Positions 1-64,000 of a stretch of 64,000 nucleotides of DNA are shown in pieces. Within the stretch, counting starts at the first letter, position 1. Each line of letters begins with the position of its first letter. Below the pieces are notes generated by a model. That model did not search any database and had not been told where the DNA came from. It saw nothing but the letters and a program-made list of their open reading frames with translations. Origin of the DNA: a virus (lineage: Duplodnaviria; Caudoviricetes); IMG/VR virus record IMGVR_UViG_3300031998_000027, positions 32,001 to 96,000 of that record. One strand, given 5' to 3'. The position numbers and the translations under genes are program-made.

Positions 1-1277
1 ACTCCACAATGGACAATATCAAGAGTAAAATTTTTGTTTTTTCTTTCTACTGCCGTAAGGGCAATAATTAGCTTGTTAACAACATCTTTATTACGATAAA
101 AACTACCACTTACATCAATAAAAAGGTTGAGATGCAGACTACCAAAGCGGTTATTTCCTCTTGCTTCAAGTTTTCTCTCAAAAAAGCGATAATCTTCATT
201 TCCACAATAACGAGGGTTAAGTATTCCACTATGTCCTGTCGTTCCGTTTCCACTACTGTTCTTTTTATTAAAGATACTTATTATATTCATAAGTCTTTCA
301 GTAAGAGAATTATCTATAAAACCGCCAAAAGCATTTGAGAAAATTCTGTCGCCAAGTCCATTTTTGCCACTTTCTCCGTTTTCTTCTTCTTCTCCGTCTT
401 TCGCATTTTTATTATCTTGGTGTTCGTTATTTACATTATCTTCGCCATTTTCACCACTTTCATTATTTTCGCCGTTCTCGCCATTTTCGCCATTTTGAGG
501 AAGATTAGCTTTTTCACCATTTACATTTTCACTAATTTTTTCCTCACCTTTTGTGCTTTTGGAAGCATCAATATTTTCCTTATCTTCTTTTGTTACTCCA
601 TTTTCGTCACTAAAAGTCTGTATCGGAGAAATTCCGTTTTTATCAAAATCTTTACAATCTTTATCATCTTCAAAATTTTGCGAAGCATAGTCAGAGGGAT
701 TTTTGGAAAAATCTTCTAAAACTTTTTTCCAGAGTTTTTCAACATCATTATGATAGTATCTTACTGCCCAATCAATGTAATTATTCTTTGCAGATATAAA
801 AGCATAATTTTTTATAATTTTCTCTACTGCTCTTACAAGAGGTTTTCTACCTATACGATGACGGCAAAGGACAAAAAACGCTTGTTCGGGGCTTGTAATA
901 GGCTCGCCATTATAAGGACTAATTGCATTAAGCAGACCATTAAAGTCTGTATTCATATAATAGCCTTTTAACAGAGTTTCTATTCTTTCATCTTCAAAAA
1001 TATTAAGCCATTTTTCCATCTCTATAAGAGGAGTAAGGACAGCATGTGAAACTTCGTGATAAAGGACGGAGCGAATAGCTACTTCCTTATCAATTTCATT
1101 TGCGCTTGACAGAGCATCTACAATATTCTTGTAGGCAAAGGTTATCTTATCTTCAAGTGGATTATACCGACTTGTTTCTGCTTCATTATCAAAGCATACG
1201 GCAATTTTTCTTTTTGCATAATACCCTATGGGTAGAGTTTCTGCAATCTCTTTAATCTCTGCAAAACTAATTTCCAT
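1..1277 (-). CDS. HEXXH metallopeptidase-like + VWA domain protein (CobT-like MoxR partner); 3' end runs off the window
   Basis: Not in the ORF track. Manual translation from ATG 1277 (MEISFAEIKE...) gives YHEVSH...NIFEDERIE, an acidic GEN-repeat linker and an in-frame MIDAS motif FIDVSGS near 119-102. RBS AAAGGA upstream; adjacent to a MoxR ATPase. Confidence 0.8.
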   Translation of the reverse strand, partial: MEISFAEIKEIAETLPIGYYAKRKIAVCFDNEAETSRYNPLEDKITFAYKNIVDALSSANEIDKEVAIRSVLYHEVSHAVLTPLIEMEKWLNIFEDERIETLLKGYYMNTDFNGLLNAISPYNGEPITSPEQAFFVLCRHRIGRKPLVRAVEKIIKNYAFISAKNNYIDWAVRYYHNDVEKLWKKVLEDFSKNPSDYASQNFEDDKDCKDFDKNGISPIQTFSDENGVTKEDKENIDASKSTKGEEKISENVNGEKANLPQNGENGENGENNESGENGEDNVNNEHQDNKNAKDGEEEENGESGKNGLGDRIFSNAFGGFIDNSLTERLMNIISIFNKKNSSGNGTTGHSGILNPRYCGNEDYRFFERKLEARGNNRFGSLHLNLFIDVSGSFYRNKDVVNKLIIALTAVERKNKNFTLDIVHCG

Positions 1278-1430
1278 TTTCTTTTTCCTTTCTTTTTTTT
1301 GTTCTCTTGTCTTATTGACAAGTCAATTATAGCATACAAAAGTCAAATTGTCAATAGTATTTCAAAAATAGGAATTAGATGTGATACATCTAATTCATAA
1401 AAAGAGAAAAGTGGGAATTTTTCCCACTTT

Positions 1431-2408
1431 TCAGACAAGAGCAGAGAAAAGGTCATCAGCAGACAGAGTAAACTTTTTAGTTACTGCACACCTATCGACA
1501 AGAGGTTCGGGCAGACCATAAGTCATTCCATTTACTGTCAAATTCATCGTGCCGATAATACTGAAATTTTCGCTTATCTCTATGACATTTCCCTTATAAG
1601 TGATAGCAGACTTATTATCCAAAAGACCTTGCAGAAAACGGAGTGTATCATAAGGAAGCAGATTTATCTCGTCCATAACGATTGTTCTTCCGTCCGTCAT
1701 AGCCCGCCAAAAGTCAGAGGGCTTGTAAGTTGCTTTTCCGTCCACAAAGACAAAATCTTCCATAAGGTCAGACGGAAGCATTGAGGAATTGCAGACAATA
1801 GGCTTGCTTCCACTTTCTGTCATAGCTATGGTGGTCTTGCCTGTACCCTGTGAACCGTAGTAAAGTCTAAATCTATGATTGACTACCTTTGTAGGCTCAA
1901 CAAGACTAATATCAAGGAGAATTTTTTCAAATTCCTTTGAAGTGATTTTAGCCTTTATCTCATTACAGTATGGACTATCAATCAATTCAAAGTAATTAGT
2001 TACATACTGCGTAGCAGACTGTCGGTTAATTTTAAGGTTAATAGCAAGTGTATTCACAAAACGGAAATTAGGCTCAAAATCAAATTCCTTGAAAAAGTCC
2101 ATAAGTCCTTTTATACCATTGATTGCCCTTTCCTTTTTCCTTTCATCAGTAAGAGTTTCTACAAGCTCTTCTTTCGTCATTCCAATCTCGGGATAAAAGA
2201 CCTTAGCGACATTTGGATAACGGCGAGAAAACATCTCCTCATCGTTTACAAAACTTGTTCTTGTTCTGTCTGCTTCATTTCTCATAGCACGATAAAAGTC
2301 ATCAAATTCTCTCTCGTGCGCTTTTACGGCAGAGGTTATCTCTACATTATTGAGATAATAAATTCCCTCTTTACTCTTGCGAAAATTAAAACTTGCGCTA
2401 ATAAACAT
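1431..2408 (-). CDS. MoxR/CobS-like AAA+ ATPase
   Basis: Walker A GSQGTGKT, Walker B VMDEIN, sensor IIGTMN, Arg finger LVDR; next to the VWA gene. Confidence 0.85.
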   Translation of the reverse strand: MFISASFNFRKSKEGIYYLNNVEITSAVKAHEREFDDFYRAMRNEADRTRTSFVNDEEMFSRRYPNVAKVFYPEIGMTKEELVETLTDERKKERAINGIKGLMDFFKEFDFEPNFRFVNTLAINLKINRQSATQYVTNYFELIDSPYCNEIKAKITSKEFEKILLDISLVEPTKVVNHRFRLYYGSQGTGKTTIAMTESGSKPIVCNSSMLPSDLMEDFVFVDGKATYKPSDFWRAMTDGRTIVMDEINLLPYDTLRFLQGLLDNKSAITYKGNVIEISENFSIIGTMNLTVNGMTYGLPEPLVDRCAVTKKFTLSADDLFSALV

Positions 2409-2584
2409 TTTTTTCTTCCTTTCTTTTTTTCTTTTTTTTTGTTCTCTTGTCTTATTGACAAGTCTATTATAACATATTTTGCGAAAAAGTCAATAGTTTT
2501 TGCAAAATAGAATTAGATGTAATACATCTAATTAGGAAGAAGGCGCGAGTTGGATAAAAATTCCAATTCGCGCCGTGTGATTTT

Positions 2585-3055
2585 TTAGAAAATCTTTTGA
2601 CATTCACTCGCAAAATATTTTGCGTTAAACTGATTACAAATTTCAGTTACTTTTCTTGTATCACTTTGTGTAGCACAATAAAAATTGAAAAGTGTATGTT
2701 TATCGCTAATTCTTATATAGCTATGCGGAATATCATCAAGAACATTATCAATCTTTTCTGTAAATTCAGTAGGAACAGTCACTTCCACTTTCCACATCTT
2801 GTCCTTTTTCATCTTTTCCTCTATCAGCTTTACGATGAAAACACCGATAACATTACAGACAAAAGTTATAACGCATTTCTGCCACATAGGAAAGTCCATA
2901 ACAGTATAGACAAGGACAATGTTATAAAACGCAAAGTAAGCACCGCTTATTAGGCTTGCAAGCGTTTTACCACTTTTTATAGTAGTGATTGAACGGACAG
3001 TAGAAAAGATAACATTGACAATGGAGAGAACGACAAACACAATAATAAATTTCAT
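2585..3055 (-). CDS. Membrane protein, DUF5698/UPF0316-like
   Basis: Three N-terminal hydrophobic helices with STVRSITTIKSGK, soluble C-terminus; RBS and own promoter. Confidence 0.55.
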   Translation of the reverse strand: MKFIIVFVVLSIVNVIFSTVRSITTIKSGKTLASLISGAYFAFYNIVLVYTVMDFPMWQKCVITFVCNVIGVFIVKLIEEKMKKDKMWKVEVTVPTEFTEKIDNVLDDIPHSYIRISDKHTLFNFYCATQSDTRKVTEICNQFNAKYFASECQKIF

Positions 3056-3163
3056 TTTGATTTTCCTTTCTTTTTCTTTTTGTATACTAATTATAACAAA
3101 ATTTTAGGCAAAAGTCAAGATGGATAATTAGATGTGGTACATCTAATTAAAAAAACGGGGAAA

Positions 3164-3505
3164 TTACTCCCCGTTTTCCTTCTTCTTCCTCTTTGCGCTA
3201 TCTTTTTCTATCTTTTTTGCCTTTTCGGCTTCCGCTTTTGCCTTTTTTTCTGCCTTTTCCTTAACCTTTATTTTATAACTTTCCGCTACTCCATATCCGT
3301 CAAATCCGTCCTCATCTCTTGCGCCAGAGGGTACTTTTATGACAATCTGTATCCATTTGTCATTTCCCTCACTATCAACACAAGGAAAAGCACATTCATT
3401 TGAATTGGTCTGCATTACATCTTCGCCCTTTTCGGCATAGAACTCCATTATAGTCTGTAAGACCTTTTCACGAAGTTCATTATCCAAAACTCTATTATTT
3501 GCCAT
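3164..3505 (-). CDS. Hypothetical protein with lysine-rich C-terminal tail
   Basis: Start adjusted to ATG 3505 (MANNRV) after RBS AAGGAA, downstream of the promoter. Confidence 0.75.
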   Translation of the reverse strand: MANNRVLDNELREKVLQTIMEFYAEKGEDVMQTNSNECAFPCVDSEGNDKWIQIVIKVPSGARDEDGFDGYGVAESYKIKVKEKAEKKAKAEAEKAKKIEKDSAKRKKKENGE

Positions 3506-3631
3506 ATAAAATTCCTTCTTTCTCTTATTTTCTATAAAAATTATATCACAAATTTGCGAAAAAGTCAAATTTTTAATTAGATGTTGTACATCTAATTAGG
3601 GTGAGAGGGGAGATTTCTCTCCCCATTCTCA

Positions 3632-4006
3632 TCAGTCAATCCAATAGACCTTGCGAGTACCAACCTTGGGTATCTTCACATCGGCGCTATTGACTACGCC
3701 CTCGCCAACAAGCTGACGAGCGAGAGAGCCAGCCTTGTTGTGCGACTGTCCAATGCCCGCGCCAAGCTCAACCTCGGTGAACTTCTTGCCCTTGTTGTCA
3801 TTGAGATAGCCAATCAGAGCGGTCTTAATGGGAGCATTAGCTTCCGCCGTCTTGCTCGGCTTCTCAGCGCGCTTCGCCTTGCGCTTCTCAATGAGCGCAA
3901 GCTGACCCCTTGCCCAATCACGAGTATCCTCGGGCAGAGTGCTATTAGCGATAAGGGTGAGATGCTCAATCGTAGTCTTCTTCGGGGCGGTCTCGGTCAT
4001 ATCCAT
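3632..4006 (-). CDS. Winged helix-turn-helix DNA-binding protein
   Basis: C-terminal pattern ALIGYL...FTEVELGAGIGQSHNKAGSLARQLVGEGVV...KVYW; start adjusted to ATG 4006 after GAAAGGA. Confidence 0.65.
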   Translation of the reverse strand: MDMTETAPKKTTIEHLTLIANSTLPEDTRDWARGQLALIEKRKAKRAEKPSKTAEANAPIKTALIGYLNDNKGKKFTEVELGAGIGQSHNKAGSLARQLVGEGVVNSADVKIPKVGTRKVYWID

Positions 4007-4280
4007 AGTGGTCTTTCCTTTCTGCACTTTTAGTGCGCTTGCGTTTGGTCGCAACCCTTTTTTTTGAGGTTCCTGTCCTCTTTTACAAGGTTATTATATC
4101 ACAAAAGCTTTTGTTTGTCAATAGTTTTTTGAAACTTTTTTTGAAAATGTCTGTAGCCACATTTTCGGTTTTTAGTTTCTTTTCCCTCTTGACATTTATA
4201 ATTATATCACAAAATCCCAAAAAGTCAATAGGGTAGAATTAGATGTAATACATCTAATTAAAATTGAGGACAAAAAGTCC

Positions 4281-4433
4281 TCAAGAAAATGTGTTGAAAT
4301 AGACAAAGGTAAATACAGTGAGTACTGTAATAGCTGTTCCCATAAGAAAGCGGCCAAGCCGCTCATTTAATACCATTTGTCCAATTACATTAAGAATAAG
4401 GGTGATAAGATAAAGAACAAAAGTCCATTTCAT
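4281..4433 (-). CDS. Small membrane protein (2 TM)
   Basis: ATG 4433 with RBS AAAGGAG; hydrophobic. Confidence 0.6.
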   Translation of the reverse strand: MKWTFVLYLITLILNVIGQMVLNERLGRFLMGTAITVLTVFTFVYFNTFS

Positions 4434-4447
4434 TTTTATAGCTCCTT

Positions 4448-4633
4448 TCAAATAATACCCATACAAAAAAGGGTTATAAGACAATCCACTGCGACAACGC
4501 CAAATAGCGAGACAAAGCCGATGAGGGCTTCTTTTATTCCACAGTTTATAAACAAATCAATAAAAATCCAGATTAGTGCGACTATACCCGTGGCTATTAG
4601 AATGGATACCGCGATAATTGCTTTAATTTCCAT
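4448..4633 (-). CDS. Small membrane protein (2 TM)
   Basis: RBS AAAGGAG, promoter, hydrophobic 61 aa. Confidence 0.65.
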   Translation of the reverse strand: MEIKAIIAVSILIATGIVALIWIFIDLFINCGIKEALIGFVSLFGVVAVDCLITLFCMGII

Positions 4634-4747
4634 TTTTTGAATTTTCTCCTTTTCTTTTTCTTTTTGTAATTTTATTATACTACATTTTCCAAAAAAGTCA
4701 AGAAGATTAATTAGATGTAATACATCTAATTAGAAAAAAAAGCAGGA

Positions 4748-5041
4748 TTACTCCTGCTCTTTTTCTCTTTCCTTATAGAAGTGAATGATGGTATCCGCCA
4801 TATCATCAGCGATCATACAGGTAACCTTTCCATTATCCCAAGGGAAGCCCATTGACTCAACGAAGCCCTCGAGATGACCATAGTTATCACTATGACAGAT
4901 AACATCAGCGTTCTCAGCCCATTCAAAAACAAGCTGCGCGCCGTCATAGAGACGACGAAACTTAAAGGGAATATCATTCACGAGAAGTCTAACCCCTATA
5001 TGTTCAATGGTAGCGAGGTGAATAGCAACGGCTTTTGTCAT
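4748..5041 (-). CDS. Hypothetical protein
   Basis: ORF with RBS AAAGGAG. Confidence 0.7.
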   Translation of the reverse strand: MTKAVAIHLATIEHIGVRLLVNDIPFKFRRLYDGAQLVFEWAENADVICHSDNYGHLEGFVESMGFPWDNGKVTCMIADDMADTIIHFYKEREKEQE

Positions 5042-5059
5042 TTTTTTTGAAAACTCCTT

Positions 5060-5263
5060 TTATTCTATTACTATAGTAGCGTTAATAACTACTACCTTAT
5101 CATTATTACTAAAATCATACCAAAATCCACTTTCCAAATTGATAGCTGCTCCTGAATTATTAATTTCATCAGTTTTCATAAAAGCTTCATCTTCATACCT
5201 AAAAATCGTTCCCTCTGTAATTTCGCCAAAACTAACCACATTTTTGTCAATAATTCTTGCCAT
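5060..5263 (-). CDS. Hypothetical protein (paralog of 6932-7153)
   Basis: RBS and promoter; shared G-x-x-F-x-Y-[ED]-[DE]-x-x-[FY]-M-x-T...SG...V-x-x-[IV]-N-A pattern. Confidence 0.75.
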   Translation of the reverse strand: MARIIDKNVVSFGEITEGTIFRYEDEAFMKTDEINNSGAAINLESGFWYDFSNNDKVVVINATIVIE

Positions 5264-5387
5264 TTTCTGAAATCTCCTTTTCTTTTTTTTATTTTGTACC
5301 TTTATTATAGCAAAAATTTTGAAAAAGTCAATAGGGTGATTTAGATGTAGTACATCTAACTAAAAAAAGGGAGAAAATCTCCCTTTC

Positions 5388-5591
5388 TTAGTACTCATCA
5401 AAGCCGCTGGCTTCAGCTTCCTCTTCGGTCAGCTTTCCCCCATAAAGGAGTTTGGGCGTTTCGCCCTCTTCGAGATAGAACTCAAGCTCGACAGCAAGCT
5501 TATCGACTATTGTCACTGCCTCACTAAGATAGTTCGCGCCGACAATGAACTGCTTACCGCTATTAAATTCTTCAAACAGATAGTACTTCAT
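5388..5591 (-). CDS. Hypothetical acidic protein (paralog of 9105-9302)
   Basis: Start ATG 5591 (MKYYLFEE); shares LFEE...G..F.[IV]GA and EAE.SG.D.Y. Confidence 0.75.
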   Translation of the reverse strand: MKYYLFEEFNSGKQFIVGANYLSEAVTIVDKLAVELEFYLEEGETPKLLYGGKLTEEEAEASGFDEY

Positions 5592-5709
5592 TTTGAAAGT
5601 CTCCTTTTCTCTCATCTTTGTACCTTTATTATAGCAAAAATTTTGAAAAAGTCAATAGGGAAAGTTAGATGTGATACATCTAATTACTCCCCTTTCGGGG
5701 ATTATTGTT

Positions 5710-5946
5710 TTAGCTTTTAATTTCTATAGTTACAATCGCTACCTGTAGAAGATGGATATTACCGACTTTAGGCCAATCATCATTCACTTTAACGCAATAA
5801 CCGCCGCGTTTCCCTTGTGTTATAGTCCATTTCTCATTACAGGTATATTCTTTATAATATCTATTGCGGATGATGTTTTTTGCCTTTTCAAAAGCTTCAT
5901 CTAAATTTAGAAAATAATGTTTTCTATTTACTAAGTATGCTCTCAT
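5710..5946 (-). CDS. Hypothetical protein
   Basis: ATG 5946 after AAGGGAG; own TTGACA-17-TATACT promoter (about 5999-5971) with no palindrome. Confidence 0.65.
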   Translation of the reverse strand: MRAYLVNRKHYFLNLDEAFEKAKNIIRNRYYKEYTCNEKWTITQGKRGGYCVKVNDDWPKVGNIHLLQVAIVTIEIKS

Positions 5947-6045
5947 GTTTCTCCCTTGCTTTCTGAATACAGTATAGCACACTTGCGGCTATTTGTCAAT
6001 ACCTTTTTCAAAATTTTTTTGCCCGGGCGAAAGCTGACCGCAAGG

Positions 6046-6342
6046 TCAGCAATCATCGGTATAGCACCCCATGTAAGGGTCAAAACCGCAATCCTCGTTA
6101 TAACCCCAATCTTCAAAATCGTTCTCAGGTTCACGCTCAATGGTGGCAACGACCTCGCCAGTATCCCAATCGCAGATGATGCCAAGCATAATGCGAGAGT
6201 TCTGCTCCATCTTGTATTCAATGAAGTCAGCACACTCACGCAGGTCATGCGGCATAGACTCGTTGCGGTAATCAATTACCTCATTGTTGGTATAGGCGAG
6301 GGAGCAATAGAAATGTCCGTAGTTCTCAAACTTGATAATCAT
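6046..6342 (-). CDS. Hypothetical acidic protein
   Basis: RBS AAAGGAG, promoter; C-terminus GFDPYMGCYTDDC. Confidence 0.75.
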   Translation of the reverse strand: MIIKFENYGHFYCSLAYTNNEVIDYRNESMPHDLRECADFIEYKMEQNSRIMLGIICDWDTGEVVATIEREPENDFEDWGYNEDCGFDPYMGCYTDDC

Positions 6343-6517
6343 TTTGTGATTTTCTCCTTTTCTTTCATCTCTGTACCTTTATTATAACACAATTTTTCAA
6401 AAAGGTCAAGTCTTAAAATTAGATGTGTTAAATTAGATGTGATACATCTAATTACTCCCCTTTCGAGGAGAAATTAGTTTTTATAATCGCATCAACAACC
6501 AGGCTGTGCGAGGGTAA

Positions 6518-6751
6518 TTACCCTCGCTTGAAGTCTACATTGACATTAGAAGTAAATATCATTCTCAGTAGAGTAATAATCAGCGTAAGCAGAAGTACAA
6601 GCTTCCAACTGAAAGCGACAGTCCAAGTGCCGATAGCGACTACACCAAACATAGGAAGCAGAGCGCAAATCCCCCAAACAACTCCTGCAAAGCAGAGAAA
6701 AGACAGCGCACAACCTACAATCAGAGCAGTAATCCAAGACAGAATTTTCAT
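6518..6751 (-). CDS. Small membrane protein
   Basis: RBS, hydrophobic. Confidence 0.7.
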   Translation of the reverse strand: MKILSWITALIVGCALSFLCFAGVVWGICALLPMFGVVAIGTWTVAFSWKLVLLLTLIITLLRMIFTSNVNVDFKRG

Positions 6752-6931
6752 TTTTTTTATCTCCTTTTCTTTTTTGTGATTTTATTTATTTTTTATCTCA
6801 TTTACAAGTATATTATAACACAATTTTCAGAAAAATCAAGTCTTAAAATTAGATGTGTTAAATTAGATGTGATACATCTAATTATAGAGGAATAGGGTGC
6901 GGTCGTCGCGCACCCTCTCCTCTTACTCCTT

Positions 6932-7153
6932 TTAGGTGAGGACCAGCTCGGCATTAACGGGCTGAACAAGCTCGTCAAGCTCTATGTGGTACAGCTCGCC
7001 ACTCGCAAAAAAGAGGGCGTTGCAGGCATCTCCGAAGCGGTCCTCTACGACCTCGGTTGCCATATAGACATCCTCGTCATAGATGAAAACATCGCCGACG
7101 AGCAGAGTACTGAGGGGGACCAGAGCAGTAGAAGTGTTGTTAGTGATAATCAT
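6932..7153 (-). CDS. Hypothetical protein (paralog of 5060-5263)
   Basis: Start adjusted to ATG 7153 after AAAGGAG. Confidence 0.75.
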   Translation of the reverse strand: MIITNNTSTALVPLSTLLVGDVFIYDEDVYMATEVVEDRFGDACNALFFASGELYHIELDELVQPVNAELVLT

Positions 7154-7291
7154 TTGTTTTTTCTCCTTTTCTTTTTTTGTGATTTTGTTTGTTCTCTGTC
7201 TCATTGACAAGTCTATTATAACACATTTTTCAGAAAAGTCAATAGAGTGAATTAGATGTAATACATCTAATTATTCCCCTTTCGGGGAAAA

Positions 7292-7480
7292 TTACTCAAT
7301 CTCGAGATATTCGTAGTTGAGCAGGTCACACAGCGCGCTATCAACCGCATTGGCAAGGTTTTCCAGCTCACCATGTATAGAGGAGTGGTCATAGATGCGG
7401 TTTATAAAAGCAAAAACCTCTTCCAAAAACGCGCGGTCTTCCTGAGTGAGAATAAGGGTTTCGGTTGTTTTGATAGTCAT
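7292..7480 (-). CDS. Hypothetical protein
   Basis: RBS, promoter, downstream hairpin. Confidence 0.7.
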   Translation of the reverse strand: MTIKTTETLILTQEDRAFLEEVFAFINRIYDHSSIHGELENLANAVDSALCDLLNYEYLEIE

Positions 7481-7588
7481 TTTAATTTTCTCCTTTTCTT
7501 TTGTTTTTGTACCTTGATTATACTACTTATTGCATAAGTTGTCAATATGGTAAATTAGATGTAATACATCTAATTATGGAGAGAGCCT

Positions 7589-7882
7589 TTACAGGCTCTC
7601 TATCTCTCCAGTCTGAACATTAAAGCGATAGTCGTTGATGTAGCAGTCTTTCGCTTCGTAATAGCTGCCCCTCTCGCCGTTCGGATAGCTTACATACTCT
7701 TTCATAAACGCGCCGATGTGCTTGCGGGTAGTCTGACTATAAGTGCCAGTGCAAGTAAGCCAGCCGTCATGTGTCAGCTCGCACACAAGAGTGACATAGC
7801 TGTAAAGGTAAATATTGCCGTCCTCGTCAATTTCAACATGGGCCTGTGCATAGGGCATCGCGGAAAGTTTCTTGATAATCAT
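7589..7882 (-). CDS. Hypothetical phage protein (YSY.T.V...YSQTTRKH motif)
   Basis: RBS, promoter. Confidence 0.75.
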   Translation of the reverse strand: MIIKKLSAMPYAQAHVEIDEDGNIYLYSYVTLVCELTHDGWLTCTGTYSQTTRKHIGAFMKEYVSYPNGERGSYYEAKDCYINDYRFNVQTGEIESL

Positions 7883-7992
7883 TTGGGAAAATCTCCTTTT
7901 CTTTTGTTTTTGTACCTTTATTATAACAGAAATTTTCGGAAAGTCAATAGTCTGAATTAGATGTAATACATCTAATTAAAAAAAAGTAGAGA

Positions 7993-8232
7993 TTAAATCT
8001 CTACCTTTTTAATTATAAAGTGGTCATAAATCTCGCCCGTCTCGCGACTGACGAGAAGATATGTAAAACCATCTGTGACCGAAGTAGAGTAAAGAATTAC
8101 ATCAGCATCAGAATAGTCTTCGCGCGAACGATAGACATAGTCGCAAGCTTCGTTTAGGCTTCTGTAGGGAATCGGCGAGACATAAAGTTCGTCCTCGACG
8201 GGAGTGCGCGAAATTACGATGTAGCAAGTCAT
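7993..8232 (-). CDS. Hypothetical protein
   Basis: RBS, promoter, terminator overlapping the stop codon. Confidence 0.7.
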   Translation of the reverse strand: MTCYIVISRTPVEDELYVSPIPYRSLNEACDYVYRSREDYSDADVILYSTSVTDGFTYLLVSRETGEIYDHFIIKKVEI

Positions 8233-8344
8233 TAGAAAATCTCTCCTTTTCTTTATCTTTGTACCTTTATTATAACAGAAATTTTCGGAAAGTCAATAGT
8301 CTGAATTAGATGTAATACATCTAATTCGTGAAAAAAGGGGAAAA

Positions 8345-8485
8345 TTACTCTCCCCTTTCAAGTTCCCTTAATTCATCGTGAAGTTTGAACCACTTTCTCT
8401 CGTCTTCGTAGTCCCAAAAATCTTTCATATCAAGGTCAAAGATTTTTTCTTTGAGTTCCTTTATTCTCTTTTCTTTTTCACTCAT
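8345..8485 (-). CDS. Small charged protein, 46 aa (MSEKEKRIKELKEKIFDLDMKDFWDYEDERKWFKLHDELRELERGE)
   Basis: Not in the ORF track; manual translation; RBS AAAGGAG. Confidence 0.65.
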   Translation of the reverse strand: MSEKEKRIKELKEKIFDLDMKDFWDYEDERKWFKLHDELRELERGE

Positions 8486-8499
8486 TGTAATAGCTCCTT

Positions 8500-8664
8500 T
8501 TAGAGTGCGTTGAAAATAATGCCGATGCAGACGACACCCAGCATGCCGACAGCGATGGCAATATAAACCACAGCGGACAGCGGATTGACATACACAGCAA
8601 GCGCAAGTATAATGGCGATGACGGCGAAGATGATGAGAAAAATATCGAAAATTGTCTTTTTCAT
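8500..8664 (-). CDS. Small membrane protein (2 TM)
   Basis: Start adjusted to ATG 8664 after AAGGGAG. Confidence 0.65.
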   Translation of the reverse strand: MKKTIFDIFLIIFAVIAIILALAVYVNPLSAVVYIAIAVGMLGVVCIGIIFNAL

Positions 8665-8768
8665 TTTTGGAACTATCTCCCTTTTCTTTATCTTTTGTAC
8701 CTTTATTATAACAAAAATTTTTGGAAAAGTCAAGAGATAGAATTAGATGTACTACATCTAACTTAATT

Positions 8769-9010
8769 TTCTATAAATAAGGCAAATTACTCCGAGTGAC
8801 TTTTCATCCCCATCCCAAGGGCATTACCACAAGGGCTTAGCTACTGAGTGTCTTTCTTTTTGCCTTATTTATAGAATTGAAAAGGGATTTTGTCAAGGGG
8901 ATTTCAAATTTCTTTGAATTTTTTGAGCAACACCACAAGCCTGCGCATGGCTTCTCTTGCGGTCTCTTTTCTCCGTTTGGGACTTTACGTTTATCTTTCT
9001 CCCCTTGACA
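8769..9010 (-). ncRNA. Putative structured non-coding RNA cassette (two stem-closed units)
   Basis: Promoter-headed cassette with no ORF; 11-bp IR 8891-8901/9000-9010 and 18-bp IR 8769-8786/8859-8876; internal second promoter TTGACA-17-TATAAA. Confidence 0.45.
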
Positions 9011-9104
9011 CTTATATAATACTACTTATTTTATCTTTTGTCAATATCTTAAATTAGATGTAATACATCTAATTATGGAAAATGGGGAAAAATTCCCCAT
9101 CTTC

Positions 9105-9302
9105 TCAATATTTATATTTATCAAGTCCGCTCATTTCAGCTTCTATGTCAGACAGCTCGTCAATGAAAACGACATCGTCAATGTCTTCAACGACACCATC
9201 AGACCACAGGTCTTCAAGGATTGTTAGTGCATCAGCATAATCCTCTGCGCCAATGAGGAAGCGGAAACCCTCGCTAATTTCTTCAAACAGAAAATTTCTC
9301 AT
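9105..9302 (-). CDS. Hypothetical acidic protein (paralog of 5388-5591)
   Basis: RBS, promoter, motif similarity. Confidence 0.75.
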   Translation of the reverse strand: MRNFLFEEISEGFRFLIGAEDYADALTILEDLWSDGVVEDIDDVVFIDELSDIEAEMSGLDKYKY

Positions 9303-9445
9303 TTTTTTTGAAAATCTCCTTTTCTTTTGTTTTTGTACCTTTATTATAAATGATAAATTCTAATCTGTCAATATGTGAAATTAGATGTGTCGTTTTAGAA
9401 TTAGATGTAATACATCTAATTATTTTAGGAAAAAAGAGGACTATT

Positions 9446-9685
9446 TTAGTCCTCTCTCCCATCAAAAAACCATTTTACGGAAAAATCCTCGAAAACCCAT
9501 TCTATGGAAATTCCGTCCTGAAACTCCCAAGAGCTTGCATACATTATGTAGCCGAGAGCCGCCTCAGCTTCTGCCGTGAGGTTCTGCTCGCAGATGTAGA
9601 CTTCTATGACCTCACCACCATCGTCATAGATGTCGCCGAGGTAAGAAAACGGCGCGAGCATATCAAGTATTTCATCGTAAGTCAT
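9446..9685 (-). CDS. Hypothetical acidic protein
   Basis: Start adjusted to ATG 9685 after AAAGGAG. Confidence 0.7.
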   Translation of the reverse strand: MTYDEILDMLAPFSYLGDIYDDGGEVIEVYICEQNLTAEAEAALGYIMYASSWEFQDGISIEWVFEDFSVKWFFDGRED

Positions 9686-9811
9686 TTTTGGAAAATCTCC
9701 TTTTCTCTTAAATTCTGTAATCATTATAAACGATAAATTCCAAAAAGTCAATAGTACGAATTAGATGTGATACATCTAATTTCTAAAAAGGGAAAAAAAC
9801 CCTTTTTAGTT

Positions 9812-10006
9812 TTATGACTTCATTTCATGATAAATAGTTTCCAGAATTTCGAAAAGTTCTGAATCATACTTGTAAGGAATTTCTATGCGATTAATATCCT
9901 CGCAATTTTTGAAAAAGATATGAACTACATTTGTGTAACGATTGACTGATACATTTCTGATTTCTTCACAGTTAATAATCTGATTTTCAAACTTTACTAC
10001 TTTCAT
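9812..10006 (-). CDS. Hypothetical protein
   Basis: RBS GAAAGG; long structured leader. Confidence 0.65.
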   Translation of the reverse strand: MKVVKFENQIINCEEIRNVSVNRYTNVVHIFFKNCEDINRIEIPYKYDSELFEILETIYHEMKS

Positions 10007-10237
10007 GATTTTATAACCTTTCCATAATTTCTATAAAATTTTTGTCAAAGGTTTTTCAGAAAATATTTCACTTTTCTGAAAATTGGTCTATTATTATTTA
10101 ACTACTTAACCTCGTTATTTTGTACTCGGTACCGTTATTCTCGGTTCTCCCCTTTGACATAGACATATTATCACATATTTTAGGAAAAGTCAACGGAATA
10201 AATTAGATGTGATACATCTAATTAAAAAAAAGGAAGA

Positions 10238-10396
10238 TTACTCTTCCTTTTTCTCCCAGTAGCGGATATATACGCCCTTGTGCGCATCTGCGTAGGCGCG
10301 AGCTTCCTTGTAGCTCGCATAGTGCGCGATGACCTTCGCGCCGCGCATAGCGTCAAAGCCCTTGCTCTCGTCGACAGTAACACCATAGATAGACAT
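10238..10396 (-). CDS. Small protein, tandem paralog A (MSIYGVTVD...)
   Basis: ATG 10396 after GAAAGGAG; about 60% identical to 10535-10693. Confidence 0.8.
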   Translation of the reverse strand: MSIYGVTVDESKGFDAMRGAKVIAHYASYKEARAYADAHKGVYIRYWEKKEE

Positions 10397-10534
10397 AGTA
10401 ACTCCTTTCGAGGCGGCCGCCCTTTTGTCGGCTCCGTTCCTCATTGTCTGTATGATACCACATCCGGCGACAACTGTCAATAGACAGAATTAGATGTGAT
10501 ACATCTAATTCCACCACAAAAGAAGAAGGGGAGC

Positions 10535-10693
10535 TCAGCTCCCCTTCACCGCCCAGTAGCGGATATACCGCGAGCGGCTCTCGTCCGCGTAGGCGCGGGC
10601 GTCCTCGTAGCGCTCGAAGTGCGCGATGAGCTTCTCCCCGCGCATGACATCGAAGCCGCGGCTCACATCGACAGTAATCCCATAGATAGACAT
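10535..10693 (-). CDS. Small protein, tandem paralog B (MSIYGITVD...)
   Basis: ATG 10693 after GAAAGGAG. Confidence 0.8.
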   Translation of the reverse strand: MSIYGITVDVSRGFDVMRGEKLIAHFERYEDARAYADESRSRYIRYWAVKGS

Positions 10694-10798
10694 AGTAACT
10701 CCTTTCAGAGGCGGCGACCCTTGCCGTTCGCTCCGTCCCTCATTGTCTATATGATACCACATCGGGCGCAGTCTGTCAATAGGTGGAATTAGATGTGC

Positions 10799-10875
10799 CA
10801 CATCTAATTCTTTAACGATTTAAATCAATGAAGTGCGAGACACATCTAATTCTTTAACGATTTAAATCATTAAAG
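10799..10875. repeat. 29-bp direct repeat (10799-10827, 10841-10869) containing a palindrome half-site, plus a second 24-bp near-perfect palindrome
   Basis: CACATCTAATTCTTTAACGATTTAAATCA twice; CTTTAACGATTTAAATCATTAAAG at 10852-10875. Confidence 0.85.
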
Positions 10876-10884
10876 TGTTAAAGT

Positions 10885-10910
10885 AAAAAGAGGGGAAGCT
10901 CAGCTTCCCC
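10885..10910 (-). terminator. Intrinsic terminator after the nuclease-fold gene
   Basis: GGGGAAGCT/AGCTTCCCC stem followed by TCTTTTT on the minus strand. Confidence 0.75.
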
Positions 10911-10926
10911 GAGGGGCGAGAGGGGC

Positions 10927-11427
10927 TTAGCCCCTCTCAAAGAACTCGTCCGCGGTCGGCAGGTCGAACAGAACGCTTTCGATGTAAGCGGCTATCGGCT
11001 TGGAAGCCTTGGGGCGGACGGTCTCGCTCACATAGAAGCTCTGAATGTGGAGGTGTCCGCGACTGTCCCACTTGGTGAACTGTCCGCGACCCGTGTAGCC
11101 GTTGAGGAACGCGACCCACTGCTCGCGCGTGAACACATAGCCCTGGCTTTCGGCGGGGAAATTGGGGTCAACGTTGGGGCAATAGATGACATACTGAGCC
11201 TTGTCGGCATTCTCAATCTCCCCGCAAGCCGACTTGACCTCGCAGGTGTAGCGCTTGCCATCCTTGGAAAAGCGGATGTCCTCAGCGCCCTGCCTCTTGA
11301 CCTTGTAGCAGCGACGGCGGGAGATATACGAGCGCATAGCAAGCTCGAAAGCATCGCCAAAACGCCCCAAATCCGTAGCCTTACGAATGGAAAGCTCCTC
11401 GCGCATAATGGTGATAGTGTCAATCAT
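10927..11427 (-). CDS. PD-(D/E)XK nuclease-fold protein
   Basis: GDAFE (helix 1)...EDIRF...CEVKS active-site pattern; RBS AAAGGAG. Confidence 0.65.
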   Translation of the reverse strand: MIDTITIMREELSIRKATDLGRFGDAFELAMRSYISRRRCYKVKRQGAEDIRFSKDGKRYTCEVKSACGEIENADKAQYVIYCPNVDPNFPAESQGYVFTREQWVAFLNGYTGRGQFTKWDSRGHLHIQSFYVSETVRPKASKPIAAYIESVLFDLPTADEFFERG

Positions 11428-11491
11428 TTGTTTCTTTCTCCTTTTCTTTTTGTTTGTTTTTGTCCTCGGGGTTTATCCCCTTGACGATTTT

Positions 11492-11520
11492 ATATTAACA
11501 TCTAACCGACATATAATCAA
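11492..11520 (-). promoter_or_regulatory. Promoter of the nuclease-fold gene, with a palindrome half-site in its spacer
   Basis: TTGATT-17 bp-TAATAT with TG; GTTAGATGT at 11506-11498. Confidence 0.65.
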
Positions 11521-11630
11521 AGGCGATTATAGACGATTATAGCCGATTACACGCCATTATCCTTTGCTTTTCTCCGTTTTCCTTCGTTTTTCGCAGTTTT
11601 TCGCCTTTTTTCGCCTTTTTTGGACTTTTG
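11521..11630. repeat. 10-bp-periodic repeats and phased T-tracts (predicted bent DNA)
   Basis: AGGCGATTAT/AGACGATTAT/AGCCGATTAC/ACGCCATTAT, then seven 10-bp units ending in T3-T6. Confidence 0.8.
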
Positions 11631-11741
11631 GCTATATATTTTTTGTTATAGTGATTATAACTTTTTTTTTATTTTAGAAGGCGGGCGGGCATTTTGGGAA
11701 ATAGTTAAACGCTTAACTTTTCAAAAACCGGGCCTGGAAAA

Positions 11742-11794
11742 TTAGTTCCATGAAATCAAAATTCAATCTTAGTTCCACAAAATCAAAATTCAAT
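11742..11794. repeat. 26-bp tandem direct repeat
   Basis: TTAGTTCCA(TG/CA)AAATCAAAATTCAAT at 11742 and 11769. Confidence 0.85.
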
Positions 11795-11817
11795 TTCTCC
11801 TTTCGCGAAGCGAAAAT

Positions 11818-11846
11818 TTGACTTCCCCCTAATTCCATGGTATAAT
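11818..11846 (+). promoter_or_regulatory. Sigma-A promoter for the virion operon
   Basis: TTGACT-17 bp-TATAAT with extended TG; IR TTAGAAGGT-N6-ACCTTCTAA at 11851-11874. Confidence 0.8.
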
Positions 11847-11902
11847 ATAATTAGAAGGTATAAAAACCTTCTAAAATCCTTCAGCGTATAAGAGGTCACA
11901 AA

Positions 11903-13231
11903 ATGAAAAATAGATTAGACTTAGATTGGGGGCTCTCTACAGCCAAAGACCGAACCGCCTTTCTAACCGAGTATATAAATGAAGATATATTTGAAAAACG
12001 TCCGCCTAATGAAGACGAACTCGAAACAATGGCGAACTATTTACTGTGGGGACAAGACGAAGACGGACTAAATCCTGACCAACGAAAAGAAATTCAACTC
12101 CCTCGAAAAAACCAAACTTGGAGTGGGAAAGAACCCGAGTCATTAGAGGCCCTTTTGGAGAGTCCTACCTTTTTAGAAAGTGAGGTTTATAAGCTTGGGG
12201 CTGTCGCACCCAAGAAGACCCGCAACGTTTTCAGCCGCGAAGAACTCAAAAAGAAATTAAGTCCCGAAAGCTTAGAACCTTTTGAAACCCTTTGGGAAGA
12301 AATTGATAGGATTGAGATTTTAATTAACTTTTTTGAGATTTTTAAAGGGAAGAGGGAAAAGCCACCGAGAAAAGAACTTTTGGAGAGATTTTCTGAGGAA
12401 GAGGTTGAAACGTTTAAGGCACGAGCCGAACAACTCACTCAATTTAAGTTTTTAAAACTTAAGCATTTACTTGTGGAGTTAAGAAGAGAACAATATACGC
12501 TGAAAGACGCAGTATTGCCGCAAATTGTAAGCTATGGGGAGATTATTGCGCCCGACGAAGAAGAAACTTTTAATTTTGAAATTTTTCCGTTTGGTGAACA
12601 ACAAGATCTTTTGTTTAGAGATTTTGGAGAGTTATTGCCGCAGAATTTTTCAGAAGAAGAACTTAAAACCATTTCAAGTTATTATTGGAAGAAAAAAGAA
12701 GATGAAAAACGTATACGGCGCGAAAGCACTTTCTACTTCGATTTTAGAGAACTAGAAATGGTTTATCAGTTACTGTTACAGCAGGAAGAACTCCGGGGTA
12801 CAACAGAAATTAACCAAAAATTGTTGGATATATTACAGTATTATGTGCGCCAGGCTGACCTTCCTCCCATTCAAGAAAAAATTTTGGTTATGAAGATTAG
12901 AAGGAATAAGAACCAAGATATTGCGAACTTTGTGAATGGGGAGTTTGGAAAGAGTTATACGGCGAATTATATTAGTACGATTTTTCGACAGAAGATTATA
13001 CCTGCAATTAATGAGGTTGCGGCCTATCATGAGAGGATAGTGGGGAGTCTATTTTTTGAAGAGGATTTTAAGACCTGCAGTGGATGCGGCCGGCTTTTAC
13101 TGCGCGACCCCATCAACTTTGTGAGAAGAAGTCGTGCAAAAGATGGACTTAGCAACCATTGTAAGAAGTGTGATAAAGAAGAAAGAGAAAAGAAAAAGGG
13201 AGGTATTATAAAAGATGGCGAAAGATATTAA
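11903..13231 (+). CDS. Putative transcription regulator (sigma region-4-like HTH plus C-terminal Zn ribbon)
   Basis: LPPIQEKILVMK...NQDIA...YISTI helix pattern; CSGC...CKKC. Confidence 0.45.
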   Translation: MKNRLDLDWGLSTAKDRTAFLTEYINEDIFEKRPPNEDELETMANYLLWGQDEDGLNPDQRKEIQLPRKNQTWSGKEPESLEALLESPTFLESEVYKLGAVAPKKTRNVFSREELKKKLSPESLEPFETLWEEIDRIEILINFFEIFKGKREKPPRKELLERFSEEEVETFKARAEQLTQFKFLKLKHLLVELRREQYTLKDAVLPQIVSYGEIIAPDEEETFNFEIFPFGEQQDLLFRDFGELLPQNFSEEELKTISSYYWKKKEDEKRIRRESTFYFDFRELEMVYQLLLQQEELRGTTEINQKLLDILQYYVRQADLPPIQEKILVMKIRRNKNQDIANFVNGEFGKSYTANYISTIFRQKIIPAINEVAAYHERIVGSLFFEEDFKTCSGCGRLLLRDPINFVRRSRAKDGLSNHCKKCDKEEREKKKGGIIKDGERY

Positions 13232-13457
13232 GGGATTTCAGCGCCAACTCCTCCAACTTGAACCAGTTGAATTTATTGGTGTCGCTCGCATTTTAGGGGT
13301 TCAATTGTTTGATGTGGAAAAGAATGAGCCTATGATGTTTGATGAGATTTTTGCGGACATGATGGAGAAATATGCGGGGCTATCGCGCAAACAAAGGCGG
13401 AACTTAGAACGTTTACTGCGCGCGGCCACTAAAAAGGAAGACGATTCAAATGATTAA
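13215..13457 (+). CDS. Hypothetical protein
   Basis: RBS GGAGG, coupled ORF. Confidence 0.7.
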   Translation: MAKDIKGFQRQLLQLEPVEFIGVARILGVQLFDVEKNEPMMFDEIFADMMEKYAGLSRKQRRNLERLLRAATKKEDDSND

Positions 13458-14460
13458 AGGTGATAAAATACGCCCACCGCAGGACTTCTTAGTAAAGCAA
13501 TGCGCGCGGTGTAATGGTAATTTTGGGCCTGAAAACTACACAAAAACAAAAAGTTGGTTTTATCCAGATGGATATTTGCCAGTTTGTAATGATTGTTTAA
13601 AGGCTTATTTACAGCACTATGATTTTGATTGGGCATATGTGAGTAAGATTTGTCAATATGCGGACATTCCTTTTGTTCCGACCAAGTGGGAGGAACTGCG
13701 AAAAGTGAATGGGGATGATGTATTTCCAATTTATGCGTTGGTTTTCTTTGGAGAAGAATTTGAAGACTTAGGATGGGGCGACTATTTTGAGGAGTTCAAA
13801 CGTCTACAGCGCGAAAGCATTATAGAAGAGGAGTTACCAGAGTTAAGAGAAGAGAAGATTAGGAAGCTAAAGGAAAAATGGGGTCCAAACTATGATTATG
13901 ATGCGCTGACTTATCTTGAAAATCTTTATAATGGTATTTTACAGACACAAAATGTGAATGGCGCCCTTCAAGGCGACCAAGCACTTAAACTTTGTAAGAT
14001 TTCTTATGAGATAGATAATTGTATTAGAGAAGGAAGCGCTGTTGATAAATTACTTGCAAGCTATGATAAGTTAGTTAAAACAGCAGAATTTACGCCAAAG
14101 AATGTTAAGAGCGCGAGTGATTTTGACTCTGTTGGAGAGTTATTTAGATGGCTTGAAAAAAGAGGTTGGCGCAATCGCTACTTTGATGGAGTTACTCAAG
14201 ATGTGGTAGATGAAACAATTCAGAATATTCAGAATTATAATCAGAGATTATATACCAATGAAAGTGGAATTGGTGATGAGATTACGCACCGAATTGAAAA
14301 CCTGAAGGCGGCGCATGATATTGAGGAACAGGGATATTTTGGCGCCGACCGAGATGATTATGATTTGGATACTTATGATACTATCGGATATGATAATTTA
14401 TTTAAAGATGAGGAAGAAGAAGAATTTAATACTGATTTAGGTGATGATTTAGATGTCTAA
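13450..14460 (+). CDS. Zn-finger protein, candidate terminase small subunit
   Basis: CARC...CNDC; directly upstream of TerL. Confidence 0.45.
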   Translation: MIKGDKIRPPQDFLVKQCARCNGNFGPENYTKTKSWFYPDGYLPVCNDCLKAYLQHYDFDWAYVSKICQYADIPFVPTKWEELRKVNGDDVFPIYALVFFGEEFEDLGWGDYFEEFKRLQRESIIEEELPELREEKIRKLKEKWGPNYDYDALTYLENLYNGILQTQNVNGALQGDQALKLCKISYEIDNCIREGSAVDKLLASYDKLVKTAEFTPKNVKSASDFDSVGELFRWLEKRGWRNRYFDGVTQDVVDETIQNIQNYNQRLYTNESGIGDEITHRIENLKAAHDIEEQGYFGADRDDYDLDTYDTIGYDNLFKDEEEEEFNTDLGDDLDV

Positions 14461-16246
14461 AAGAATTTTTAGAGAAAAGAGTTCTTTAGACAAGGAAATT
14501 CTCAAACGTGGACAGCGCGAGGGCATTGAAATTGATAAAGGTGCAGTTTTGACTACGCCATATTTGGAAGCCCATGAAGAGTTGTTTCGTAAATATGCGG
14601 AATTTTTTACGGCTTATCCAGATTTATTTTTGGATTTGATAAAGCCTGAGTCATCAAGTTTTACTCTTTTCTTTTATCAGAGAATTGTTTTGCGCGCGAT
14701 TATGAGATTTAAAGAAGTTTATGTGGTTGCGTGCCGTGCGTTCTCAAAAAGCTTTTTAACTATTATTGCAATGTATTTGCAATGTGTATTTATTCCTGGT
14801 ACTAAGCGATTTATTTGCGCCCCGGCTAAAAATCAGTCAGCGCAAATTGCTAAAGAAAAAATCTTTGAGATTTATAATAACTGGCCACTTTTGCGCCGAG
14901 AGGTAGTGGGCGGTGATATTACGGATACGCCAGGTAATTTTGGTAAGGACTACGTAACTTTAAAATTTAGGAATGGCTCACAATTCGACGTTGTTGGCGC
15001 CCTTGATAGCCAACGTGGCGGACGTCGTAATGGTGGTCTGATAGACGAGATACGCGACCATGATGAAGAAGCATTAAATGAAATTGTTTTGCCGCTTCTG
15101 AATGTTTCGCGCCGGCTTCCAGATAATACAGTTAATGAATGCGAGCCAAATCAGCAAACAGTTTTCTGTACTAGTGCGGGTAATAAAATTAGTTTTGCAT
15201 ATGATAAGTTAATAGATGTTTTTGAAAATGCAATTATTGACCCAAAGAATTCTTTTGTAATGGGTTGTGATTATAGGGTTCCAGTTCTTCATGGATTAAT
15301 TGACCGCAACTTTATTAATAAATTAAAGAGTTCTCCGGCTTATAATGAAGAATCATTTGCGCGAGAATATCTCTCAATTTGGAGCGGTAGTTCAAGTGAA
15401 TCCTGGTTCAATTATGATAAGTTACAAAAGTATCGGAAAATAAAAAATCCCGAAACGCACTTTTCTAATGGAGCTGGAGCAAAACAATTCTACATATTAT
15501 CAGTAGACGTAGGTCGTCTTAATGACCAAACTGTCTGCTGCGTCTTTAGAGTTAATACTGTTCAAGGAAAGTATATTGCGACTTTAGTGAATTTATTTGT
15601 TCTTGGGCGCACAACTGAAACGAAGCCTTTTACGATTCAGGCGCGCGACCTCAAGAAGATTATAAGGCAATTTAACCCAAAAGAAGTTGTGATTGATACT
15701 AATGGTCTTGGTGTTGGTCTTGCCGATGAAATGATAAGGACTCAAATGGATGATAATGGTGAACAATTGCCGCCTTATGGATTTATAAATGATGAAGAAT
15801 ATAAGAAGATACAACCAAAAGATGCAGTATGTATTTTATATGGAATAAAAGCTAACGGACCTCTTAACTCACAAATCCATGGTAATGCTTATTCAAGACT
15901 TACAAGCGGTAAGGTTCGCTTCTTAATAAAGGAGCAAGAAGCAAAAAGTGCGCTTCTTGCAACAAAAGCTGGCCAAAAAATGACAACCGAGCAAAGAGTG
16001 AAACGTTTAATGCCGCACGAGATGACGACTCGTCTTTTTGAAGAAATGTCCAATTTGCGTTTACGGCGCGCGGGTGCTTCTCTTGATATTGTCCTTGAGC
16101 AAATTAATTCTCGTTATCCAAAAGATAAATATTCAGCATTTGCTTATGGTCTTTGGCGTATTAATGAACTTGAAATTGAAGAATATAAGCGTGTTCAACA
16201 TCGAACTGGTGTGCGTAAACTAATTTTTTACACAGGAGGAAGATAA
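14453..16246 (+). CDS. terL: Terminase large subunit
   Basis: ACRAFSKS Walker A, LIDE Walker B, SVDVG and KDKYSA nuclease motifs. Confidence 0.92.
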   Translation: MSKRIFREKSSLDKEILKRGQREGIEIDKGAVLTTPYLEAHEELFRKYAEFFTAYPDLFLDLIKPESSSFTLFFYQRIVLRAIMRFKEVYVVACRAFSKSFLTIIAMYLQCVFIPGTKRFICAPAKNQSAQIAKEKIFEIYNNWPLLRREVVGGDITDTPGNFGKDYVTLKFRNGSQFDVVGALDSQRGGRRNGGLIDEIRDHDEEALNEIVLPLLNVSRRLPDNTVNECEPNQQTVFCTSAGNKISFAYDKLIDVFENAIIDPKNSFVMGCDYRVPVLHGLIDRNFINKLKSSPAYNEESFAREYLSIWSGSSSESWFNYDKLQKYRKIKNPETHFSNGAGAKQFYILSVDVGRLNDQTVCCVFRVNTVQGKYIATLVNLFVLGRTTETKPFTIQARDLKKIIRQFNPKEVVIDTNGLGVGLADEMIRTQMDDNGEQLPPYGFINDEEYKKIQPKDAVCILYGIKANGPLNSQIHGNAYSRLTSGKVRFLIKEQEAKSALLATKAGQKMTTEQRVKRLMPHEMTTRLFEEMSNLRLRRAGASLDIVLEQINSRYPKDKYSAFAYGLWRINELEIEEYKRVQHRTGVRKLIFYTGGR

Positions 16247-17737
16247 ATGGATGAACAAGTTGTAACTAGGGATTTATCCTCCTTTACAAAATCAATTAAC
16301 CAGATGATTTCAACCAATTCACAATCTTATTCAAATCGTTATCATACATATACAGAAAGAAGCGTACAATATACTCATACTGAAATTGAAAATATTGTAA
16401 ATGGTAATTCATTAGAAGCAAAACAGAAATTATCCCGCGATTATTTTAACAAGGACGGTTTATATAAGCGGATAATTATCTACTATGCAACTTTATTAAA
16501 ATATCTTGGGGTATTGATACCTAATCCAAGTTTTGGGCAAGAACTCTCCACTTCTCACCTAAAAAAGAGATATTTTAATGCGGTTAATTTTGTAGATAAA
16601 ATAAAACTGCCTATCCTTGCAACTAATTGCGCCATTAAAGCTTTAGTTGAAGGCTGTTATTTTGGAATTTTCCAAGTAACAGAAAATGGGAATGTCTATG
16701 TAATTGATTTACCGACTTCCTATTGCCGGACTCGTTTTAAGGACCTCGAGGGTAATGATATAATTGAGTTTAATGTAAGTTATTTTGACAAGATAATTGA
16801 CGAAGAAGAAAGAAAACTTTTCTTATCGGCTTATCCAAAAGAGATACAAGCCGCATATAAAAAGTGGAAGAAGGGAAAATTAAAAAGTCCGTGGATATTT
16901 TTATCTACGGAAATGACAATTTGTTTTCCATTTTTCTTTGAAGGCGGCCCGCTCTTCTTATCCATCATTGATGATATAGAGAAGTATAAGGACGCTGTGG
17001 ACGACGAAATTGAACGTGACCTTGAAGAAATTAGGAAAATAATTGTTCAAAAAATCCCGCATCTGACTGATGGTCGTCTCGTATTTGAGCCACCTGAGGC
17101 AGAAGAAATGCATAAGGGCGCAGTTGGAATGTTGAAGTCAAATCCGAACATTAGTGTTTTAACAACCTATGCGGATGTTGAGGCTATTGTTTCTAAGACT
17201 TCTTCCGACAATGTCCATAATAATTTGGATAAGATGTTACAAACTGTCTATAGTGATAGTGGTACAAGTAGTCAGATTTTTTCTTCAACTGGTAGTTCTA
17301 CTTTAGAGACTTCTGTCAAAAATGATGTTGCGATGATGATGGTTTTTGCCAACAAAGTCGCCGCTTTCGTTACTTTCCTTGTCAACAAACTTTATTCAAA
17401 CTCAAATATAAACTTCAAATATTCCATTCTTCCTATAACTTATTATAATGAGAAGGAATATTTAGAGATGACCTTTAAAACTGCAAGTTCTGGTTATAGT
17501 TTAGTGTTGCCGGCGCTTGTGTTTGGTCTTACTCAGAAAGATTTAATTAATATGAAAGATTTAGAAAATGATGTTTTAAACCTGAAATCAAAATTAATCC
17601 CGCCGGATTCATCTTATACACAAAGCGGCACAGGTAATCCGGTTGGCCGGCCAAAGGTAGCAGAAGAAGAAAAGTCTCCGAAAACTTTGGCAAATGAAAA
17701 ATCATTAGACAATCAAACTGAAGGAGGCTCTGATTGA
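16247..17737 (+). CDS. Portal protein
   Basis: Size, position after TerL, C-terminal SSYTQSG...GRP. Confidence 0.8.
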   Translation: MDEQVVTRDLSSFTKSINQMISTNSQSYSNRYHTYTERSVQYTHTEIENIVNGNSLEAKQKLSRDYFNKDGLYKRIIIYYATLLKYLGVLIPNPSFGQELSTSHLKKRYFNAVNFVDKIKLPILATNCAIKALVEGCYFGIFQVTENGNVYVIDLPTSYCRTRFKDLEGNDIIEFNVSYFDKIIDEEERKLFLSAYPKEIQAAYKKWKKGKLKSPWIFLSTEMTICFPFFFEGGPLFLSIIDDIEKYKDAVDDEIERDLEEIRKIIVQKIPHLTDGRLVFEPPEAEEMHKGAVGMLKSNPNISVLTTYADVEAIVSKTSSDNVHNNLDKMLQTVYSDSGTSSQIFSSTGSSTLETSVKNDVAMMMVFANKVAAFVTFLVNKLYSNSNINFKYSILPITYYNEKEYLEMTFKTASSGYSLVLPALVFGLTQKDLINMKDLENDVLNLKSKLIPPDSSYTQSGTGNPVGRPKVAEEEKSPKTLANEKSLDNQTEGGSD

Positions 17738-19098
17738 TGGATGAAGAAAAATTAATTAGAGAGTTCCCTGTGACTGTCTATGGTAACTTAACCAAATATT
17801 CAGATACAATTTCAAAAGCAAGAGTTAGAATTTTTTATCGTGGGTCTAATAGGAATGGTACTTATATTTCTGACGAGTTTGCGGAAAAGCTTTTAAGCAC
17901 TATTTCCTATTCTCCGATAAAAGGTATTTTTGAAGAGTCAGAGGACGATTTTTCGGACCATGGAACTGAAAGAGACTTAGGCCGCATTTATGGTATTGTG
18001 CCCGAAAGCCATAATTTTGCTTGGGAAAAGTTTGTAGATGATGATGGAGTAGAAAGAGAATATGCCTGCGTGGATGTTTTACTTTATACTTCTCTTTATA
18101 AAGAAGCTCAAATGATTCCTGGCAAGTCTCAGTCTATGGAACTTTATGCTCCCTCAATTAAAGGTAGCTGGGAAATTATTGAAGGTAAAAAACTTTTTAA
18201 ATATACTGAAGGTTACTTTTTAGGTTTACAAGTCCTTGGAGACAAAGTTGAGCCTTGCTTTGAGGGTGCCGCGTTTTTCAGTTTATATGAAAATTTTGTT
18301 AAGTTAACAAAAGAACTGGAAAAGTTTGGTTATATGTTATCAGGAGATAGAGACGAAGGAGGACAGAAAAAAATGGAAGTTAATTTCAAGCTTTCTGACT
18401 CTCAGAAGTATAATGCTATTTTCGCTCTCTTAAACAACACTTACGAGGAAGATGGCGGCTGGGTTATTACCTATACTATTTGTGATGTTTATGATGAGTA
18501 TGCAGTTTGCTACAATTATGAGCATCAGCAGTATGAGAGAGTTTATTACACCAAAGATGATGCTAGTGATTCTTTAGTCCTTGGTGACAGAGTCCGTTGC
18601 TTCATTGTTGATGTGACAGAAAGTGAATTAAACGCGCTTAACGCGTTAAAAGACCTCAATGGTGGCAATTTTGAGCGCATTGATGAAAATTATGCGAAAA
18701 TTGCTGAATATGAGCAGAAAATTGAAGAGTTAAATAATTCTGTTTCTACTTTAGAGCAGGAAAAGGGAGAGTTTACTTGTAAGTTAGAGGATAACGCTCA
18801 AACCATCGAGACTCTTCAAAATGAAAACGCGGCTTTAAATTCTTATAAGGCTGAGATTGAAAAGGCCGAAAAGGAAAGCATTATTGATTCCTATGCTAAT
18901 CTCTTGTCGGAAGATACTCTTGATTCTTTCAGAGAAAAAATCGATGAGTATACTGCTGTTGAGTTAGACAAGGAGCTTGCTTATGCCTTAAAGCAAAATA
19001 ACTTCTCCGCTTTTAAGAAGGAAGAGGCTCCCGTTGTAATTCCTAAGGACAATCCCCCAACTGGAATAGAGGGTATTTTATCCAAATATAAAAAATAA
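17737..19098 (+). CDS. Prohead protease / scaffold fusion
   Basis: NRNG, DH, QSMEL, VEPCFEGA motifs; coiled-coil C-terminus. Confidence 0.7.
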   Translation: MDEEKLIREFPVTVYGNLTKYSDTISKARVRIFYRGSNRNGTYISDEFAEKLLSTISYSPIKGIFEESEDDFSDHGTERDLGRIYGIVPESHNFAWEKFVDDDGVEREYACVDVLLYTSLYKEAQMIPGKSQSMELYAPSIKGSWEIIEGKKLFKYTEGYFLGLQVLGDKVEPCFEGAAFFSLYENFVKLTKELEKFGYMLSGDRDEGGQKKMEVNFKLSDSQKYNAIFALLNNTYEEDGGWVITYTICDVYDEYAVCYNYEHQQYERVYYTKDDASDSLVLGDRVRCFIVDVTESELNALNALKDLNGGNFERIDENYAKIAEYEQKIEELNNSVSTLEQEKGEFTCKLEDNAQTIETLQNENAALNSYKAEIEKAEKESIIDSYANLLSEDTLDSFREKIDEYTAVELDKELAYALKQNNFSAFKKEEAPVVIPKDNPPTGIEGILSKYKK

Positions 19099-19116
19099 TA
19101 ACTGGAGGTTTATGAA

Positions 19117-19689
19117 ATGGCTATTAATAGATTAGCGAAGGACGGCTATGGTCAGTTAGAGCTGAACCAAGTTGCCTTCCGTCGTGATGGCCGCATTGAG
19201 GCGCAGTGCGCTTTAGATGCTACCGATTTTGCTTCCGCTCCTGCGGAAAATGGCATGATTCTTTGCGTTGACAATGTCAGCCGCACCATTAAGCTGCCGA
19301 CTTCTGCCAATATTGCGAAGTATCCCCTTGCCCTTAATTATTCTGCTGAGCACCTCTATGACGAGCGTGCGCTCGGCCTCAAGAACTTCAAGCTGGGTCT
19401 GAATGACTTCTATCCTCGCTTAGGTTATCTTGACATTGGTGATAAGTTCACCACCAATACTGTTTGCTATGACACTTCTGACTTTGCTGATGACGACGCC
19501 CTTAAGACCGCGTATGCTGCCGTTGGCACCACTCCGCTTTATGCTGTTCCTTATCAGGATGGCTATTGGCAGATTGTTGATACTCAGCCGCAGTCTGGTC
19601 TCTATTGCTCCGTCGTGACTGGCACTGGCGCCGGCTCCATGCCTGATGGCCAGTATGCCATTAAGCTGCAAGTCATCTCTCGTGTCTAA
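19117..19689 (+). CDS. Capsid-associated (decoration/stabilising) protein
   Basis: Between scaffold and MCP; high-expression codon bias. Confidence 0.55.
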   Translation: MAINRLAKDGYGQLELNQVAFRRDGRIEAQCALDATDFASAPAENGMILCVDNVSRTIKLPTSANIAKYPLALNYSAEHLYDERALGLKNFKLGLNDFYPRLGYLDIGDKFTTNTVCYDTSDFADDDALKTAYAAVGTTPLYAVPYQDGYWQIVDTQPQSGLYCSVVTGTGAGSMPDGQYAIKLQVISRV

Positions 19690-19712
19690 TTTTTGAGAAG
19701 GAGGTAACAATA

Positions 19713-20750
19713 ATGGCTGCTACAATTGCTGAAATTAAAGAATTAGCTCTGCACGCTGCGAAGCGTACCGCTCCTGCCACCTTCTCCGTTGACCAGGTTG
19801 ATGCGGCTTTAGCTGATAGCTTTAAGGAGCTTGCTGGTAATATTAACCAGTTCATGAAGAATCGTTATGATATTTATCAAATTTTAATCGAGACCGTTGA
19901 TGAGGTTGTTCCTAACCGCGTTATTGATGCTGTTGGCATTTTTGCTGATGTTCGTCAAGTGGGCCAGGGCGACAAGGTTCTCTTTAAGCAGGCTGTTGGT
20001 AAGACCCGCGCTAAGAAGTTCTTAACGACCGTTGGTCTTTCTGGCGTGTATGAGACATTCCGTCTTGATACGACCACCTTTGAGCTGCCCATCCGTGCGA
20101 TTGGCGGTGCTTGCACCCTCGACTTTGAGCGTATGCTTGATGGCGCTGAAGTTATGTCTGAGTTCATGGAAGTCATGACCGATGCTCTGACTGATTCCAT
20201 CTATCTCGAGGTTCAGAAGTGCCTGCGCGCTGCTGTCAACACTATTAAGCCGACCGCTAACAAGGTTGTTGGTTCTTGGAATGCTGACCAGATGGTTCGC
20301 CTTTGCAACATTGTTAAGTCCTATGGCCAGGGCGCCACGATTTTTGCGCCGCCCGAGTTCATCGCTGCGATGGGCCCCGATGCTATAGTTCCTGTTGCGA
20401 CCGGTACCGGCCAAGGCATCTATCATCCTCAGGATATTGAGCGTATCCACTATCAGGGCTACATCAATATCTTCCGTGGCAATCCCGTTGTGTCCTTCCG
20501 TCAGTCTTATGTTGACGATGAGAACACCAAGGTCGCTATTGACCCGCAGTTCGCTTACATTCTTCCGACTGGCGGCGAGCGCATAGTCAAGGTTGTTCTT
20601 GAGGGCCAGACCCAGGTTTGGGATTGGACCAATAAGGACCAGTCCATGGAGATAGACTTCTACAAGAAAATCGGTGTTGGCATCCTTGCTACCCGTAATT
20701 GGGCTATCTATCAGAACACTGCTATCACCACTCCGGTGTACGGTGGCTAA
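19713..20750 (+). CDS. Major capsid protein
   Basis: 345 aa, strong RBS, strong codon bias, followed by a terminator. Confidence 0.85.
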   Translation: MAATIAEIKELALHAAKRTAPATFSVDQVDAALADSFKELAGNINQFMKNRYDIYQILIETVDEVVPNRVIDAVGIFADVRQVGQGDKVLFKQAVGKTRAKKFLTTVGLSGVYETFRLDTTTFELPIRAIGGACTLDFERMLDGAEVMSEFMEVMTDALTDSIYLEVQKCLRAAVNTIKPTANKVVGSWNADQMVRLCNIVKSYGQGATIFAPPEFIAAMGPDAIVPVATGTGQGIYHPQDIERIHYQGYINIFRGNPVVSFRQSYVDDENTKVAIDPQFAYILPTGGERIVKVVLEGQTQVWDWTNKDQSMEIDFYKKIGVGILATRNWAIYQNTAITTPVYGG

Positions 20751-20772
20751 GTCCTACGGTATATAAAAAAGT

Positions 20773-20802
20773 GGGGAAGGGGATTTCCCCTTCCCCTTTT
20801 TT
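20773..20802 (+). terminator. Intrinsic terminator
   Basis: GGGGAAGGGGA/TCCCCTTCCCC + T6. Confidence 0.85.
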
Positions 20803-20839
20803 AAAATAAAAATTTTTGAGTGAAAAGGAGTATGAAAAA

Positions 20840-21331
20840 ATGGAAAACAAGCAAGTAGTTTTAACTAGTACAATTGACGCTTTTGTCAATGTTGATGTGC
20901 CAGAGTTACGTCTTAAGAGACTTTGGGAGCGCAAGGGCGCGAAGAAAACCATTCCTCTTGATGTACTGAGAGAGGCTTTTTATGAGCCAAGTGTTGAGTA
21001 TTTACTGCGGCAGGGTATCCTTTATATTGATGATTTAGATGTTAAGATTGAGCTTGGCCTTGAGGAAGAGTCCGCGAGAGAACCTAATGCGAAGCTTAAT
21101 ATTCAGATATTAAAGGACGAAGATATAAATCGTCTTTTAACTGTTGTTCCTATTTATGATTTTAAAGATAAGCTGAAGGATTATACGAAGGAACAGATTC
21201 AAGAAATCGTGGATTATGCAATAGCGCATGATTTTACTAACTTTGATAAATGTGAATATTTAAAGGAGCTTAGTGGTTTTGATATTATCAGAACTGTTCA
21301 GTTGAATCACCAAGATAAAGAGGGGGAATAA
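20840..21331 (+). CDS. Hypothetical virion-module protein
   Basis: ATG 20840 after AAAGGAG. Confidence 0.7.
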   Translation: MENKQVVLTSTIDAFVNVDVPELRLKRLWERKGAKKTIPLDVLREAFYEPSVEYLLRQGILYIDDLDVKIELGLEEESAREPNAKLNIQILKDEDINRLLTVVPIYDFKDKLKDYTKEQIQEIVDYAIAHDFTNFDKCEYLKELSGFDIIRTVQLNHQDKEGE

Positions 21332-21334
21332 TAA

Positions 21335-21763
21335 ATGACTCCTTATTGGAAGGTCTATGAGGCCTTTCTTGCAAAAACTCTTGAAGATGAATGGGGTCAA
21401 TGGATGCCAGAAGAAACAGAAGCAGATTTACAAGCTATACTGAAAGGCGCGATTCCCTATTTTAAGTTTCCAAGAGTTAGTTTAGAAAGAGATGACCGCG
21501 GTTTTATTGAAGACTTGAATAATGAAGAAATTCAAATTCTTGCGACTTATATGAAGTGTGAATGGTTAAATCGGTCTATTATGACTTGGGAGAATGTAAA
21601 GCCGCTTTATGAGGAAAGAGACTTCTCTCAAGCAAATTTATTGGACAAATTAAAAAGTACCTTGGAATACGAGCGACTTAATGCCGCGCGCCTTGAAGGT
21701 TTTTATTATCGTTCAATAAAAGGGCAGTCTTATAAATATAGTAACTTGGCAGGAAGCACTTGA
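21335..21763 (+). CDS. Putative head-tail adaptor
   Basis: Position and size. Confidence 0.5.
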   Translation: MTPYWKVYEAFLAKTLEDEWGQWMPEETEADLQAILKGAIPYFKFPRVSLERDDRGFIEDLNNEEIQILATYMKCEWLNRSIMTWENVKPLYEERDFSQANLLDKLKSTLEYERLNAARLEGFYYRSIKGQSYKYSNLAGST

Positions 21764-22029
21764 TGACTTATGTTGAGTCTATAAAAGAAGGCTATTATAA
21801 TAAACTTCGTAATAAACTCTTTGGGTTACTTTGTGAATTTGAAAAAGGTAGAGAATGGGAGAAGTTCTTAGACTCTATTTTAATTGAATTAATGGGGTTC
21901 CCAGATGAGGAAAAAACCATTAATTATTTCACACTTTTTTATAAGATTTCAACCTTAAGATATTTGAAATATGAGTATTTTCGTTCAACAATTTTTGATT
22001 GTATGGATTTATTAGGCAAGGAGGGATAA
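21763..22029 (+). CDS. Hypothetical protein
   Basis: Coupled ORF. Confidence 0.65.
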   Translation: MTYVESIKEGYYNKLRNKLFGLLCEFEKGREWEKFLDSILIELMGFPDEEKTINYFTLFYKISTLRYLKYEYFRSTIFDCMDLLGKEG

Positions 22030-22030
22030 T

Positions 22031-22771
22031 ATGGATAGGAAACCTCCGGTTGGCTATTATGATATTTATCTAAAAAGATTAAATAGATATGGGTTAAATT
22101 ATCAAGAAAGAACTCAAAAGAAAAGAGAACGCGAGTTTGAGGATTATATGCTTAAAAGCGTTTATCTAATTGAGTTTGAATATGATGATGAGACCCATCC
22201 AGGCATTTTTGAACGATATAAACAAGATGAAACTGAAACTTTACATTATCTTTTAACGCGCACTTCTCTTAATATGCCGAATGGTACGATTTTAATGTTA
22301 CCTAACAAAGACGATATTAAACAGCCTTGGATGATTTGGTATCTAGAGAGGATTAAAGCTAGCGGATATAATCGCTATATTATGTTAAGGATGACCCATT
22401 TTCTTACTTGGACAAGTAGGGATAAGGTTACAAGAACTTCTTGGGCATATATGTATGGTCAAGAAAATAATATGTTAAAAGATGAGCTACAATCGCGCAG
22501 CCGTATGGATACGCGATATACCGAAAATTTAAAGCTAAGTTTCTTTGTTATGCCTACTACTCCATATTTAAGAAAAGATGATTATTTAGAAATTGGTGAA
22601 GGACTTTTACAAGAGTCATATCGTGTAACCGGTTATGATATTCAATCTTCTGCGGGAGTTGAATATGTAAGTGTTGACCCAATTTATAAATATGATTTAA
22701 CTCCTCCACCTGAGCAAACACCTGAAGATAATCCAGAAGATTTCTATTGGTTAAATGGAGGTGGGTCATAA
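22031..22771 (+). CDS. Putative head-closure/neck protein
   Basis: Position. Confidence 0.45.
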   Translation: MDRKPPVGYYDIYLKRLNRYGLNYQERTQKKREREFEDYMLKSVYLIEFEYDDETHPGIFERYKQDETETLHYLLTRTSLNMPNGTILMLPNKDDIKQPWMIWYLERIKASGYNRYIMLRMTHFLTWTSRDKVTRTSWAYMYGQENNMLKDELQSRSRMDTRYTENLKLSFFVMPTTPYLRKDDYLEIGEGLLQESYRVTGYDIQSSAGVEYVSVDPIYKYDLTPPPEQTPEDNPEDFYWLNGGGS

Positions 22772-23268
22772 TGGGAGTTAGAAATTGTCGAGATATAGGC
22801 GAAAATCTTCAAAAGATTGTAACTCGTTTAATGGCTAATGATAAATTAGTTAATCTGCTTTATTTTACAGATAAAGACCCACTTTCTCATAATCCTTTAC
22901 AAGAGGGAGAAAAGAGAGACCTAATCTTTGATAAGCTTATTAAAATTGTCCCACGACTTGGCGCTGAAGAGAAAGAATTAGCAACTTCTATAATTTCTAT
23001 CCGTGTTGTGCGCGGGCGCCAGAATAGTGAAAATAGTGAATTTAAGGATATGATAATTGAAGTTGAGACTTTTGTTCCTTTGACTCAATGGATGATTAAA
23101 GATTCTAATTTGCGGCCTTTTGCTATTATGGGCGAAGTTCAAGAAAGTCTTAATGGTAAGACTATTAATGGACTAGGAAAAATGGTTGGTGGAGATTTTG
23201 ACTTAAACTTTTTGTCTGAAGAAATATCTTGTTATGTGCAGATGTTTTATCTAACAAGTTATGAGTAA
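22771..23268 (+). CDS. Putative tail completion/terminator protein
   Basis: Position; ATG 22771 after GGAGGT. Confidence 0.45.
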   Translation: MGVRNCRDIGENLQKIVTRLMANDKLVNLLYFTDKDPLSHNPLQEGEKRDLIFDKLIKIVPRLGAEEKELATSIISIRVVRGRQNSENSEFKDMIIEVETFVPLTQWMIKDSNLRPFAIMGEVQESLNGKTINGLGKMVGGDFDLNFLSEEISCYVQMFYLTSYE

Positions 23269-24031
23269 TGAAACAACCTTTTTAGGGCTTCCTAAGGATT
23301 TTCATCATAAGTTTTTAATTTATCCGCCTACCGTTAAACAAGTTGTTGGCAATCCTAAATTCTCTCAATATAAGACATTATTAACCCTTTCTCAAGAAGA
23401 ATTAGAAGATGTCTTCATTAAAAATAATAAAGAAAAAGGGTTTAATGATTATGATAAGTTTAAAGTTCCTACACCTTTTGAATATTTATTTGCTAATAGT
23501 TATCATAATAAAGAAGTAGAAGAAATTGCTAAAGAAGCCTTCTATTTCTTTACAAAGCAAGAAATAACTTTTTTATTTGAAAAAGGCTTGATTTTAATTG
23601 GTAATTTAGAAGATGAATTAAAAAGAGTTAATGGTAATGTGGATGCATTAGTCTTTTTAAAAGAAGAAGAATTTTTTGAGTTTCAAAATGAAATTCGGAA
23701 TTGTCTTGGAGAAGATAAAGTAGACCCACCTGACCCAACGCTTCATCCTAGGGCGCGCCGCATGAAAGCACTTGCGCGCTATAGAGACAAGATAAAAGCT
23801 CAAAAAGGAATGGGAATTAATTTAGAGACAACTTTGGTTTCAATTTGCTGTATGGGAATTGGAATTACTCCACTTAATATTGGAGAGTTAAGCTATGCGT
23901 CATTAAGCGAAATAATGCGTCGATATCAAGAGAAAGAAAAATATGAGATTGATATCCGAAGCTTACAAGCTGGCGCAGATTCAAAGAAAATAAAACCAAA
24001 ATATTGGATTAGGAATTTAGAAAACAAATAA
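23261..24031 (+). CDS. Hypothetical tail-module protein (possible assembly chaperone)
   Basis: C-terminal SLQAGADSKKIKPKYW; position. Confidence 0.45.
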   Translation: MSNETTFLGLPKDFHHKFLIYPPTVKQVVGNPKFSQYKTLLTLSQEELEDVFIKNNKEKGFNDYDKFKVPTPFEYLFANSYHNKEVEEIAKEAFYFFTKQEITFLFEKGLILIGNLEDELKRVNGNVDALVFLKEEEFFEFQNEIRNCLGEDKVDPPDPTLHPRARRMKALARYRDKIKAQKGMGINLETTLVSICCMGIGITPLNIGELSYASLSEIMRRYQEKEKYEIDIRSLQAGADSKKIKPKYWIRNLENK

Positions 24032-24053
24032 ATAATTAGGAGGCCATAAAAGA

Positions 24054-24953
24054 ATGAATATTCTTGATAGATATGGTATTAAAGAGGTCGCTGACGTTAC
24101 CTTCTATGACTTAAATGCTGATGGTACTCCGAAGCATCCTGTTTTATACCTGGACACCTTAAAGGTTACGACTATCGAGCAGACCGCCGAAGAGACTGAG
24201 GCCCGTGGCGGCAAGGGTAATGCGGCCCTTATAGCTTGGGACTATGGTAAGGAGATTAATGTTAGCATTGAGGATGCGCTGTTCTCTGCGAAGTCCATGG
24301 CTATCATGTTTGGTAATGGTACTGTTGCTGAGTATCTGACCACCACTGGTAATGATGCCTATAACGCCTTCATTATGAAGACCGAGCAGTTTAATCCGAC
24401 TGGCACTACAGTTCCCACGAATGGCGGTTCTGGTTATAGCGATACTAGCGGTTGGAAGGCTAAGTTTGAGGCTCCCGATGGCAAGCTTTATACCAAGTAT
24501 AATCCGAAGTTCTATGATGCCAATGGTAATGTTGCTACTGCCTTTATTGTTGGTCAGACTTACTTCTGCACCTATGATATAAAGGTCAACGGCGCTGTTA
24601 TTGAGATTTCTGCTAACAGTTTCCCTGGCACCTATTATGTCACTGGCGATACCTTTGCTCGTGCCGAGGCTTCTGGTAAGGATGAGTTCTTCCAGTTTAT
24701 TATCCCCAAGGCTAAGGTTCAGTCCGAGAACACCATTACGCTTGAAGCCGAAGGTGACCCCTCTGTCTTCAACATGAACCTGAAGGTTCTGCGTCCTGCG
24801 GACGGCATTATGATGAAGCTTGTTAAGTATGACCTGGCTGAGACTGGTACTGATAAGGCTGCTGAAGACCTTACCATTTATCACAACCACTGGTTAGACG
24901 TTCCTGCTACTACGGCGACTCAGGATGCCGAGTATCAGACCGACGATACCTGA
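24054..24953 (+). CDS. Major tail tube protein
   Basis: Strong codon bias; ARGGKGN..LIAWD, IPKAKV, GDPSVF motifs; terminator after. Confidence 0.8.
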   Translation: MNILDRYGIKEVADVTFYDLNADGTPKHPVLYLDTLKVTTIEQTAEETEARGGKGNAALIAWDYGKEINVSIEDALFSAKSMAIMFGNGTVAEYLTTTGNDAYNAFIMKTEQFNPTGTTVPTNGGSGYSDTSGWKAKFEAPDGKLYTKYNPKFYDANGNVATAFIVGQTYFCTYDIKVNGAVIEISANSFPGTYYVTGDTFARAEASGKDEFFQFIIPKAKVQSENTITLEAEGDPSVFNMNLKVLRPADGIMMKLVKYDLAETGTDKAAEDLTIYHNHWLDVPATTATQDAEYQTDDT

Positions 24954-24978
24954 GTAAAAATTTAATTTCGTTGAAAAT

Positions 24979-25013
24979 GGGTGGATGGCCGGCGCTGTCC
25001 ACCCTTTTCTTTT
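24979..25013 (+). terminator. Intrinsic terminator
   Basis: GGGTGGA...TCCACCC + TTTTCTTT. Confidence 0.75.
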
Positions 25014-25024
25014 AGGAGGAACAA

Positions 25025-25816
25025 ATGGAAAACGAGTTCTCACTTAAAGAATTGTATGAAGTGTTCTTAAAAACTACTTATCCTATGGAGATTGCAGGAA
25101 AGCAGTTTCAAGAGGGAGAAAACCTCTGCATATTTGATAAAATTCAAATAGCAAGTTTTAATGAGAGAAAGGAAGTTGTTACCGCGCACGGCGGCTTTGA
25201 AGATAGAGACCGAGTTTTTTGGGAGACAACCAAAGAAATTGATATAGATTTTTCTCAAGGAATTTTTAATAGTTTACAGTTTGCTCTTTTAAATAATTCA
25301 AAATTATTAAGAACTGTTGACAATACTGCTTTGAGAATTCCTATTAGAGAAAAAATTGAGAGTAATAGGCAAAAGAAAGTTATTTTAACAAAGGTACCTT
25401 GCGCACATACTGAGGTTTTCTTTTATGATGCACAGACGGGTGAAAGAGTAAATTTAACTTTTGTTCAGGAAAGAGCATATGAGGCGCCAACTGCTTTTAA
25501 AGAATATATTTGTGATTATTATTATGATTACGAAAATGGCGCGCAGTATGTTACAATAGGAAATAGAATGATAAATGGGTTCCTTCGCTTAGAAGGAAAA
25601 ACGCGAGTAAAGGATGATATTACAGGTAAAACTAGAACCGGAATTATAGAAATTCCTAAATTAAAATTAATGTCTGGTTTATCTATGAGATTGGGGAAAA
25701 ATGCGAACCCTGTGGTGGCTAATTTTAGAACCTTAGCTGTGCCAGTTGGGGCGAGAGAAAGTAGTTCTGTAATTAATCTCTATTTCCTCAATGATGATAT
25801 AGATAGTGATATGTAA
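25025..25816 (+). CDS. Tail-tube paralog (minor tail protein)
   Basis: Aligns by eye with 24054-24953 (AHGG...W...KEI; IPKLKL; ANPVVANF). Confidence 0.65.
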   Translation: MENEFSLKELYEVFLKTTYPMEIAGKQFQEGENLCIFDKIQIASFNERKEVVTAHGGFEDRDRVFWETTKEIDIDFSQGIFNSLQFALLNNSKLLRTVDNTALRIPIREKIESNRQKKVILTKVPCAHTEVFFYDAQTGERVNLTFVQERAYEAPTAFKEYICDYYYDYENGAQYVTIGNRMINGFLRLEGKTRVKDDITGKTRTGIIEIPKLKLMSGLSMRLGKNANPVVANFRTLAVPVGARESSSVINLYFLNDDIDSDM

Positions 25817-25820
25817 ATAG

Positions 25821-25858
25821 AAATCAGCATTAATTTTAGATTAATGCTGATTTTTTTT
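25821..25858 (+). terminator. Intrinsic terminator immediately before the tape measure gene
   Basis: AAATCAGCATTAAT/ATTAATGCTGATTT + T-run. Confidence 0.7.
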
Positions 25859-25873
25859 ATTGGAGGGAATAAG

Positions 25874-28800
25874 ATGGCTGATAAAAAGTTTAATATCACA
25901 TTTGATGTTGATGCTAATATTACGCCAGTAAAGAATGCGATAAGCGGGCTGCAAAGCGCACTTAGTAAGATTAATATACCCGAGAATTTTAAAAAGGGAT
26001 TAACAGATACTTTTACCAAATTAGATAATGAAATTAAGAATTTTGAGTCTATTGCTAGTAAGGGATTTACTAATCTTGCGGATGTCAATAAGGCCGAAAA
26101 GTCTTTTGATAGAGTTACAGATTTACTAAGTAAATTAAGAACTGAAGCTGCGCGATTAAAGGGAGTAGATCCAAACAAGTTATTACCGAAGGAAACGATT
26201 GATAAGACCAAAGCTTTACATTCTGAATGGGTTAAATTAAAGGCCGCGATGGATAAAGGTTTTGGTAATACTGCAGAAATTGCAAAGCAAAATCAAGAGT
26301 TAGATAAACAAAACAATAAATTAGAAGAACTTCAAGGTAAATATAATGACCTCGCCGCGGCGAATAAAACTATGGGTGCGAGAAGAGGAACTTTATCTCA
26401 ATCCTTAGATGCTGACACAAAAAAGGCTACAGAGCTTGTTGCAAGAATGCAAGAGCTTGAAAAAGTCAAAGGTGGTAACAGAACTGCTGAATATAAACAA
26501 TTAAGTGGCCAGTTGGAAGTTTTAAATGGTAGCATTAAGCGAAATCAAACTGAATATGATAACTTAGGTAAAAAAATTAATGAGAATAAAACAGCAATGG
26601 CTGGTTATTCTACTCAAATCACTTCAACTGGAAATACTATATCTCAGATTACTGCAACAATAGAACAGTTAAAATCTGCGGCGCAACAGACTCCTGAAGG
26701 TTTAAACCAGTTAAGAGAAAAACTCGCAGAGGTTAAAGGGGTTAATTTAAACGAAATTCCAACTGATATTGATGCAATTGGCAGAGAAATTCAAGATTTA
26801 AATGTTGATCAAGTTCGACAATTAACTCAGTCAATAGATGGATTAGAACCGCCATTAAAAGAAGCTACTAATGCCACTCAAGGCTTAGGCAATGCAATGG
26901 ACACAGCCTCTGGTCAAATGCGTGAAATGACCGCCAGAGAGAAAGAAATTGAACAACTTGCAAATCGAGTAAAGTATTTCTTCTCAATTGGTAATACTGT
27001 CCAACTTTTTAAACGAGCTGTTAAATCTGCTATTAATACAGTTAAAGAACTTGATGAAGTAATGACTCAAGCCGCTGTGGTTACTAAGTTTGATGTCAGT
27101 GGTATGTGGGCTCAATTACCTGAGTACACGAAGCGCGCGAATGAACTTGGTGTCACGGTTAAGGGTGTCTATGAAGCTTCAACTCTGTACTATCAACAGG
27201 GTCTTGAAACTGAGCAGGTTATTGGAGTTACAAATGAAACTCTGAAAATGGCTAAGATTGCTGGCCTTGACTATGCAACAGCAACTAACTATATGACTTC
27301 TGCCCTTCGTGGGTTCAACATGGAAGTTAATGAACTTTCTGCACAGAAAGTTAACGATATATATTCTCAGTTAGCGGCGAAGACGGCATCTAATGTCGAA
27401 GAAATTTCTATAGCTATGTCTAAAGTTGCTCCTCTGGCACATAATGCTGGTATGGAAATTGAGACAACTGCTGCAATGCTTGCTCAGATGATTGAGAAGA
27501 CTCGTGAAGCACCTGAGACTCTCGGTACTGCTATGAAAACTGTTATAGCACGCTTCCAAGAGTTAAAGAAAGACCCCGCGCTTATTGAGCCAGTTGATGG
27601 TGAAATGGTTGATGCTAATAAGGTTGAAACTGCACTTAATACAATTGGTGTTGCATTAAGAGATACAAGTGGCCAGTTTAGACAATTAGATGAGGTTTTT
27701 CTTGAGATTTCACAAAAATGGGATACTCTTGATGTTAATACACAAAGATATATAGCTACAATTGCGGCTGGTTCTCGTCAGCAATCTCGTTTTATTGCTA
27801 TGATGGCTGACTACGCAAGAACTACAGACCTTGTTAAATTAGCCAATAATTCAGCTGGAGCAAGTAGCGAACAGTTTGAAAAGACTCAAGCTTCATTAGC
27901 AACAGCTTTAAATAGATTAAAGAATGCTTGGGACCAGTTTGCAATGGGTCTGGCTAATAATGAAGTTATTAAAAAGGTTATAGATTTAATTACTGGATTT
28001 ATTAATATTGTTAATAAGGCTATTGATACGATTTCTCGTGGAAATAGTATCGTCAAGTCTATTCTTAATCTTGGTGCTTTATTGGGTGGAATTAAATTAG
28101 CAAAAGCTGCTTTTACTGGATTTTTTAATTGGTTACTAAAAGGAAGTAAATTAATTGGAGCTGAGGCTGGAGCCAGTTTTGGTGCGAATATTAGAAAATC
28201 ATTAAAATCATTAGAAAAGGCCTTTGCTAAAACAACTTGGGTTGGTCCAAACTTAACTGCAGCTAGAGTTGAGGTACAAAAATTAGCTGCGGCTGATTTA
28301 ACTACGGCAGATGCACAAGATAGATTATCTGCTGCGCAAGCAATATATAATAGGTTATTAAAGGAATCAATATCTGGTTTAACGTTGACTAATGCTCAAC
28401 AAGCCGCCGCTAATACGTTAATTGGTATGGGTGTTGATGAAACGTTAGCTCAAGCCGCTGCACTTAGCGGACTTACAAAAGAAGAAGTAGATGAAATTAT
28501 AACCAAGGGAATTAATAATAAAGAAACAGAAGAACAAATAACAGCAAGATTAGTTGAAGTTGCAACAATAAAAACAGAAGCCGGAGCAGAAGCTGGTTTA
28601 ATTACTACTCAAAAGATGGGTATTTTAACTAGATTAAAATATATAGGTCTTTTAATATTTGGTACTAGAAAACAAAGAGAAGACGCCTTTTCTAAATTAG
28701 GAATGGCTGGGGCGACTGCTACAGCCACAGCAGCTCAAGAAGCTTTTAATGCATCTCTTTATGCTTGTCCGATAGGCTGGATTATTGCTGGTATTTTAGC

Positions 28801-31800
28801 ATTAGTTGCTGCAATGACTATATTGGTAGTTCTTGTTGCTAAGAAATTTTCACTTACAGAAAAAATGAAAAATGCTGCAAAAGAAACCGATGCGGCAAAA
28901 GAGTCTGCTAATGAAGCCAAGCAAGCATATGATGATCTTTTAGGTGATAATGAAAAATATGATGAATTACAAAAGACTTTAGAAGATTTAACATATGGTA
29001 CTATAGAATGGAAACAAGCTTTAGTTGAAGTAAATAATCAGGTTTTAGAATTAATTAATAAATATCCAGCTTTAATTAAGTTTTTAGAAAGGGGCCAATT
29101 TGGACAGTTACAAATTAGTGAGGCTGGTTGGGATCAATTAATTAAAGAGCAAGAAAATACTATGTTAAATACTCAAGGAGCTTTAACTCTTGCTCGTAGC
29201 AAGGAATTTGAATATCAAGCCCAAAAAGCTTTACAAGATGCCAAATCATTAGCTATTTATACTTCATCTACTGTTACTGGAGGAAATGCTCCTGTTGCCT
29301 CTTATACTAGCATTTTTGATGAAGATACTTTTAATTATGTTAAAAAATTAGTAGATGAAGGTCAAGTTAAAGATTTTGCGGATTCTGTAAAAAATGCCGG
29401 AATTGCTAGTCTTTTATCTGCTGAAGAAATTGAAGATTTAGGACAAGCTTTAATTAATTATAGAAATGTCGTAATTGATACAAATAATAAAATAAATAGT
29501 AGTTTAGAAGCTTTCTTTATAACTGCTATCTCTGCTGATAAAAGCACTCTTTTAGGTGGATCTGCTGGTAATATAGCACACGCTTTTAGTAAAAAATATT
29601 CTACAAATAATGAAAGGAGTATTCAAGAAAAATCTGAAAGTATTTATAAAGATGATGGTTACGCAGAATTTCGTCATAATGAATATTTCCAACAATTAGC
29701 GGCGAAGTATGATGTTTCTGCTCAAATGGTTGGTAAAGATCTTGAAGATTTGCAGACATTATATAAAGCAGTAAAAGGAGTAGAGACCATACCTCAAGAA
29801 ATAGAAAAAAATAAACGAGCGCTTGCTAATGCAATAGCAGAAGTAGAATTATCAGAGGTATATACAGAAGCTATTAATAAATTTACAGATCAATTTATAA
29901 CCTTATCTAATAATGAGCAAGAAATTTTAAACCTTGTAATGTCTGAGGGTTTAAATTATATAGATAAAAATCCTGAGTATTTAGGAGATTTTTATAAAAA
30001 GAATCAAGAATTATTGGATCAGTTATATGGAAGTAAAGAGGGTTTTGTTCATGCATGGACCGAAGCGGTAGAAAATGGAAAACAGGAAATTGCAGAAGCA
30101 AAAGCAAAACTAATTGATACTGGTATTTTACCAAATGCAGATGAATTATTTGGAAAAGGATTAGATGCTGGCGCGATTTCTGGTCTTTCAGAAAATTTAA
30201 TAAAAGTTTTTGAAGTATCTGGTACTGAAGCTGCTTCTACTTTAGCTAATTCTATTCAAGATATAGTAAATCAAATTAGTAATCCAGAAGATGCTGCGAA
30301 ATTTGCAACAGTATTAAACAGTATTGATTGGTCAAAAACCGAACAAATTGAAGGATTAAGCGATAGTTTAAAAGAATTAATTACTTCTACGGACCTTTCT
30401 GAAGAGGACTTAAATGAATTAGAAAATCAAATGATTCTTCTTGCTAAAGCTACTAGGACAGTTGATTTAGAAAAAGTTGCTGATCAAATAAAATCATTAA
30501 GTAAAATTCAATATAATATTAAAAATGGCGAACAAAAGGGGACTTTTTCAGAAGAAGATTATAAAACTTTAATTGATGCTGGAGTTGCTAGCGCAGGAGA
30601 TTTTGTTTACAATTTAGCAACCGATTCTTGGGATTATATTGGCGGCTCAATGGAAGAGCTAAATATTGCATTAGATAATAACACAAAGGCTTTATTAGGA
30701 CAAGAAGATTTAGAGCGTGGTATTGAAATATCTAAGGCGGCAAGGCAAACTATTGAAGAAGTAGATACTGTTAATTTTAGTGATGCCACTAGCTTAGGAA
30801 ACGCTTTAGGGACATTTTTAGAAAAAACTGGAGGGAATAATGGAATTGTCTCCGAAGATTGGTTAAAATATAATCAAGGAGATGTCGATGCATTAGCTGA
30901 AAAATGGCGTGAAGTGGTTGGCGAAGCTGTTATGCTTGAAGACAGAGAAAATAAACTTTCTGATGTCATAAGAACAGGTGAGGTAACTCGCGCGCAGAAT
31001 AATAGTATTTCTTCTAATGTTACTAGAGCAATGGAAGCTACTGGTGGAACATTATCAGTTGAAAAAACTCCTATGATATTTGGTGCAAGTGAATATACTG
31101 ATGCATTATTGGCACAAGGGAAGGCTTTAGAAGTAGACCAAGAACTTCTTGACAAATTTAATAATAGTTTAAAGGAAGGACAATGGAGCTATGCAGGTCT
31201 TTATGCGCAACAAATAGCTAATATTGCCGCGACTTATGAAGAAGCAAAAGCAAATGAAATTGATATTGAAAGTGTTAAACAGCTTGCTGATTATTACATA
31301 AAAAATGGGACTCTTACTGAAGAACAAATTGATGAAGCAAATAAATTAGCTTTGGCTATTTTAAAACAAAAACAAGGTCTTGAATCTTTATCAGATAGTT
31401 ATGAAACTTGGTCTAATAATATTCGTACTATGGATAAAAATTCTGATGAATATCGGGATTCTGTAGAAGGTATGCGGAAGGCTATTAAACAATTAACTAA
31501 TACTTCTAAAGACTTATCAGATGAATTTTTAACTAACGAAGATACCCTACAAATGGTTCAAGATGTGTTAGATGGAACAGAGGGTTCTGTTGAAAAATTA
31601 CAAAAAGCTATTGGGCAAAATTTTCTTGATGGCTTAACTTTTAGCGGAGACCCGCAAGCTCTAATAGACGGTATTTTAGCCTATAATCCTGAAATTGAAA
31701 TTGGAACTACCATTAATAATAATGAATTTTTAAACGGCTTATATGATATGATGATAGATGCTGATGCTACTGTTGCGCAAATTCAAGATTTGTTTAATGC

Positions 31801-33814
31801 ATTAGGATGGGATCCAGAGTTTCAACAAGTTCCAATTCAATCTGATGCAGTACAAGATCAATTAATTGAGTATCAAGATCCTTTTACTGGTGAGACAAAA
31901 ACTTATAAAGTTAGTGCTGAAGAAGCCGCAGCTGGATACATAACAGTTCCTACTCCAAAAGGTAAATCGCATAATTTTACTAAAACTGGTTTTGATGCAA
32001 AGTCTCTTGCGTCTACTTTGAATGGAGGCGGAAGTTCTAAAAGTGGCGGAGGTGGAGGAAGTAATCCCGAATGGGAGAACCCATATGACAGACTTTATAA
32101 TTATCTTAAAGAAATAAATGGTCAGCTCCGCATCCGTGAGCAGCTTGAAAAGCGTTATCAACGTCTTCTTAATACCCATGCTGAAACTGGTAAACTTCTT
32201 AAAGAAAATATAGATAATCAGATTGCTTCTCTTCAAGAACAAAATCGTTTACAAAAAATTATTAGTGATGAGCGTTTAAAGGATATAAGAAAAATTCAAG
32301 CTGAAAATACTGACCTTAATAAATATGCCTATTTTGATGAAACGATTGGAGTTGGCGGCGAAGTTCAAATTGATTGGGATTTAATTAATGAAGTCGACGC
32401 TGCAAACGACGAAGAGCTTGGAAAACGCATTGAAGACTATATCAGCAAAATGGAAGAATGGGCAGACTCGCGCCATGAAGCCATTGATGCAATTGAAGAT
32501 AATACTGATGCAATTATTGAGTTGCGCGAGACTGGCAAAGAAGAATATAAAGATCTTGAAGACCGCGCGCTTGACGCTATTATTAATCATCAACAAAAAA
32601 TAATTGATGAGCAAGAAAAACTCAATGACGCAATTACTGAAGCTAATGAAGCTTTAACTGATGCAATTTCTAAAAACATTGAGAAAATTCGCCAAGACCG
32701 TCAAAACCAAGAAACTGAGACTTCTCTTGCTGAGAAAGAGCGTCGTTTAGCTTATCTGCGTCAAGATACAACAGGTTCTAATGCAGTAGAAATCAAAAAG
32801 TTAGAACAAGACCTTGAGAAAGAGCGTCAAAACTACACCGATAGTTTAATTGACCAGTCTCTTAATGACCTAAAAGAACAAAATGATGCGGCCGCGAAGC
32901 AACGTGAGAAACAAATTGAATTAATGCAGTCACAACTTGATTGGCAAACTGAAACTGGTTATTATGTAAATCAAGTTACTGAAATGGTTCAGAAGATGGT
33001 TGCTAAAGGTATAATTGATGAAACTGACCCATTATATGCATTACTTCAAGAAAATGAAGCTTATTATGAAAAGACTAATGCTTCTCGTCAAGAGTGGTTT
33101 GAAGAATTGAAGAAAACAATTGCAGAAGCTTATGTCTATCAAGAAAATGGCGGCACTGATAATGGTGGCGGCATTATGAGCAATATGCTTACAGTTGCCG
33201 AGGCACAAGATTTAGCTACTTTTGCTGGGCTTGAACAGCAAAGGAATGAAAAAATCCGCTCTCAAGGTTTACAAGATGAATGGCCAGAGACTCGCATGGT
33301 CCAAAATTATAATAACGGTAAACAACAAAATATTGATACAGTAAATTCAAACTATATGCAAGATATGATAAATTCTGCGAATAGTGGTAATTGGGCTGAA
33401 GTTTTTAAATATGCTGGAATGCGAGATACAAAAATTGGAAATGATACAACAGAATCTTTCTGGGAAGCTTTTAGAATGTGGTATAATGCAGGTCAACGCT
33501 GGAGCCAATATGCGTCTGGTGGTTTAGCTGATTATACTGGTCCTGCTTGGCTTGATGGCACAAAAACTCGACCTGAAATGGTTCTCAACGCGCGCGATAC
33601 TCAAAACTTCCTTGAGTTGAGAGACCTCTTAAGTACAATGGCAAGCTCTGGTACAGGTAATAGTTCTGTTGGTAACTTCTATTGTGACATTGATATTAAT
33701 GTTGGAGAAGTTAGTAGTGACTATGATGTTGACCGCATAGCGGCGCGCATTAAACAATCTATTTATGAAGACACAACCTATAGAAACGTTAATGCAATTA
33801 ATTTCTTAAAATAA
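25874..33814 (+). CDS. Tail tape measure protein (about 2646 aa)
   Basis: TP901-type core (YYQQG, TLKMA, GTAMKTVIAR, AGSRQQSRF), coiled coils, C-terminal YASGG...GPAWLDGT..PE. Confidence 0.92.
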   Translation: MADKKFNITFDVDANITPVKNAISGLQSALSKINIPENFKKGLTDTFTKLDNEIKNFESIASKGFTNLADVNKAEKSFDRVTDLLSKLRTEAARLKGVDPNKLLPKETIDKTKALHSEWVKLKAAMDKGFGNTAEIAKQNQELDKQNNKLEELQGKYNDLAAANKTMGARRGTLSQSLDADTKKATELVARMQELEKVKGGNRTAEYKQLSGQLEVLNGSIKRNQTEYDNLGKKINENKTAMAGYSTQITSTGNTISQITATIEQLKSAAQQTPEGLNQLREKLAEVKGVNLNEIPTDIDAIGREIQDLNVDQVRQLTQSIDGLEPPLKEATNATQGLGNAMDTASGQMREMTAREKEIEQLANRVKYFFSIGNTVQLFKRAVKSAINTVKELDEVMTQAAVVTKFDVSGMWAQLPEYTKRANELGVTVKGVYEASTLYYQQGLETEQVIGVTNETLKMAKIAGLDYATATNYMTSALRGFNMEVNELSAQKVNDIYSQLAAKTASNVEEISIAMSKVAPLAHNAGMEIETTAAMLAQMIEKTREAPETLGTAMKTVIARFQELKKDPALIEPVDGEMVDANKVETALNTIGVALRDTSGQFRQLDEVFLEISQKWDTLDVNTQRYIATIAAGSRQQSRFIAMMADYARTTDLVKLANNSAGASSEQFEKTQASLATALNRLKNAWDQFAMGLANNEVIKKVIDLITGFINIVNKAIDTISRGNSIVKSILNLGALLGGIKLAKAAFTGFFNWLLKGSKLIGAEAGASFGANIRKSLKSLEKAFAKTTWVGPNLTAARVEVQKLAAADLTTADAQDRLSAAQAIYNRLLKESISGLTLTNAQQAAANTLIGMGVDETLAQAAALSGLTKEEVDEIITKGINNKETEEQITARLVEVATIKTEAGAEAGLITTQKMGILTRLKYIGLLIFGTRKQREDAFSKLGMAGATATATAAQEAFNASLYACPIGWIIAGILALVAAMTILVVLVAKKFSLTEKMKNAAKETDAAKESANEAKQAYDDLLGDNEKYDELQKTLEDLTYGTIEWKQALVEVNNQVLELINKYPALIKFLERGQFGQLQISEAGWDQLIKEQENTMLNTQGALTLARSKEFEYQAQKALQDAKSLAIYTSSTVTGGNAPVASYTSIFDEDTFNYVKKLVDEGQVKDFADSVKNAGIASLLSAEEIEDLGQALINYRNVVIDTNNKINSSLEAFFITAISADKSTLLGGSAGNIAHAFSKKYSTNNERSIQEKSESIYKDDGYAEFRHNEYFQQLAAKYDVSAQMVGKDLEDLQTLYKAVKGVETIPQEIEKNKRALANAIAEVELSEVYTEAINKFTDQFITLSNNEQEILNLVMSEGLNYIDKNPEYLGDFYKKNQELLDQLYGSKEGFVHAWTEAVENGKQEIAEAKAKLIDTGILPNADELFGKGLDAGAISGLSENLIKVFEVSGTEAASTLANSIQDIVNQISNPEDAAKFATVLNSIDWSKTEQIEGLSDSLKELITSTDLSEEDLNELENQMILLAKATRTVDLEKVADQIKSLSKIQYNIKNGEQKGTFSEEDYKTLIDAGVASAGDFVYNLATDSWDYIGGSMEELNIALDNNTKALLGQEDLERGIEISKAARQTIEEVDTVNFSDATSLGNALGTFLEKTGGNNGIVSEDWLKYNQGDVDALAEKWREVVGEAVMLEDRENKLSDVIRTGEVTRAQNNSISSNVTRAMEATGGTLSVEKTPMIFGASEYTDALLAQGKALEVDQELLDKFNNSLKEGQWSYAGLYAQQIANIAATYEEAKANEIDIESVKQLADYYIKNGTLTEEQIDEANKLALAILKQKQGLESLSDSYETWSNNIRTMDKNSDEYRDSVEGMRKAIKQLTNTSKDLSDEFLTNEDTLQMVQDVLDGTEGSVEKLQKAIGQNFLDGLTFSGDPQALIDGILAYNPEIEIGTTINNNEFLNGLYDMMIDADATVAQIQDLFNALGWDPEFQQVPIQSDAVQDQLIEYQDPFTGETKTYKVSAEEAAAGYITVPTPKGKSHNFTKTGFDAKSLASTLNGGGSSKSGGGGGSNPEWENPYDRLYNYLKEINGQLRIREQLEKRYQRLLNTHAETGKLLKENIDNQIASLQEQNRLQKIISDERLKDIRKIQAENTDLNKYAYFDETIGVGGEVQIDWDLINEVDAANDEELGKRIEDYISKMEEWADSRHEAIDAIEDNTDAIIELRETGKEEYKDLEDRALDAIINHQQKIIDEQEKLNDAITEANEALTDAISKNIEKIRQDRQNQETETSLAEKERRLAYLRQDTTGSNAVEIKKLEQDLEKERQNYTDSLIDQSLNDLKEQNDAAAKQREKQIELMQSQLDWQTETGYYVNQVTEMVQKMVAKGIIDETDPLYALLQENEAYYEKTNASRQEWFEELKKTIAEAYVYQENGGTDNGGGIMSNMLTVAEAQDLATFAGLEQQRNEKIRSQGLQDEWPETRMVQNYNNGKQQNIDTVNSNYMQDMINSANSGNWAEVFKYAGMRDTKIGNDTTESFWEAFRMWYNAGQRWSQYASGGLADYTGPAWLDGTKTRPEMVLNARDTQNFLELRDLLSTMASSGTGNSSVGNFYCDIDINVGEVSSDYDVDRIAARIKQSIYEDTTYRNVNAINFLK

Positions 33815-33868
33815 TTGAAAGTTGGTAGGCGGCTTCGTGCCGCCTACCTCCTAAAAGGAGTTGAAAAA

Positions 33869-34933
33869 ATGAGTGCGCTAAAAGGAGATTTTATTGGTTT
33901 TACCTTTAATGGAATTCACTCAAGTGAACTTGGGTTAATTAGAGTTAGTGGAGGTAGTCGCTACGATGAAAATCTACTCCCGACTATTCAAGACAAAACC
34001 GTCCAAGTACCCGGCGCTGACGGCACCTATTATTATGGAAGCTATTTTACTCAGCGGCCTATTAATATTTCTGTTGCTTTTGATAATTTGAGTGAGGAAC
34101 AGTTTCATAGGATTAGAACGGTTTTTGGCGACAAGAAAATTCACGATTTAATTTTTGATGAAACTCCTTATAAGGTTTATCGGGTTAAGGCCACAGGCAC
34201 GCCTAATTTGAAATATGTGTGCTTTGATAAGGAACCTGATGAATTAGATAGGGATTATAATAGAGAGAAGATAATAAAGTCAAAACAGGACTTATATGGT
34301 ATTGGCGCGAGGTCACCTTATGGTAGGGTTTATAAGGGTGAAGGGCAGTTAAATTTTGTTTGCTATTCACCTTTCGCGCGGAGCAGATTTAAGTATATTG
34401 ACCAATATACTATTGATAATATACCCGAATGGGGTTCTATGGATACAATTTCAGCTAATGATGTACATTATAACTTATATGATTGGGTTGATAGCGCGGG
34501 ACTGAAGCTGTCTAATGCGGCGGTCAATGGGAAGGTTATCGACCAAGTTACTAGTGAAGGAGTTATGTATTATAATCCAGGAGATAGGCCGACGGATTTT
34601 ATTCTTAAATTTGTTATAGGACAAAATGAAAGTTTTAGCGGTATTACAATTAATGAAGCAATAAGTGATAAATTTATTACTATTGCACCGTTTTCATTAA
34701 TTAATGATGATATTGGTTTTCAAATTAACACAAAATTAAATTTAATTGAGGGATTAAAAGAAATTACTGGTTCAGACCATCAATATGAAGTTTCTGGAAT
34801 TATTTATAATCAATATATTGAAGAAGGAGACTTTTTTAAGCTGCCAATAGTAGAAGATTTAAAATGGCTTTCTTTTGATGATGATATAAGTTTTACTTCT
34901 GCTTCAATTGAGTACAATTATCTCTACTTCTAA
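33869..34933 (+). CDS. Distal tail protein (Dit)
   Basis: FTFNGIHSSELG, VPGADG, LIFDETPYK; follows the TMP. Confidence 0.8.
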   Translation: MSALKGDFIGFTFNGIHSSELGLIRVSGGSRYDENLLPTIQDKTVQVPGADGTYYYGSYFTQRPINISVAFDNLSEEQFHRIRTVFGDKKIHDLIFDETPYKVYRVKATGTPNLKYVCFDKEPDELDRDYNREKIIKSKQDLYGIGARSPYGRVYKGEGQLNFVCYSPFARSRFKYIDQYTIDNIPEWGSMDTISANDVHYNLYDWVDSAGLKLSNAAVNGKVIDQVTSEGVMYYNPGDRPTDFILKFVIGQNESFSGITINEAISDKFITIAPFSLINDDIGFQINTKLNLIEGLKEITGSDHQYEVSGIIYNQYIEEGDFFKLPIVEDLKWLSFDDDISFTSASIEYNYLYF

Positions 34934-34945
34934 GGAGGGCTTACA

Positions 34946-37900
34946 ATGGATGAATTAAAAAAACCTTATAAAATAACCCTCTGGGAAGATAAACCTCAAT
35001 ATACTTATGACCAGCAAGACAATGTAAAAAATCAATGGTTAGAAGAAGTTTGTATTGCGACGATTGGCTCTAATACAATGGATACACCAATTCGCGCCTT
35101 CAACCCAATTTTAACAGAGGATTTAAATGGAAGTAAAACCTTTACTTTTACAACTTATTATCGTTATTGGGATGATGAAGCTGAAGACTTCAAAATAAAT
35201 CCTTTTACAAACCTTCTTGTAAACGAAAGAAAAGTTAAGCTTAAATATGATGACCAATGGTATGACTTCGTCATAAAACAAGTTCAAGAAAACTCTGAAA
35301 CTAATACATTTACTTATACTTGTAAAGATTTGTTTGTAAATGAGCTTGGTAAGACGGGTTATGATGTGGAATTAAATGTTGAACTTCAAAATAATATGGG
35401 TACTGTTACCGAATTAGGTAAAGCCATATTAGACGGTTCAACTTGGACCGTTGATGAAGTAAATTCAGATACTCTGCGGCAGTATAATAAGGAAAGTTTA
35501 TATATAATTCAGATTGCTAGTTCTCAGACTACAACTGATATGTTAGATGATAATACTACGATTACAATTCCTGCGGATACTCCTCTTTATGTTTTCTATT
35601 CTTGTGTTATTAATAAAGAGGCGCCAGGTCAAATATTGTGGGTTGATGGAGAGCCTAAAATTGACGACCAAGGCTTTATTACTAATGGAATTAACTGTAA
35701 GATAAGTATATCAAATGAAGCTTATGAAGCAGCAGTGCCTGCGACTTATTTTGGTAGTAAATTAATTCAAAAACAACAATCAAAGTTCTATCCACAAATA
35801 GAAGAAACCTGTTATCTTTGGGAAAAAGATGGTTCTCAATATTATGCTTATACTGAAACTGAATATACCTCATCTGCGGAAATTCAGCAACTTTTAAGTA
35901 ATAATAGTGATTTTATGACTACTAATGGTTGGTCAAGAGATGTGGATAGTGGCTCAACTGTTATGCTTGGAACGATTGAGTTTGGAAATACTTTCCATCA
36001 ATCAATTCATTTTGCGGCAGGCCCTGGAAATACAAGCTATGTACATAATAGTGGATTTTATGATAATCGCGCACAATTTTCACCAGGTGGTACAGTTCAA
36101 GGAGAGCCTTTTATTTTAGCAGTTAAGACTAATAATAATAGTTTAATTAGTGGTGCTACTGTTGTAGCATTACATAAAGATGATGCAAGTAACAATAAGA
36201 GTTTGTTTACTTTTTCTACTACTATATTACCGGATACTGATACAGGACTATTAAAATTAGATGAAGATGGCTATAAGATTTTTAGAGCGGCTTGTGCTAA
36301 TTCAATTGCTTATCAATCTTTAGTAAATGAATATGGAAATATTGATTTTAAGCTTGCGTTTACTGCCGATGTAGATTTAATTGATATAAAAGTCTTCAAA
36401 CAAAGATATGATAGTGAAGGAAATACAATTATACCAGATATGGATAATATTTCCTATACACAAATTAATAATCCAACTGGTAATCCTCAAACTCAAGGCT
36501 GGTATGAAGACGGCGCGAATGGAGTTAAAGTTCCAACAACAGATACCTCTGTTGTAGAAGGAAAGGTTTATTATTCTGGTGCGACTAATTCTATTATAAG
36601 AGTTTATTACAATATGTTCCCCTCTAACACGAACTTTGATGAGGTTTATGGGAAAGAAGATTTAGAAATTATTGCTAGAGTTGAAGGTCCAGATGGTTAT
36701 ACTCCTGTTCTTTCTACAAATTATGAAAAGGTTACAAGCATAACCGGCGCAAAATCAAATCGTTTTAATTTAATCCAAAATTGTTGTGAAGCTTTTGAGT
36801 GTTGGGCAAAATTTGTAATTGAACATGATTCAAAGGGTAGAGCGGTTTATGAATATGTGCCTTTGGCTGAACAAGAATTTGAACTTGGCGGCCGGTACTA
36901 TCAACGTACGGACGGACAGTCCGGCGCATCCTCAGACGATAGCAAGTTCCAAATTTATACTGGAGAGACATATGTTAGCGGACTTTATAAGAAGGTTTAT
37001 CATAAATATGTAGTCTTTAAAGAGTTTATTGGTCAAGATAATCCTGTTGGGTTCCGTTATGGGATTAACCTTAAATCAATTACGCGGCAGTTAGTTTCTG
37101 ACCAAATTGCCACAAAAGTTATTGTTCAGGCTGCGGCTAACGACTTGGCGCCAAATGGAGTTTGTACTATTCAGCAAGCCAATCTTAATCCAACTGGTGA
37201 AAATGCATTATATAACTTCCAATATTTTATCAACCATGAATTAATAGATAAGGACAGTCTATATGATGATTTATATGGTACTAATGGCGGCATTGGTTTA
37301 TTTACAAGACTCCATCAGTTAAATTCTCAGTCTAGACCAATAATTGAAGAGCTTGCAAAGATTGGCGCAGACCTTAATACGCTTGAAAGTAGAGATACTG
37401 TTTATACAACGCTTTTAACTGAGGCAGAAAATAAGAGACAAGATATTATTAATGAGTTAAGTGCGGCCGGCTATAGTGACGATACAATAATGAGCGGCGG
37501 TGAGTATATAACAAAATTACGCAATCAGCGTGATAGTTATACTTCTACAATTACTCACTATACTCAACTTAAACAAGAAATTGCTAACCTTCTTTATTCA
37601 ACTCGCAACACTTATCAAGCAAAAGTTCGTTTACTTAATAAAATTATGGAACAGAAAACCGCGATTAATAATGAGTTCCATAGTAAATATTCACAGTTCA
37701 TTCAAGAAGGGACTTGGACTTCTAATGATTACTATGACCCGAACTTATATTTTGATGCAGCAAATATGGTTTCATTTACTTCCGCTTTTCCACAAGTTTC
37801 TTATACAATTAATGTAATAGAGATTAGTGAGATTGAAGGATTTGAACCTTATAAGTTTAAGATTGGTGATAAGACTTATGTAGAAGATATTGAGTTCTTT

Positions 37901-39196
37901 GGATATGATGATAAACATAGACCTTATAAAGAAGAAATTGTAGTTTCTCAAGTTAAAATTAATTTAGATGACCCTTCACAGAATACCTTAACTGTTAGAA
38001 ACTATAAAACACAATTCCAGGATTTATTCCAAAGAATTGCGGCAACCTCTCAGTCTTTACAATATCATGAAGGTGAATACAATAGGGCGGCCGCGGCAGT
38101 AACTTCTGAAGGTACGATTGATACTGATATAATGCAGAATAGTCTTATTAATAATATGTTAATAATTCAAAATGCAAAGAATCAGAATGTTGTTTGGGAT
38201 GATACTGGAATTACGATTTCCAATTCTAAAAATCCGAATGAGATTGTAAAGTTAACTAGTGGCGGAATTGTTCTCACTGGAGATGGTGGTCAAAGCTGGA
38301 CTACTGGTATTACGGGTAGTGGAATTAATGCAAATATAATTACTGCGGGTAGAATTGATACTAGTAGAATTAGGATTTTTAATGAAGGGCAACAAACTTT
38401 TGAATGGAATGGGAAAGGAATTCATGCCTTCGCCATGGATGATGGACAGGTTCAATATGGGCAGTTTGTCAGATTTGATAAATATGGTTTATATGGATAT
38501 GCCGGCGGCGATCCAGATTGGGACCCAGATGTGCAGGTACAAAGTGAGACGACTGGTATTAGTAAAGTTATAAGAGACTCGATTTTTTCATTAACTTGGG
38601 AAGGATTAAATATTAATATTCCACCTAATTCACAAACTGTTGATGTTATAAATGTTAATAATGGAACTTTTAAGGTTGACAAAAATGGCAATTTAACTTG
38701 TAATAATGCTTCTATTAATAATGGTAGTTTTAGTGGTAATATTTATGCTAGTGGTACTATTACTAGTGGTACAGATATTTATTCTCCTAATATTTATGCA
38801 CAGAAATTTAGTGTCTTACCATTAAACCCATTACCAAGAGGAGTGGGAGAGAGTTCTGGTTTTTCTATTTATGCCAATATACCTAGTATTAATCAATGTG
38901 TAGAATTTTTTAATATTCATTTAGAGGATGTTAGTGGCGGGACTATGACTCGTTTTCATAATCCTGCAATTGGACCTCTTTCCATAGAATATAGCACAAT
39001 ATCATTACAAGCCTCAACATTATATTTAGATGATATATCTTTAGTCCTTTTTTCTTCTAATGGTATTGTTAATTTTAATAATGCAACTGTAACAAACTTA
39101 AATGTTCCAGCTTCTTCTGTGACTGGCCTTACCATATCTGATGTAAGTGGCCTTCGTTCAGAATTAGACCAGCTTTGGGCAGCAATTGGCTCATAA
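34946..39196 (+). CDS. Tail-associated/baseplate hub (Tal-like) spike protein
   Basis: Follows Dit; G.NLKSITR, IGDK; C-terminal beta-rich GINANIITAGRI repeats. Confidence 0.75.
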   Translation: MDELKKPYKITLWEDKPQYTYDQQDNVKNQWLEEVCIATIGSNTMDTPIRAFNPILTEDLNGSKTFTFTTYYRYWDDEAEDFKINPFTNLLVNERKVKLKYDDQWYDFVIKQVQENSETNTFTYTCKDLFVNELGKTGYDVELNVELQNNMGTVTELGKAILDGSTWTVDEVNSDTLRQYNKESLYIIQIASSQTTTDMLDDNTTITIPADTPLYVFYSCVINKEAPGQILWVDGEPKIDDQGFITNGINCKISISNEAYEAAVPATYFGSKLIQKQQSKFYPQIEETCYLWEKDGSQYYAYTETEYTSSAEIQQLLSNNSDFMTTNGWSRDVDSGSTVMLGTIEFGNTFHQSIHFAAGPGNTSYVHNSGFYDNRAQFSPGGTVQGEPFILAVKTNNNSLISGATVVALHKDDASNNKSLFTFSTTILPDTDTGLLKLDEDGYKIFRAACANSIAYQSLVNEYGNIDFKLAFTADVDLIDIKVFKQRYDSEGNTIIPDMDNISYTQINNPTGNPQTQGWYEDGANGVKVPTTDTSVVEGKVYYSGATNSIIRVYYNMFPSNTNFDEVYGKEDLEIIARVEGPDGYTPVLSTNYEKVTSITGAKSNRFNLIQNCCEAFECWAKFVIEHDSKGRAVYEYVPLAEQEFELGGRYYQRTDGQSGASSDDSKFQIYTGETYVSGLYKKVYHKYVVFKEFIGQDNPVGFRYGINLKSITRQLVSDQIATKVIVQAAANDLAPNGVCTIQQANLNPTGENALYNFQYFINHELIDKDSLYDDLYGTNGGIGLFTRLHQLNSQSRPIIEELAKIGADLNTLESRDTVYTTLLTEAENKRQDIINELSAAGYSDDTIMSGGEYITKLRNQRDSYTSTITHYTQLKQEIANLLYSTRNTYQAKVRLLNKIMEQKTAINNEFHSKYSQFIQEGTWTSNDYYDPNLYFDAANMVSFTSAFPQVSYTINVIEISEIEGFEPYKFKIGDKTYVEDIEFFGYDDKHRPYKEEIVVSQVKINLDDPSQNTLTVRNYKTQFQDLFQRIAATSQSLQYHEGEYNRAAAAVTSEGTIDTDIMQNSLINNMLIIQNAKNQNVVWDDTGITISNSKNPNEIVKLTSGGIVLTGDGGQSWTTGITGSGINANIITAGRIDTSRIRIFNEGQQTFEWNGKGIHAFAMDDGQVQYGQFVRFDKYGLYGYAGGDPDWDPDVQVQSETTGISKVIRDSIFSLTWEGLNINIPPNSQTVDVINVNNGTFKVDKNGNLTCNNASINNGSFSGNIYASGTITSGTDIYSPNIYAQKFSVLPLNPLPRGVGESSGFSIYANIPSINQCVEFFNIHLEDVSGGTMTRFHNPAIGPLSIEYSTISLQASTLYLDDISLVLFSSNGIVNFNNATVTNLNVPASSVTGLTISDVSGLRSELDQLWAAIGS

Positions 39197-39199
39197 AAT

Positions 39200-39228
39200 T
39201 TGATTTCTCCTCAAATTTCTGTTATAAT
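39200..39228 (+). promoter_or_regulatory. Sigma-A promoter
   Basis: TTGATT-17-TATAAT with TG. Confidence 0.7.
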
Positions 39229-39257
39229 AATAATAGAAAATAAAAGGAGTTGACAAA

Positions 39258-39647
39258 ATGACACTTAAATTTTTTGACCTCGCGGCTTTTACTGATGCGT
39301 ATCAATCTATAAAAGATACTTCTCTTCCTTTTGCTCTTGCTTATCAACTTCTTTCCATCAATAAGGCAGTAAATGATTGTATTGCTTTCTATCGTGACCA
39401 ATATAATAAGCTGCTTGAAGAATATGGAATGAAGAATGATGATGGGACTTATAAAATAAGCGAGGATGGCGCGGCCTTTCTCTTAAAGGAAGAGACAATT
39501 CAAGAAGCTCGTCAAAAGTTCTTTGAACTTGATAATTCTGAGTTTCCGATTGATGTAAAACCAATTCCAATTAGCGCACTTGAAAAACTCAATCTTTCTC
39601 CCTCCAAACTGACCGGACTCCTTCCGTTTATAGAGAAAGATGAATAA
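39258..39647 (+). CDS. Hypothetical protein
   Basis: RBS AAAGGAG, own promoter. Confidence 0.7.
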   Translation: MTLKFFDLAAFTDAYQSIKDTSLPFALAYQLLSINKAVNDCIAFYRDQYNKLLEEYGMKNDDGTYKISEDGAAFLLKEETIQEARQKFFELDNSEFPIDVKPIPISALEKLNLSPSKLTGLLPFIEKDE

Positions 39648-39686
39648 AAGAAAAGACCTACTGTTAATTCAGTAGGTCTTCTTTTT
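39646..39686. terminator. Bidirectional terminator between convergent arms
   Basis: A-rich - AAGACCTACTG/CAGTAGGTCTT - T-rich. Confidence 0.85.
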
Positions 39687-40401
39687 ATTCCCAAACTTCA
39701 ATTGTTGGCTTTTTAGATTTTGTAATTGCATAGTGCCCAATACCAATGGCATCGGCGCAGTCATCTGTAACTGTTACATCATACCACTCTTTTATTCGGA
39801 GTTGCATAGAACGCTTTTTATCTGCTCTCGTTTTTCCTTTTATATCACAATAATTGCGCCAGGTAGCTGTATGACAAACCATATATTCAATACCAAGTTC
39901 ACAAATTGTACTCATTAAAATACCTTGAAGGCGCGCGAGCTTAGCATACGTAACAGCGCCAAACTTTTCTTCATATTGAATTCCCTCAAGTGCGATAAAA
40001 TCAGGTTCCCAATTACTAATCATTTGGATTAGCCAATTCTTAATCTGAATATCGCGCTTAATTTCATCTTCAATATTAGACTCAAAGGTTCCATAACGTA
40101 GAAGGCGGCCGTCTGAGAAAAGCGCCCAACCACTTATATGCGTGGCTTGGTCTAATGCTAAAACTCGATGTTCGCCTTTTTTCTTTGGAAGAAGTGTTTG
40201 CTCAACTTCTTTGAGTTGATTTTGATTGCAGATGGGGCATTCACGTCTTGCACGAATTTTTTTCCATGTGCTAAAGACTTGATGCCCCTCTGGACAAGCA
40301 AAAACCAATTCGCTATCTAAATTCTTATATTCTTCGGAAAGTAGTGTCCAATTATCTGGAGCTATTTCTTCTTTTATCTGGTCAATTGTAATGCGTGCCA
40401 T
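39685..40401 (-). CDS. RuvC-like Holliday junction resolvase with N-terminal Zn ribbon
   Basis: VLALDQAT, IALE, DDCADAIGI; CPEGH...CPIC. Confidence 0.8.
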   Translation of the reverse strand: MARITIDQIKEEIAPDNWTLLSEEYKNLDSELVFACPEGHQVFSTWKKIRARRECPICNQNQLKEVEQTLLPKKKGEHRVLALDQATHISGWALFSDGRLLRYGTFESNIEDEIKRDIQIKNWLIQMISNWEPDFIALEGIQYEEKFGAVTYAKLARLQGILMSTICELGIEYMVCHTATWRNYCDIKGKTRADKKRSMQLRIKEWYDVTVTDDCADAIGIGHYAITKSKKPTIEVWE

Positions 40402-41336
40402 TAAAGAAGTCCTGTACTACCAAAGCCGCCACCGCGGTTTTCACCAATTTCAGAAACTGCTTCAACTCTGAAAAAGGCGACTTTTGGTACCTCAGAAAAA
40501 ACTAATTGAGCAAACTTTTCCCCCTTTCCTATTGTATATGATTGACCGAACTCAATATCAGAAAAATGAATAACTGGATCTTTATTTTCAATATTCCAAT
40601 TAGTTATATCAATTTTACGAATTGGAGGGTCAATATTTTCAATTATAACCCCAACTTCATCCCTATAGCCTGCATCAATGGTGCCTGGCGTATTAGCGAT
40701 GCGAAGTTTAGTTTTGAGTGCGCGCCCACTCTTAGGACGAACCTGAAGCTCATATCCTGGTGGTAACGCGACCTTAAATCCAGTTGGAATTAGCTTTGTC
40801 TCACCTGGCGCGATTGTATAATCATCAAGAGCATAAATATCTAAGCCGCTATCATCAATATTGGCGTATTGAGGGATTTTGGCTTCGGGGTGACAAAGCT
40901 CAATTGGAACCTGAATTATGCGCTTTGCAATACCCTCAGTTTCTTGAATAGCATTAATAATTGAAGAAATAAATTCAAGGAAAAAGTCTTTCTTTTGGCG
41001 CGAAAGACCTTCTACTTTTTCAATTTCATCAGCCATTGGCATAAAGGCATCAAGGAGGTCCTCAGCCTTGCCGCCAGATGCATTTAAAGATTGTACGAGA
41101 GCAATCTTATCGTTTGGATTATTAAGAGTTTGCTGGAAGCTTTGTAATACTCCTGGTGCAACAAGCTTGAAGTTATCCTCATCCATTGAAAGAAGAGTTA
41201 CTAACTGACGAAAAGGCTCAACAGATTCATCTGTATTTTCATCGCCTAAAAGGTCAGTTAAAACATCTGCGACTTCTTTAACTTGGTCATGGGTTACTTC
41301 TTCTGTCGGCAGTTGGATTATATTTTCATCCATTTG
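40401..41336 (-). CDS. dut: Trimeric dUTPase with about 145-aa N-terminal extension
   Basis: SGLDI, RPKSG, GTIDAGYRDE, FAQLV, RGGGFGSTG. Confidence 0.9.
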   Translation of the reverse strand, partial: QMDENIIQLPTEEVTHDQVKEVADVLTDLLGDENTDESVEPFRQLVTLLSMDEDNFKLVAPGVLQSFQQTLNNPNDKIALVQSLNASGGKAEDLLDAFMPMADEIEKVEGLSRQKKDFFLEFISSIINAIQETEGIAKRIIQVPIELCHPEAKIPQYANIDDSGLDIYALDDYTIAPGETKLIPTGFKVALPPGYELQVRPKSGRALKTKLRIANTPGTIDAGYRDEVGVIIENIDPPIRKIDITNWNIENKDPVIHFSDIEFGQSYTIGKGEKFAQLVFSEVPKVAFFRVEAVSEIGENRGGGFGSTGLL

Positions 41337-41691
41337 TATCACTTCCTGTGTAGCAAGCATAAGTTATATTTGGATTCTTTGTGCTGCTATTAATGTAAGC
41401 AGTCTTTATGTTTGAGCCAGAAGAGGTTGTAAATTCTGGTGTGGTATTTGAATGATTAGAACCACAAGTCCAAGTAATCTCAGGAGTTGAGGTAGTTATT
41501 GTTCTATAAGGACAGCCCCAATAGCCATAAGGACAACTATTATTATAAATATATGTAGGGAGGGACCCTGAGGCTGCCTTACCAGCATTATAGCCTCTAT
41601 TATATTCTTCTTCTAAAAGCTTTTCAAGCTGGTCTTTAGTTAGGTCGACTTTCTTAGTCTTACTATCAACATAAACTATCACTCTTCCCAC
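41326..41691 (-). CDS. Hypothetical protein
   Basis: ORF in operon context. Confidence 0.55.
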   Translation of the reverse strand: MGRVIVYVDSKTKKVDLTKDQLEKLLEEEYNRGYNAGKAASGSLPTYIYNNSCPYGYWGCPYRTITTSTPEITWTCGSNHSNTTPEFTTSSGSNIKTAYINSSTKNPNITYACYTGSDTNG

Positions 41692-41894
41692 ACTCCACTA
41701 AATTCCATCACAATCTTGCAAACCCAAGCTTCATCTATAATTTCGCCCTTAGAAGTCTTTTTCTTATAGGTGTAGCCTGCGGCCGCAATAACATAGCCCT
41801 TCTCATCAGCTTCTTTTCTATACTGTTCGATGCATTCCTTCGCGCCCTCTTCGCTATTAGTGCGAATTTCCAGGGTTTCCTTTAAGAGTCTCAT
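41679..41894 (-). CDS. Hypothetical protein
   Basis: RBS AAAGGAGG. Confidence 0.7.
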   Translation of the reverse strand: MRLLKETLEIRTNSEEGAKECIEQYRKEADEKGYVIAAAGYTYKKKTSKGEIIDEAWVCKIVMEFSGVWEE

Positions 41895-42691
41895 TTTTCT
41901 CCTCCTTTCAACTTTTGTACTTTTTCCATTATTTTAGGAAGTTCCTCTTCCATTTGCCATTTCCAGTCTTCTTCATAATGATAAGTTAAATCTTCAAGAT
42001 TAAACTTATTTATTTTATCAACATAACTTTTTAATGTTGGTATATCTTTTTCATAACAATGAAAGCTATTTGCGCGATGAGTATAGGTACCCATTTTAAC
42101 ACCAAGCGTATCAGCAATTCTTTTTTGCAGCATTATAAGGGCAAAGGCATTCATAAAAGTAGCTTTACAAGCATCATTAGACCTAAACAAAACTTTACAA
42201 TGAAGTTTTCCATCCCTTATAAAATACTGAATATGCTGAAGACAAGCTGGGTCATTACTATACATATCATCGCTATTATCTCTTATATCAATGACAGCGC
42301 GCCGTGAATCAGGATTGCGCCGAAGTTCATCAATTGCGAATTGAATTTGGTCTTTATATGGTTCATTGGGAAATCTAACCCAATTATCAATGGGATACCT
42401 TACCATTCTATCATGGTAAGTATATTTCCAATTACCTTTATCAATTTCAAAGTCCAAAATTCCATCTAGAATTTCTTTTATATATTGCTCTAAATCTGCC
42501 GGCCCGCCAACAAAAAATTTACTAATCATTGGCTCATAAAGAGGATTATTAACTTCCATTGTCATACTAACTTCAATCTGTGAAGTATTATAATCGGGGC
42601 AAGGAGATTGTTCTCCATAAACATATAAATCTTCTAAAGCTTTATGATAAGCTGCTGATAATGTTGAAGCTCTAACAAGACATTCTTTCAT
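41891..42691 (-). CDS. thyA: Thymidylate synthase family protein
   Basis: SRRA, PAC (catalytic Cys), RSND, Asn at the dUMP-specificity position (TFMN), HCY. Confidence 0.8.
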   Translation of the reverse strand: MKECLVRASTLSAAYHKALEDLYVYGEQSPCPDYNTSQIEVSMTMEVNNPLYEPMISKFFVGGPADLEQYIKEILDGILDFEIDKGNWKYTYHDRMVRYPIDNWVRFPNEPYKDQIQFAIDELRRNPDSRRAVIDIRDNSDDMYSNDPACLQHIQYFIRDGKLHCKVLFRSNDACKATFMNAFALIMLQKRIADTLGVKMGTYTHRANSFHCYEKDIPTLKSYVDKINKFNLEDLTYHYEEDWKWQMEEELPKIMEKVQKLKGGEK

Positions 42692-42874
42692 TTATTTCTC
42701 CTTTATATAGAGTCCACAATGGCAATAACCTTCGGTCTGAGTTCTAAACTCTTTGCACATACATCTTGTATCTTCTGTTTTTTCTAGCTTACAAGGACAA
42801 AAACCATCATTTTCTTTAACCGCGCGCCGTATGCGTTCAACCTCTTTTTTATTCGGATTTAAACTAATTTTCAT
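42692..42874 (-). CDS. Ferredoxin-thioredoxin reductase catalytic-chain-like protein
   Basis: GFCPC...CMC...CHCGLY. Confidence 0.75.
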   Translation of the reverse strand: MKISLNPNKKEVERIRRAVKENDGFCPCKLEKTEDTRCMCKEFRTQTEGYCHCGLYIKEK

Positions 42875-43374
42875 TAACTAATCCTCTTTGCATATTGATT
42901 ATCACTTGCAAGATTTACTCCTAAAACCTCATCAAAATGAGATTCTCTATCAGGGATAAATCTTCCGTATTTAATAATGACATTCCCAAAATCTATTAAG
43001 TTTTTATATAAAACTCCCATTTTTGAGTCTGTAGAAGTGATTTCTTCCTCTGTATATCCAGTATAAATCACTATATCATCATTACATTTATATTCATAAC
43101 GAAAACAACCAATTAATGCAATTAAATCAAAAGGAGAGTCAAATGGTTCAAGTCCTGCTATTACAATCGCACTAGTGAGAGGATTATTGATATATCTTTC
43201 ACAGATTTCTTCTGGGGATATTTCAAAAGTTGGACTTTGAGCTAATTCAGAATTTTGACAAACAGGTTTGCCGCATTCTTTATCACACTTAAAACTACAA
43301 AAAGGAAAGGCAATATACATCGCGCACTTTTTATAGTTTACCATATCCTCATCAAGAAGACCTACTATTTTCAT
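42874..43374 (-). CDS. nrdG: Anaerobic RNR activase (radical SAM)
   Basis: CSFKCDKEC, GLEP, IYTGY, KYGRF, SDNQ. Confidence 0.85.
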   Translation of the reverse strand: MKIVGLLDEDMVNYKKCAMYIAFPFCSFKCDKECGKPVCQNSELAQSPTFEISPEEICERYINNPLTSAIVIAGLEPFDSPFDLIALIGCFRYEYKCNDDIVIYTGYTEEEITSTDSKMGVLYKNLIDFGNVIIKYGRFIPDRESHFDEVLGVNLASDNQYAKRIS

Positions 43375-43564
43375 TTTTTAATTCTTCAACTGCCTCTCTA
43401 TATCCTGCTAAACGCTCTTTTAGCAAGACATTTTTCATTTTATCATATGCTTCTGGAAATAAACTTCCTATTACAAAGGAGAAGGTTACTTCTTCTGCGC
43501 CGACTGCTTCAGATTTTTCAACTATCTTCTTTACTTGTGCGAGGGGAATAGTATACTCATCCAT
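43352..43564 (-). CDS. Hypothetical protein
   Basis: Coupled ORF, RBS GGGAGG. Confidence 0.6.
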   Translation of the reverse strand: MDEYTIPLAQVKKIVEKSEAVGAEEVTFSFVIGSLFPEAYDKMKNVLLKERLAGYREAVEELKNENSRSS

Positions 43565-44012
43565 TGACGTCCTCCCATTCTCTCATCTTGCCTTCGGCCT
43601 TGCGTTCCTTGCCCCAAGTCTTCATTGGAGTATAGAAGCCAACAATTCTTGTATATTCAGTTGCGACCGGTTCGCCACAAATCGGACAAGTTGTGCCAAA
43701 GAAAGCGTGATTATGCTTGCAAGCTTGAATTTTTGTATTGAATGCAAAGTATGTAAGACCTTGGTCAGCTATATAGTTTGTTAGCTTCCAAGCCTGGTTA
43801 AAGTTATTAAATGGAGCTTCAATATTAATATGCGCGATTGAGCCGCCATTACAGAAAGAATCAAATAAGGAAGCAATACGAACTCTCTCTTGCATTGTCG
43901 TCTTTATTCCAAGAGGAATAAACTGATTTCCATAAAGAGGAAGGTCATCTACAACCTTATCAGGGAAGAGAAGTGCATCAGCCTTTTGCATTTTAACTGC
44001 GGCGGTTTCACC
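43557..44012 (-). CDS. nrdD: Class III ribonucleotide reductase, exon 2
   Basis: Begins GETAAVK; contains the Zn site CKHNH...CPIC and glycyl-radical loop TRIVGF. Confidence 0.9.
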   Translation of the reverse strand, partial: GETAAVKMQKADALLFPDKVVDDLPLYGNQFIPLGIKTTMQERVRIASLFDSFCNGGSIAHINIEAPFNNFNQAWKLTNYIADQGLTYFAFNTKIQACKHNHAFFGTTCPICGEPVATEYTRIVGFYTPMKTWGKERKAEGKMREWEDVNG

Positions 44013-45235
44013 CAATTCTATTACTTTTATGACCAAATAAATTCTCGGCTCAGTTGAATATTATATTGGGTTAGTTCTTCTGAGTTTTCGATAAACCATT
44101 TTTTAAATTTTTGGGTATCGAAAGAGATATCATCATCATATACTATTTTATATTGATAATTATGTATTTTACAATATTGTTTTAAACCTTCAATTTCTAA
44201 TTCCCAACGAGTTTTATCTTCCCATTCTAAATGCCTCTTTGGCTTTAATTCAATAATTAACTCATTGTTAATTAAAATATCTGGTGTATAATGATGATTA
44301 TTAGAAAGTTTAATTTGAAATGGTTCTACAGTATAATTTAAAACAGTATCATCTTTCTCTAGTAAAATTAGATAATTTAATTCTAAAAGACTTCTAAAAA
44401 AGAAGTTTTTTTCATTTTTAGGAGAATAAAAATAACCACTATAACCTCTGCCAGTATTACTTTCTTTATAACACCCTCGCGCCCAGGCAGCAGAGAGTTT
44501 TTCTCTTGTTTCTTTTGAAACTTCATGAGTTGAATAATATTGCTTCAATCCAACTGAGATTTTTTCTTTTATTTCTGGAGTTCTTTCATATGGAGGGATT
44601 TTTCTTCCTCGGCTTTTTTCTCCAATATGTTTTTTTCTTTCTTCTGAAAACTCCCTTCCAAAAGAAGAATTGCGTCGTCCAGCATGAGAATTGGTATTTA
44701 TTCCTAGATTTATAAGGTGCTTTCTAGTAGTTGCATAAACCATACCAAATAAAGAAGCAATTTCTCCAATTAAGAGATTGTAATCATTCCATAAAATCGG
44801 AAAAACAGATTCATCTTTTTCCTTTATTTTTTTTATTAATTCAATATCAGTAATAATCAAAACTGGTTTTGGGTTATTAATAATTCGTATTTCATTATCG
44901 GTTATAATAGTTTCTCCTATAACTTTTCCTGAACTATTCTTAATTTCCATTTCAATAAAACTCTCCTTATTTATTTGGCGGAAACGGTTCTTCTTTAAGT
45001 GGTCTGGTTACCTCTGACCGTTTCTCTCACCCTTCTATATATAAGTGAGTTTAGACTATCGCATCTCCAATAAAATAAGTCAATTTGGAGGTTCCACATT
45101 TAGTCGTTCACGCTACCTTTACGCTTGCGCCTTGTTATCCATAATCCCGCAATTATGGAACTCCAAGTCAATTAGTGGAACTTTTATTTTCGCAGTTTAT
45201 CTGACTTCTTATGCTGCGATTCCCCAGTGATGTTT
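44013..45235 (-). mobile_element. Group I intron in nrdD (1223 nt)
   Basis: Splicing restores EQIP|GE. P1 UCCCU/GGGGA with U-G at the 5' splice site; P10 UCACU/GGUGA; P3 UUCCAC/GUGGAA; P7 GACUA/UAGUC; P8 CUCCAA/UUGGAG; omega-G at 44013. Confidence 0.92.
44027..44950 (-). CDS. Intron-encoded homing endonuclease (NUMOD3 repeats + TnsA-like PD-(D/E)XK domain)
   Basis: SEERKKHIG/TPEIKEKIS/SKETREKLS repeats; FRSLLE...EP...YTPDI...IELKP. Confidence 0.8.
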   Translation of the reverse strand: MEIKNSSGKVIGETIITDNEIRIINNPKPVLIITDIELIKKIKEKDESVFPILWNDYNLLIGEIASLFGMVYATTRKHLINLGINTNSHAGRRNSSFGREFSEERKKHIGEKSRGRKIPPYERTPEIKEKISVGLKQYYSTHEVSKETREKLSAAWARGCYKESNTGRGYSGYFYSPKNEKNFFFRSLLELNYLILLEKDDTVLNYTVEPFQIKLSNNHHYTPDILINNELIIELKPKRHLEWEDKTRWELEIEGLKQYCKIHNYQYKIVYDDDISFDTQKFKKWFIENSEELTQYNIQLSREFIWS

Positions 45236-46699
45236 AGGGATTTGTTCGCAATTTATCTTATAGTCTTTATCAAGCGCGAATTGGTCTTTGGTTCGATGAA
45301 TAACCTCAAAAATCTTTTTCCCAAAATGGTCAGCGGCTTCTGTATAGAAGGTATTACCAAACTCATCTTGACGAGTATATCCAAAGCTTTTCATTGTTTC
45401 GTAAATTCCGATGAAGCCGATTGTATTGTAAAGATGTTCAAAGTCGACTAAACCTTTAGAGAAATTAGGAAGAAGTCCTTTCTCAACATTGCGCCGGATT
45501 ATGTGGCGCACAACATCAAGAACCTTACAATCTAATTCAACTAAATCACGAAGCGCAACTAAATATTCCTGCTCTGTATTATATTGAAGAGCGAGTCGCG
45601 CCAAGTTCACAGTAGAAACCTTAACAGAACCAACTTTCAGCGCCGTACCACCTATAGAGTTAAAGTAACCGAGGTCATCTATATTAGACTTAAGGCGGCA
45701 GCAGTTAGAAAGACTTGTAACATTATCATCAATAAAGAGATTTGAGTCACACCATTTCATGTTGTGCTGGATGCCCCAACGCGCGAATTCTTCATCCTCA
45801 AACTTTCCATCTTTGCGGAGAAGAGATATTGTTAAGACGGGGAATGTAAACATATTATGAGAACGAATTTCAGAAACCTTTTCCATAAAAATCTTTTGGA
45901 ATTGACAAATCCCATCAATTTCATCTATCATAAAGGTTCCATCTGGAAATTCAGAACCACCAAACAAAGCTTCAAGATACGGATGGTCAAAAACACTTAC
46001 ATTTGTAAAAGCACTCTGCATACCATCACGCACATAGGGCTGATTGACTGCATAAATAAAACGCTGAATTTGCTGTGCGGCATAATACTCAGGCGACTTC
46101 GTCGCATAACCTGTTTCACAATCTTTTTTCCAGAAGTAATACATATAGGGGATTAAATTTGGGAGTCCAACCGCACCAGAACTGCGATTACTAGCAAAGC
46201 TAATATATTCCTTTACAAAATCAACAAAAGTTGAAAGATGTTTAGGAGGTTCGGCATTAAAGGTTTCAAGGAAGAAAAGACCTTTTTCTGCTAAATCTTT
46301 AAGGTCATAAGCAAAGCAATAATGGACATAGGTAGAAGTGTCTGCATCGTGCATATAAAGTGCTTTAGACCACTCTGCGGCGAGCCATTCATTTGCAATC
46401 TTAAAACCATATTTTTTATTAAGTTCATAATAAATCTTATTGAAAGCGAGAAGTTTACGATGAGACTTAGGCATCTCATTCATAAGTGTCCTCATATCTT
46501 TGTTACCAACATTTGCATTTCCATCTATAGAAGCATCCGCAACAGTCTCGCTATCAATAAAATTATCGATAAAGTCAGTAAAACTAAGCTGTTCATCTGC
46601 AAAACCGTTTAGGCGCGAAAACTCTTCACCATATTCAGCTTGCATTTTATTAAACTGCGTAGTAAAATTCTTATTTAATCTAATATTAATACTTGCCAT
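45236..46699 (-). CDS. nrdD: Class III ribonucleotide reductase, exon 1
   Basis: YMHD, HYC, QSAFTN, FTFPV, SNCCRL, VGS..VSTVNL; spliced product 639 aa. Confidence 0.92.
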
Positions 46700-46701
46700 C
46701 T

Positions 46702-46908
46702 TTAGACCTCTTGTGCGTTAACCCATTTTATAGCATCAACAGAAGAATATTTCTGTCCATCAACAACAAGTATTGGAGTTTCTTTATACCCAAGAGCAAT
46801 CATTTCATTTATATCATCATGCTCAATATAGGTAATATTCTTTGCCGCAAGCTTCTTCTCAAGGACTCTACACTTGGGGCAATGAGTGGTATATAAGTCA
46901 ATTGTCAT
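46702..46908 (-). CDS. Glutaredoxin-like (NrdH-like) protein
   Basis: CPKC, TPILVVDG. Confidence 0.85.
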   Translation of the reverse strand: MTIDLYTTHCPKCRVLEKKLAAKNITYIEHDDINEMIALGYKETPILVVDGQKYSSVDAIKWVNAQEV

Positions 46909-47099
46909 TTTTCTTCCCCCTTATAACAATATATACAATAACCATCTTCGAAAACATGGCTACATTGACGTTGAAGCTCTTCATTTTCCTTTAAAAGAGC
47001 AACAACAGGATTATTAAGAGTAAACTTACTAGGAGAAAGAAGACTCTCAATTAACATATTGTTTGCATCAATTTTATCTCTGATTTCATTACCTGACAA
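46905..47099 (-). CDS. Hypothetical Zn-binding protein
   Basis: TTG start after AAAGGAGG; CSH...CIYC. Confidence 0.55.
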   Translation of the reverse strand: MSGNEIRDKIDANNMLIESLLSPSKFTLNNPVVALLKENEELQRQCSHVFEDGYCIYCYKGEEK

Positions 47100-48201
47100 C
47101 TTGTAATTCGCCTCCTTTGAAGACTGCACTGCTTGCTTCATAAAACATTGAAAATAGGTTTGGATAGTTTTTTTGTGCATAAGAAAAAACTTCTATTGCT
47201 TCCGGCCGAGTTATAATTTCTTTATGGTATTGCGACTTTTCTCTTAATTCTTTTACAAAAAAGAAAAGAGAAGTGGGTTTTGGCAAGATTGTTGACCTAC
47301 CATAAGCCGTAAACAAATTGAACATTTTTTTGATTTCATCTGGAACTTGAAAACTATCGTTATAAGTAAGTAAAAATTGTTTTTGATTTATATATAAAAA
47401 TAAGACTTGAGTAAAAATTTTTATTAAGTCAGACTCTAAAAAATCGTTCTGTGCGTATGATGCAGGGAGAGGATTATAAATTATATCTTTCGCGCGACTA
47501 AGCTTAATTCGTTGTATGACTTCATTAATTTCTTCATCTGTAAAAAGTCCATTATATTGAAGTTTTAAGTTCACTGAGCTAAAAGTAAAATTTAACCATT
47601 TTTGAAATGCATCAAAATCAAAACAACTAATTGGAAACTTTGAACATAAGCTTGTTTGTATTGATAGTTTATATTTATCAATTATTTCTTGGATTGTTTC
47701 CGCGGCATTACCAATATTATTTAAGTTATAATCGTGTAAGAAGAAAACTCGTCCTTTTGTATTATGAGGAATTTGTCGTTCAAAATTTTCCCATATATTC
47801 TTTCCATCTAAAGATAAACGAAAATGGATTCCACGAGTTAAGGTTTTAAAAGAGGCCATATTTTGCGCGAGGTTGTCAACAAAAAGATTTTTATATTTGT
47901 TATAAATAGACGTATCTGGCGCGCACTGCTCAGCCTCTTCTTTCATCGGCGCATAGCGATTATTTGTAAAAGCAAGGCCGCCATATGAAAGATTATCATA
48001 TTTAGTAATATCTAAGGGAAACTCTCCGTCATTATAATCTTTGCGGTAATAAAAGTGGGTATATCGCTCGGGCGTGAAAGAAGGAGCCATTACTGTAATC
48101 TCCTTCTTTCTTTTGAAATAGGTTGAAAGCTTCATTATTTCGAGATTAAAGATTGTTTGATGATATTTGAAGAAGTCTGCATCATATAATCCAACAGACA
48201 T
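47089..48201 (-). CDS. Hypothetical protein
   Basis: 370-aa ORF coupled to dnaE; N-terminus GLYDAD...NLEIMKLS. Confidence 0.7.
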   Translation of the reverse strand: MSVGLYDADFFKYHQTIFNLEIMKLSTYFKRKKEITVMAPSFTPERYTHFYYRKDYNDGEFPLDITKYDNLSYGGLAFTNNRYAPMKEEAEQCAPDTSIYNKYKNLFVDNLAQNMASFKTLTRGIHFRLSLDGKNIWENFERQIPHNTKGRVFFLHDYNLNNIGNAAETIQEIIDKYKLSIQTSLCSKFPISCFDFDAFQKWLNFTFSSVNLKLQYNGLFTDEEINEVIQRIKLSRAKDIIYNPLPASYAQNDFLESDLIKIFTQVLFLYINQKQFLLTYNDSFQVPDEIKKMFNLFTAYGRSTILPKPTSLFFFVKELREKSQYHKEIITRPEAIEVFSYAQKNYPNLFSMFYEASSAVFKGGELQVVR

Positions 48202-51200
48202 TATTCTTCATCTCCTGCGCGGGCGCCTGCTGTTTTTATCTTACCATCTTCACTAATTTCTGTTATTAGTTCAACAAGATGATATGGAGTGCGCGCATAT
48301 TTCTTTGCTTGGAAAGAATCTTCGCGCCGAATACCCGTTACAATAATTTTGTTTCCTCTTGATAACCAAGATTTTTCTGTAACGTGTTTCTTACCATCAG
48401 CTCCACGCTCACTAAGTTGCTTATCATAATGAGAATAAACCTGTCCAAAAATCTTTACCGTTACAACACCGCTCTTTGTAAGAAGTGTTACACTCTTTTT
48501 AGCTTTGTCCTTATCCAAAACCGTACCCATAATTCTCTCTATCTTAAAGAGAGGAACTTTTTTACCTTTTATCATTATAATTCTATCAACCTCAGGTTCT
48601 TCGGGCAATTCAAAGAAATCACTTAATCCATATTCTCTTTCTTTAACTCGCGCGAGTTCATGTTCGTGTGAATAAAAAGAGACAGAATCCATTTCCCATT
48701 TACTCAAAGACCCAAGGCAATATTTATCCCAAGTATCGCTCATTAAGCGCCAGTTAATTGCTTTAAGAAGTTCGTCGTGATGCGCCTTTACATAAGGACG
48801 AACCTTATCCATATGCTTCTTATAAATATTATCCCAAGAAGATTGTTTAATGCGAAAGCCGCCGTCAGCGCTTTCTAACAAATCCATGTCAAAGTTTGCT
48901 TCATAGAATGGAAAACTATTTTCATCTAAATAATAATAAGTTTCATCTTTGAATTTCTTTAGATATTTATTGAAGTTAAAAACCTTACATTCAAAACTTA
49001 ATTCTTCTGGCAATAACTCAAAGTCAATCAGCATTTTCATATTTTGAAGAGTTACTCGTTTCTTCTGGTCACTAATACTTTCAACATAGCGCCGCATAAC
49101 TTCAACCCTATCACCTAAGAAATCAAATGCGCCAGACTTTATAAGATTAATGACTTGTGGCTTAGTAATTTTAACTTTTGAAGTTAAATCTTCAATTGAA
49201 TTATATGGACGATTTGACAAAATTGCTTTGACTAAATCTTCGCCAATTTTACTTATACCACTAAGTCCATAACGAATTGTATTGTGAGTTACATCTGGAG
49301 AAAAAGTATAAGTTGACTCATTTATATCAGGTGGCGCGACTTCAATACCTGCCATTCTCATCTTTCCAATTGCTGTGGCTATCTTTCCATAGTTTGTACT
49401 TTTGACTTTTTTCTTTTTCTTTCCATTTTTAAGTACAACTACTTCTGCTGGATAACCATCACAATCTTCTTCTTCGTAAGAATCCTCTATATCTTCTTCT
49501 GAGTCATCTTCTCCGAACTCTTCCATTTCGTTATAATAATTTTGTTCGTCCGCACAAGAAATTCCTAATTCTTCTAAATCTTCGCCGTTCGGCTCATTTT
49601 CTGCGCCGCCGCTATCGCTTATTAAACAAGCGCAATTCCAAAAGATTATGGGATATTTGAAAGCTAAGTTCATTTCTTGAAGCCCAATTAGACTATATGC
49701 GAGCGTATGAGATGCATTAAATCCATATCCACGACTCGTTGCAACCAACACATTCCAAACATATTTACAGAGTTTCTGACTTAAGCCTTTTTCTTTTACA
49801 TTTTCAAAGTACTCTTTTGTAAGCTGTTCATATTCAGCGGGGTTTTTCTTCGCAATTGATTTACGGAGTCTATCTGCCCAAGTCAGGTCAAAACCACCAC
49901 ACTCAGGTATTTGAACAAGTTGCATAAACTTCTCCTGAGACTCACAAATTCCATAAGAGGACAAAAGAATCGGCTCAAGAACTTTTTGCTCTGCGCGCGT
50001 TAATCCATAAGCATTCATTTCATCATACCATTGATTAATGTTTGCTTTGAAGCGCGCGAACTTATTGAGAGGTTGTTCTGCACCTTTTTCTTGCGCCATT
50101 AGACGAATAACAGAATTAAGAGTCGCAAGGTCATCAACAGAAGATGGCTTAGAAAGCGCAATTCCTTGGATACCACTTTGCTTTTCCATTTGGAACAGAC
50201 TGAAGATTTCATGGTTCCAAACCATTTCCCACATCTTTGGGTCATCACGTTCTAGATTATAGACACCAATAACACTTTCATAAGTTTCTTTAAGAGTTGG
50301 CTTGCGCTCAACAAAACCCGCATCACAAAGTAAATCAAGACAAATATGAATTTTATCCATCGCTTCTACCGACAGCGCATCATATTTGATAAGACTTACA
50401 TCTTCGCAATCATGAAGGTCAAAAGAAGTTATAATCGTATCATCCGGCGCCCGCATCAAAGAGGTTGAGTTTGTAAAAGGTTCATCAACAAAGATAACTC
50501 CACCAGCATGCTGGCCCAACCTATTTACAAGTCCTTCAATCTTATGCGCGACTTGCCAAAGTTCTGGATAGTTTTCAGTCATCTCAATTACGAATTGCTT
50601 AATTGGGTCAAATCCAGACTCTTCATCACCATACATACATTGGTCAAGAGTTCGAGTCATTCCGCGGTCAGCTGGAATAAGACTTGCAATATAAGAAGCT
50701 GTATCAACATCAATCCCAAGACCTCTTGCCGCAGTTAAAATTGCTGATTTAGATTTCTCAGTTCCAAAGGTTGCGACATTTGAAACTCTGTCATCACCAT
50801 AAACTTCTCTAAACTTTGAGAGAACTGTCGCGCGCCGGCTACCCTCAATATCAAAGTCAACATCAAGTACACTAACTCGCGCTGGATTCAAAAATCTCCA
50901 AGCAAAAGTCGGCGTCGTTTCACGAAGTGGATTAATCTGAGTTATACCAAGAAGATAAAGAAGAATAAAACCAACACCAGAACCGCGACCAGGCCCAACA
51001 AGACTTCCTGCATCCCAACACACATCAATAATTTTTTGAAGATTGAGATAATATGCGCTCCAATGGGTTTTGTTGACTTCCGATGAAACCTTTGTCATTT
51101 CAAGACATTCATTTATTGCACTATATGTCTTTTCATTTTGAAGAGTTTCATCATCCTTAATTCGCTCAATTATGAGTTCAGAAAGAAGTTTATCTCCTTC

Positions 51201-52208
51201 ATAATCAGATATATAGAACTCAAATAACTGAGGAATGAGTTTAAACCATTTGTCTTTATCCGACGTCGACAGCGCCGGCGCCTTCTTCCAAGTTAATTCA
51301 GGTATCTTTAATGGTTTGAGAAGTGAATAGTTTTCACACATTTCTCCAACCTTTAAGATATTTTGATAACCAACTTCAATTTCTTCTTTTGTTAAGTCTT
51401 TTTTGAGATAAGACTCAATTTCTTCCGTTGACATCATATAAGTTGTCGCATAGAAACTATCAACTTCACGATCACCATCTTGGGAGTTAAGGAAGGCTTT
51501 ATGAATTGGCGCGTCTTCTTTTTTAAGATAATGGCTATCTGTCGTTATAATGTAGGGGATATTATATTCTTTACTTAATTGAACTAACCTTCGATTAACA
51601 AAAGATTGTTCAGTTGAAGCGGAAGGCTGAAGCTCAAAGAAGAAATTCCCGTGACCAAACAAATTATCCATTTGTTTAATCCAAATATCAATCTTTTCCA
51701 TTAAACTTGGGTTAGACTGCGCCCGAATAAGCTGTGTCGGAAGTGCGCCGCCAAGACAGGCTGTGCTTCCAATTACATGGCCAGGATTTTCACCAATTAT
51801 ATCAAAGAGGTCTTGATAATAAGTTGGAACTCTACGCATACCGCGCGCCATGTAAGACCTACGCCATGCCCTGGTTGATATTTCTCTAAGTTGCTGATGA
51901 CCTATTGTATCTTTCGCAAGAAGAATAAAGTGATAATAACGGTCAACCTCTCTGTTATAATTGTCTGCATTAAGACCATTACGACAAAGATAGATTTCAT
52001 TTCCTCTAATAACCTTAAGGTCAGGATATTTCTTTGCTATCTTTTCAACTTTAATATGATTACTTATACATTCGTGGTCTGTTATGGCGACTACTTTATG
52101 ACCGAGTTCTGCCGCATATTTAATGAGGTCTTCAGTCTTTATAATGCAATCGCGCAATCTTATATTACTATAATCGGTGTGGTTATGGAGCGAACCACTA
52201 TATTCCAT
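48201..52208 (-). CDS. dnaE: DNA polymerase III alpha subunit (family C)
   Basis: PHP motifs HNHTDYS, TDH, DSHY; GPGRGS; DVDFD; HAGG; KYD; YGFN.SH. Confidence 0.95.
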   Translation of the reverse strand: MEYSGSLHNHTDYSNIRLRDCIIKTEDLIKYAAELGHKVVAITDHECISNHIKVEKIAKKYPDLKVIRGNEIYLCRNGLNADNYNREVDRYYHFILLAKDTIGHQQLREISTRAWRRSYMARGMRRVPTYYQDLFDIIGENPGHVIGSTACLGGALPTQLIRAQSNPSLMEKIDIWIKQMDNLFGHGNFFFELQPSASTEQSFVNRRLVQLSKEYNIPYIITTDSHYLKKEDAPIHKAFLNSQDGDREVDSFYATTYMMSTEEIESYLKKDLTKEEIEVGYQNILKVGEMCENYSLLKPLKIPELTWKKAPALSTSDKDKWFKLIPQLFEFYISDYEGDKLLSELIIERIKDDETLQNEKTYSAINECLEMTKVSSEVNKTHWSAYYLNLQKIIDVCWDAGSLVGPGRGSGVGFILLYLLGITQINPLRETTPTFAWRFLNPARVSVLDVDFDIEGSRRATVLSKFREVYGDDRVSNVATFGTEKSKSAILTAARGLGIDVDTASYIASLIPADRGMTRTLDQCMYGDEESGFDPIKQFVIEMTENYPELWQVAHKIEGLVNRLGQHAGGVIFVDEPFTNSTSLMRAPDDTIITSFDLHDCEDVSLIKYDALSVEAMDKIHICLDLLCDAGFVERKPTLKETYESVIGVYNLERDDPKMWEMVWNHEIFSLFQMEKQSGIQGIALSKPSSVDDLATLNSVIRLMAQEKGAEQPLNKFARFKANINQWYDEMNAYGLTRAEQKVLEPILLSSYGICESQEKFMQLVQIPECGGFDLTWADRLRKSIAKKNPAEYEQLTKEYFENVKEKGLSQKLCKYVWNVLVATSRGYGFNASHTLAYSLIGLQEMNLAFKYPIIFWNCACLISDSGGAENEPNGEDLEELGISCADEQNYYNEMEEFGEDDSEEDIEDSYEEEDCDGYPAEVVVLKNGKKKKKVKSTNYGKIATAIGKMRMAGIEVAPPDINESTYTFSPDVTHNTIRYGLSGISKIGEDLVKAILSNRPYNSIEDLTSKVKITKPQVINLIKSGAFDFLGDRVEVMRRYVESISDQKKRVTLQNMKMLIDFELLPEELSFECKVFNFNKYLKKFKDETYYYLDENSFPFYEANFDMDLLESADGGFRIKQSSWDNIYKKHMDKVRPYVKAHHDELLKAINWRLMSDTWDKYCLGSLSKWEMDSVSFYSHEHELARVKEREYGLSDFFELPEEPEVDRIIMIKGKKVPLFKIERIMGTVLDKDKAKKSVTLLTKSGVVTVKIFGQVYSHYDKQLSERGADGKKHVTEKSWLSRGNKIIVTGIRREDSFQAKKYARTPYHLVELITEISEDGKIKTAGARAGDEE

Positions 52209-52238
52209 TTAATCACTTCCTTTCCACCTTATATAATA

Positions 52239-52267
52239 ATTATACCACAATTTTACTAAAAAATCAA
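52239..52267 (-). promoter_or_regulatory. Sigma-A promoter for the dnaE operon
   Basis: TTGATT-17-TATAAT with TG. Confidence 0.7.
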
Positions 52268-52986
52268 ACTTCTATACCGTGTGGCTGGCAAACAATTTTT
52301 TGTTTCTCTTCGGATGATACAAAATGTCCCCATTGTTCTGCCATAGCTTCCGCAAATCCAGGGAAAGTCTGACTTCTAACTCTAGTTCTTTCCGCGGCCG
52401 GCAGGCTAAAAGATTCTGCATACCAAGCAGGCATTGACTTGCCGCTCTTAAATTCTTTTCTTTTTTCTGGGGTAACCTCGTCTGTTTTCTTAAGGGGAGG
52501 AAGTCCCTTAAGCCAAAGACAGGTTCTTTTTTCAAATGGGTCTCCAAACCAATAGGGTTGAATTATTTGGTCTGGCTTTCTATATTGCGTAGACATAATT
52601 CCTACGGGGTTCTCAATCATTATGTGGTCGCAATCGGCTTCTACAAAAGCCATAAAAAACTTAATAGCTTCTTCTCTCAACTTATATCTTTCTCTAGCCT
52701 TATCTCCATATTTCTCAATATTAAACCATCTATTACCAGTTGTAGTTAAGTAAGTACAAGGAGGGTGTGCAATTATTAAATCCCATCTATCAATATGATA
52801 AGAATCACCACTAAGGGTTTCAAAATCACAATTTCCATTCAAAAGCGGCAATACATCTTGCTGTATATGCCACTCAGGGTGGCCGCCAGATGGTTTAATA
52901 ATATCGCATGAGAAAGCTAGATGACCGCGCGCCCTAAAGGCACTGCAAACGCGTTGGGACTCTTCACAAGCAACTAAAACTTTCAT
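52264..52986 (-). CDS. Short C5-cytosine DNA methyltransferase-like protein
   Basis: HPPC (motif IV), IENP (motif VI), N-terminal SAM-binding-like VLVACE..SCD. Confidence 0.7.
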   Translation of the reverse strand: MKVLVACEESQRVCSAFRARGHLAFSCDIIKPSGGHPEWHIQQDVLPLLNGNCDFETLSGDSYHIDRWDLIIAHPPCTYLTTTGNRWFNIEKYGDKARERYKLREEAIKFFMAFVEADCDHIMIENPVGIMSTQYRKPDQIIQPYWFGDPFEKRTCLWLKGLPPLKKTDEVTPEKRKEFKSGKSMPAWYAESFSLPAAERTRVRSQTFPGFAEAMAEQWGHFVSSEEKQKIVCQPHGIEV

Positions 52987-52996
52987 TTATGCCTCC

Positions 52997-54721
52997 TTAA
53001 AAACCAAGGGTATCATCTTGAACTTCATAGGCTTCAATAAAGATTTGAGGAGTATATCTACCTGCCCATTCATTCAAATTCGGCTTACCAATCAAATTAA
53101 TTTTAATTTTACCCATTGTTTCTAATTGATGGATTAAATCTTTTGCAAAAAACTTCATATAGGCGACACCGAACTTTGTAATTTTCAAAGTATCCTTATT
53201 CTTGCCCATAATCTGATAGTCATCTTTTGTAACATTTAAGTCATGAACATAGATAAAAGGTTGGTCATTGCCATGGCCCCAAACATCTTCATAATTAGCT
53301 AAATCAAAGACTATATCAGCTATATCTTTATCCGCAGCCGCGCGCACAAGATTCACGTCAAATACGTCTTCACCAAAATCAAGGTCAGCTAGCTTTTCAT
53401 TGGCATATGCATGAAAGTCTCTAAGGTTTTTGTCTGCGATACTACAGCCGGCCGCATTAGCATGGCCTTGGACATATTCAAAATAGCCACTATTAGTTAA
53501 GAAGGCTTTAAGGTCGCTCAGTGCGCAGTTATCAACGTTTCTAATTGAGCCTCTATCAAAACCTTCAGGGTTAAGTCTTGCAACAATTGTGGGTCTCTTA
53601 TACTTCGCGGCTAGCTTCATCGCAAGCAATCCATTAAGTTCAGAAGGAAGTTTGTCTTCATCTTCAAGTCTTACAAACAGAACTTTATTATCTAAAAGTC
53701 CATATTTATAAATTCTATCTTCAAATTTATCAACATTACTATCTAGAATTTTATTTTGACGGTTGCGCGCATTAGCACATTCTCTAACACTCTCAACTGC
53801 GCGAGCCTCAAGAGTACCTTTCGCGCCCTTTTTGCCGCTAGGAATTAACTCATCTCCATGAATAAAGGCTTCAAAAAGACGAATTTTCTCTTCCATTGTA
53901 CCAGTTCTAATCATTGCATTTATCATTGGTACAACATAAAAAGCAACAGTAATGGGATTCACCTTTCCACCCATTGAGTAAGATTGTTTTTCTACTATAG
54001 TTTGGAAGAAAAGATTTTTTATATTTCTAAATCCCATATAACAAATAAGACGATTTTCAAGAGTTGTCACGGACCCCATATCGGCGCAGACACCAAGTGC
54101 TGCGAGGTCTAAATAATTATCAGCGCCTTTTTCATATTCAACAGAACATAATTCATCTACTGCACGGCAGAACTGATAAGTTACACCTGCGCCGGTTAGT
54201 TCCTTATTTGGATAATATTTAGATGTTTGATTATTAATTATAATAGCGTTTGGGCTAACTTCGCAATCAAGTTCATGATGGTCAAGTATTAGAACTGGGC
54301 AATTTAATCTTTCGTGATACTCCTTATCGTTTGAGCTTGAATCTGGGCAGATTATTAAACCCCAATCTTCATCAGCAACATCATCAATATGGTCTTCAAG
54401 TCCATGCTGTTTCCCGGAGTGAAGACGATAGTGTAGATTAGCATCTGGGTCTAAATACTTAATATATAGATAGATGATTGCCGCGGAAGTATAACCATCA
54501 ACATCGCTATCAACAATTATTAAAATTGGCTTATCTTCGTCCAAAGCTTTTGCAAGTGCATCTACACCAGCTTCAATATTATCAAGAAGCTTATAATCAC
54601 ATAAACAAGTTTTAGAATCTGGATGCAAGAAACTATTTATATCTGTGATACCTCTTGCGCGAAGTAAATTCTTTCCATAATCATTTTTAAAGTTCTCATT
54701 CACTAAACGGTACTTCATCAC
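52997..54721 (-). CDS. recJ: RecJ-like DHH ssDNA exonuclease
   Basis: DSDVDG, DHH, GAGV, GHANAAG. Confidence 0.88.
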   Translation of the reverse strand: MMKYRLVNENFKNDYGKNLLRARGITDINSFLHPDSKTCLCDYKLLDNIEAGVDALAKALDEDKPILIIVDSDVDGYTSAAIIYLYIKYLDPDANLHYRLHSGKQHGLEDHIDDVADEDWGLIICPDSSSNDKEYHERLNCPVLILDHHELDCEVSPNAIIINNQTSKYYPNKELTGAGVTYQFCRAVDELCSVEYEKGADNYLDLAALGVCADMGSVTTLENRLICYMGFRNIKNLFFQTIVEKQSYSMGGKVNPITVAFYVVPMINAMIRTGTMEEKIRLFEAFIHGDELIPSGKKGAKGTLEARAVESVRECANARNRQNKILDSNVDKFEDRIYKYGLLDNKVLFVRLEDEDKLPSELNGLLAMKLAAKYKRPTIVARLNPEGFDRGSIRNVDNCALSDLKAFLTNSGYFEYVQGHANAAGCSIADKNLRDFHAYANEKLADLDFGEDVFDVNLVRAAADKDIADIVFDLANYEDVWGHGNDQPFIYVHDLNVTKDDYQIMGKNKDTLKITKFGVAYMKFFAKDLIHQLETMGKIKINLIGKPNLNEWAGRYTPQIFIEAYEVQDDTLGF

Positions 54722-55397
54722 TACCTCCTATTAATTCTATATTATTATATAAACATTGAAATTTTTGAATACAAAAGTCCATGTGGTAATGACCAAAGTA
54801 CCACTTTTTAAAACTAGTCTGCGCCGCAACCTGCTCCAAGAAAAGTGTTAATACATCAACCTCATAATATTGGCTAATTGCTTTTTGAATTGAAGCAGGC
54901 GCGCAGTGTGTCAGTATATAATCAACTTTCCACTTATTTTGCTCAAGATTATAAAGAGCTTCTTCATATTCTGCATAATTCGGCATTTCTTGCGGCCACC
55001 AGGTGACGTAATCGCGTCGGATTTCTCTATCGTGCGATGTAGCGCCGCCCATTGTAAAGATTTTAAGCCCATCAATTGTAAAGACTTGTCCTCTTGTTAA
55101 ATGAAAAATAGAGTCACTAACTTGACGCACAACTCCTCCAAACTTATTTTGAGAAGGAAATTGATAGAGAAGTTCAAAATTCTCATGGTTTCCATCTACA
55201 AACAATGTAGTCCAAGGCTTTTCATCAAGCCAATGGCGCCACCAATAATCTTCTCCATTATTATTCCAAACAAGTCCAAAGTCGCCGCAAATTATTACAT
55301 AATCATCTTTTGTAAGCTCTTTTCCTTGTGGGAAGTTATCTGAACTCAATTTATTCATTGTCAGGGAACCATGAGTATCCCCTGTAACATATATCAC
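54696..55397 (-). CDS. Calcineurin-like metallophosphoesterase
   Basis: DTHG, GDFG, GNHE, THC, GHYH. Confidence 0.88.
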   Translation of the reverse strand: MIYVTGDTHGSLTMNKLSSDNFPQGKELTKDDYVIICGDFGLVWNNNGEDYWWRHWLDEKPWTTLFVDGNHENFELLYQFPSQNKFGGVVRQVSDSIFHLTRGQVFTIDGLKIFTMGGATSHDREIRRDYVTWWPQEMPNYAEYEEALYNLEQNKWKVDYILTHCAPASIQKAISQYYEVDVLTLFLEQVAAQTSFKKWYFGHYHMDFCIQKFQCLYNNIELIGGSDEVPFSE

Positions 55398-56437
55398 TTA
55401 ATTTTCACCCTTTCCCTAAGTAATTGATTAAAGACTTCTTCTCCTTTATCCACTGGAGAATCTTTCATTTCTAATCTATTATGAAAATCATAGATAAAAG
55501 AAAAATTCCCATAATTAGAATATTTTTCTCCTAATTTCTTTAGCTTATTAAAATATTTATCATCTAATCCTTCTTCTTCTTTATCAAAACAAATTATAAA
55601 CTCTTTCGGTGCGCAAGACTTCATTAAAATATCAATTTGAAACTTATTAATTGAGCTGCCGCAAACTGCGACTCCACAATTGGGTCGCGCGAATCCATCG
55701 GCAATCAAAACACTCTTTTCACCTTCAAACAAACATACATATCCATTCTTTTGAATATTATCTTTTGTTTTATCTAATCCATAGAGATTTAGACTTAATG
55801 GATGCTTATACCATTTCTGTTCAATTTGAACCGGCATATATTTACCTATATTTTCAACTTCCCACGCATTCAGCGCCCGCCCTCTAATTCCAACTAATTC
55901 ACCATTCTCATTATAGTGCGGAATTATAATTTTATTCTGAGAAATTGAAAATCTAATATTAAACTTATCCATAGTTTCCTTAGAAATTCCTTCTTTTATC
56001 CATTGAGATGGATAAATTTTTTCAAAAACATCTAATACACCATCTGGATAAACTTCTAACTGCCTTTCGCGCGCCTTGCGCTTGTACTTATCTCCAAGAA
56101 ATTCTCTTTTTTCGACTTCAAGACCTTCTTTTCTTTTTCTTTTTGTTACCAAAAGATAAACATCATTATACCAATCGTAATCAATGCCGCGCGTCTTATA
56201 AACTTGTTCAATAAACTTAAAAACGCTCATGCCGCCGTCTTCAGTATAACAATAGAAGAAATGATTATCACGATAATAATAAAGTTTCATTGAGGCATTA
56301 TCAACTTCTATATTATGACAAATTGTTGGAAATATAATTGCTTCTGGAGTCATTTTATAATCATTAACTCCAAAATATTTCATTAAATCAATTATATCTT
56401 GTTCAGTTAAATCTTCAATTACTTTATTCCAGTCCAT
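55394..56437 (-). CDS. DNA primase (TOPRIM)
   Basis: IIIPH...GIRGR, LYG, FEGEKS; adjacent to the helicase. Confidence 0.85.
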   Translation of the reverse strand: MDWNKVIEDLTEQDIIDLMKYFGVNDYKMTPEAIIFPTICHNIEVDNASMKLYYYRDNHFFYCYTEDGGMSVFKFIEQVYKTRGIDYDWYNDVYLLVTKRKRKEGLEVEKREFLGDKYKRKARERQLEVYPDGVLDVFEKIYPSQWIKEGISKETMDKFNIRFSISQNKIIIPHYNENGELVGIRGRALNAWEVENIGKYMPVQIEQKWYKHPLSLNLYGLDKTKDNIQKNGYVCLFEGEKSVLIADGFARPNCGVAVCGSSINKFQIDILMKSCAPKEFIICFDKEEEGLDDKYFNKLKKLGEKYSNYGNFSFIYDFHNRLEMKDSPVDKGEEVFNQLLRERVKIK

Positions 56438-58004
56438 TATTCTTCAATTCCTTATTTAACTTATCCATTAATTCGCCAATTTCTTTTTTATTTTCTTCAA
56501 CTTCCCAAGATATAACATTAACCTCATCTTCATTAAAGAAGTCTTGAACTGGTTCAAGCCGACTATCAGTTATAAACAAATCTCTTTTTTTCATTGTGCC
56601 GCCGTCAAAATAAGACCAAATCCTAACTTGAGTCCACGCGCCACTTCTAACCTTAAATATATCAGTTACAAGGTTCGGCTTCTGAATTGAAAGCTTATCT
56701 AATACTTCTAATTCTTCATTTGTCGGTCTAGTACAAACACAAGCATTATCAGCTTTATTAATAATACTGCGGCTGCCCGCGATAACGCCTTCATTTTTTA
56801 TATCTCTATTATCTTCAATTTTTGCATTAACCTGAGTTGATGTAAACACTGCCACATTTAATTCAATTGCGAGGTCTTTTAATGCAGTTGAAAACATTAA
56901 CAATGCTTCATCATTTCTAATATTAAATCCTCTAAATTCAGCCAATAACATCGGATTAATAAAGATATAATCAAAGAATACATATCCAATATCATGCGTA
57001 AGACAATTCTCTCTAATCATTGTCTTCGCGAGTTCAATTGTCGGGTTCGGCATTCTTACAATCTGGAAGTTCTCACTATAAGTCTTTATAATCTCTTTCG
57101 CTTGATAAATTCTCATAGTTTCTTCTTTTGTGAAATTTCCATATTTGAATTTACTTTCATTTACATCACTTAAATAAGCAATAATCATTTTCAGTAATTG
57201 TGAAAGCTTCTGCTCGGTTATTATAAATAAAACTCTCTCACAATTTCCTTCCATAATCCAAGAAGCTGTAGAACTATCATATCTAATTGGGTATGCCAAA
57301 ACACAGGCATCAGCAACAGCTTGCCTGGTCTTAAATGTACCACTCGGCGCGCTCCTAATCGTGAGGGCTCCGCGCTCTGCACCATTTATTATTTTGTTGA
57401 AGATTGCACCCTGAACTGGGAGTCCTATTTCATCAGGACTACCAAATCCTTCTACTATTTCGTCAATTTCATCTGCGGCAGTCCAACTTTCAACTTCTTC
57501 AGACTTAGAATATTCATTCTCAAGCTTTAGAATTTTCTTTTTTATTATTGCAATAATATCTTGAATTGAAAGGTCTTCAAATGCTTGATTGACTTCAATC
57601 GCGCGGACATCAGTTAAATCTTCAATATAAATATCACTTATATCAATTCCTTGCTTCTGAAAATCACTTAATAGATTTAACTTTTTTAGCTTATTGTAAT
57701 AATAAGGAAAATTCTCCTCATTTGAATATTCTTCTATATCTTGAAGATATTCTATTCCGTTGTTGTTGGAAAAAGTTTTTGCCGCACTTTCATTTGTACT
57801 TAAGTAGTTTTCAACATCAAAAGCAGAAATTTTCTTCGCGCCATTATAATATAATCCTTGAATTGCGCCAAAGATATATCGTTCAAAACGTGTTGGAAAA
57901 TCTGCCGTTGTAAGTCTATACTTATCAACTTCACTTAAATACTGTGGACTTTTTAGAAGGCATCCAAGGACTTGCTGAATACATTTCTTGTCAACAAATG
58001 CCAT
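56424..58004 (-). CDS. Replicative DnaB-like helicase
   Basis: SAPSGTFKT, ITEQ, FFDYI, STQVN, KAD. Confidence 0.85.
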   Translation of the reverse strand: MAFVDKKCIQQVLGCLLKSPQYLSEVDKYRLTTADFPTRFERYIFGAIQGLYYNGAKKISAFDVENYLSTNESAAKTFSNNNGIEYLQDIEEYSNEENFPYYYNKLKKLNLLSDFQKQGIDISDIYIEDLTDVRAIEVNQAFEDLSIQDIIAIIKKKILKLENEYSKSEEVESWTAADEIDEIVEGFGSPDEIGLPVQGAIFNKIINGAERGALTIRSAPSGTFKTRQAVADACVLAYPIRYDSSTASWIMEGNCERVLFIITEQKLSQLLKMIIAYLSDVNESKFKYGNFTKEETMRIYQAKEIIKTYSENFQIVRMPNPTIELAKTMIRENCLTHDIGYVFFDYIFINPMLLAEFRGFNIRNDEALLMFSTALKDLAIELNVAVFTSTQVNAKIEDNRDIKNEGVIAGSRSIINKADNACVCTRPTNEELEVLDKLSIQKPNLVTDIFKVRSGAWTQVRIWSYFDGGTMKKRDLFITDSRLEPVQDFFNEDEVNVISWEVEENKKEIGELMDKLNKELKNNGLE

Positions 58005-58020
58005 TCCAATACTCCTTTAC

Positions 58021-58551
58021 TTAAATATCTTCAAGAGAAACTGCTTTCTTCTTTCTAATTGTTGCCTTTTTAGTCTGGCCGACTACATTAACTCTTTGCA
58101 TCATTTGCTCTCGCGCCTGTTGCTCTATTCTTTCAATTATTGTTGAGTCGCGCCTAAAACGTTCTGTCCAATAATTGCAACTATCTTGATAGACTAATGA
58201 AACAATACCAATGCCGCCTTGACTCTTATCCTTATCGCCATGAGTTATATCATAAAAATATCTCATAGCAAAATAAATACCTTTTGCGGTTTTCTTTTGC
58301 TTCAAATAATTAGTCCATTGAGATGTTAGTTTCTTCCAATCAATCGGTGCTTTTACTATGTGATTAAGATAATATTTAAGTGCCTCAAACCATTCTTCAT
58401 CACTTAGCTTTGCTTCCAAATCTCCTTGTTTTCTTGCCCACTGGTCATAACAACCTTTATGATAATAATGATTTACCGATGGCATTATCCACGGCTCTTT
58501 CTCAGTGTCGAAGACTTCGCCACACGCTCTGCACTTAACACGATGTGCCAT
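58021..58551 (-). CDS. Zn-finger protein (possible helicase loader)
   Basis: CRAC...HKGC; upstream of the helicase. Confidence 0.5.
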   Translation of the reverse strand: MAHRVKCRACGEVFDTEKEPWIMPSVNHYYHKGCYDQWARKQGDLEAKLSDEEWFEALKYYLNHIVKAPIDWKKLTSQWTNYLKQKKTAKGIYFAMRYFYDITHGDKDKSQGGIGIVSLVYQDSCNYWTERFRRDSTIIERIEQQAREQMMQRVNVVGQTKKATIRKKKAVSLEDI

Positions 58552-58578
58552 TTAATCACCTCATTTCTTTCTAATTTA

Positions 58579-58607
58579 ATTATACCATAAATTTGAAAAA
58601 AATGCAA
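58579..58607 (-). promoter_or_regulatory. Sigma-A promoter
   Basis: TTGCAT-17-TATAAT with TG, just after hairpin GGAGTAGGT/ACCTACTCC. Confidence 0.65.
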
Positions 58608-58659
58608 ATTTAAAGGAGTAGGTATACACCTACTCCTCTAAACCTTCGGTAATATTGAA

Positions 58660-59619
58660 TTAAAGGGACTTCATTTCCGCGATTGCAAGTTCAAATAAAT
58701 CTTGCTGGTCTTCGGTAATTTCAGAAAGTCTTATAGGATGCCCAAAAATCTCAGTAACATACTTCATAATTTTTTCTGCATTCTTTTCATCTTTCTTTAC
58801 AAGAGTTTCCCAAAGAGCACGACCTTCAGCAACAGTTTCTTCAAAAGGACGCCCTTCTTCTTTCTTAGGAGCTTCTGTCGTAACAGAAGCACCGGCGCTA
58901 ACTTCGGCATCTATCGCGCGAACAATTGCGTCCTCAAGGAACTTATATCCAAATGGAATCCGCGCGTCAAGATGCGCCCAACGAGAGCCAGCTGTTATGG
59001 TAGGGGTGGCTTTTGTGAGAAGCCAACGCTGACTCTGTCCATTTTCATCCCAGGTTTGCTGAATTACACCAATAACATCAACAAGACTATTAACAATCGG
59101 TAAACAACGCTTATCCAGGTCAGGCTTCATGGCAATTATATCAACATCGTCTTTAGTGCCGACAGTTGTTTCTTTGACATGGCAAGTAAGAATAAGACCA
59201 TAGTCTAACATAATAAATGCACGAAGTGTATTAGCGAATTCATCGTCACGGGCTTTATAGCCAGCTCCATAAGGAATTTCGCCAATCTTGCTAACGCCAT
59301 TCTGCGCGCAAATGAACTGTGTGCAGAGGTCCCAAGCGACACTTATTGTATCAAAAGCTACATTATCATACTTTGCCTTAAGTTCCTCTTTCTTTAACTG
59401 TTGGAGATACATCTTAATGTCGCTCCATTTAGTAATAGGAACCTTATAAACACCTGGATGAGCATTGTAACCATTTTCTAGGTCGAAGATGAGGGTACGC
59501 GGACTAGTCGCGCACCACTCACTCTTACCTATTTTCGGCTGGCCGGCAAGAAGAATAGTCTTGCCAGACAGACTTTTATTTATCACGGAAGGTTCAAGGT
59601 CAAGTAAGTTTACTGCCAT
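58660..59619 (-). CDS. Sak4-like (AAA_24) ssDNA-annealing ATPase
   Basis: GQPKIGKS, FDLENG, AFDT, YGAGY, TCH; next to SSB. Confidence 0.75.
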   Translation of the reverse strand: MAVNLLDLEPSVINKSLSGKTILLAGQPKIGKSEWCATSPRTLIFDLENGYNAHPGVYKVPITKWSDIKMYLQQLKKEELKAKYDNVAFDTISVAWDLCTQFICAQNGVSKIGEIPYGAGYKARDDEFANTLRAFIMLDYGLILTCHVKETTVGTKDDVDIIAMKPDLDKRCLPIVNSLVDVIGVIQQTWDENGQSQRWLLTKATPTITAGSRWAHLDARIPFGYKFLEDAIVRAIDAEVSAGASVTTEAPKKEEGRPFEETVAEGRALWETLVKKDEKNAEKIMKYVTEIFGHPIRLSEITEDQQDLFELAIAEMKSL

Positions 59620-59630
59620 TTAAACCCTCC

Positions 59631-60551
59631 TTAGAAGCCCAGGTCTATCCTACCTTTCGAGTCTGCGGCGGGCGCATTTCTCGTCTTGCTAGTAGAATTA
59701 GCGGCATCTTCCTTCATCTTATCCAGACGAGCCTTTCTATCAGCAAGGGCTTCCTTTATATCACTTATATCATAGGCACGCTCACCATCAAGCGGAGTGG
59801 CAGAACCACCCGTAATGACCAGCTCGCTCACGGAGAAGGTACGAACAGTCTCCTGCGGCTCACCAAAGTCAACCTCCTTAACAACAGTCTCGGTGCGAGA
59901 ACTGAAGTTCAGGCGGCCGATGGCGCTAACAGTGTCATTCTCATTCCAATACTGGTCAATTGCCTCAATAACCTTTGGATTGGCAGTGATGAACTCAACG
60001 ACATCAACCTTACCACCAAACTGCGGCAGAACGCCAGTAACCTTATAACGACCAGTCTCAACGCCTTCCTTATTAACCTCGGCGCACTTCTTACCAACAA
60101 CGAAAGTTGCAGTAAAAGTAGCCTCAGGCTTCATGTCGGCCTGACTAATCTTCGTAACAAAAGACGCATTAATGCGAGGATAAGACGAAATCTCACCCAT
60201 GCGGTTCGCGAACTCGTTTACAACAATCTTACCATTCGTAATACGAACAGCATCGGCGCCCTGCACACTGCCGGCGGCCGCAATCGAAGTAAACTCATTC
60301 TTAATCTTCTCAATGCTCTGATAAGCGGGATTCTTGCCACCCTTGTTGGTTATCTCGGATGCAAACATATGAACAGGAACCTCAAGCATAACGGCCTCGC
60401 CATTAATAACCTGATTGACCTGAATCTTAATGGTACCACCGATTGAATTAATCATCTCACCAGTGGACTTCTTCTTAAAAGAACCGTAGTTTAAATCAAC
60501 TTCAGACAGTATACCCTCAATACGAACATTATTTTCAGCTTCTCTAATCAT
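59631..60551 (-). CDS. Single-stranded DNA-binding protein (tandem OB-like)
   Basis: NNVRIEGIL, TVSAIGRLNF, terminal DLGF; strong codon bias. Confidence 0.65.
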   Translation of the reverse strand: MIREAENNVRIEGILSEVDLNYGSFKKKSTGEMINSIGGTIKIQVNQVINGEAVMLEVPVHMFASEITNKGGKNPAYQSIEKIKNEFTSIAAAGSVQGADAVRITNGKIVVNEFANRMGEISSYPRINASFVTKISQADMKPEATFTATFVVGKKCAEVNKEGVETGRYKVTGVLPQFGGKVDVVEFITANPKVIEAIDQYWNENDTVSAIGRLNFSSRTETVVKEVDFGEPQETVRTFSVSELVITGGSATPLDGERAYDISDIKEALADRKARLDKMKEDAANSTSKTRNAPAADSKGRIDLGF

Positions 60552-60627
60552 TATTTTCTCCTTTTTTGTTTCAGTTTAGGTTCTTTTAACTAAGTAAGTA
60601 AAAGGGGTAGTTGCCTACCCCTATATA

Positions 60628-60879
60628 TTACTCAGCGACGAAAGCCTCGCCAGCGGGAGTCAGCTTGACATAGGTCACAGGACCATCATGACCCTCGACC
60701 TCAACCTTCTCACGGATGCAAAGCTCCTTCTTGCAAAGGTCAGTAACGTTAGCATTGATAGAGCGAGCGGTACGACCCGTCGCGTTGACTATCTCATCAA
60801 TAGAAACACGGCCACCATTGCCCTTCACATAGTTAAAAACCGCAGCGCTCTTCTCAGTAATCTTAATTCCTTCAGCCAT
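60628..60879 (-). CDS. Winged helix-turn-helix protein
   Basis: VFNYVK...SIDEIVNATGRTARSINANVTDLCKK...VKLTPAG. Confidence 0.7.
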   Translation of the reverse strand: MAEGIKITEKSAAVFNYVKGNGGRVSIDEIVNATGRTARSINANVTDLCKKELCIREKVEVEGHDGPVTYVKLTPAGEAFVAE

Positions 60880-61003
60880 TTTTTTCAATCTCCTTTTTTA
60901 ATAATTTTTTGCCATTTGATGGCCTTTTTATTTTTTGAAAGCCTCTTTTGACTTTCTAAATATATTATAAACTAAATTTGGTAAAATTTCAAATTTTAAG
61001 TCC

Positions 61004-63349
61004 TTATAAATTTGCTATTTCTTTTATTTTTGAATTTTCAGGAAGTTTAATCGCGCGTGCGCCCTGAGTACCACGAGAAAGCTGTGGTATATCAGCTAGA
61101 CGAATACGAATTTGAGAAGTTTCGGCGGTTACTAATATGTCTCCAGCGCCGGCCACTGGTAGAAAATCACATAGATTATCAGTCTTTTGGATTTTAACAC
61201 CCTTAGTGCCGCGCCCTGTTGTCCGAAATTCAGAAAGCTCAGTTCTCTTTATATATCCATCTTCCGAGATGGAAACAACTTCCTTCGCGTCAGAACCTAT
61301 AGCCCGCGCGCTAACAACGTAATCAAAACTATCTAACTTTATTCCAATAATACCTTTTGCGGTGCGTCCTATTGGTCTAATATCCTTTGTTTCTATTATA
61401 ATAAAGTTACCAGATTTGGTTGCAATTCCAAGTTTCTCTTCATTCATAAAGAGGATTGAAGTAACTTCATCACCCGTATTTAACTCAAGTGCTTTAAGTC
61501 CATTCTTCGCGCGCTTTATATTATATTCTGAAAGAAGACTCTTCTTTAACATTCCATTTTTAGTAATGAAAAGAATGTGGCGCGCTGGATTAGAATTTGA
61601 AAGATTCGTAAGCGCGCAAACTCTTTCATTTTGCGAAATAGAAAAAAGACTTTCAATCACAATCTTTTCTCCTATGGAAAGTGCATTAGCTTCATAAGCA
61701 TAAACATTTCCAGTTTGTGTAAAGAAGAGAAGGTTGTCGGTATTTTGGCAAGTCGTTGAGGCTATTACATACTCACCCTTATCAAGCTTAAATTTTGAGC
61801 CTACACCGCCGCGTCTCTGTGAATAGAGGGAAGAAGTTTCTTCAAGGAAAAGATTATTTTGATTAGTAAGATTTACCATTAAAGATTTAACTTCTATTGT
61901 CTCATCATTATTTTCAGAGAGGTTTAAAATTGTGGTGCGGCGCGTATCTCCAAATTTATTGGCGACCTCGCGCAATCCTTTTTCAATCTCCTTTTTGAGG
62001 AGATCGGGATTATCAAGTATCTGCTGAATTGAGGCCGCGCGCTCTGTAAGCTCATTTTGTTCGCTAACTAACTTAGTTATATCCAGTTTACTCAGTTTAG
62101 AAAGCTTTAAGTCCAAAATTGCTTTTGCCTGAGCCGCATTAATTTCCAAAAGTTTTTGGAGGGCGAGACTCGCCGTTGTTGTGTCGGCCGCCGTCTTAAT
62201 TGTCTGAATAACCTCATCAATCATATCGTAGGCTTTAAGTAATCCTTCAATGATATGAAGTCTATCTTTAATTTTCTTGAGGTCAAACTTAAATCCATTT
62301 GTATAGACAATGGTTTCATGGTCAAGATGCGCCTGAAGCAGTTCTTTCCAAGTGAAGACTTTGGGAAAGCGCCCATTCTCCAACATCGTAAAATTAACAG
62401 AATAGTAAGATTGAAGGGAGGTTTCTTTAAAAAGGGTTCTAAGAACTTTATCTGGGTTAGCATTACGCGTTAAATAAATTTTAATGTTTGGCGCCATACC
62501 AGTAAGGTCATTGAACCGATCAATACCGGGGTTCTTTTCACTATTTATAATCTCTTCAAGTTCTTTACAAATTGTTTCTGTATAAACCATGTAGGGAATT
62601 TCAGTTACAATAAAGCATTTTTCTTTGGGATCATAGTCAACTTTACTGCGTAACTTACAAGCAAAACCATGTCCCTCACGATGGCTTTCTTTGACCTCAT
62701 TTGCGTTGAGGAGAATTGCGCCAGTTGCAAAGTCCGGAACACAGTAAATTTCCTCAAAATCAATCCCTGGATTCCAAAGTAGCTTTATTAAAGCTTCATT
62801 CAACTCTTTTAAGTTATACTGAGGAATACTGGAAGAAGCACCTACCCCTATTCCATATGAACCATTGACGAGATTGAAGAACCCTTTAGAGGGTAAAATC
62901 ATTGGATATTGTTCAGTATTGTCGTAGTTATCACGCCATTCCTCTATTGTGTCTTTCTGAATATCAGCAAAGAGGTACTCAGCAAGAGGGGTAAGGCGCG
63001 AAGCTGTGTAACGAGGCGCGGCCCAACTGCCGGCCGCCAACAGCGTACCATAAGAACCTTCAACCTCAATTAGAGGATAGCGCATAGCAAAAGGCTGCGC
63101 CGCCCTCATTATGACACCTTCGGCGCTGGAATCGCCATGGATATACATACGGAAAACAGAACTGATTGCTTTTAGAGTCTTTTGATAGGGTTTAGAATGG
63201 ATAAATTTATCAGTATAAAGGCAATAGAAGATTTGACGAGCCGAAGGCTTCATACAATCACGGGCATCGGGAAGTGCGCGGCTCTGTAGAACGGCTCCTG
63301 CGAATTGAAGAAAACTATCTTTAATTATTGGTGTTAAGTTTTGTTCCAT
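61004..63349 (-). CDS. gyrA: DNA gyrase/topoisomerase IV subunit A
   Basis: RALPDARD, HGDSS, AAPRYT (catalytic Tyr), PDF, GyrA-box-like QRRGGVG, beta-pinwheel repeats. Confidence 0.9.
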   Translation of the reverse strand: MEQNLTPIIKDSFLQFAGAVLQSRALPDARDCMKPSARQIFYCLYTDKFIHSKPYQKTLKAISSVFRMYIHGDSSAEGVIMRAAQPFAMRYPLIEVEGSYGTLLAAGSWAAPRYTASRLTPLAEYLFADIQKDTIEEWRDNYDNTEQYPMILPSKGFFNLVNGSYGIGVGASSSIPQYNLKELNEALIKLLWNPGIDFEEIYCVPDFATGAILLNANEVKESHREGHGFACKLRSKVDYDPKEKCFIVTEIPYMVYTETICKELEEIINSEKNPGIDRFNDLTGMAPNIKIYLTRNANPDKVLRTLFKETSLQSYYSVNFTMLENGRFPKVFTWKELLQAHLDHETIVYTNGFKFDLKKIKDRLHIIEGLLKAYDMIDEVIQTIKTAADTTTASLALQKLLEINAAQAKAILDLKLSKLSKLDITKLVSEQNELTERAASIQQILDNPDLLKKEIEKGLREVANKFGDTRRTTILNLSENNDETIEVKSLMVNLTNQNNLFLEETSSLYSQRRGGVGSKFKLDKGEYVIASTTCQNTDNLLFFTQTGNVYAYEANALSIGEKIVIESLFSISQNERVCALTNLSNSNPARHILFITKNGMLKKSLLSEYNIKRAKNGLKALELNTGDEVTSILFMNEEKLGIATKSGNFIIIETKDIRPIGRTAKGIIGIKLDSFDYVVSARAIGSDAKEVVSISEDGYIKRTELSEFRTTGRGTKGVKIQKTDNLCDFLPVAGAGDILVTAETSQIRIRLADIPQLSRGTQGARAIKLPENSKIKEIANL

Positions 63350-63352
63350 TCT

Positions 63353-64000
63353 TTACTCCTTAATCTCCGAAAAGTCAATATTTTCCCAAATAAATTCATG
63401 CTTTGACGCGGAGTCTTTTCCCATCAGTTGCTCTAACAGTATAAGACTTTCTCCATCCTCTTCCAATACATCAATTCTTTGAAATTCTTCCGTAAACATA
63501 CTTCTACGTGCTTGTTCTGGGTTGAGGGCGCCAAGTCCTTTATTGCGCTGGACTTCACCTTTAATCTTGCCACGGGCCGCATTGAACTCTTCATCAGTAA
63601 AATAATAATCTTCTTTACCTTTATTCTTTACAATATAGAGCGGTGACCTTACCCAACAAAGTCGTCCTTCCTCAATAAATTTTGGAGCAACTTTATAAAG
63701 CGCGCACATTATCAGAAGTCCAATTGCATAGCCATCAGCATCAGCATCGGTTAGAATTCCAATTCGTCCGTAACGAAGCTTCTTCCCATCATACTTTCCA
63801 GGCACAATATTCATTGCACTTAAAAGTAATTTAACTTCTTCATTCTGATAAAATTTCTCCTCTTCATTTGCAAAAGCATTTATCATTTTACCACGAAGAG
63901 CCAGAATACCATATTTCTTTTCATCGCGCGCCATAGCTATTGAAGAAGCCGCGCTAAGTCCCTCAACAAGAAGTAGGGTTGAATCTTGTCCAAGAAATTC
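63353..64000 (-). CDS. gyrB: DNA gyrase/topoisomerase IV subunit B, C-terminal part (5' end outside the window)
   Basis: Frame open to 64000: LLVEGLSA, LRGK, DADADG, RNKGLG. Confidence 0.9.
   Translation of the reverse strand, partial: EFLGQDSTLLLVEGLSAASSIAMARDEKKYGILALRGKMINAFANEEEKFYQNEEVKLLLSAMNIVPGKYDGKKLRYGRIGILTDADADGYAIGLLIMCALYKVAPKFIEEGRLCWVRSPLYIVKNKGKEDYYFTDEEFNAARGKIKGEVQRNKGLGALNPEQARRSMFTEEFQRIDVLEEDGESLILLEQLMGKDSASKHEFIWENIDFSEIKE

Follow-up and report, generated by a model that had tools for sequence, protein, structure and literature searches.

The 116-kb genome of an uncultured phage (G000) contains an array of about 28 small early-gene units, with host-type promoters and small ORFan products, in which copies of a single palindrome precede the promoters at a fixed distance. 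On balance, we favor the interpretation that this palindrome is a shared operator on double-stranded DNA for a phage-encoded dimer, located in a promoter module that doubles as a cassette seam.

The stretch analysed here (the window) comprises 64,000 nucleotides and its numbering is used for the units, while positions preceded by G000 follow the numbering of the whole genome. The search for AATTAGATGT-N3-ACATCTAATT, allowing up to two mismatches, gave 21 matches between positions 1373 and 10809 of the window: 18 perfect, two with one mismatch and one with two. None is expected by chance, and none was found across 100 dinucleotide shuffles. The initial annotation had described about 21 units headed by the same palindrome, with perfect arms in 18 of 21 cases and a variable 3-bp centre; the counts obtained were identical, as were the centre triplets (GAT, AAT, GGT, TGT, AGT, ACT, and GCC). 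It had, however, missed that the array continues beyond the left edge of the window: the whole genome carries 28 copies, all of them within G000 27,079-42,809, in a single 16-kb array on the minus strand.

Reading of the units confirmed the order previously proposed for the minus strand: terminator hairpin, palindrome, 6-8 nt, TTGACW, a spacer of 16-17 nt, TATAAT, leader, and ORF (Table 1). The -10 box is often accompanied by TG, and the A-rich leader is followed by AAAGGAG. A GC-rich hairpin, mostly with a T-run, stops 0-10 nt ahead of the palindrome in about 19 of the 21 units. Searches with the cassette ORFs, for which host-takeover or anti-defence roles had initially been suggested, gave no Pfam or functional PHROG matches. 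At least one unit that would have passed for non-coding, the segment from 10201 to 9782 (minus strand), contains a long structured leader and also a 64-aa ORF, whose ribosome-binding site is weak.

Table 1. Features of the palindrome-headed array, in window coordinates.
Feature	Position (strand)	Palindrome and other elements	Promoter	Downstream or encoded product
Unit 1	10751..10809 (-)	10787-10809	TTGACA-17-TATCAT with TG	52-aa ORF, 10693-10535
Unit 2	10452..10510 (-)	10488-10510	present	52-aa paralogue of unit 1 ORF, 10396-10238
Unit 3	10165..10223 (-)	10201-10223	TTGACT-17-TAATAT	~150-nt structured leader, 64-aa ORF, 10006-9812
Unit 4	9723..9781 (-)	9759-9781	present	79-aa ORF
Unit 5	9343..9421 (-)	9399-9421; extra half-site 9379-9388 (7 bp to -35)	consensus	65-aa ORF
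Unit 6	9016..9074 (-)	9052-9074	present; internal promoter at 8896	structured RNA or leader
Unit 7	8705..8763 (-)	8741-8763 (1 mismatch)	present	54-aa and 46-aa ORFs
Unit 8	8269..8326 (-)	8304-8326	present	79-aa ORF
Unit 9	7920..7977 (-)	7955-7977	present	97-aa ORF, also in G002, G004, and G005 arrays
Unit 10	7517..7575 (-)	7553-7575	consensus	62-aa ORF
Unit 11	7215..7272 (-)	7250-7272	present	73-aa ORF
Unit 12	6812..6883 (-)	6861-6883; extra half-site 6847-6856 (7 bp to -35)	present	77-aa membrane ORF
Unit 13	6381..6453 (-)	6431-6453; extra half-site 6417-6426 (7 bp to -35)	present	98-aa and 78-aa ORFs
Unit 14	5628..5685 (-)	5663-5685 (1 mismatch)	present	67-aa ORF
Unit 15	5304..5361 (-)	5339-5361 (2 mismatches)	present	67-aa and 97-aa ORFs
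Unit 16	4674..4731 (-)	4709-4731	present	two small membrane ORFs
Unit 17	4201..4259 (-)	4237-4259	present; second, UP-type promoter 4121	long leader, winged-helix gene 4006-3632
Unit 18	3540..3597 (-)	3575-3597	present	113-aa Lys-tailed protein, 3505-3164
Unit 19	3090..3148 (-)	3126-3148	present	156-aa membrane protein
Unit 20	2466..2533 (-)	2511-2533; 17-bp A/T-rich UP-like insert	present	325-aa AAA_5 ATPase
Unit 21	1326..1395 (-)	1373-1395; 18-bp UP-like insert	consensus	533-aa protein running off the window
Duplication	10810..10869 (-)	~28-bp direct duplication with one extra half-site (10842-10851), directly upstream of unit 1		
Head-of-array gene	10927..11427 (-)			166 aa, invariant D50...E63-x-K65, restriction-endonuclease-like candidate reader
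Putative promoter of head gene	11470..11520 (-)	single TTAGATGT half-site in spacer (plus-strand 11498-11505)	TTGATT-17-TAATAT	

As the initial annotation had stated, the motif is missing from the other promoters of the window: the pattern search revealed no copy or half-site elsewhere in the window, and the consensus promoter at 11818 lacks the palindrome. A half-site at the fixed distance is present at 25 of the 32 strong promoter-like sites inside the array and at 0 of 13 outside it. One of the 28 copies (G000 27079) serves a plus-strand promoter, 7 bp before it, which indicates that the palindrome works in both orientations, and another sits between convergent units where a promoter is absent.

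The palindrome spans from about -66 to -44 relative to the start site, its centre being near -55. Between the 23-mer and the -35 box there are 6-8 bp in 21 of the 26 strong promoters of G000 (23/28 if all copies are considered); for the strong promoters of six phages together the figure is 129 of 138, with exactly 7 bp in 111. This fixed distance runs to the -35 box and not to the terminator, and the spacer has almost zero information content. Three G000 exceptions, with 21 or 27 bp, carry an extra half-site at exactly 7 bp, and in those with 17-18 bp an A/T UP-like block is inserted. Since substitutions are commoner than indels, the constant spacing could be due in part to common descent of duplicated promoter modules and not to selection on helical phase.

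The same array layout is found in five distant relatives whose DNA polymerases are about 54% identical. Among the six phages, whose core proteins share only 35-55% identity, the core TTAGATGT-N3-ACATCTAA (positions 3-10 in each arm) has not changed at 172-187 of the 188 sites, while flanks and spacer drift. In its fixed geometry and its invariant core in such diverged phages, the palindrome behaves like the promoter-linked target of a reader with two-fold symmetry. That one dimeric protein controls the array, as initially proposed, we infer.

The element could instead act as a nucleic-acid hairpin, either as a DNA cruciform or N4-like hairpin promoter or as an RNA stem-loop in read-through transcripts (a second terminator, an insulator, or a processing site). 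It comes right after the upstream terminator, can fold into a perfect stem of 10 bp closed by a 3-nt loop (-7.7 kcal/mol for the RNA), occurs once without a promoter, between convergent units, and shows some symmetric double changes (10 in G002). However, the stem is AT-rich and weak, no U-run follows it, its distance is locked to the -35 box instead of the terminator, and the full sigma-70-type promoter downstream makes a hairpin promoter unnecessary. What is conserved is sequence and not mere pairing, and the eight core positions show hardly any covariation. The outer arm positions drift, being altered non-complementarily at 12-19 sites each, non-complementary double changes included, which is a poor fit to a maintained stem. 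In addition, the central bases tend toward a palindrome with a 1-nt centre, useless to a hairpin: in G003 and G005 the centre TTA/TAA generates a 9+1+9 palindrome incapable of gaining hairpin pairs. A role as a hairpin is very unlikely.

At least 22 uncultured viral contigs contain arrays headed by the same motif, and the term phage-specific, as first applied to it, was too narrow. At about 20 L189 promoters the motif gives way to a symmetric variant, TTAGGTGT..ACACCTAA, with unchanged spacing, and variant blocks are found side by side with the motif inside G002 and inside L187. Some sister phages whose arrays have this design carry unrelated upstream elements.

A conserved host DNA-binding protein (a global regulator or an RNA-polymerase-associated factor), exploited for the firing or timing of early promoters, would explain why the core is invariant despite very different phage proteins. 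In Neobacillus, Bacillus, and Priestia, an identical 19-bp site precedes a small gene for a DeoR-like winged-helix protein, so bacterial regulators with such specificity may exist. However, the Neobacillus protein can be aligned only weakly to the phage winged-helix family (hhalign probability 53%) and its recognition-helix residues differ. Among 185,579 bacterial species the motif matched 118 stretches, about the number that chance would give, and it occurs in more than one copy in no genome except short phage-like MAG contigs, which makes a host regulon unlikely; the genome-wide host regulator site that the initial annotation had considered was not found in this set. Neither the blocks of variant operators within single phages (G002 and L187) nor the unrelated elements of sister phages fit a host reader, and we regard this origin as quite unlikely.

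The palindrome is also the seam at which gene units are gained and lost in close relatives. When relatives 88-97% identical were compared in pairs, 50 of 90 alignment break ends lay no more than 60 bp from the centre of a palindrome, as compared with 19-27% of random points. Clean indels of single cassettes, with 25-41 bp of overlap at the palindrome, numbered at least 14, and one of them was resolved base by base. The modular cassette platform suggested at first is supported in these close relatives, whole cassettes being gained or lost with junctions inside the palindrome.

Frequent recombination between copies in relatives, as well as the near-identical promoter blocks of adjacent cassettes, would also agree with a functionless palindrome that belongs to a duplicated promoter-terminator module and is kept uniform through gene conversion. 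This is the least credible of the explanations considered, since the information content of the palindrome exceeds that of the -10 box and equals that of the -35 box. The surrounding module has fully diverged between phages. The palindrome is kept at the low protein identities mentioned above and in L189 it changes symmetrically as a set.

With respect to the reader, the best lead, and only a lead, is the restriction-endonuclease-like product of the head-of-array gene. In G000, G001, G003, G004, G005, L204, L209, L210, L211, and L214 a member of its family directly precedes the first palindrome. The family is absent from the 15 loci without the motif, and it was not detected in G002, which has about 37 sites; this association is confounded by phylogeny. 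The core promoter of the head gene in G000 and G001 contains one of only 5-6 half-sites outside the array. The language-model neighbours of the family are restriction endonucleases; comparison with Pfam and PDB sequences gave nothing significant (best RE_EcoO109I, E = 0.085). The intact D-E-K triad suggests an active nuclease rather than a passive regulator. Every array also contains winged-helix proteins (fold confirmed) and 113-aa Lys-tailed proteins, but both families are equally common where the upstream elements differ, and no clade of either one tracks the motif.

If the head protein is a nuclease, the palindrome could be mainly its cleavage or nicking site. Breaks at cassette borders would drive recombination, cassette exchange, or recombination-dependent replication, and the linkage to promoters would be a by-product of cassette construction. 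The retention of the invariant D...ExK triad, the language-model neighbours, the indels that join within the palindrome with just 25-41 bp shared, and the half-site scars and 28-bp duplication adjoining palindromes in G000 all point in this direction; the duplication at 10810..10869 looks like a recombination or slippage scar. However, a cutter needs no 7-bp distance to the -35 box, which is kept in 129/138 promoters despite spacer drift, and the extra half-sites are positioned at precisely this distance. G002 possesses sites in the absence of a detectable head gene, about 28 self-sites would be hazardous with an active nuclease unless the DNA were modified, and seams of this kind in the PeSL cassettes of T4 come from ordinary homologous recombination (PMC2839356). 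Cleavage as the main function is unlikely.

Different phage systems share features with this array. In SPO1, a large Firmicute phage, the host-takeover module contains many small early genes, which the sigma-A RNA polymerase of the host transcribes from many strong promoters; terminators lie between them. The array resembles it in the clustering of small early genes, the strong sigma-A-type promoters and the terminators between them; to our knowledge, no common palindromic operator is known for SPO1 early promoters. In sites of the phi29 p4 and P2 Ogr type, a dyad lies upstream of the -35 box and a small phage protein contacts RNA polymerase, which is activated or over-stabilised depending on the promoter. 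The palindrome is similarly dyad-symmetric and upstream of the -35 box, but p4/Ogr systems have one or few sites instead of about 28, and the promoters they activate have no good -35 box whereas those of the array are near consensus.

The PeSL (promoter-early stem-loop) cassettes of T4-type phages (Arbiol et al. 2010, PMC2839356) are also dense small-ORFan arrays in a plastic region, in which each gene is served by a strong sigma-70-type early promoter of its own and an adjoining stem-loop terminator, and in which recombination between repeated modules inserts or deletes cassettes between close relatives, as seen in the relatives of this array. However, a third element is present here between terminator and promoter: an AT-rich, sequence-invariant palindrome of 19-23 bp at a fixed 7 bp from the -35 box, whose conservation reaches much further than that of the promoter module and extends to very distant phages. 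The PeSL stem-loops serve as terminators, are GC-rich, and vary in position (PMC2839356), whereas the palindrome is AT-rich and fixed, and the phage group and Firmicute-type host signals are unrelated to T4.

The mycobacteriophage L5 (cluster A) repressor has more than 20 operators and 'stoperators' (PMC9283540). As in L5, where one phage protein is the reader, some 20-30 short intergenic sites are present at promoters and between transcription units. However, each L5 site is an asymmetric 13-mer that a monomer reads and that is oriented with transcription, and the sites belong to a lysogeny immunity system (PMC9283540), while those described here are symmetric and locked to the -35 box, in a phage genome where no integrase or resolvase was found. 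The SPbeta repeated element (SPBRE), the site of the master repressor MrpR/YopR, is a 15-bp sequence that a large Bacillus phage carries in about 10 of its promoter regions; its prediction in silico preceded the discovery of the reader by decades (PMC10516654). SPbeta is temperate, with MrpR maintaining lysogeny, and has fewer sites, without rigid spacing or a cassette array (PMC10516654). MrpR has the fold of a tyrosine recombinase, a DNA enzyme recruited as repressor (PMC10516654), and constitutes a precedent for enzyme-fold proteins reading operators, although no tyrosine-recombinase domain was found in this phage genome.

Against the shared operator that we prefer, it also counts that the promoters are already near consensus, so that an activator is not needed, and that -55 is an unusual place for a simple repressor. 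According to the operator model, a phage-encoded two-fold symmetric protein would bind the double-stranded palindrome through its core. The site lies where an UP element or class-I factor would be, directly before near-consensus sigma-A-type promoters. We lean toward a shut-off or damping of the array after the first minutes of infection; alternatively, the protein may boost transcription via the alpha subunit of RNA polymerase. From this position one protein could switch about 28 autonomous early units together. With some 28 repeats of the palindrome and the promoter module next to it, these sequences also act as a homology seam for the insertion, deletion, and exchange of cassettes between related phages.

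The initial annotation described about 21 expression cassettes, each headed by the same 23-bp palindrome, and its account of the motif, of the order of motif and promoter, and of their confinement to one region is borne out by pattern and promoter counts. Allowing up to two mismatches, AATTAGATGT-N3-ACATCTAATT is present 21 times in the window (18 copies are perfect), and it never occurs in 100 shuffles of the window. The 10-bp half-site is found 42 times, against 0.34 expected, and always inside the array stretch. The figure of about 21 units is right for the window but is only a lower bound for the total: the complete record of this phage (G000) contains 28 copies, and their span indicates an array of about 16 kb that extends beyond the left edge of the window.

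Most palindromes are accompanied by the same elements. A putative promoter of the type TTGACW-16/17-TATAAT, mostly with TG and with a score of 10.5-12 of 12, lies behind 26 of the 28 palindromes; in the window, a near-consensus putative promoter is found on the minus strand downstream of each copy. About 19 of the 21 palindromes in the window are preceded, at a distance of 0-10 nt, by the end of a GC-rich hairpin that in most cases has a T-run. With respect to the whole genome, 45 strong promoter-like sites can be recognized, 32 within the array and 13 elsewhere, and a half-site at the fixed distance is present in 25 of the former but in none of the latter.

The distance between the end of the 23-mer and the -35 hexamer is 6-8 bp in 23 of the 28 copies. 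Two other copies are located at 17-18 bp and carry an inserted A/T-rich block, which resembles the UP-like tract of the few array promoters lacking a palindrome; where the distance is 21 or 27 bp (three copies), an additional half-site is found at exactly 7 bp. When G000 and its five whole-record relatives (G001-G005) are taken together, the gap is 6-8 bp in 129 of 138 strong promoters and exactly 7 bp in 111, most exceptions being +10/11 or +20/21 bp, or showing a half-site at 7 bp. The element therefore keeps a fixed distance or helical face with respect to the -35 box, as an upstream (class-I or UP-position) factor site does. Placed from the hexamers, the palindrome would occupy about -66 to -44, the position of an UP element or of a class-I factor. 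It is two-fold symmetric and serves promoters of either strand. For instance, at the start of a plus-strand block of small genes it is present in the opposite orientation, 7 bp before a plus-strand promoter, and at the end of this block a copy lies between convergent units without any promoter.

The virus record (116,286 bp, with ends overlapping by 127 bp), of which the window covers bases 32,001-96,000, can be divided into four blocks: clpP and phoH lie in a block on the plus strand; the palindrome array occupies the minus strand; a late plus-strand block begins with the gene for a weakly sigma-like protein of 442 aa and continues with terminase, portal and capsid genes; and a minus-strand replication block codes for a family-A type DNA polymerase, a helicase, a RecJ-like exonuclease, a topoisomerase and an anaerobic ribonucleotide reductase. 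Catalogued phages (INPHARED) gave no DNA or protein match in megablast searches with the array and tblastn searches with a neighbouring protein, and no Rfam family was found across 82 kb. Ribosome-binding sites (AAAGGAG) and promoters are Firmicute-like, and short MAG contigs with the same array were binned as Acutalibacteraceae, Oscillospiraceae and Bacillota. These bins hint at an Oscillospirales host, bin membership of phage fragments being weak evidence.

Array genes were called by their ribosome-binding sites. Most units contain one or two ORFs of 46-113 aa, and none of the 20 cassette ORFs searched against Pfam or PHROGs received a functional annotation. Larger genes are distal and code for a 156-aa membrane protein, an AAA_5 ATPase, a 533-aa protein, a 220-aa DnaQ-like exonuclease and an AAA_33 kinase. 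The ATPase (MoxR/McrB-like) and the adjoining 533-aa protein are ordinary array cassettes in this phage, and their homologues in G004 are located outside the array. Two units have long leaders whose predicted transcripts begin with GUCAARGGGGAGAA, a sequence that pairs with a CCCCUUGAC located some 100 nt further downstream, which in one of the two units overlaps an internal -35 box. Folding of these leaders has z-scores of -3.0 and -4.3, and similar 5' hairpins begin many leaders in relatives. As for the 442-aa protein of the late block, its match to a phage sigma-factor PHROG is weak (E = 6e-6) and its C-terminus carries a zinc-ribbon-like segment. The promoter of its gene is of the consensus host type and lacks the palindrome.

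Positions of the palindrome array and of other features in G000, its relatives and the loci compared
Feature	Record	Position	Strand	Remarks
Palindromes in the window	window	1373-10809	-	
Palindromes in the genome	G000	27,079-42,809		all 28 copies
Extra single half-sites	window	6417, 6847, 9379, 10842		n = 4
Array promoters without palindrome	window	4121, 5999, 8896		
533-aa protein	window	2-1277	-	
AAA_5 ATPase	window	1431-2408	-	
Winged-helix protein	window	3632-4006		124 aa; paralogue outside the window
Long-leader units	window	8764-9009; 9783-10158	-	
Head protein	window	10927-11427		166 aa
Promoter of the 442-aa gene	window	11818		
442-aa protein	window	11903-13231	+	first gene of the late block
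Second repeated motif	G000	26,212-27,070 (L023 12212-13070)		
Plus-strand block	G000	27,079-28,541 (L023 13079-14541)	+	five small genes inside the minus-strand array, beyond the window
102-aa protein	G002	12934-13305		
102-aa protein	G003	28457-28792		
102-aa protein	G004	117595-117966		
102-aa protein	G005	74958-75260		
Tandem palindrome cluster	L185	1786-2200		
Bacterial 19-bp site	L081	667-685		orthologous in L092, L096, L122, L131 and others

The exact 23-mer was found in 18 stretches of other IMG/VR contigs. The relatives G001-G005 are records of 80-188 kb, each with a single array, 8-19 kb long, that contains its 17-42 copies. They are distant from G000, with DNA polymerases about 54-69% identical and capsid proteins about 38-61% identical. 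In the six phages the core of the palindrome equals the -35 box and exceeds the -10 box in information content; the 7-bp spacer and the terminators have almost none, and terminators and promoter spacers vary from unit to unit and from phage to phage. That such an element lacks an independent function is hardly credible. Positions 3-10 of both arms are invariant in 172-187 of 188 sites, and drift is seen at positions 1-2, where 12-19 double changes are non-complementary. This pattern fits a symmetric protein that would read duplex DNA by its sequence, and not a maintained hairpin. Indeed, the view that the palindrome acts as a nucleic-acid hairpin is very improbable, since as RNA its stem would reach only -7.7 kcal/mol, no U-run follows it, and its outer positions drift in part without complementarity.

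The same phages seem to differ in their genetic code. Terminase and portal homologues of G002-G005 (loci L030-L059) contain 5-9 in-frame TAG codons per late gene, and no in-frame TAG is present in the DNA polymerase or in any array gene of these phages; G000 and G001 use the standard code. In TAG-recoded relatives the homologue of the 442-aa protein appears as several separate ORFs if read with the standard code. These data suggest that TAG recoding would be limited to late genes in part of the phage group, a pattern compatible with an early expression of the arrays.

A wider comparison comprised 35 viral loci encoding relatives of the winged-helix protein of the array. The motif is present in 22 of them, at a density of 8-41 copies per 20 kb. 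Among these 22, L189 has a symmetric variant, TTAGGTGT-N3-ACACCTAA, at about 20 promoters with unchanged spacing, and in locus L187 and in G002 blocks of two motif variants coexist within one phage. Another 15 loci contain dense promoter arrays of the same kind with different upstream elements, such as paired AGTTAG-N6-CTAACT palindromes together with a GCCGGCG box and an UP-like tract, TTAACA...TTGTAACAATTT boxes, or TTGTATACAGTAT boxes.

The palindrome might also be the site of a host factor, which we regard as distinctly unlikely. A scan for its 19-bp core in one genome per species, covering 185,579 prokaryote species (596 Gb), yielded 118 stretches, about the chance level for a 16-base pattern, and the only three multi-copy matches are short MAG contigs with the phage layout. 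A host regulon was consequently rejected. The coexistence of variants in one phage and the lineage-specific replacement of the element make phage-encoded readers more plausible than a host factor. An identical 19-bp site, TTAGATGT-N3-ACATCTAA, is conserved in Neobacillus, Bacillus and Priestia, downstream of a CodY-box-like sequence and just upstream of a gene for a DeoR/MarR-like winged-helix protein of about 110 aa, which is followed by an amino-acid permease gene. This bacterial palindrome may be an autoregulatory operator. The Neobacillus DeoR-like protein is weakly similar to the phage winged-helix family, and the site was kept as a lead.

With modest confidence, we propose that the palindrome is a shared operator for a phage-encoded dimer, situated where an UP element would lie in about 28 autonomous early promoters, and that it is at the same time a recombination seam. 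Damping or shut-off of these promoters would be the favoured outcome, because they should need no activator and the candidate reader would itself be made early; the effect could be likened to that of repressors of over-strong early promoters. Just as well, the alpha subunit could be recruited by a site that lies at -55 and replaces the UP tract. More speculatively, a protein bound directly after each terminator might constitute a roadblock that insulates the units.

The second part of this proposal, the recombination seam, concerns the exchange of cassettes. G000 and G001 share a backbone composed of the head gene (the first of the array), a winged-helix gene, a 113-aa gene, and genes for the membrane protein, the exonuclease, another 113-aa protein and another winged-helix protein, the first 113-aa gene and the membrane protein gene being swapped in G001. 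Almost none of the small cassettes located between backbone genes are common to both phages. Among relatives that are 88-97% identical, 50 of 90 ends of alignment breaks lie within 60 bp of a palindrome centre, compared to 19-27% of random points. At least 14 clean single-cassette indels were found, in which a 25-41 bp overlap in one genome corresponds to 330-1,060 extra bases in the other; such indels were seen in the motif-bearing pairs L204/L205, L208/L209 and L209/L211. One L211 junction was inspected base by base: its left side is the left flank of one L209 palindrome, its right side is the right flank of the following one, and the two meet in the 19-bp core. The modularity that the initial annotation attributed to the cassettes is thus upheld by whole-unit indels between close relatives with junctions at the palindrome. 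The same recombination behaviour has been described for the PeSL cassettes of T4-type phages (PMC2839356). A recombinase site was discarded, since neither Phage_integrase nor Resolvase has a match in the complete 116-kb record and a 1-3-bp centre is unlike known recombinase core sites.

The best lead for the protein reading the palindrome is the 166-aa head protein, a candidate rather than a finding, which we put forward with more doubt than confidence. Its homologues, in G001, G003, G004, G005, L204, L209, L210, L211 and L214, are encoded in either orientation and directly precede the first palindrome; the 15 loci without the motif have none, and no head gene was detected in G002 despite its motif sites. 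This association between family and motif is confounded by phylogeny. G21, R32, D50, E63, K65 and G115 are invariant in the family, D50, E63 and K65 forming a D...ExK motif, a candidate for the PD-(D/E)xK core of type II restriction endonucleases, in 8 aligned members. The language-model neighbours of the protein are named restriction endonucleases (score 0.90-0.94), its best Pfam match is RE_EcoO109I (E = 0.085), and PDB sequences gave no match. A single half-site lies in the spacer of the core promoter of the head gene in G000 and overlaps the -35 box in G001, two genomes with only 5-6 half-sites each outside the array, which suggests that the gene may be autoregulated.

These endonuclease resemblances bear on the reading in which the palindrome is primarily a nuclease target, which we hold to be unlikely. 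It is quite unlikely, too, that one head protein performs two jobs, being both a dimer that switches all early promoters and a nuclease or synapsis factor that breaks or pairs palindromes and so exchanges units between co-infecting phages. In non-motif phages, an unrelated 149-aa family with an E..D..ExK-like pattern is encoded next to closely packed tandem copies of a palindrome that these phages have of their own. Locus L185, which lacks the TTAGATGT motif, contains more than 12 tandem AGTTAGT-N4-ACTAACT sites, one per 20-25 bp approximately, adjoining this family, which is restricted to such phages. This cluster looks like a centromere- or origin-like protein-binding array.

Other families were considered as readers of the operator. 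The 124-aa winged-helix family is present in 2-5 copies in every array; its C-terminal half is modelled as a winged helix (pLDDT 85) with Foldseek matches to MarR, PadR, TFE and RTP (E about 4e-3 to 2e-2), and its recognition helices differ between G000/G001 and G002-G005. It was set aside as an unlikely specific reader, being equally common with and without the motif and having no clade that tracks it. The 113-aa family, an alpha/beta domain with a long Lys-rich helix and no fold match, gave the same phyletic result. A highly conserved 102-aa family (MTYH..RA.RV.HI...ITDTGITIIK...KTIW) is present in 18 of the 22 motif loci and in none of the other 15, but it cannot be the universal reader because it is absent from G000 and G001. 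A motif-associated 71-aa family was dismissed as a membrane protein. Around the second winged-helix gene, at the end of the array, a further motif, AAATTTGACA, is repeated 7-9 times in both orientations, once as TGTCAAATTTTGACA, and is almost absent elsewhere in G000. This cluster may represent a further set of operators, or else a region resembling an origin.

Several parts of this organization have precedents. The SPO1 takeover module consists of autonomous early cassettes, and phi29 p4 uses upstream dyad sites. Phage operators in many copies are known from the L5 stoperators (PMC9283540) and from SPBRE/MrpR (PMC10516654), and autonomous early cassettes from PeSL (PMC2839356). As in PeSL, most intergenic modules contain a putative strong sigma-70-like promoter and a stem-loop terminator, and recombination between modules leads to cassette indels, here in close motif-bearing relatives. 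However, the conserved PeSL repeat is the promoter with a GC-rich stem-loop in a T4-type phage, while here it is a separate AT-rich palindrome. L5 sites are asymmetric, oriented with transcription, read by a monomer and part of the lysogeny module of a temperate phage; the present site is symmetric, serves both strands, and belongs to a record devoid of integrase or resolvase matches. Integron attC arrays have an integrase, promoterless cassettes and imperfect hairpins, whereas these cassettes carry their own promoters, their site is a short perfect palindrome with a 1-3-bp centre, and no tyrosine or serine recombinase accompanies them. In N4-type promoters a hairpin is itself the promoter of the virion RNA polymerase, without -35 and -10 boxes, in contrast to the sigma-70-type promoters that follow these palindromes. 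A full-text literature search for the motif sequence returned only primers and unrelated sequences. As far as the literature was searched, the combination is new: in a large clade of uncultured phages of Firmicute type, every unit of a cassette array has an invariant palindrome held at a rigid distance from the -35 box, with variants specific to individual lineages.

These arrays hold the most variable genes of large uncultured gut and rumen phages, and counter-defence and host-takeover functions are usually among the most variable phage genes. The invariant site is a sequence marker of early genes and cassette borders in metagenomes, and from it a master switch is to be expected, which a 23-mer pull-down could reveal. 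Palindrome cassettes are also natural, portable promoter, operator and terminator parts for Firmicute hosts. If the dual role of the head protein were true, it would constitute an integron-like cassette system of lytic phages in which a nuclease-fold protein replaces the integrase, and it would imply lineage-specific pairs of protein and palindrome. Related phages have different palindromes at the same position, and some appear to have adjoining lineage-specific nuclease-fold proteins; hence, this group may show how regulator and operator specificities, or those of a nuclease and its site, diversify jointly, and may also show how accessory genes are shuffled without disruption of essential operons.
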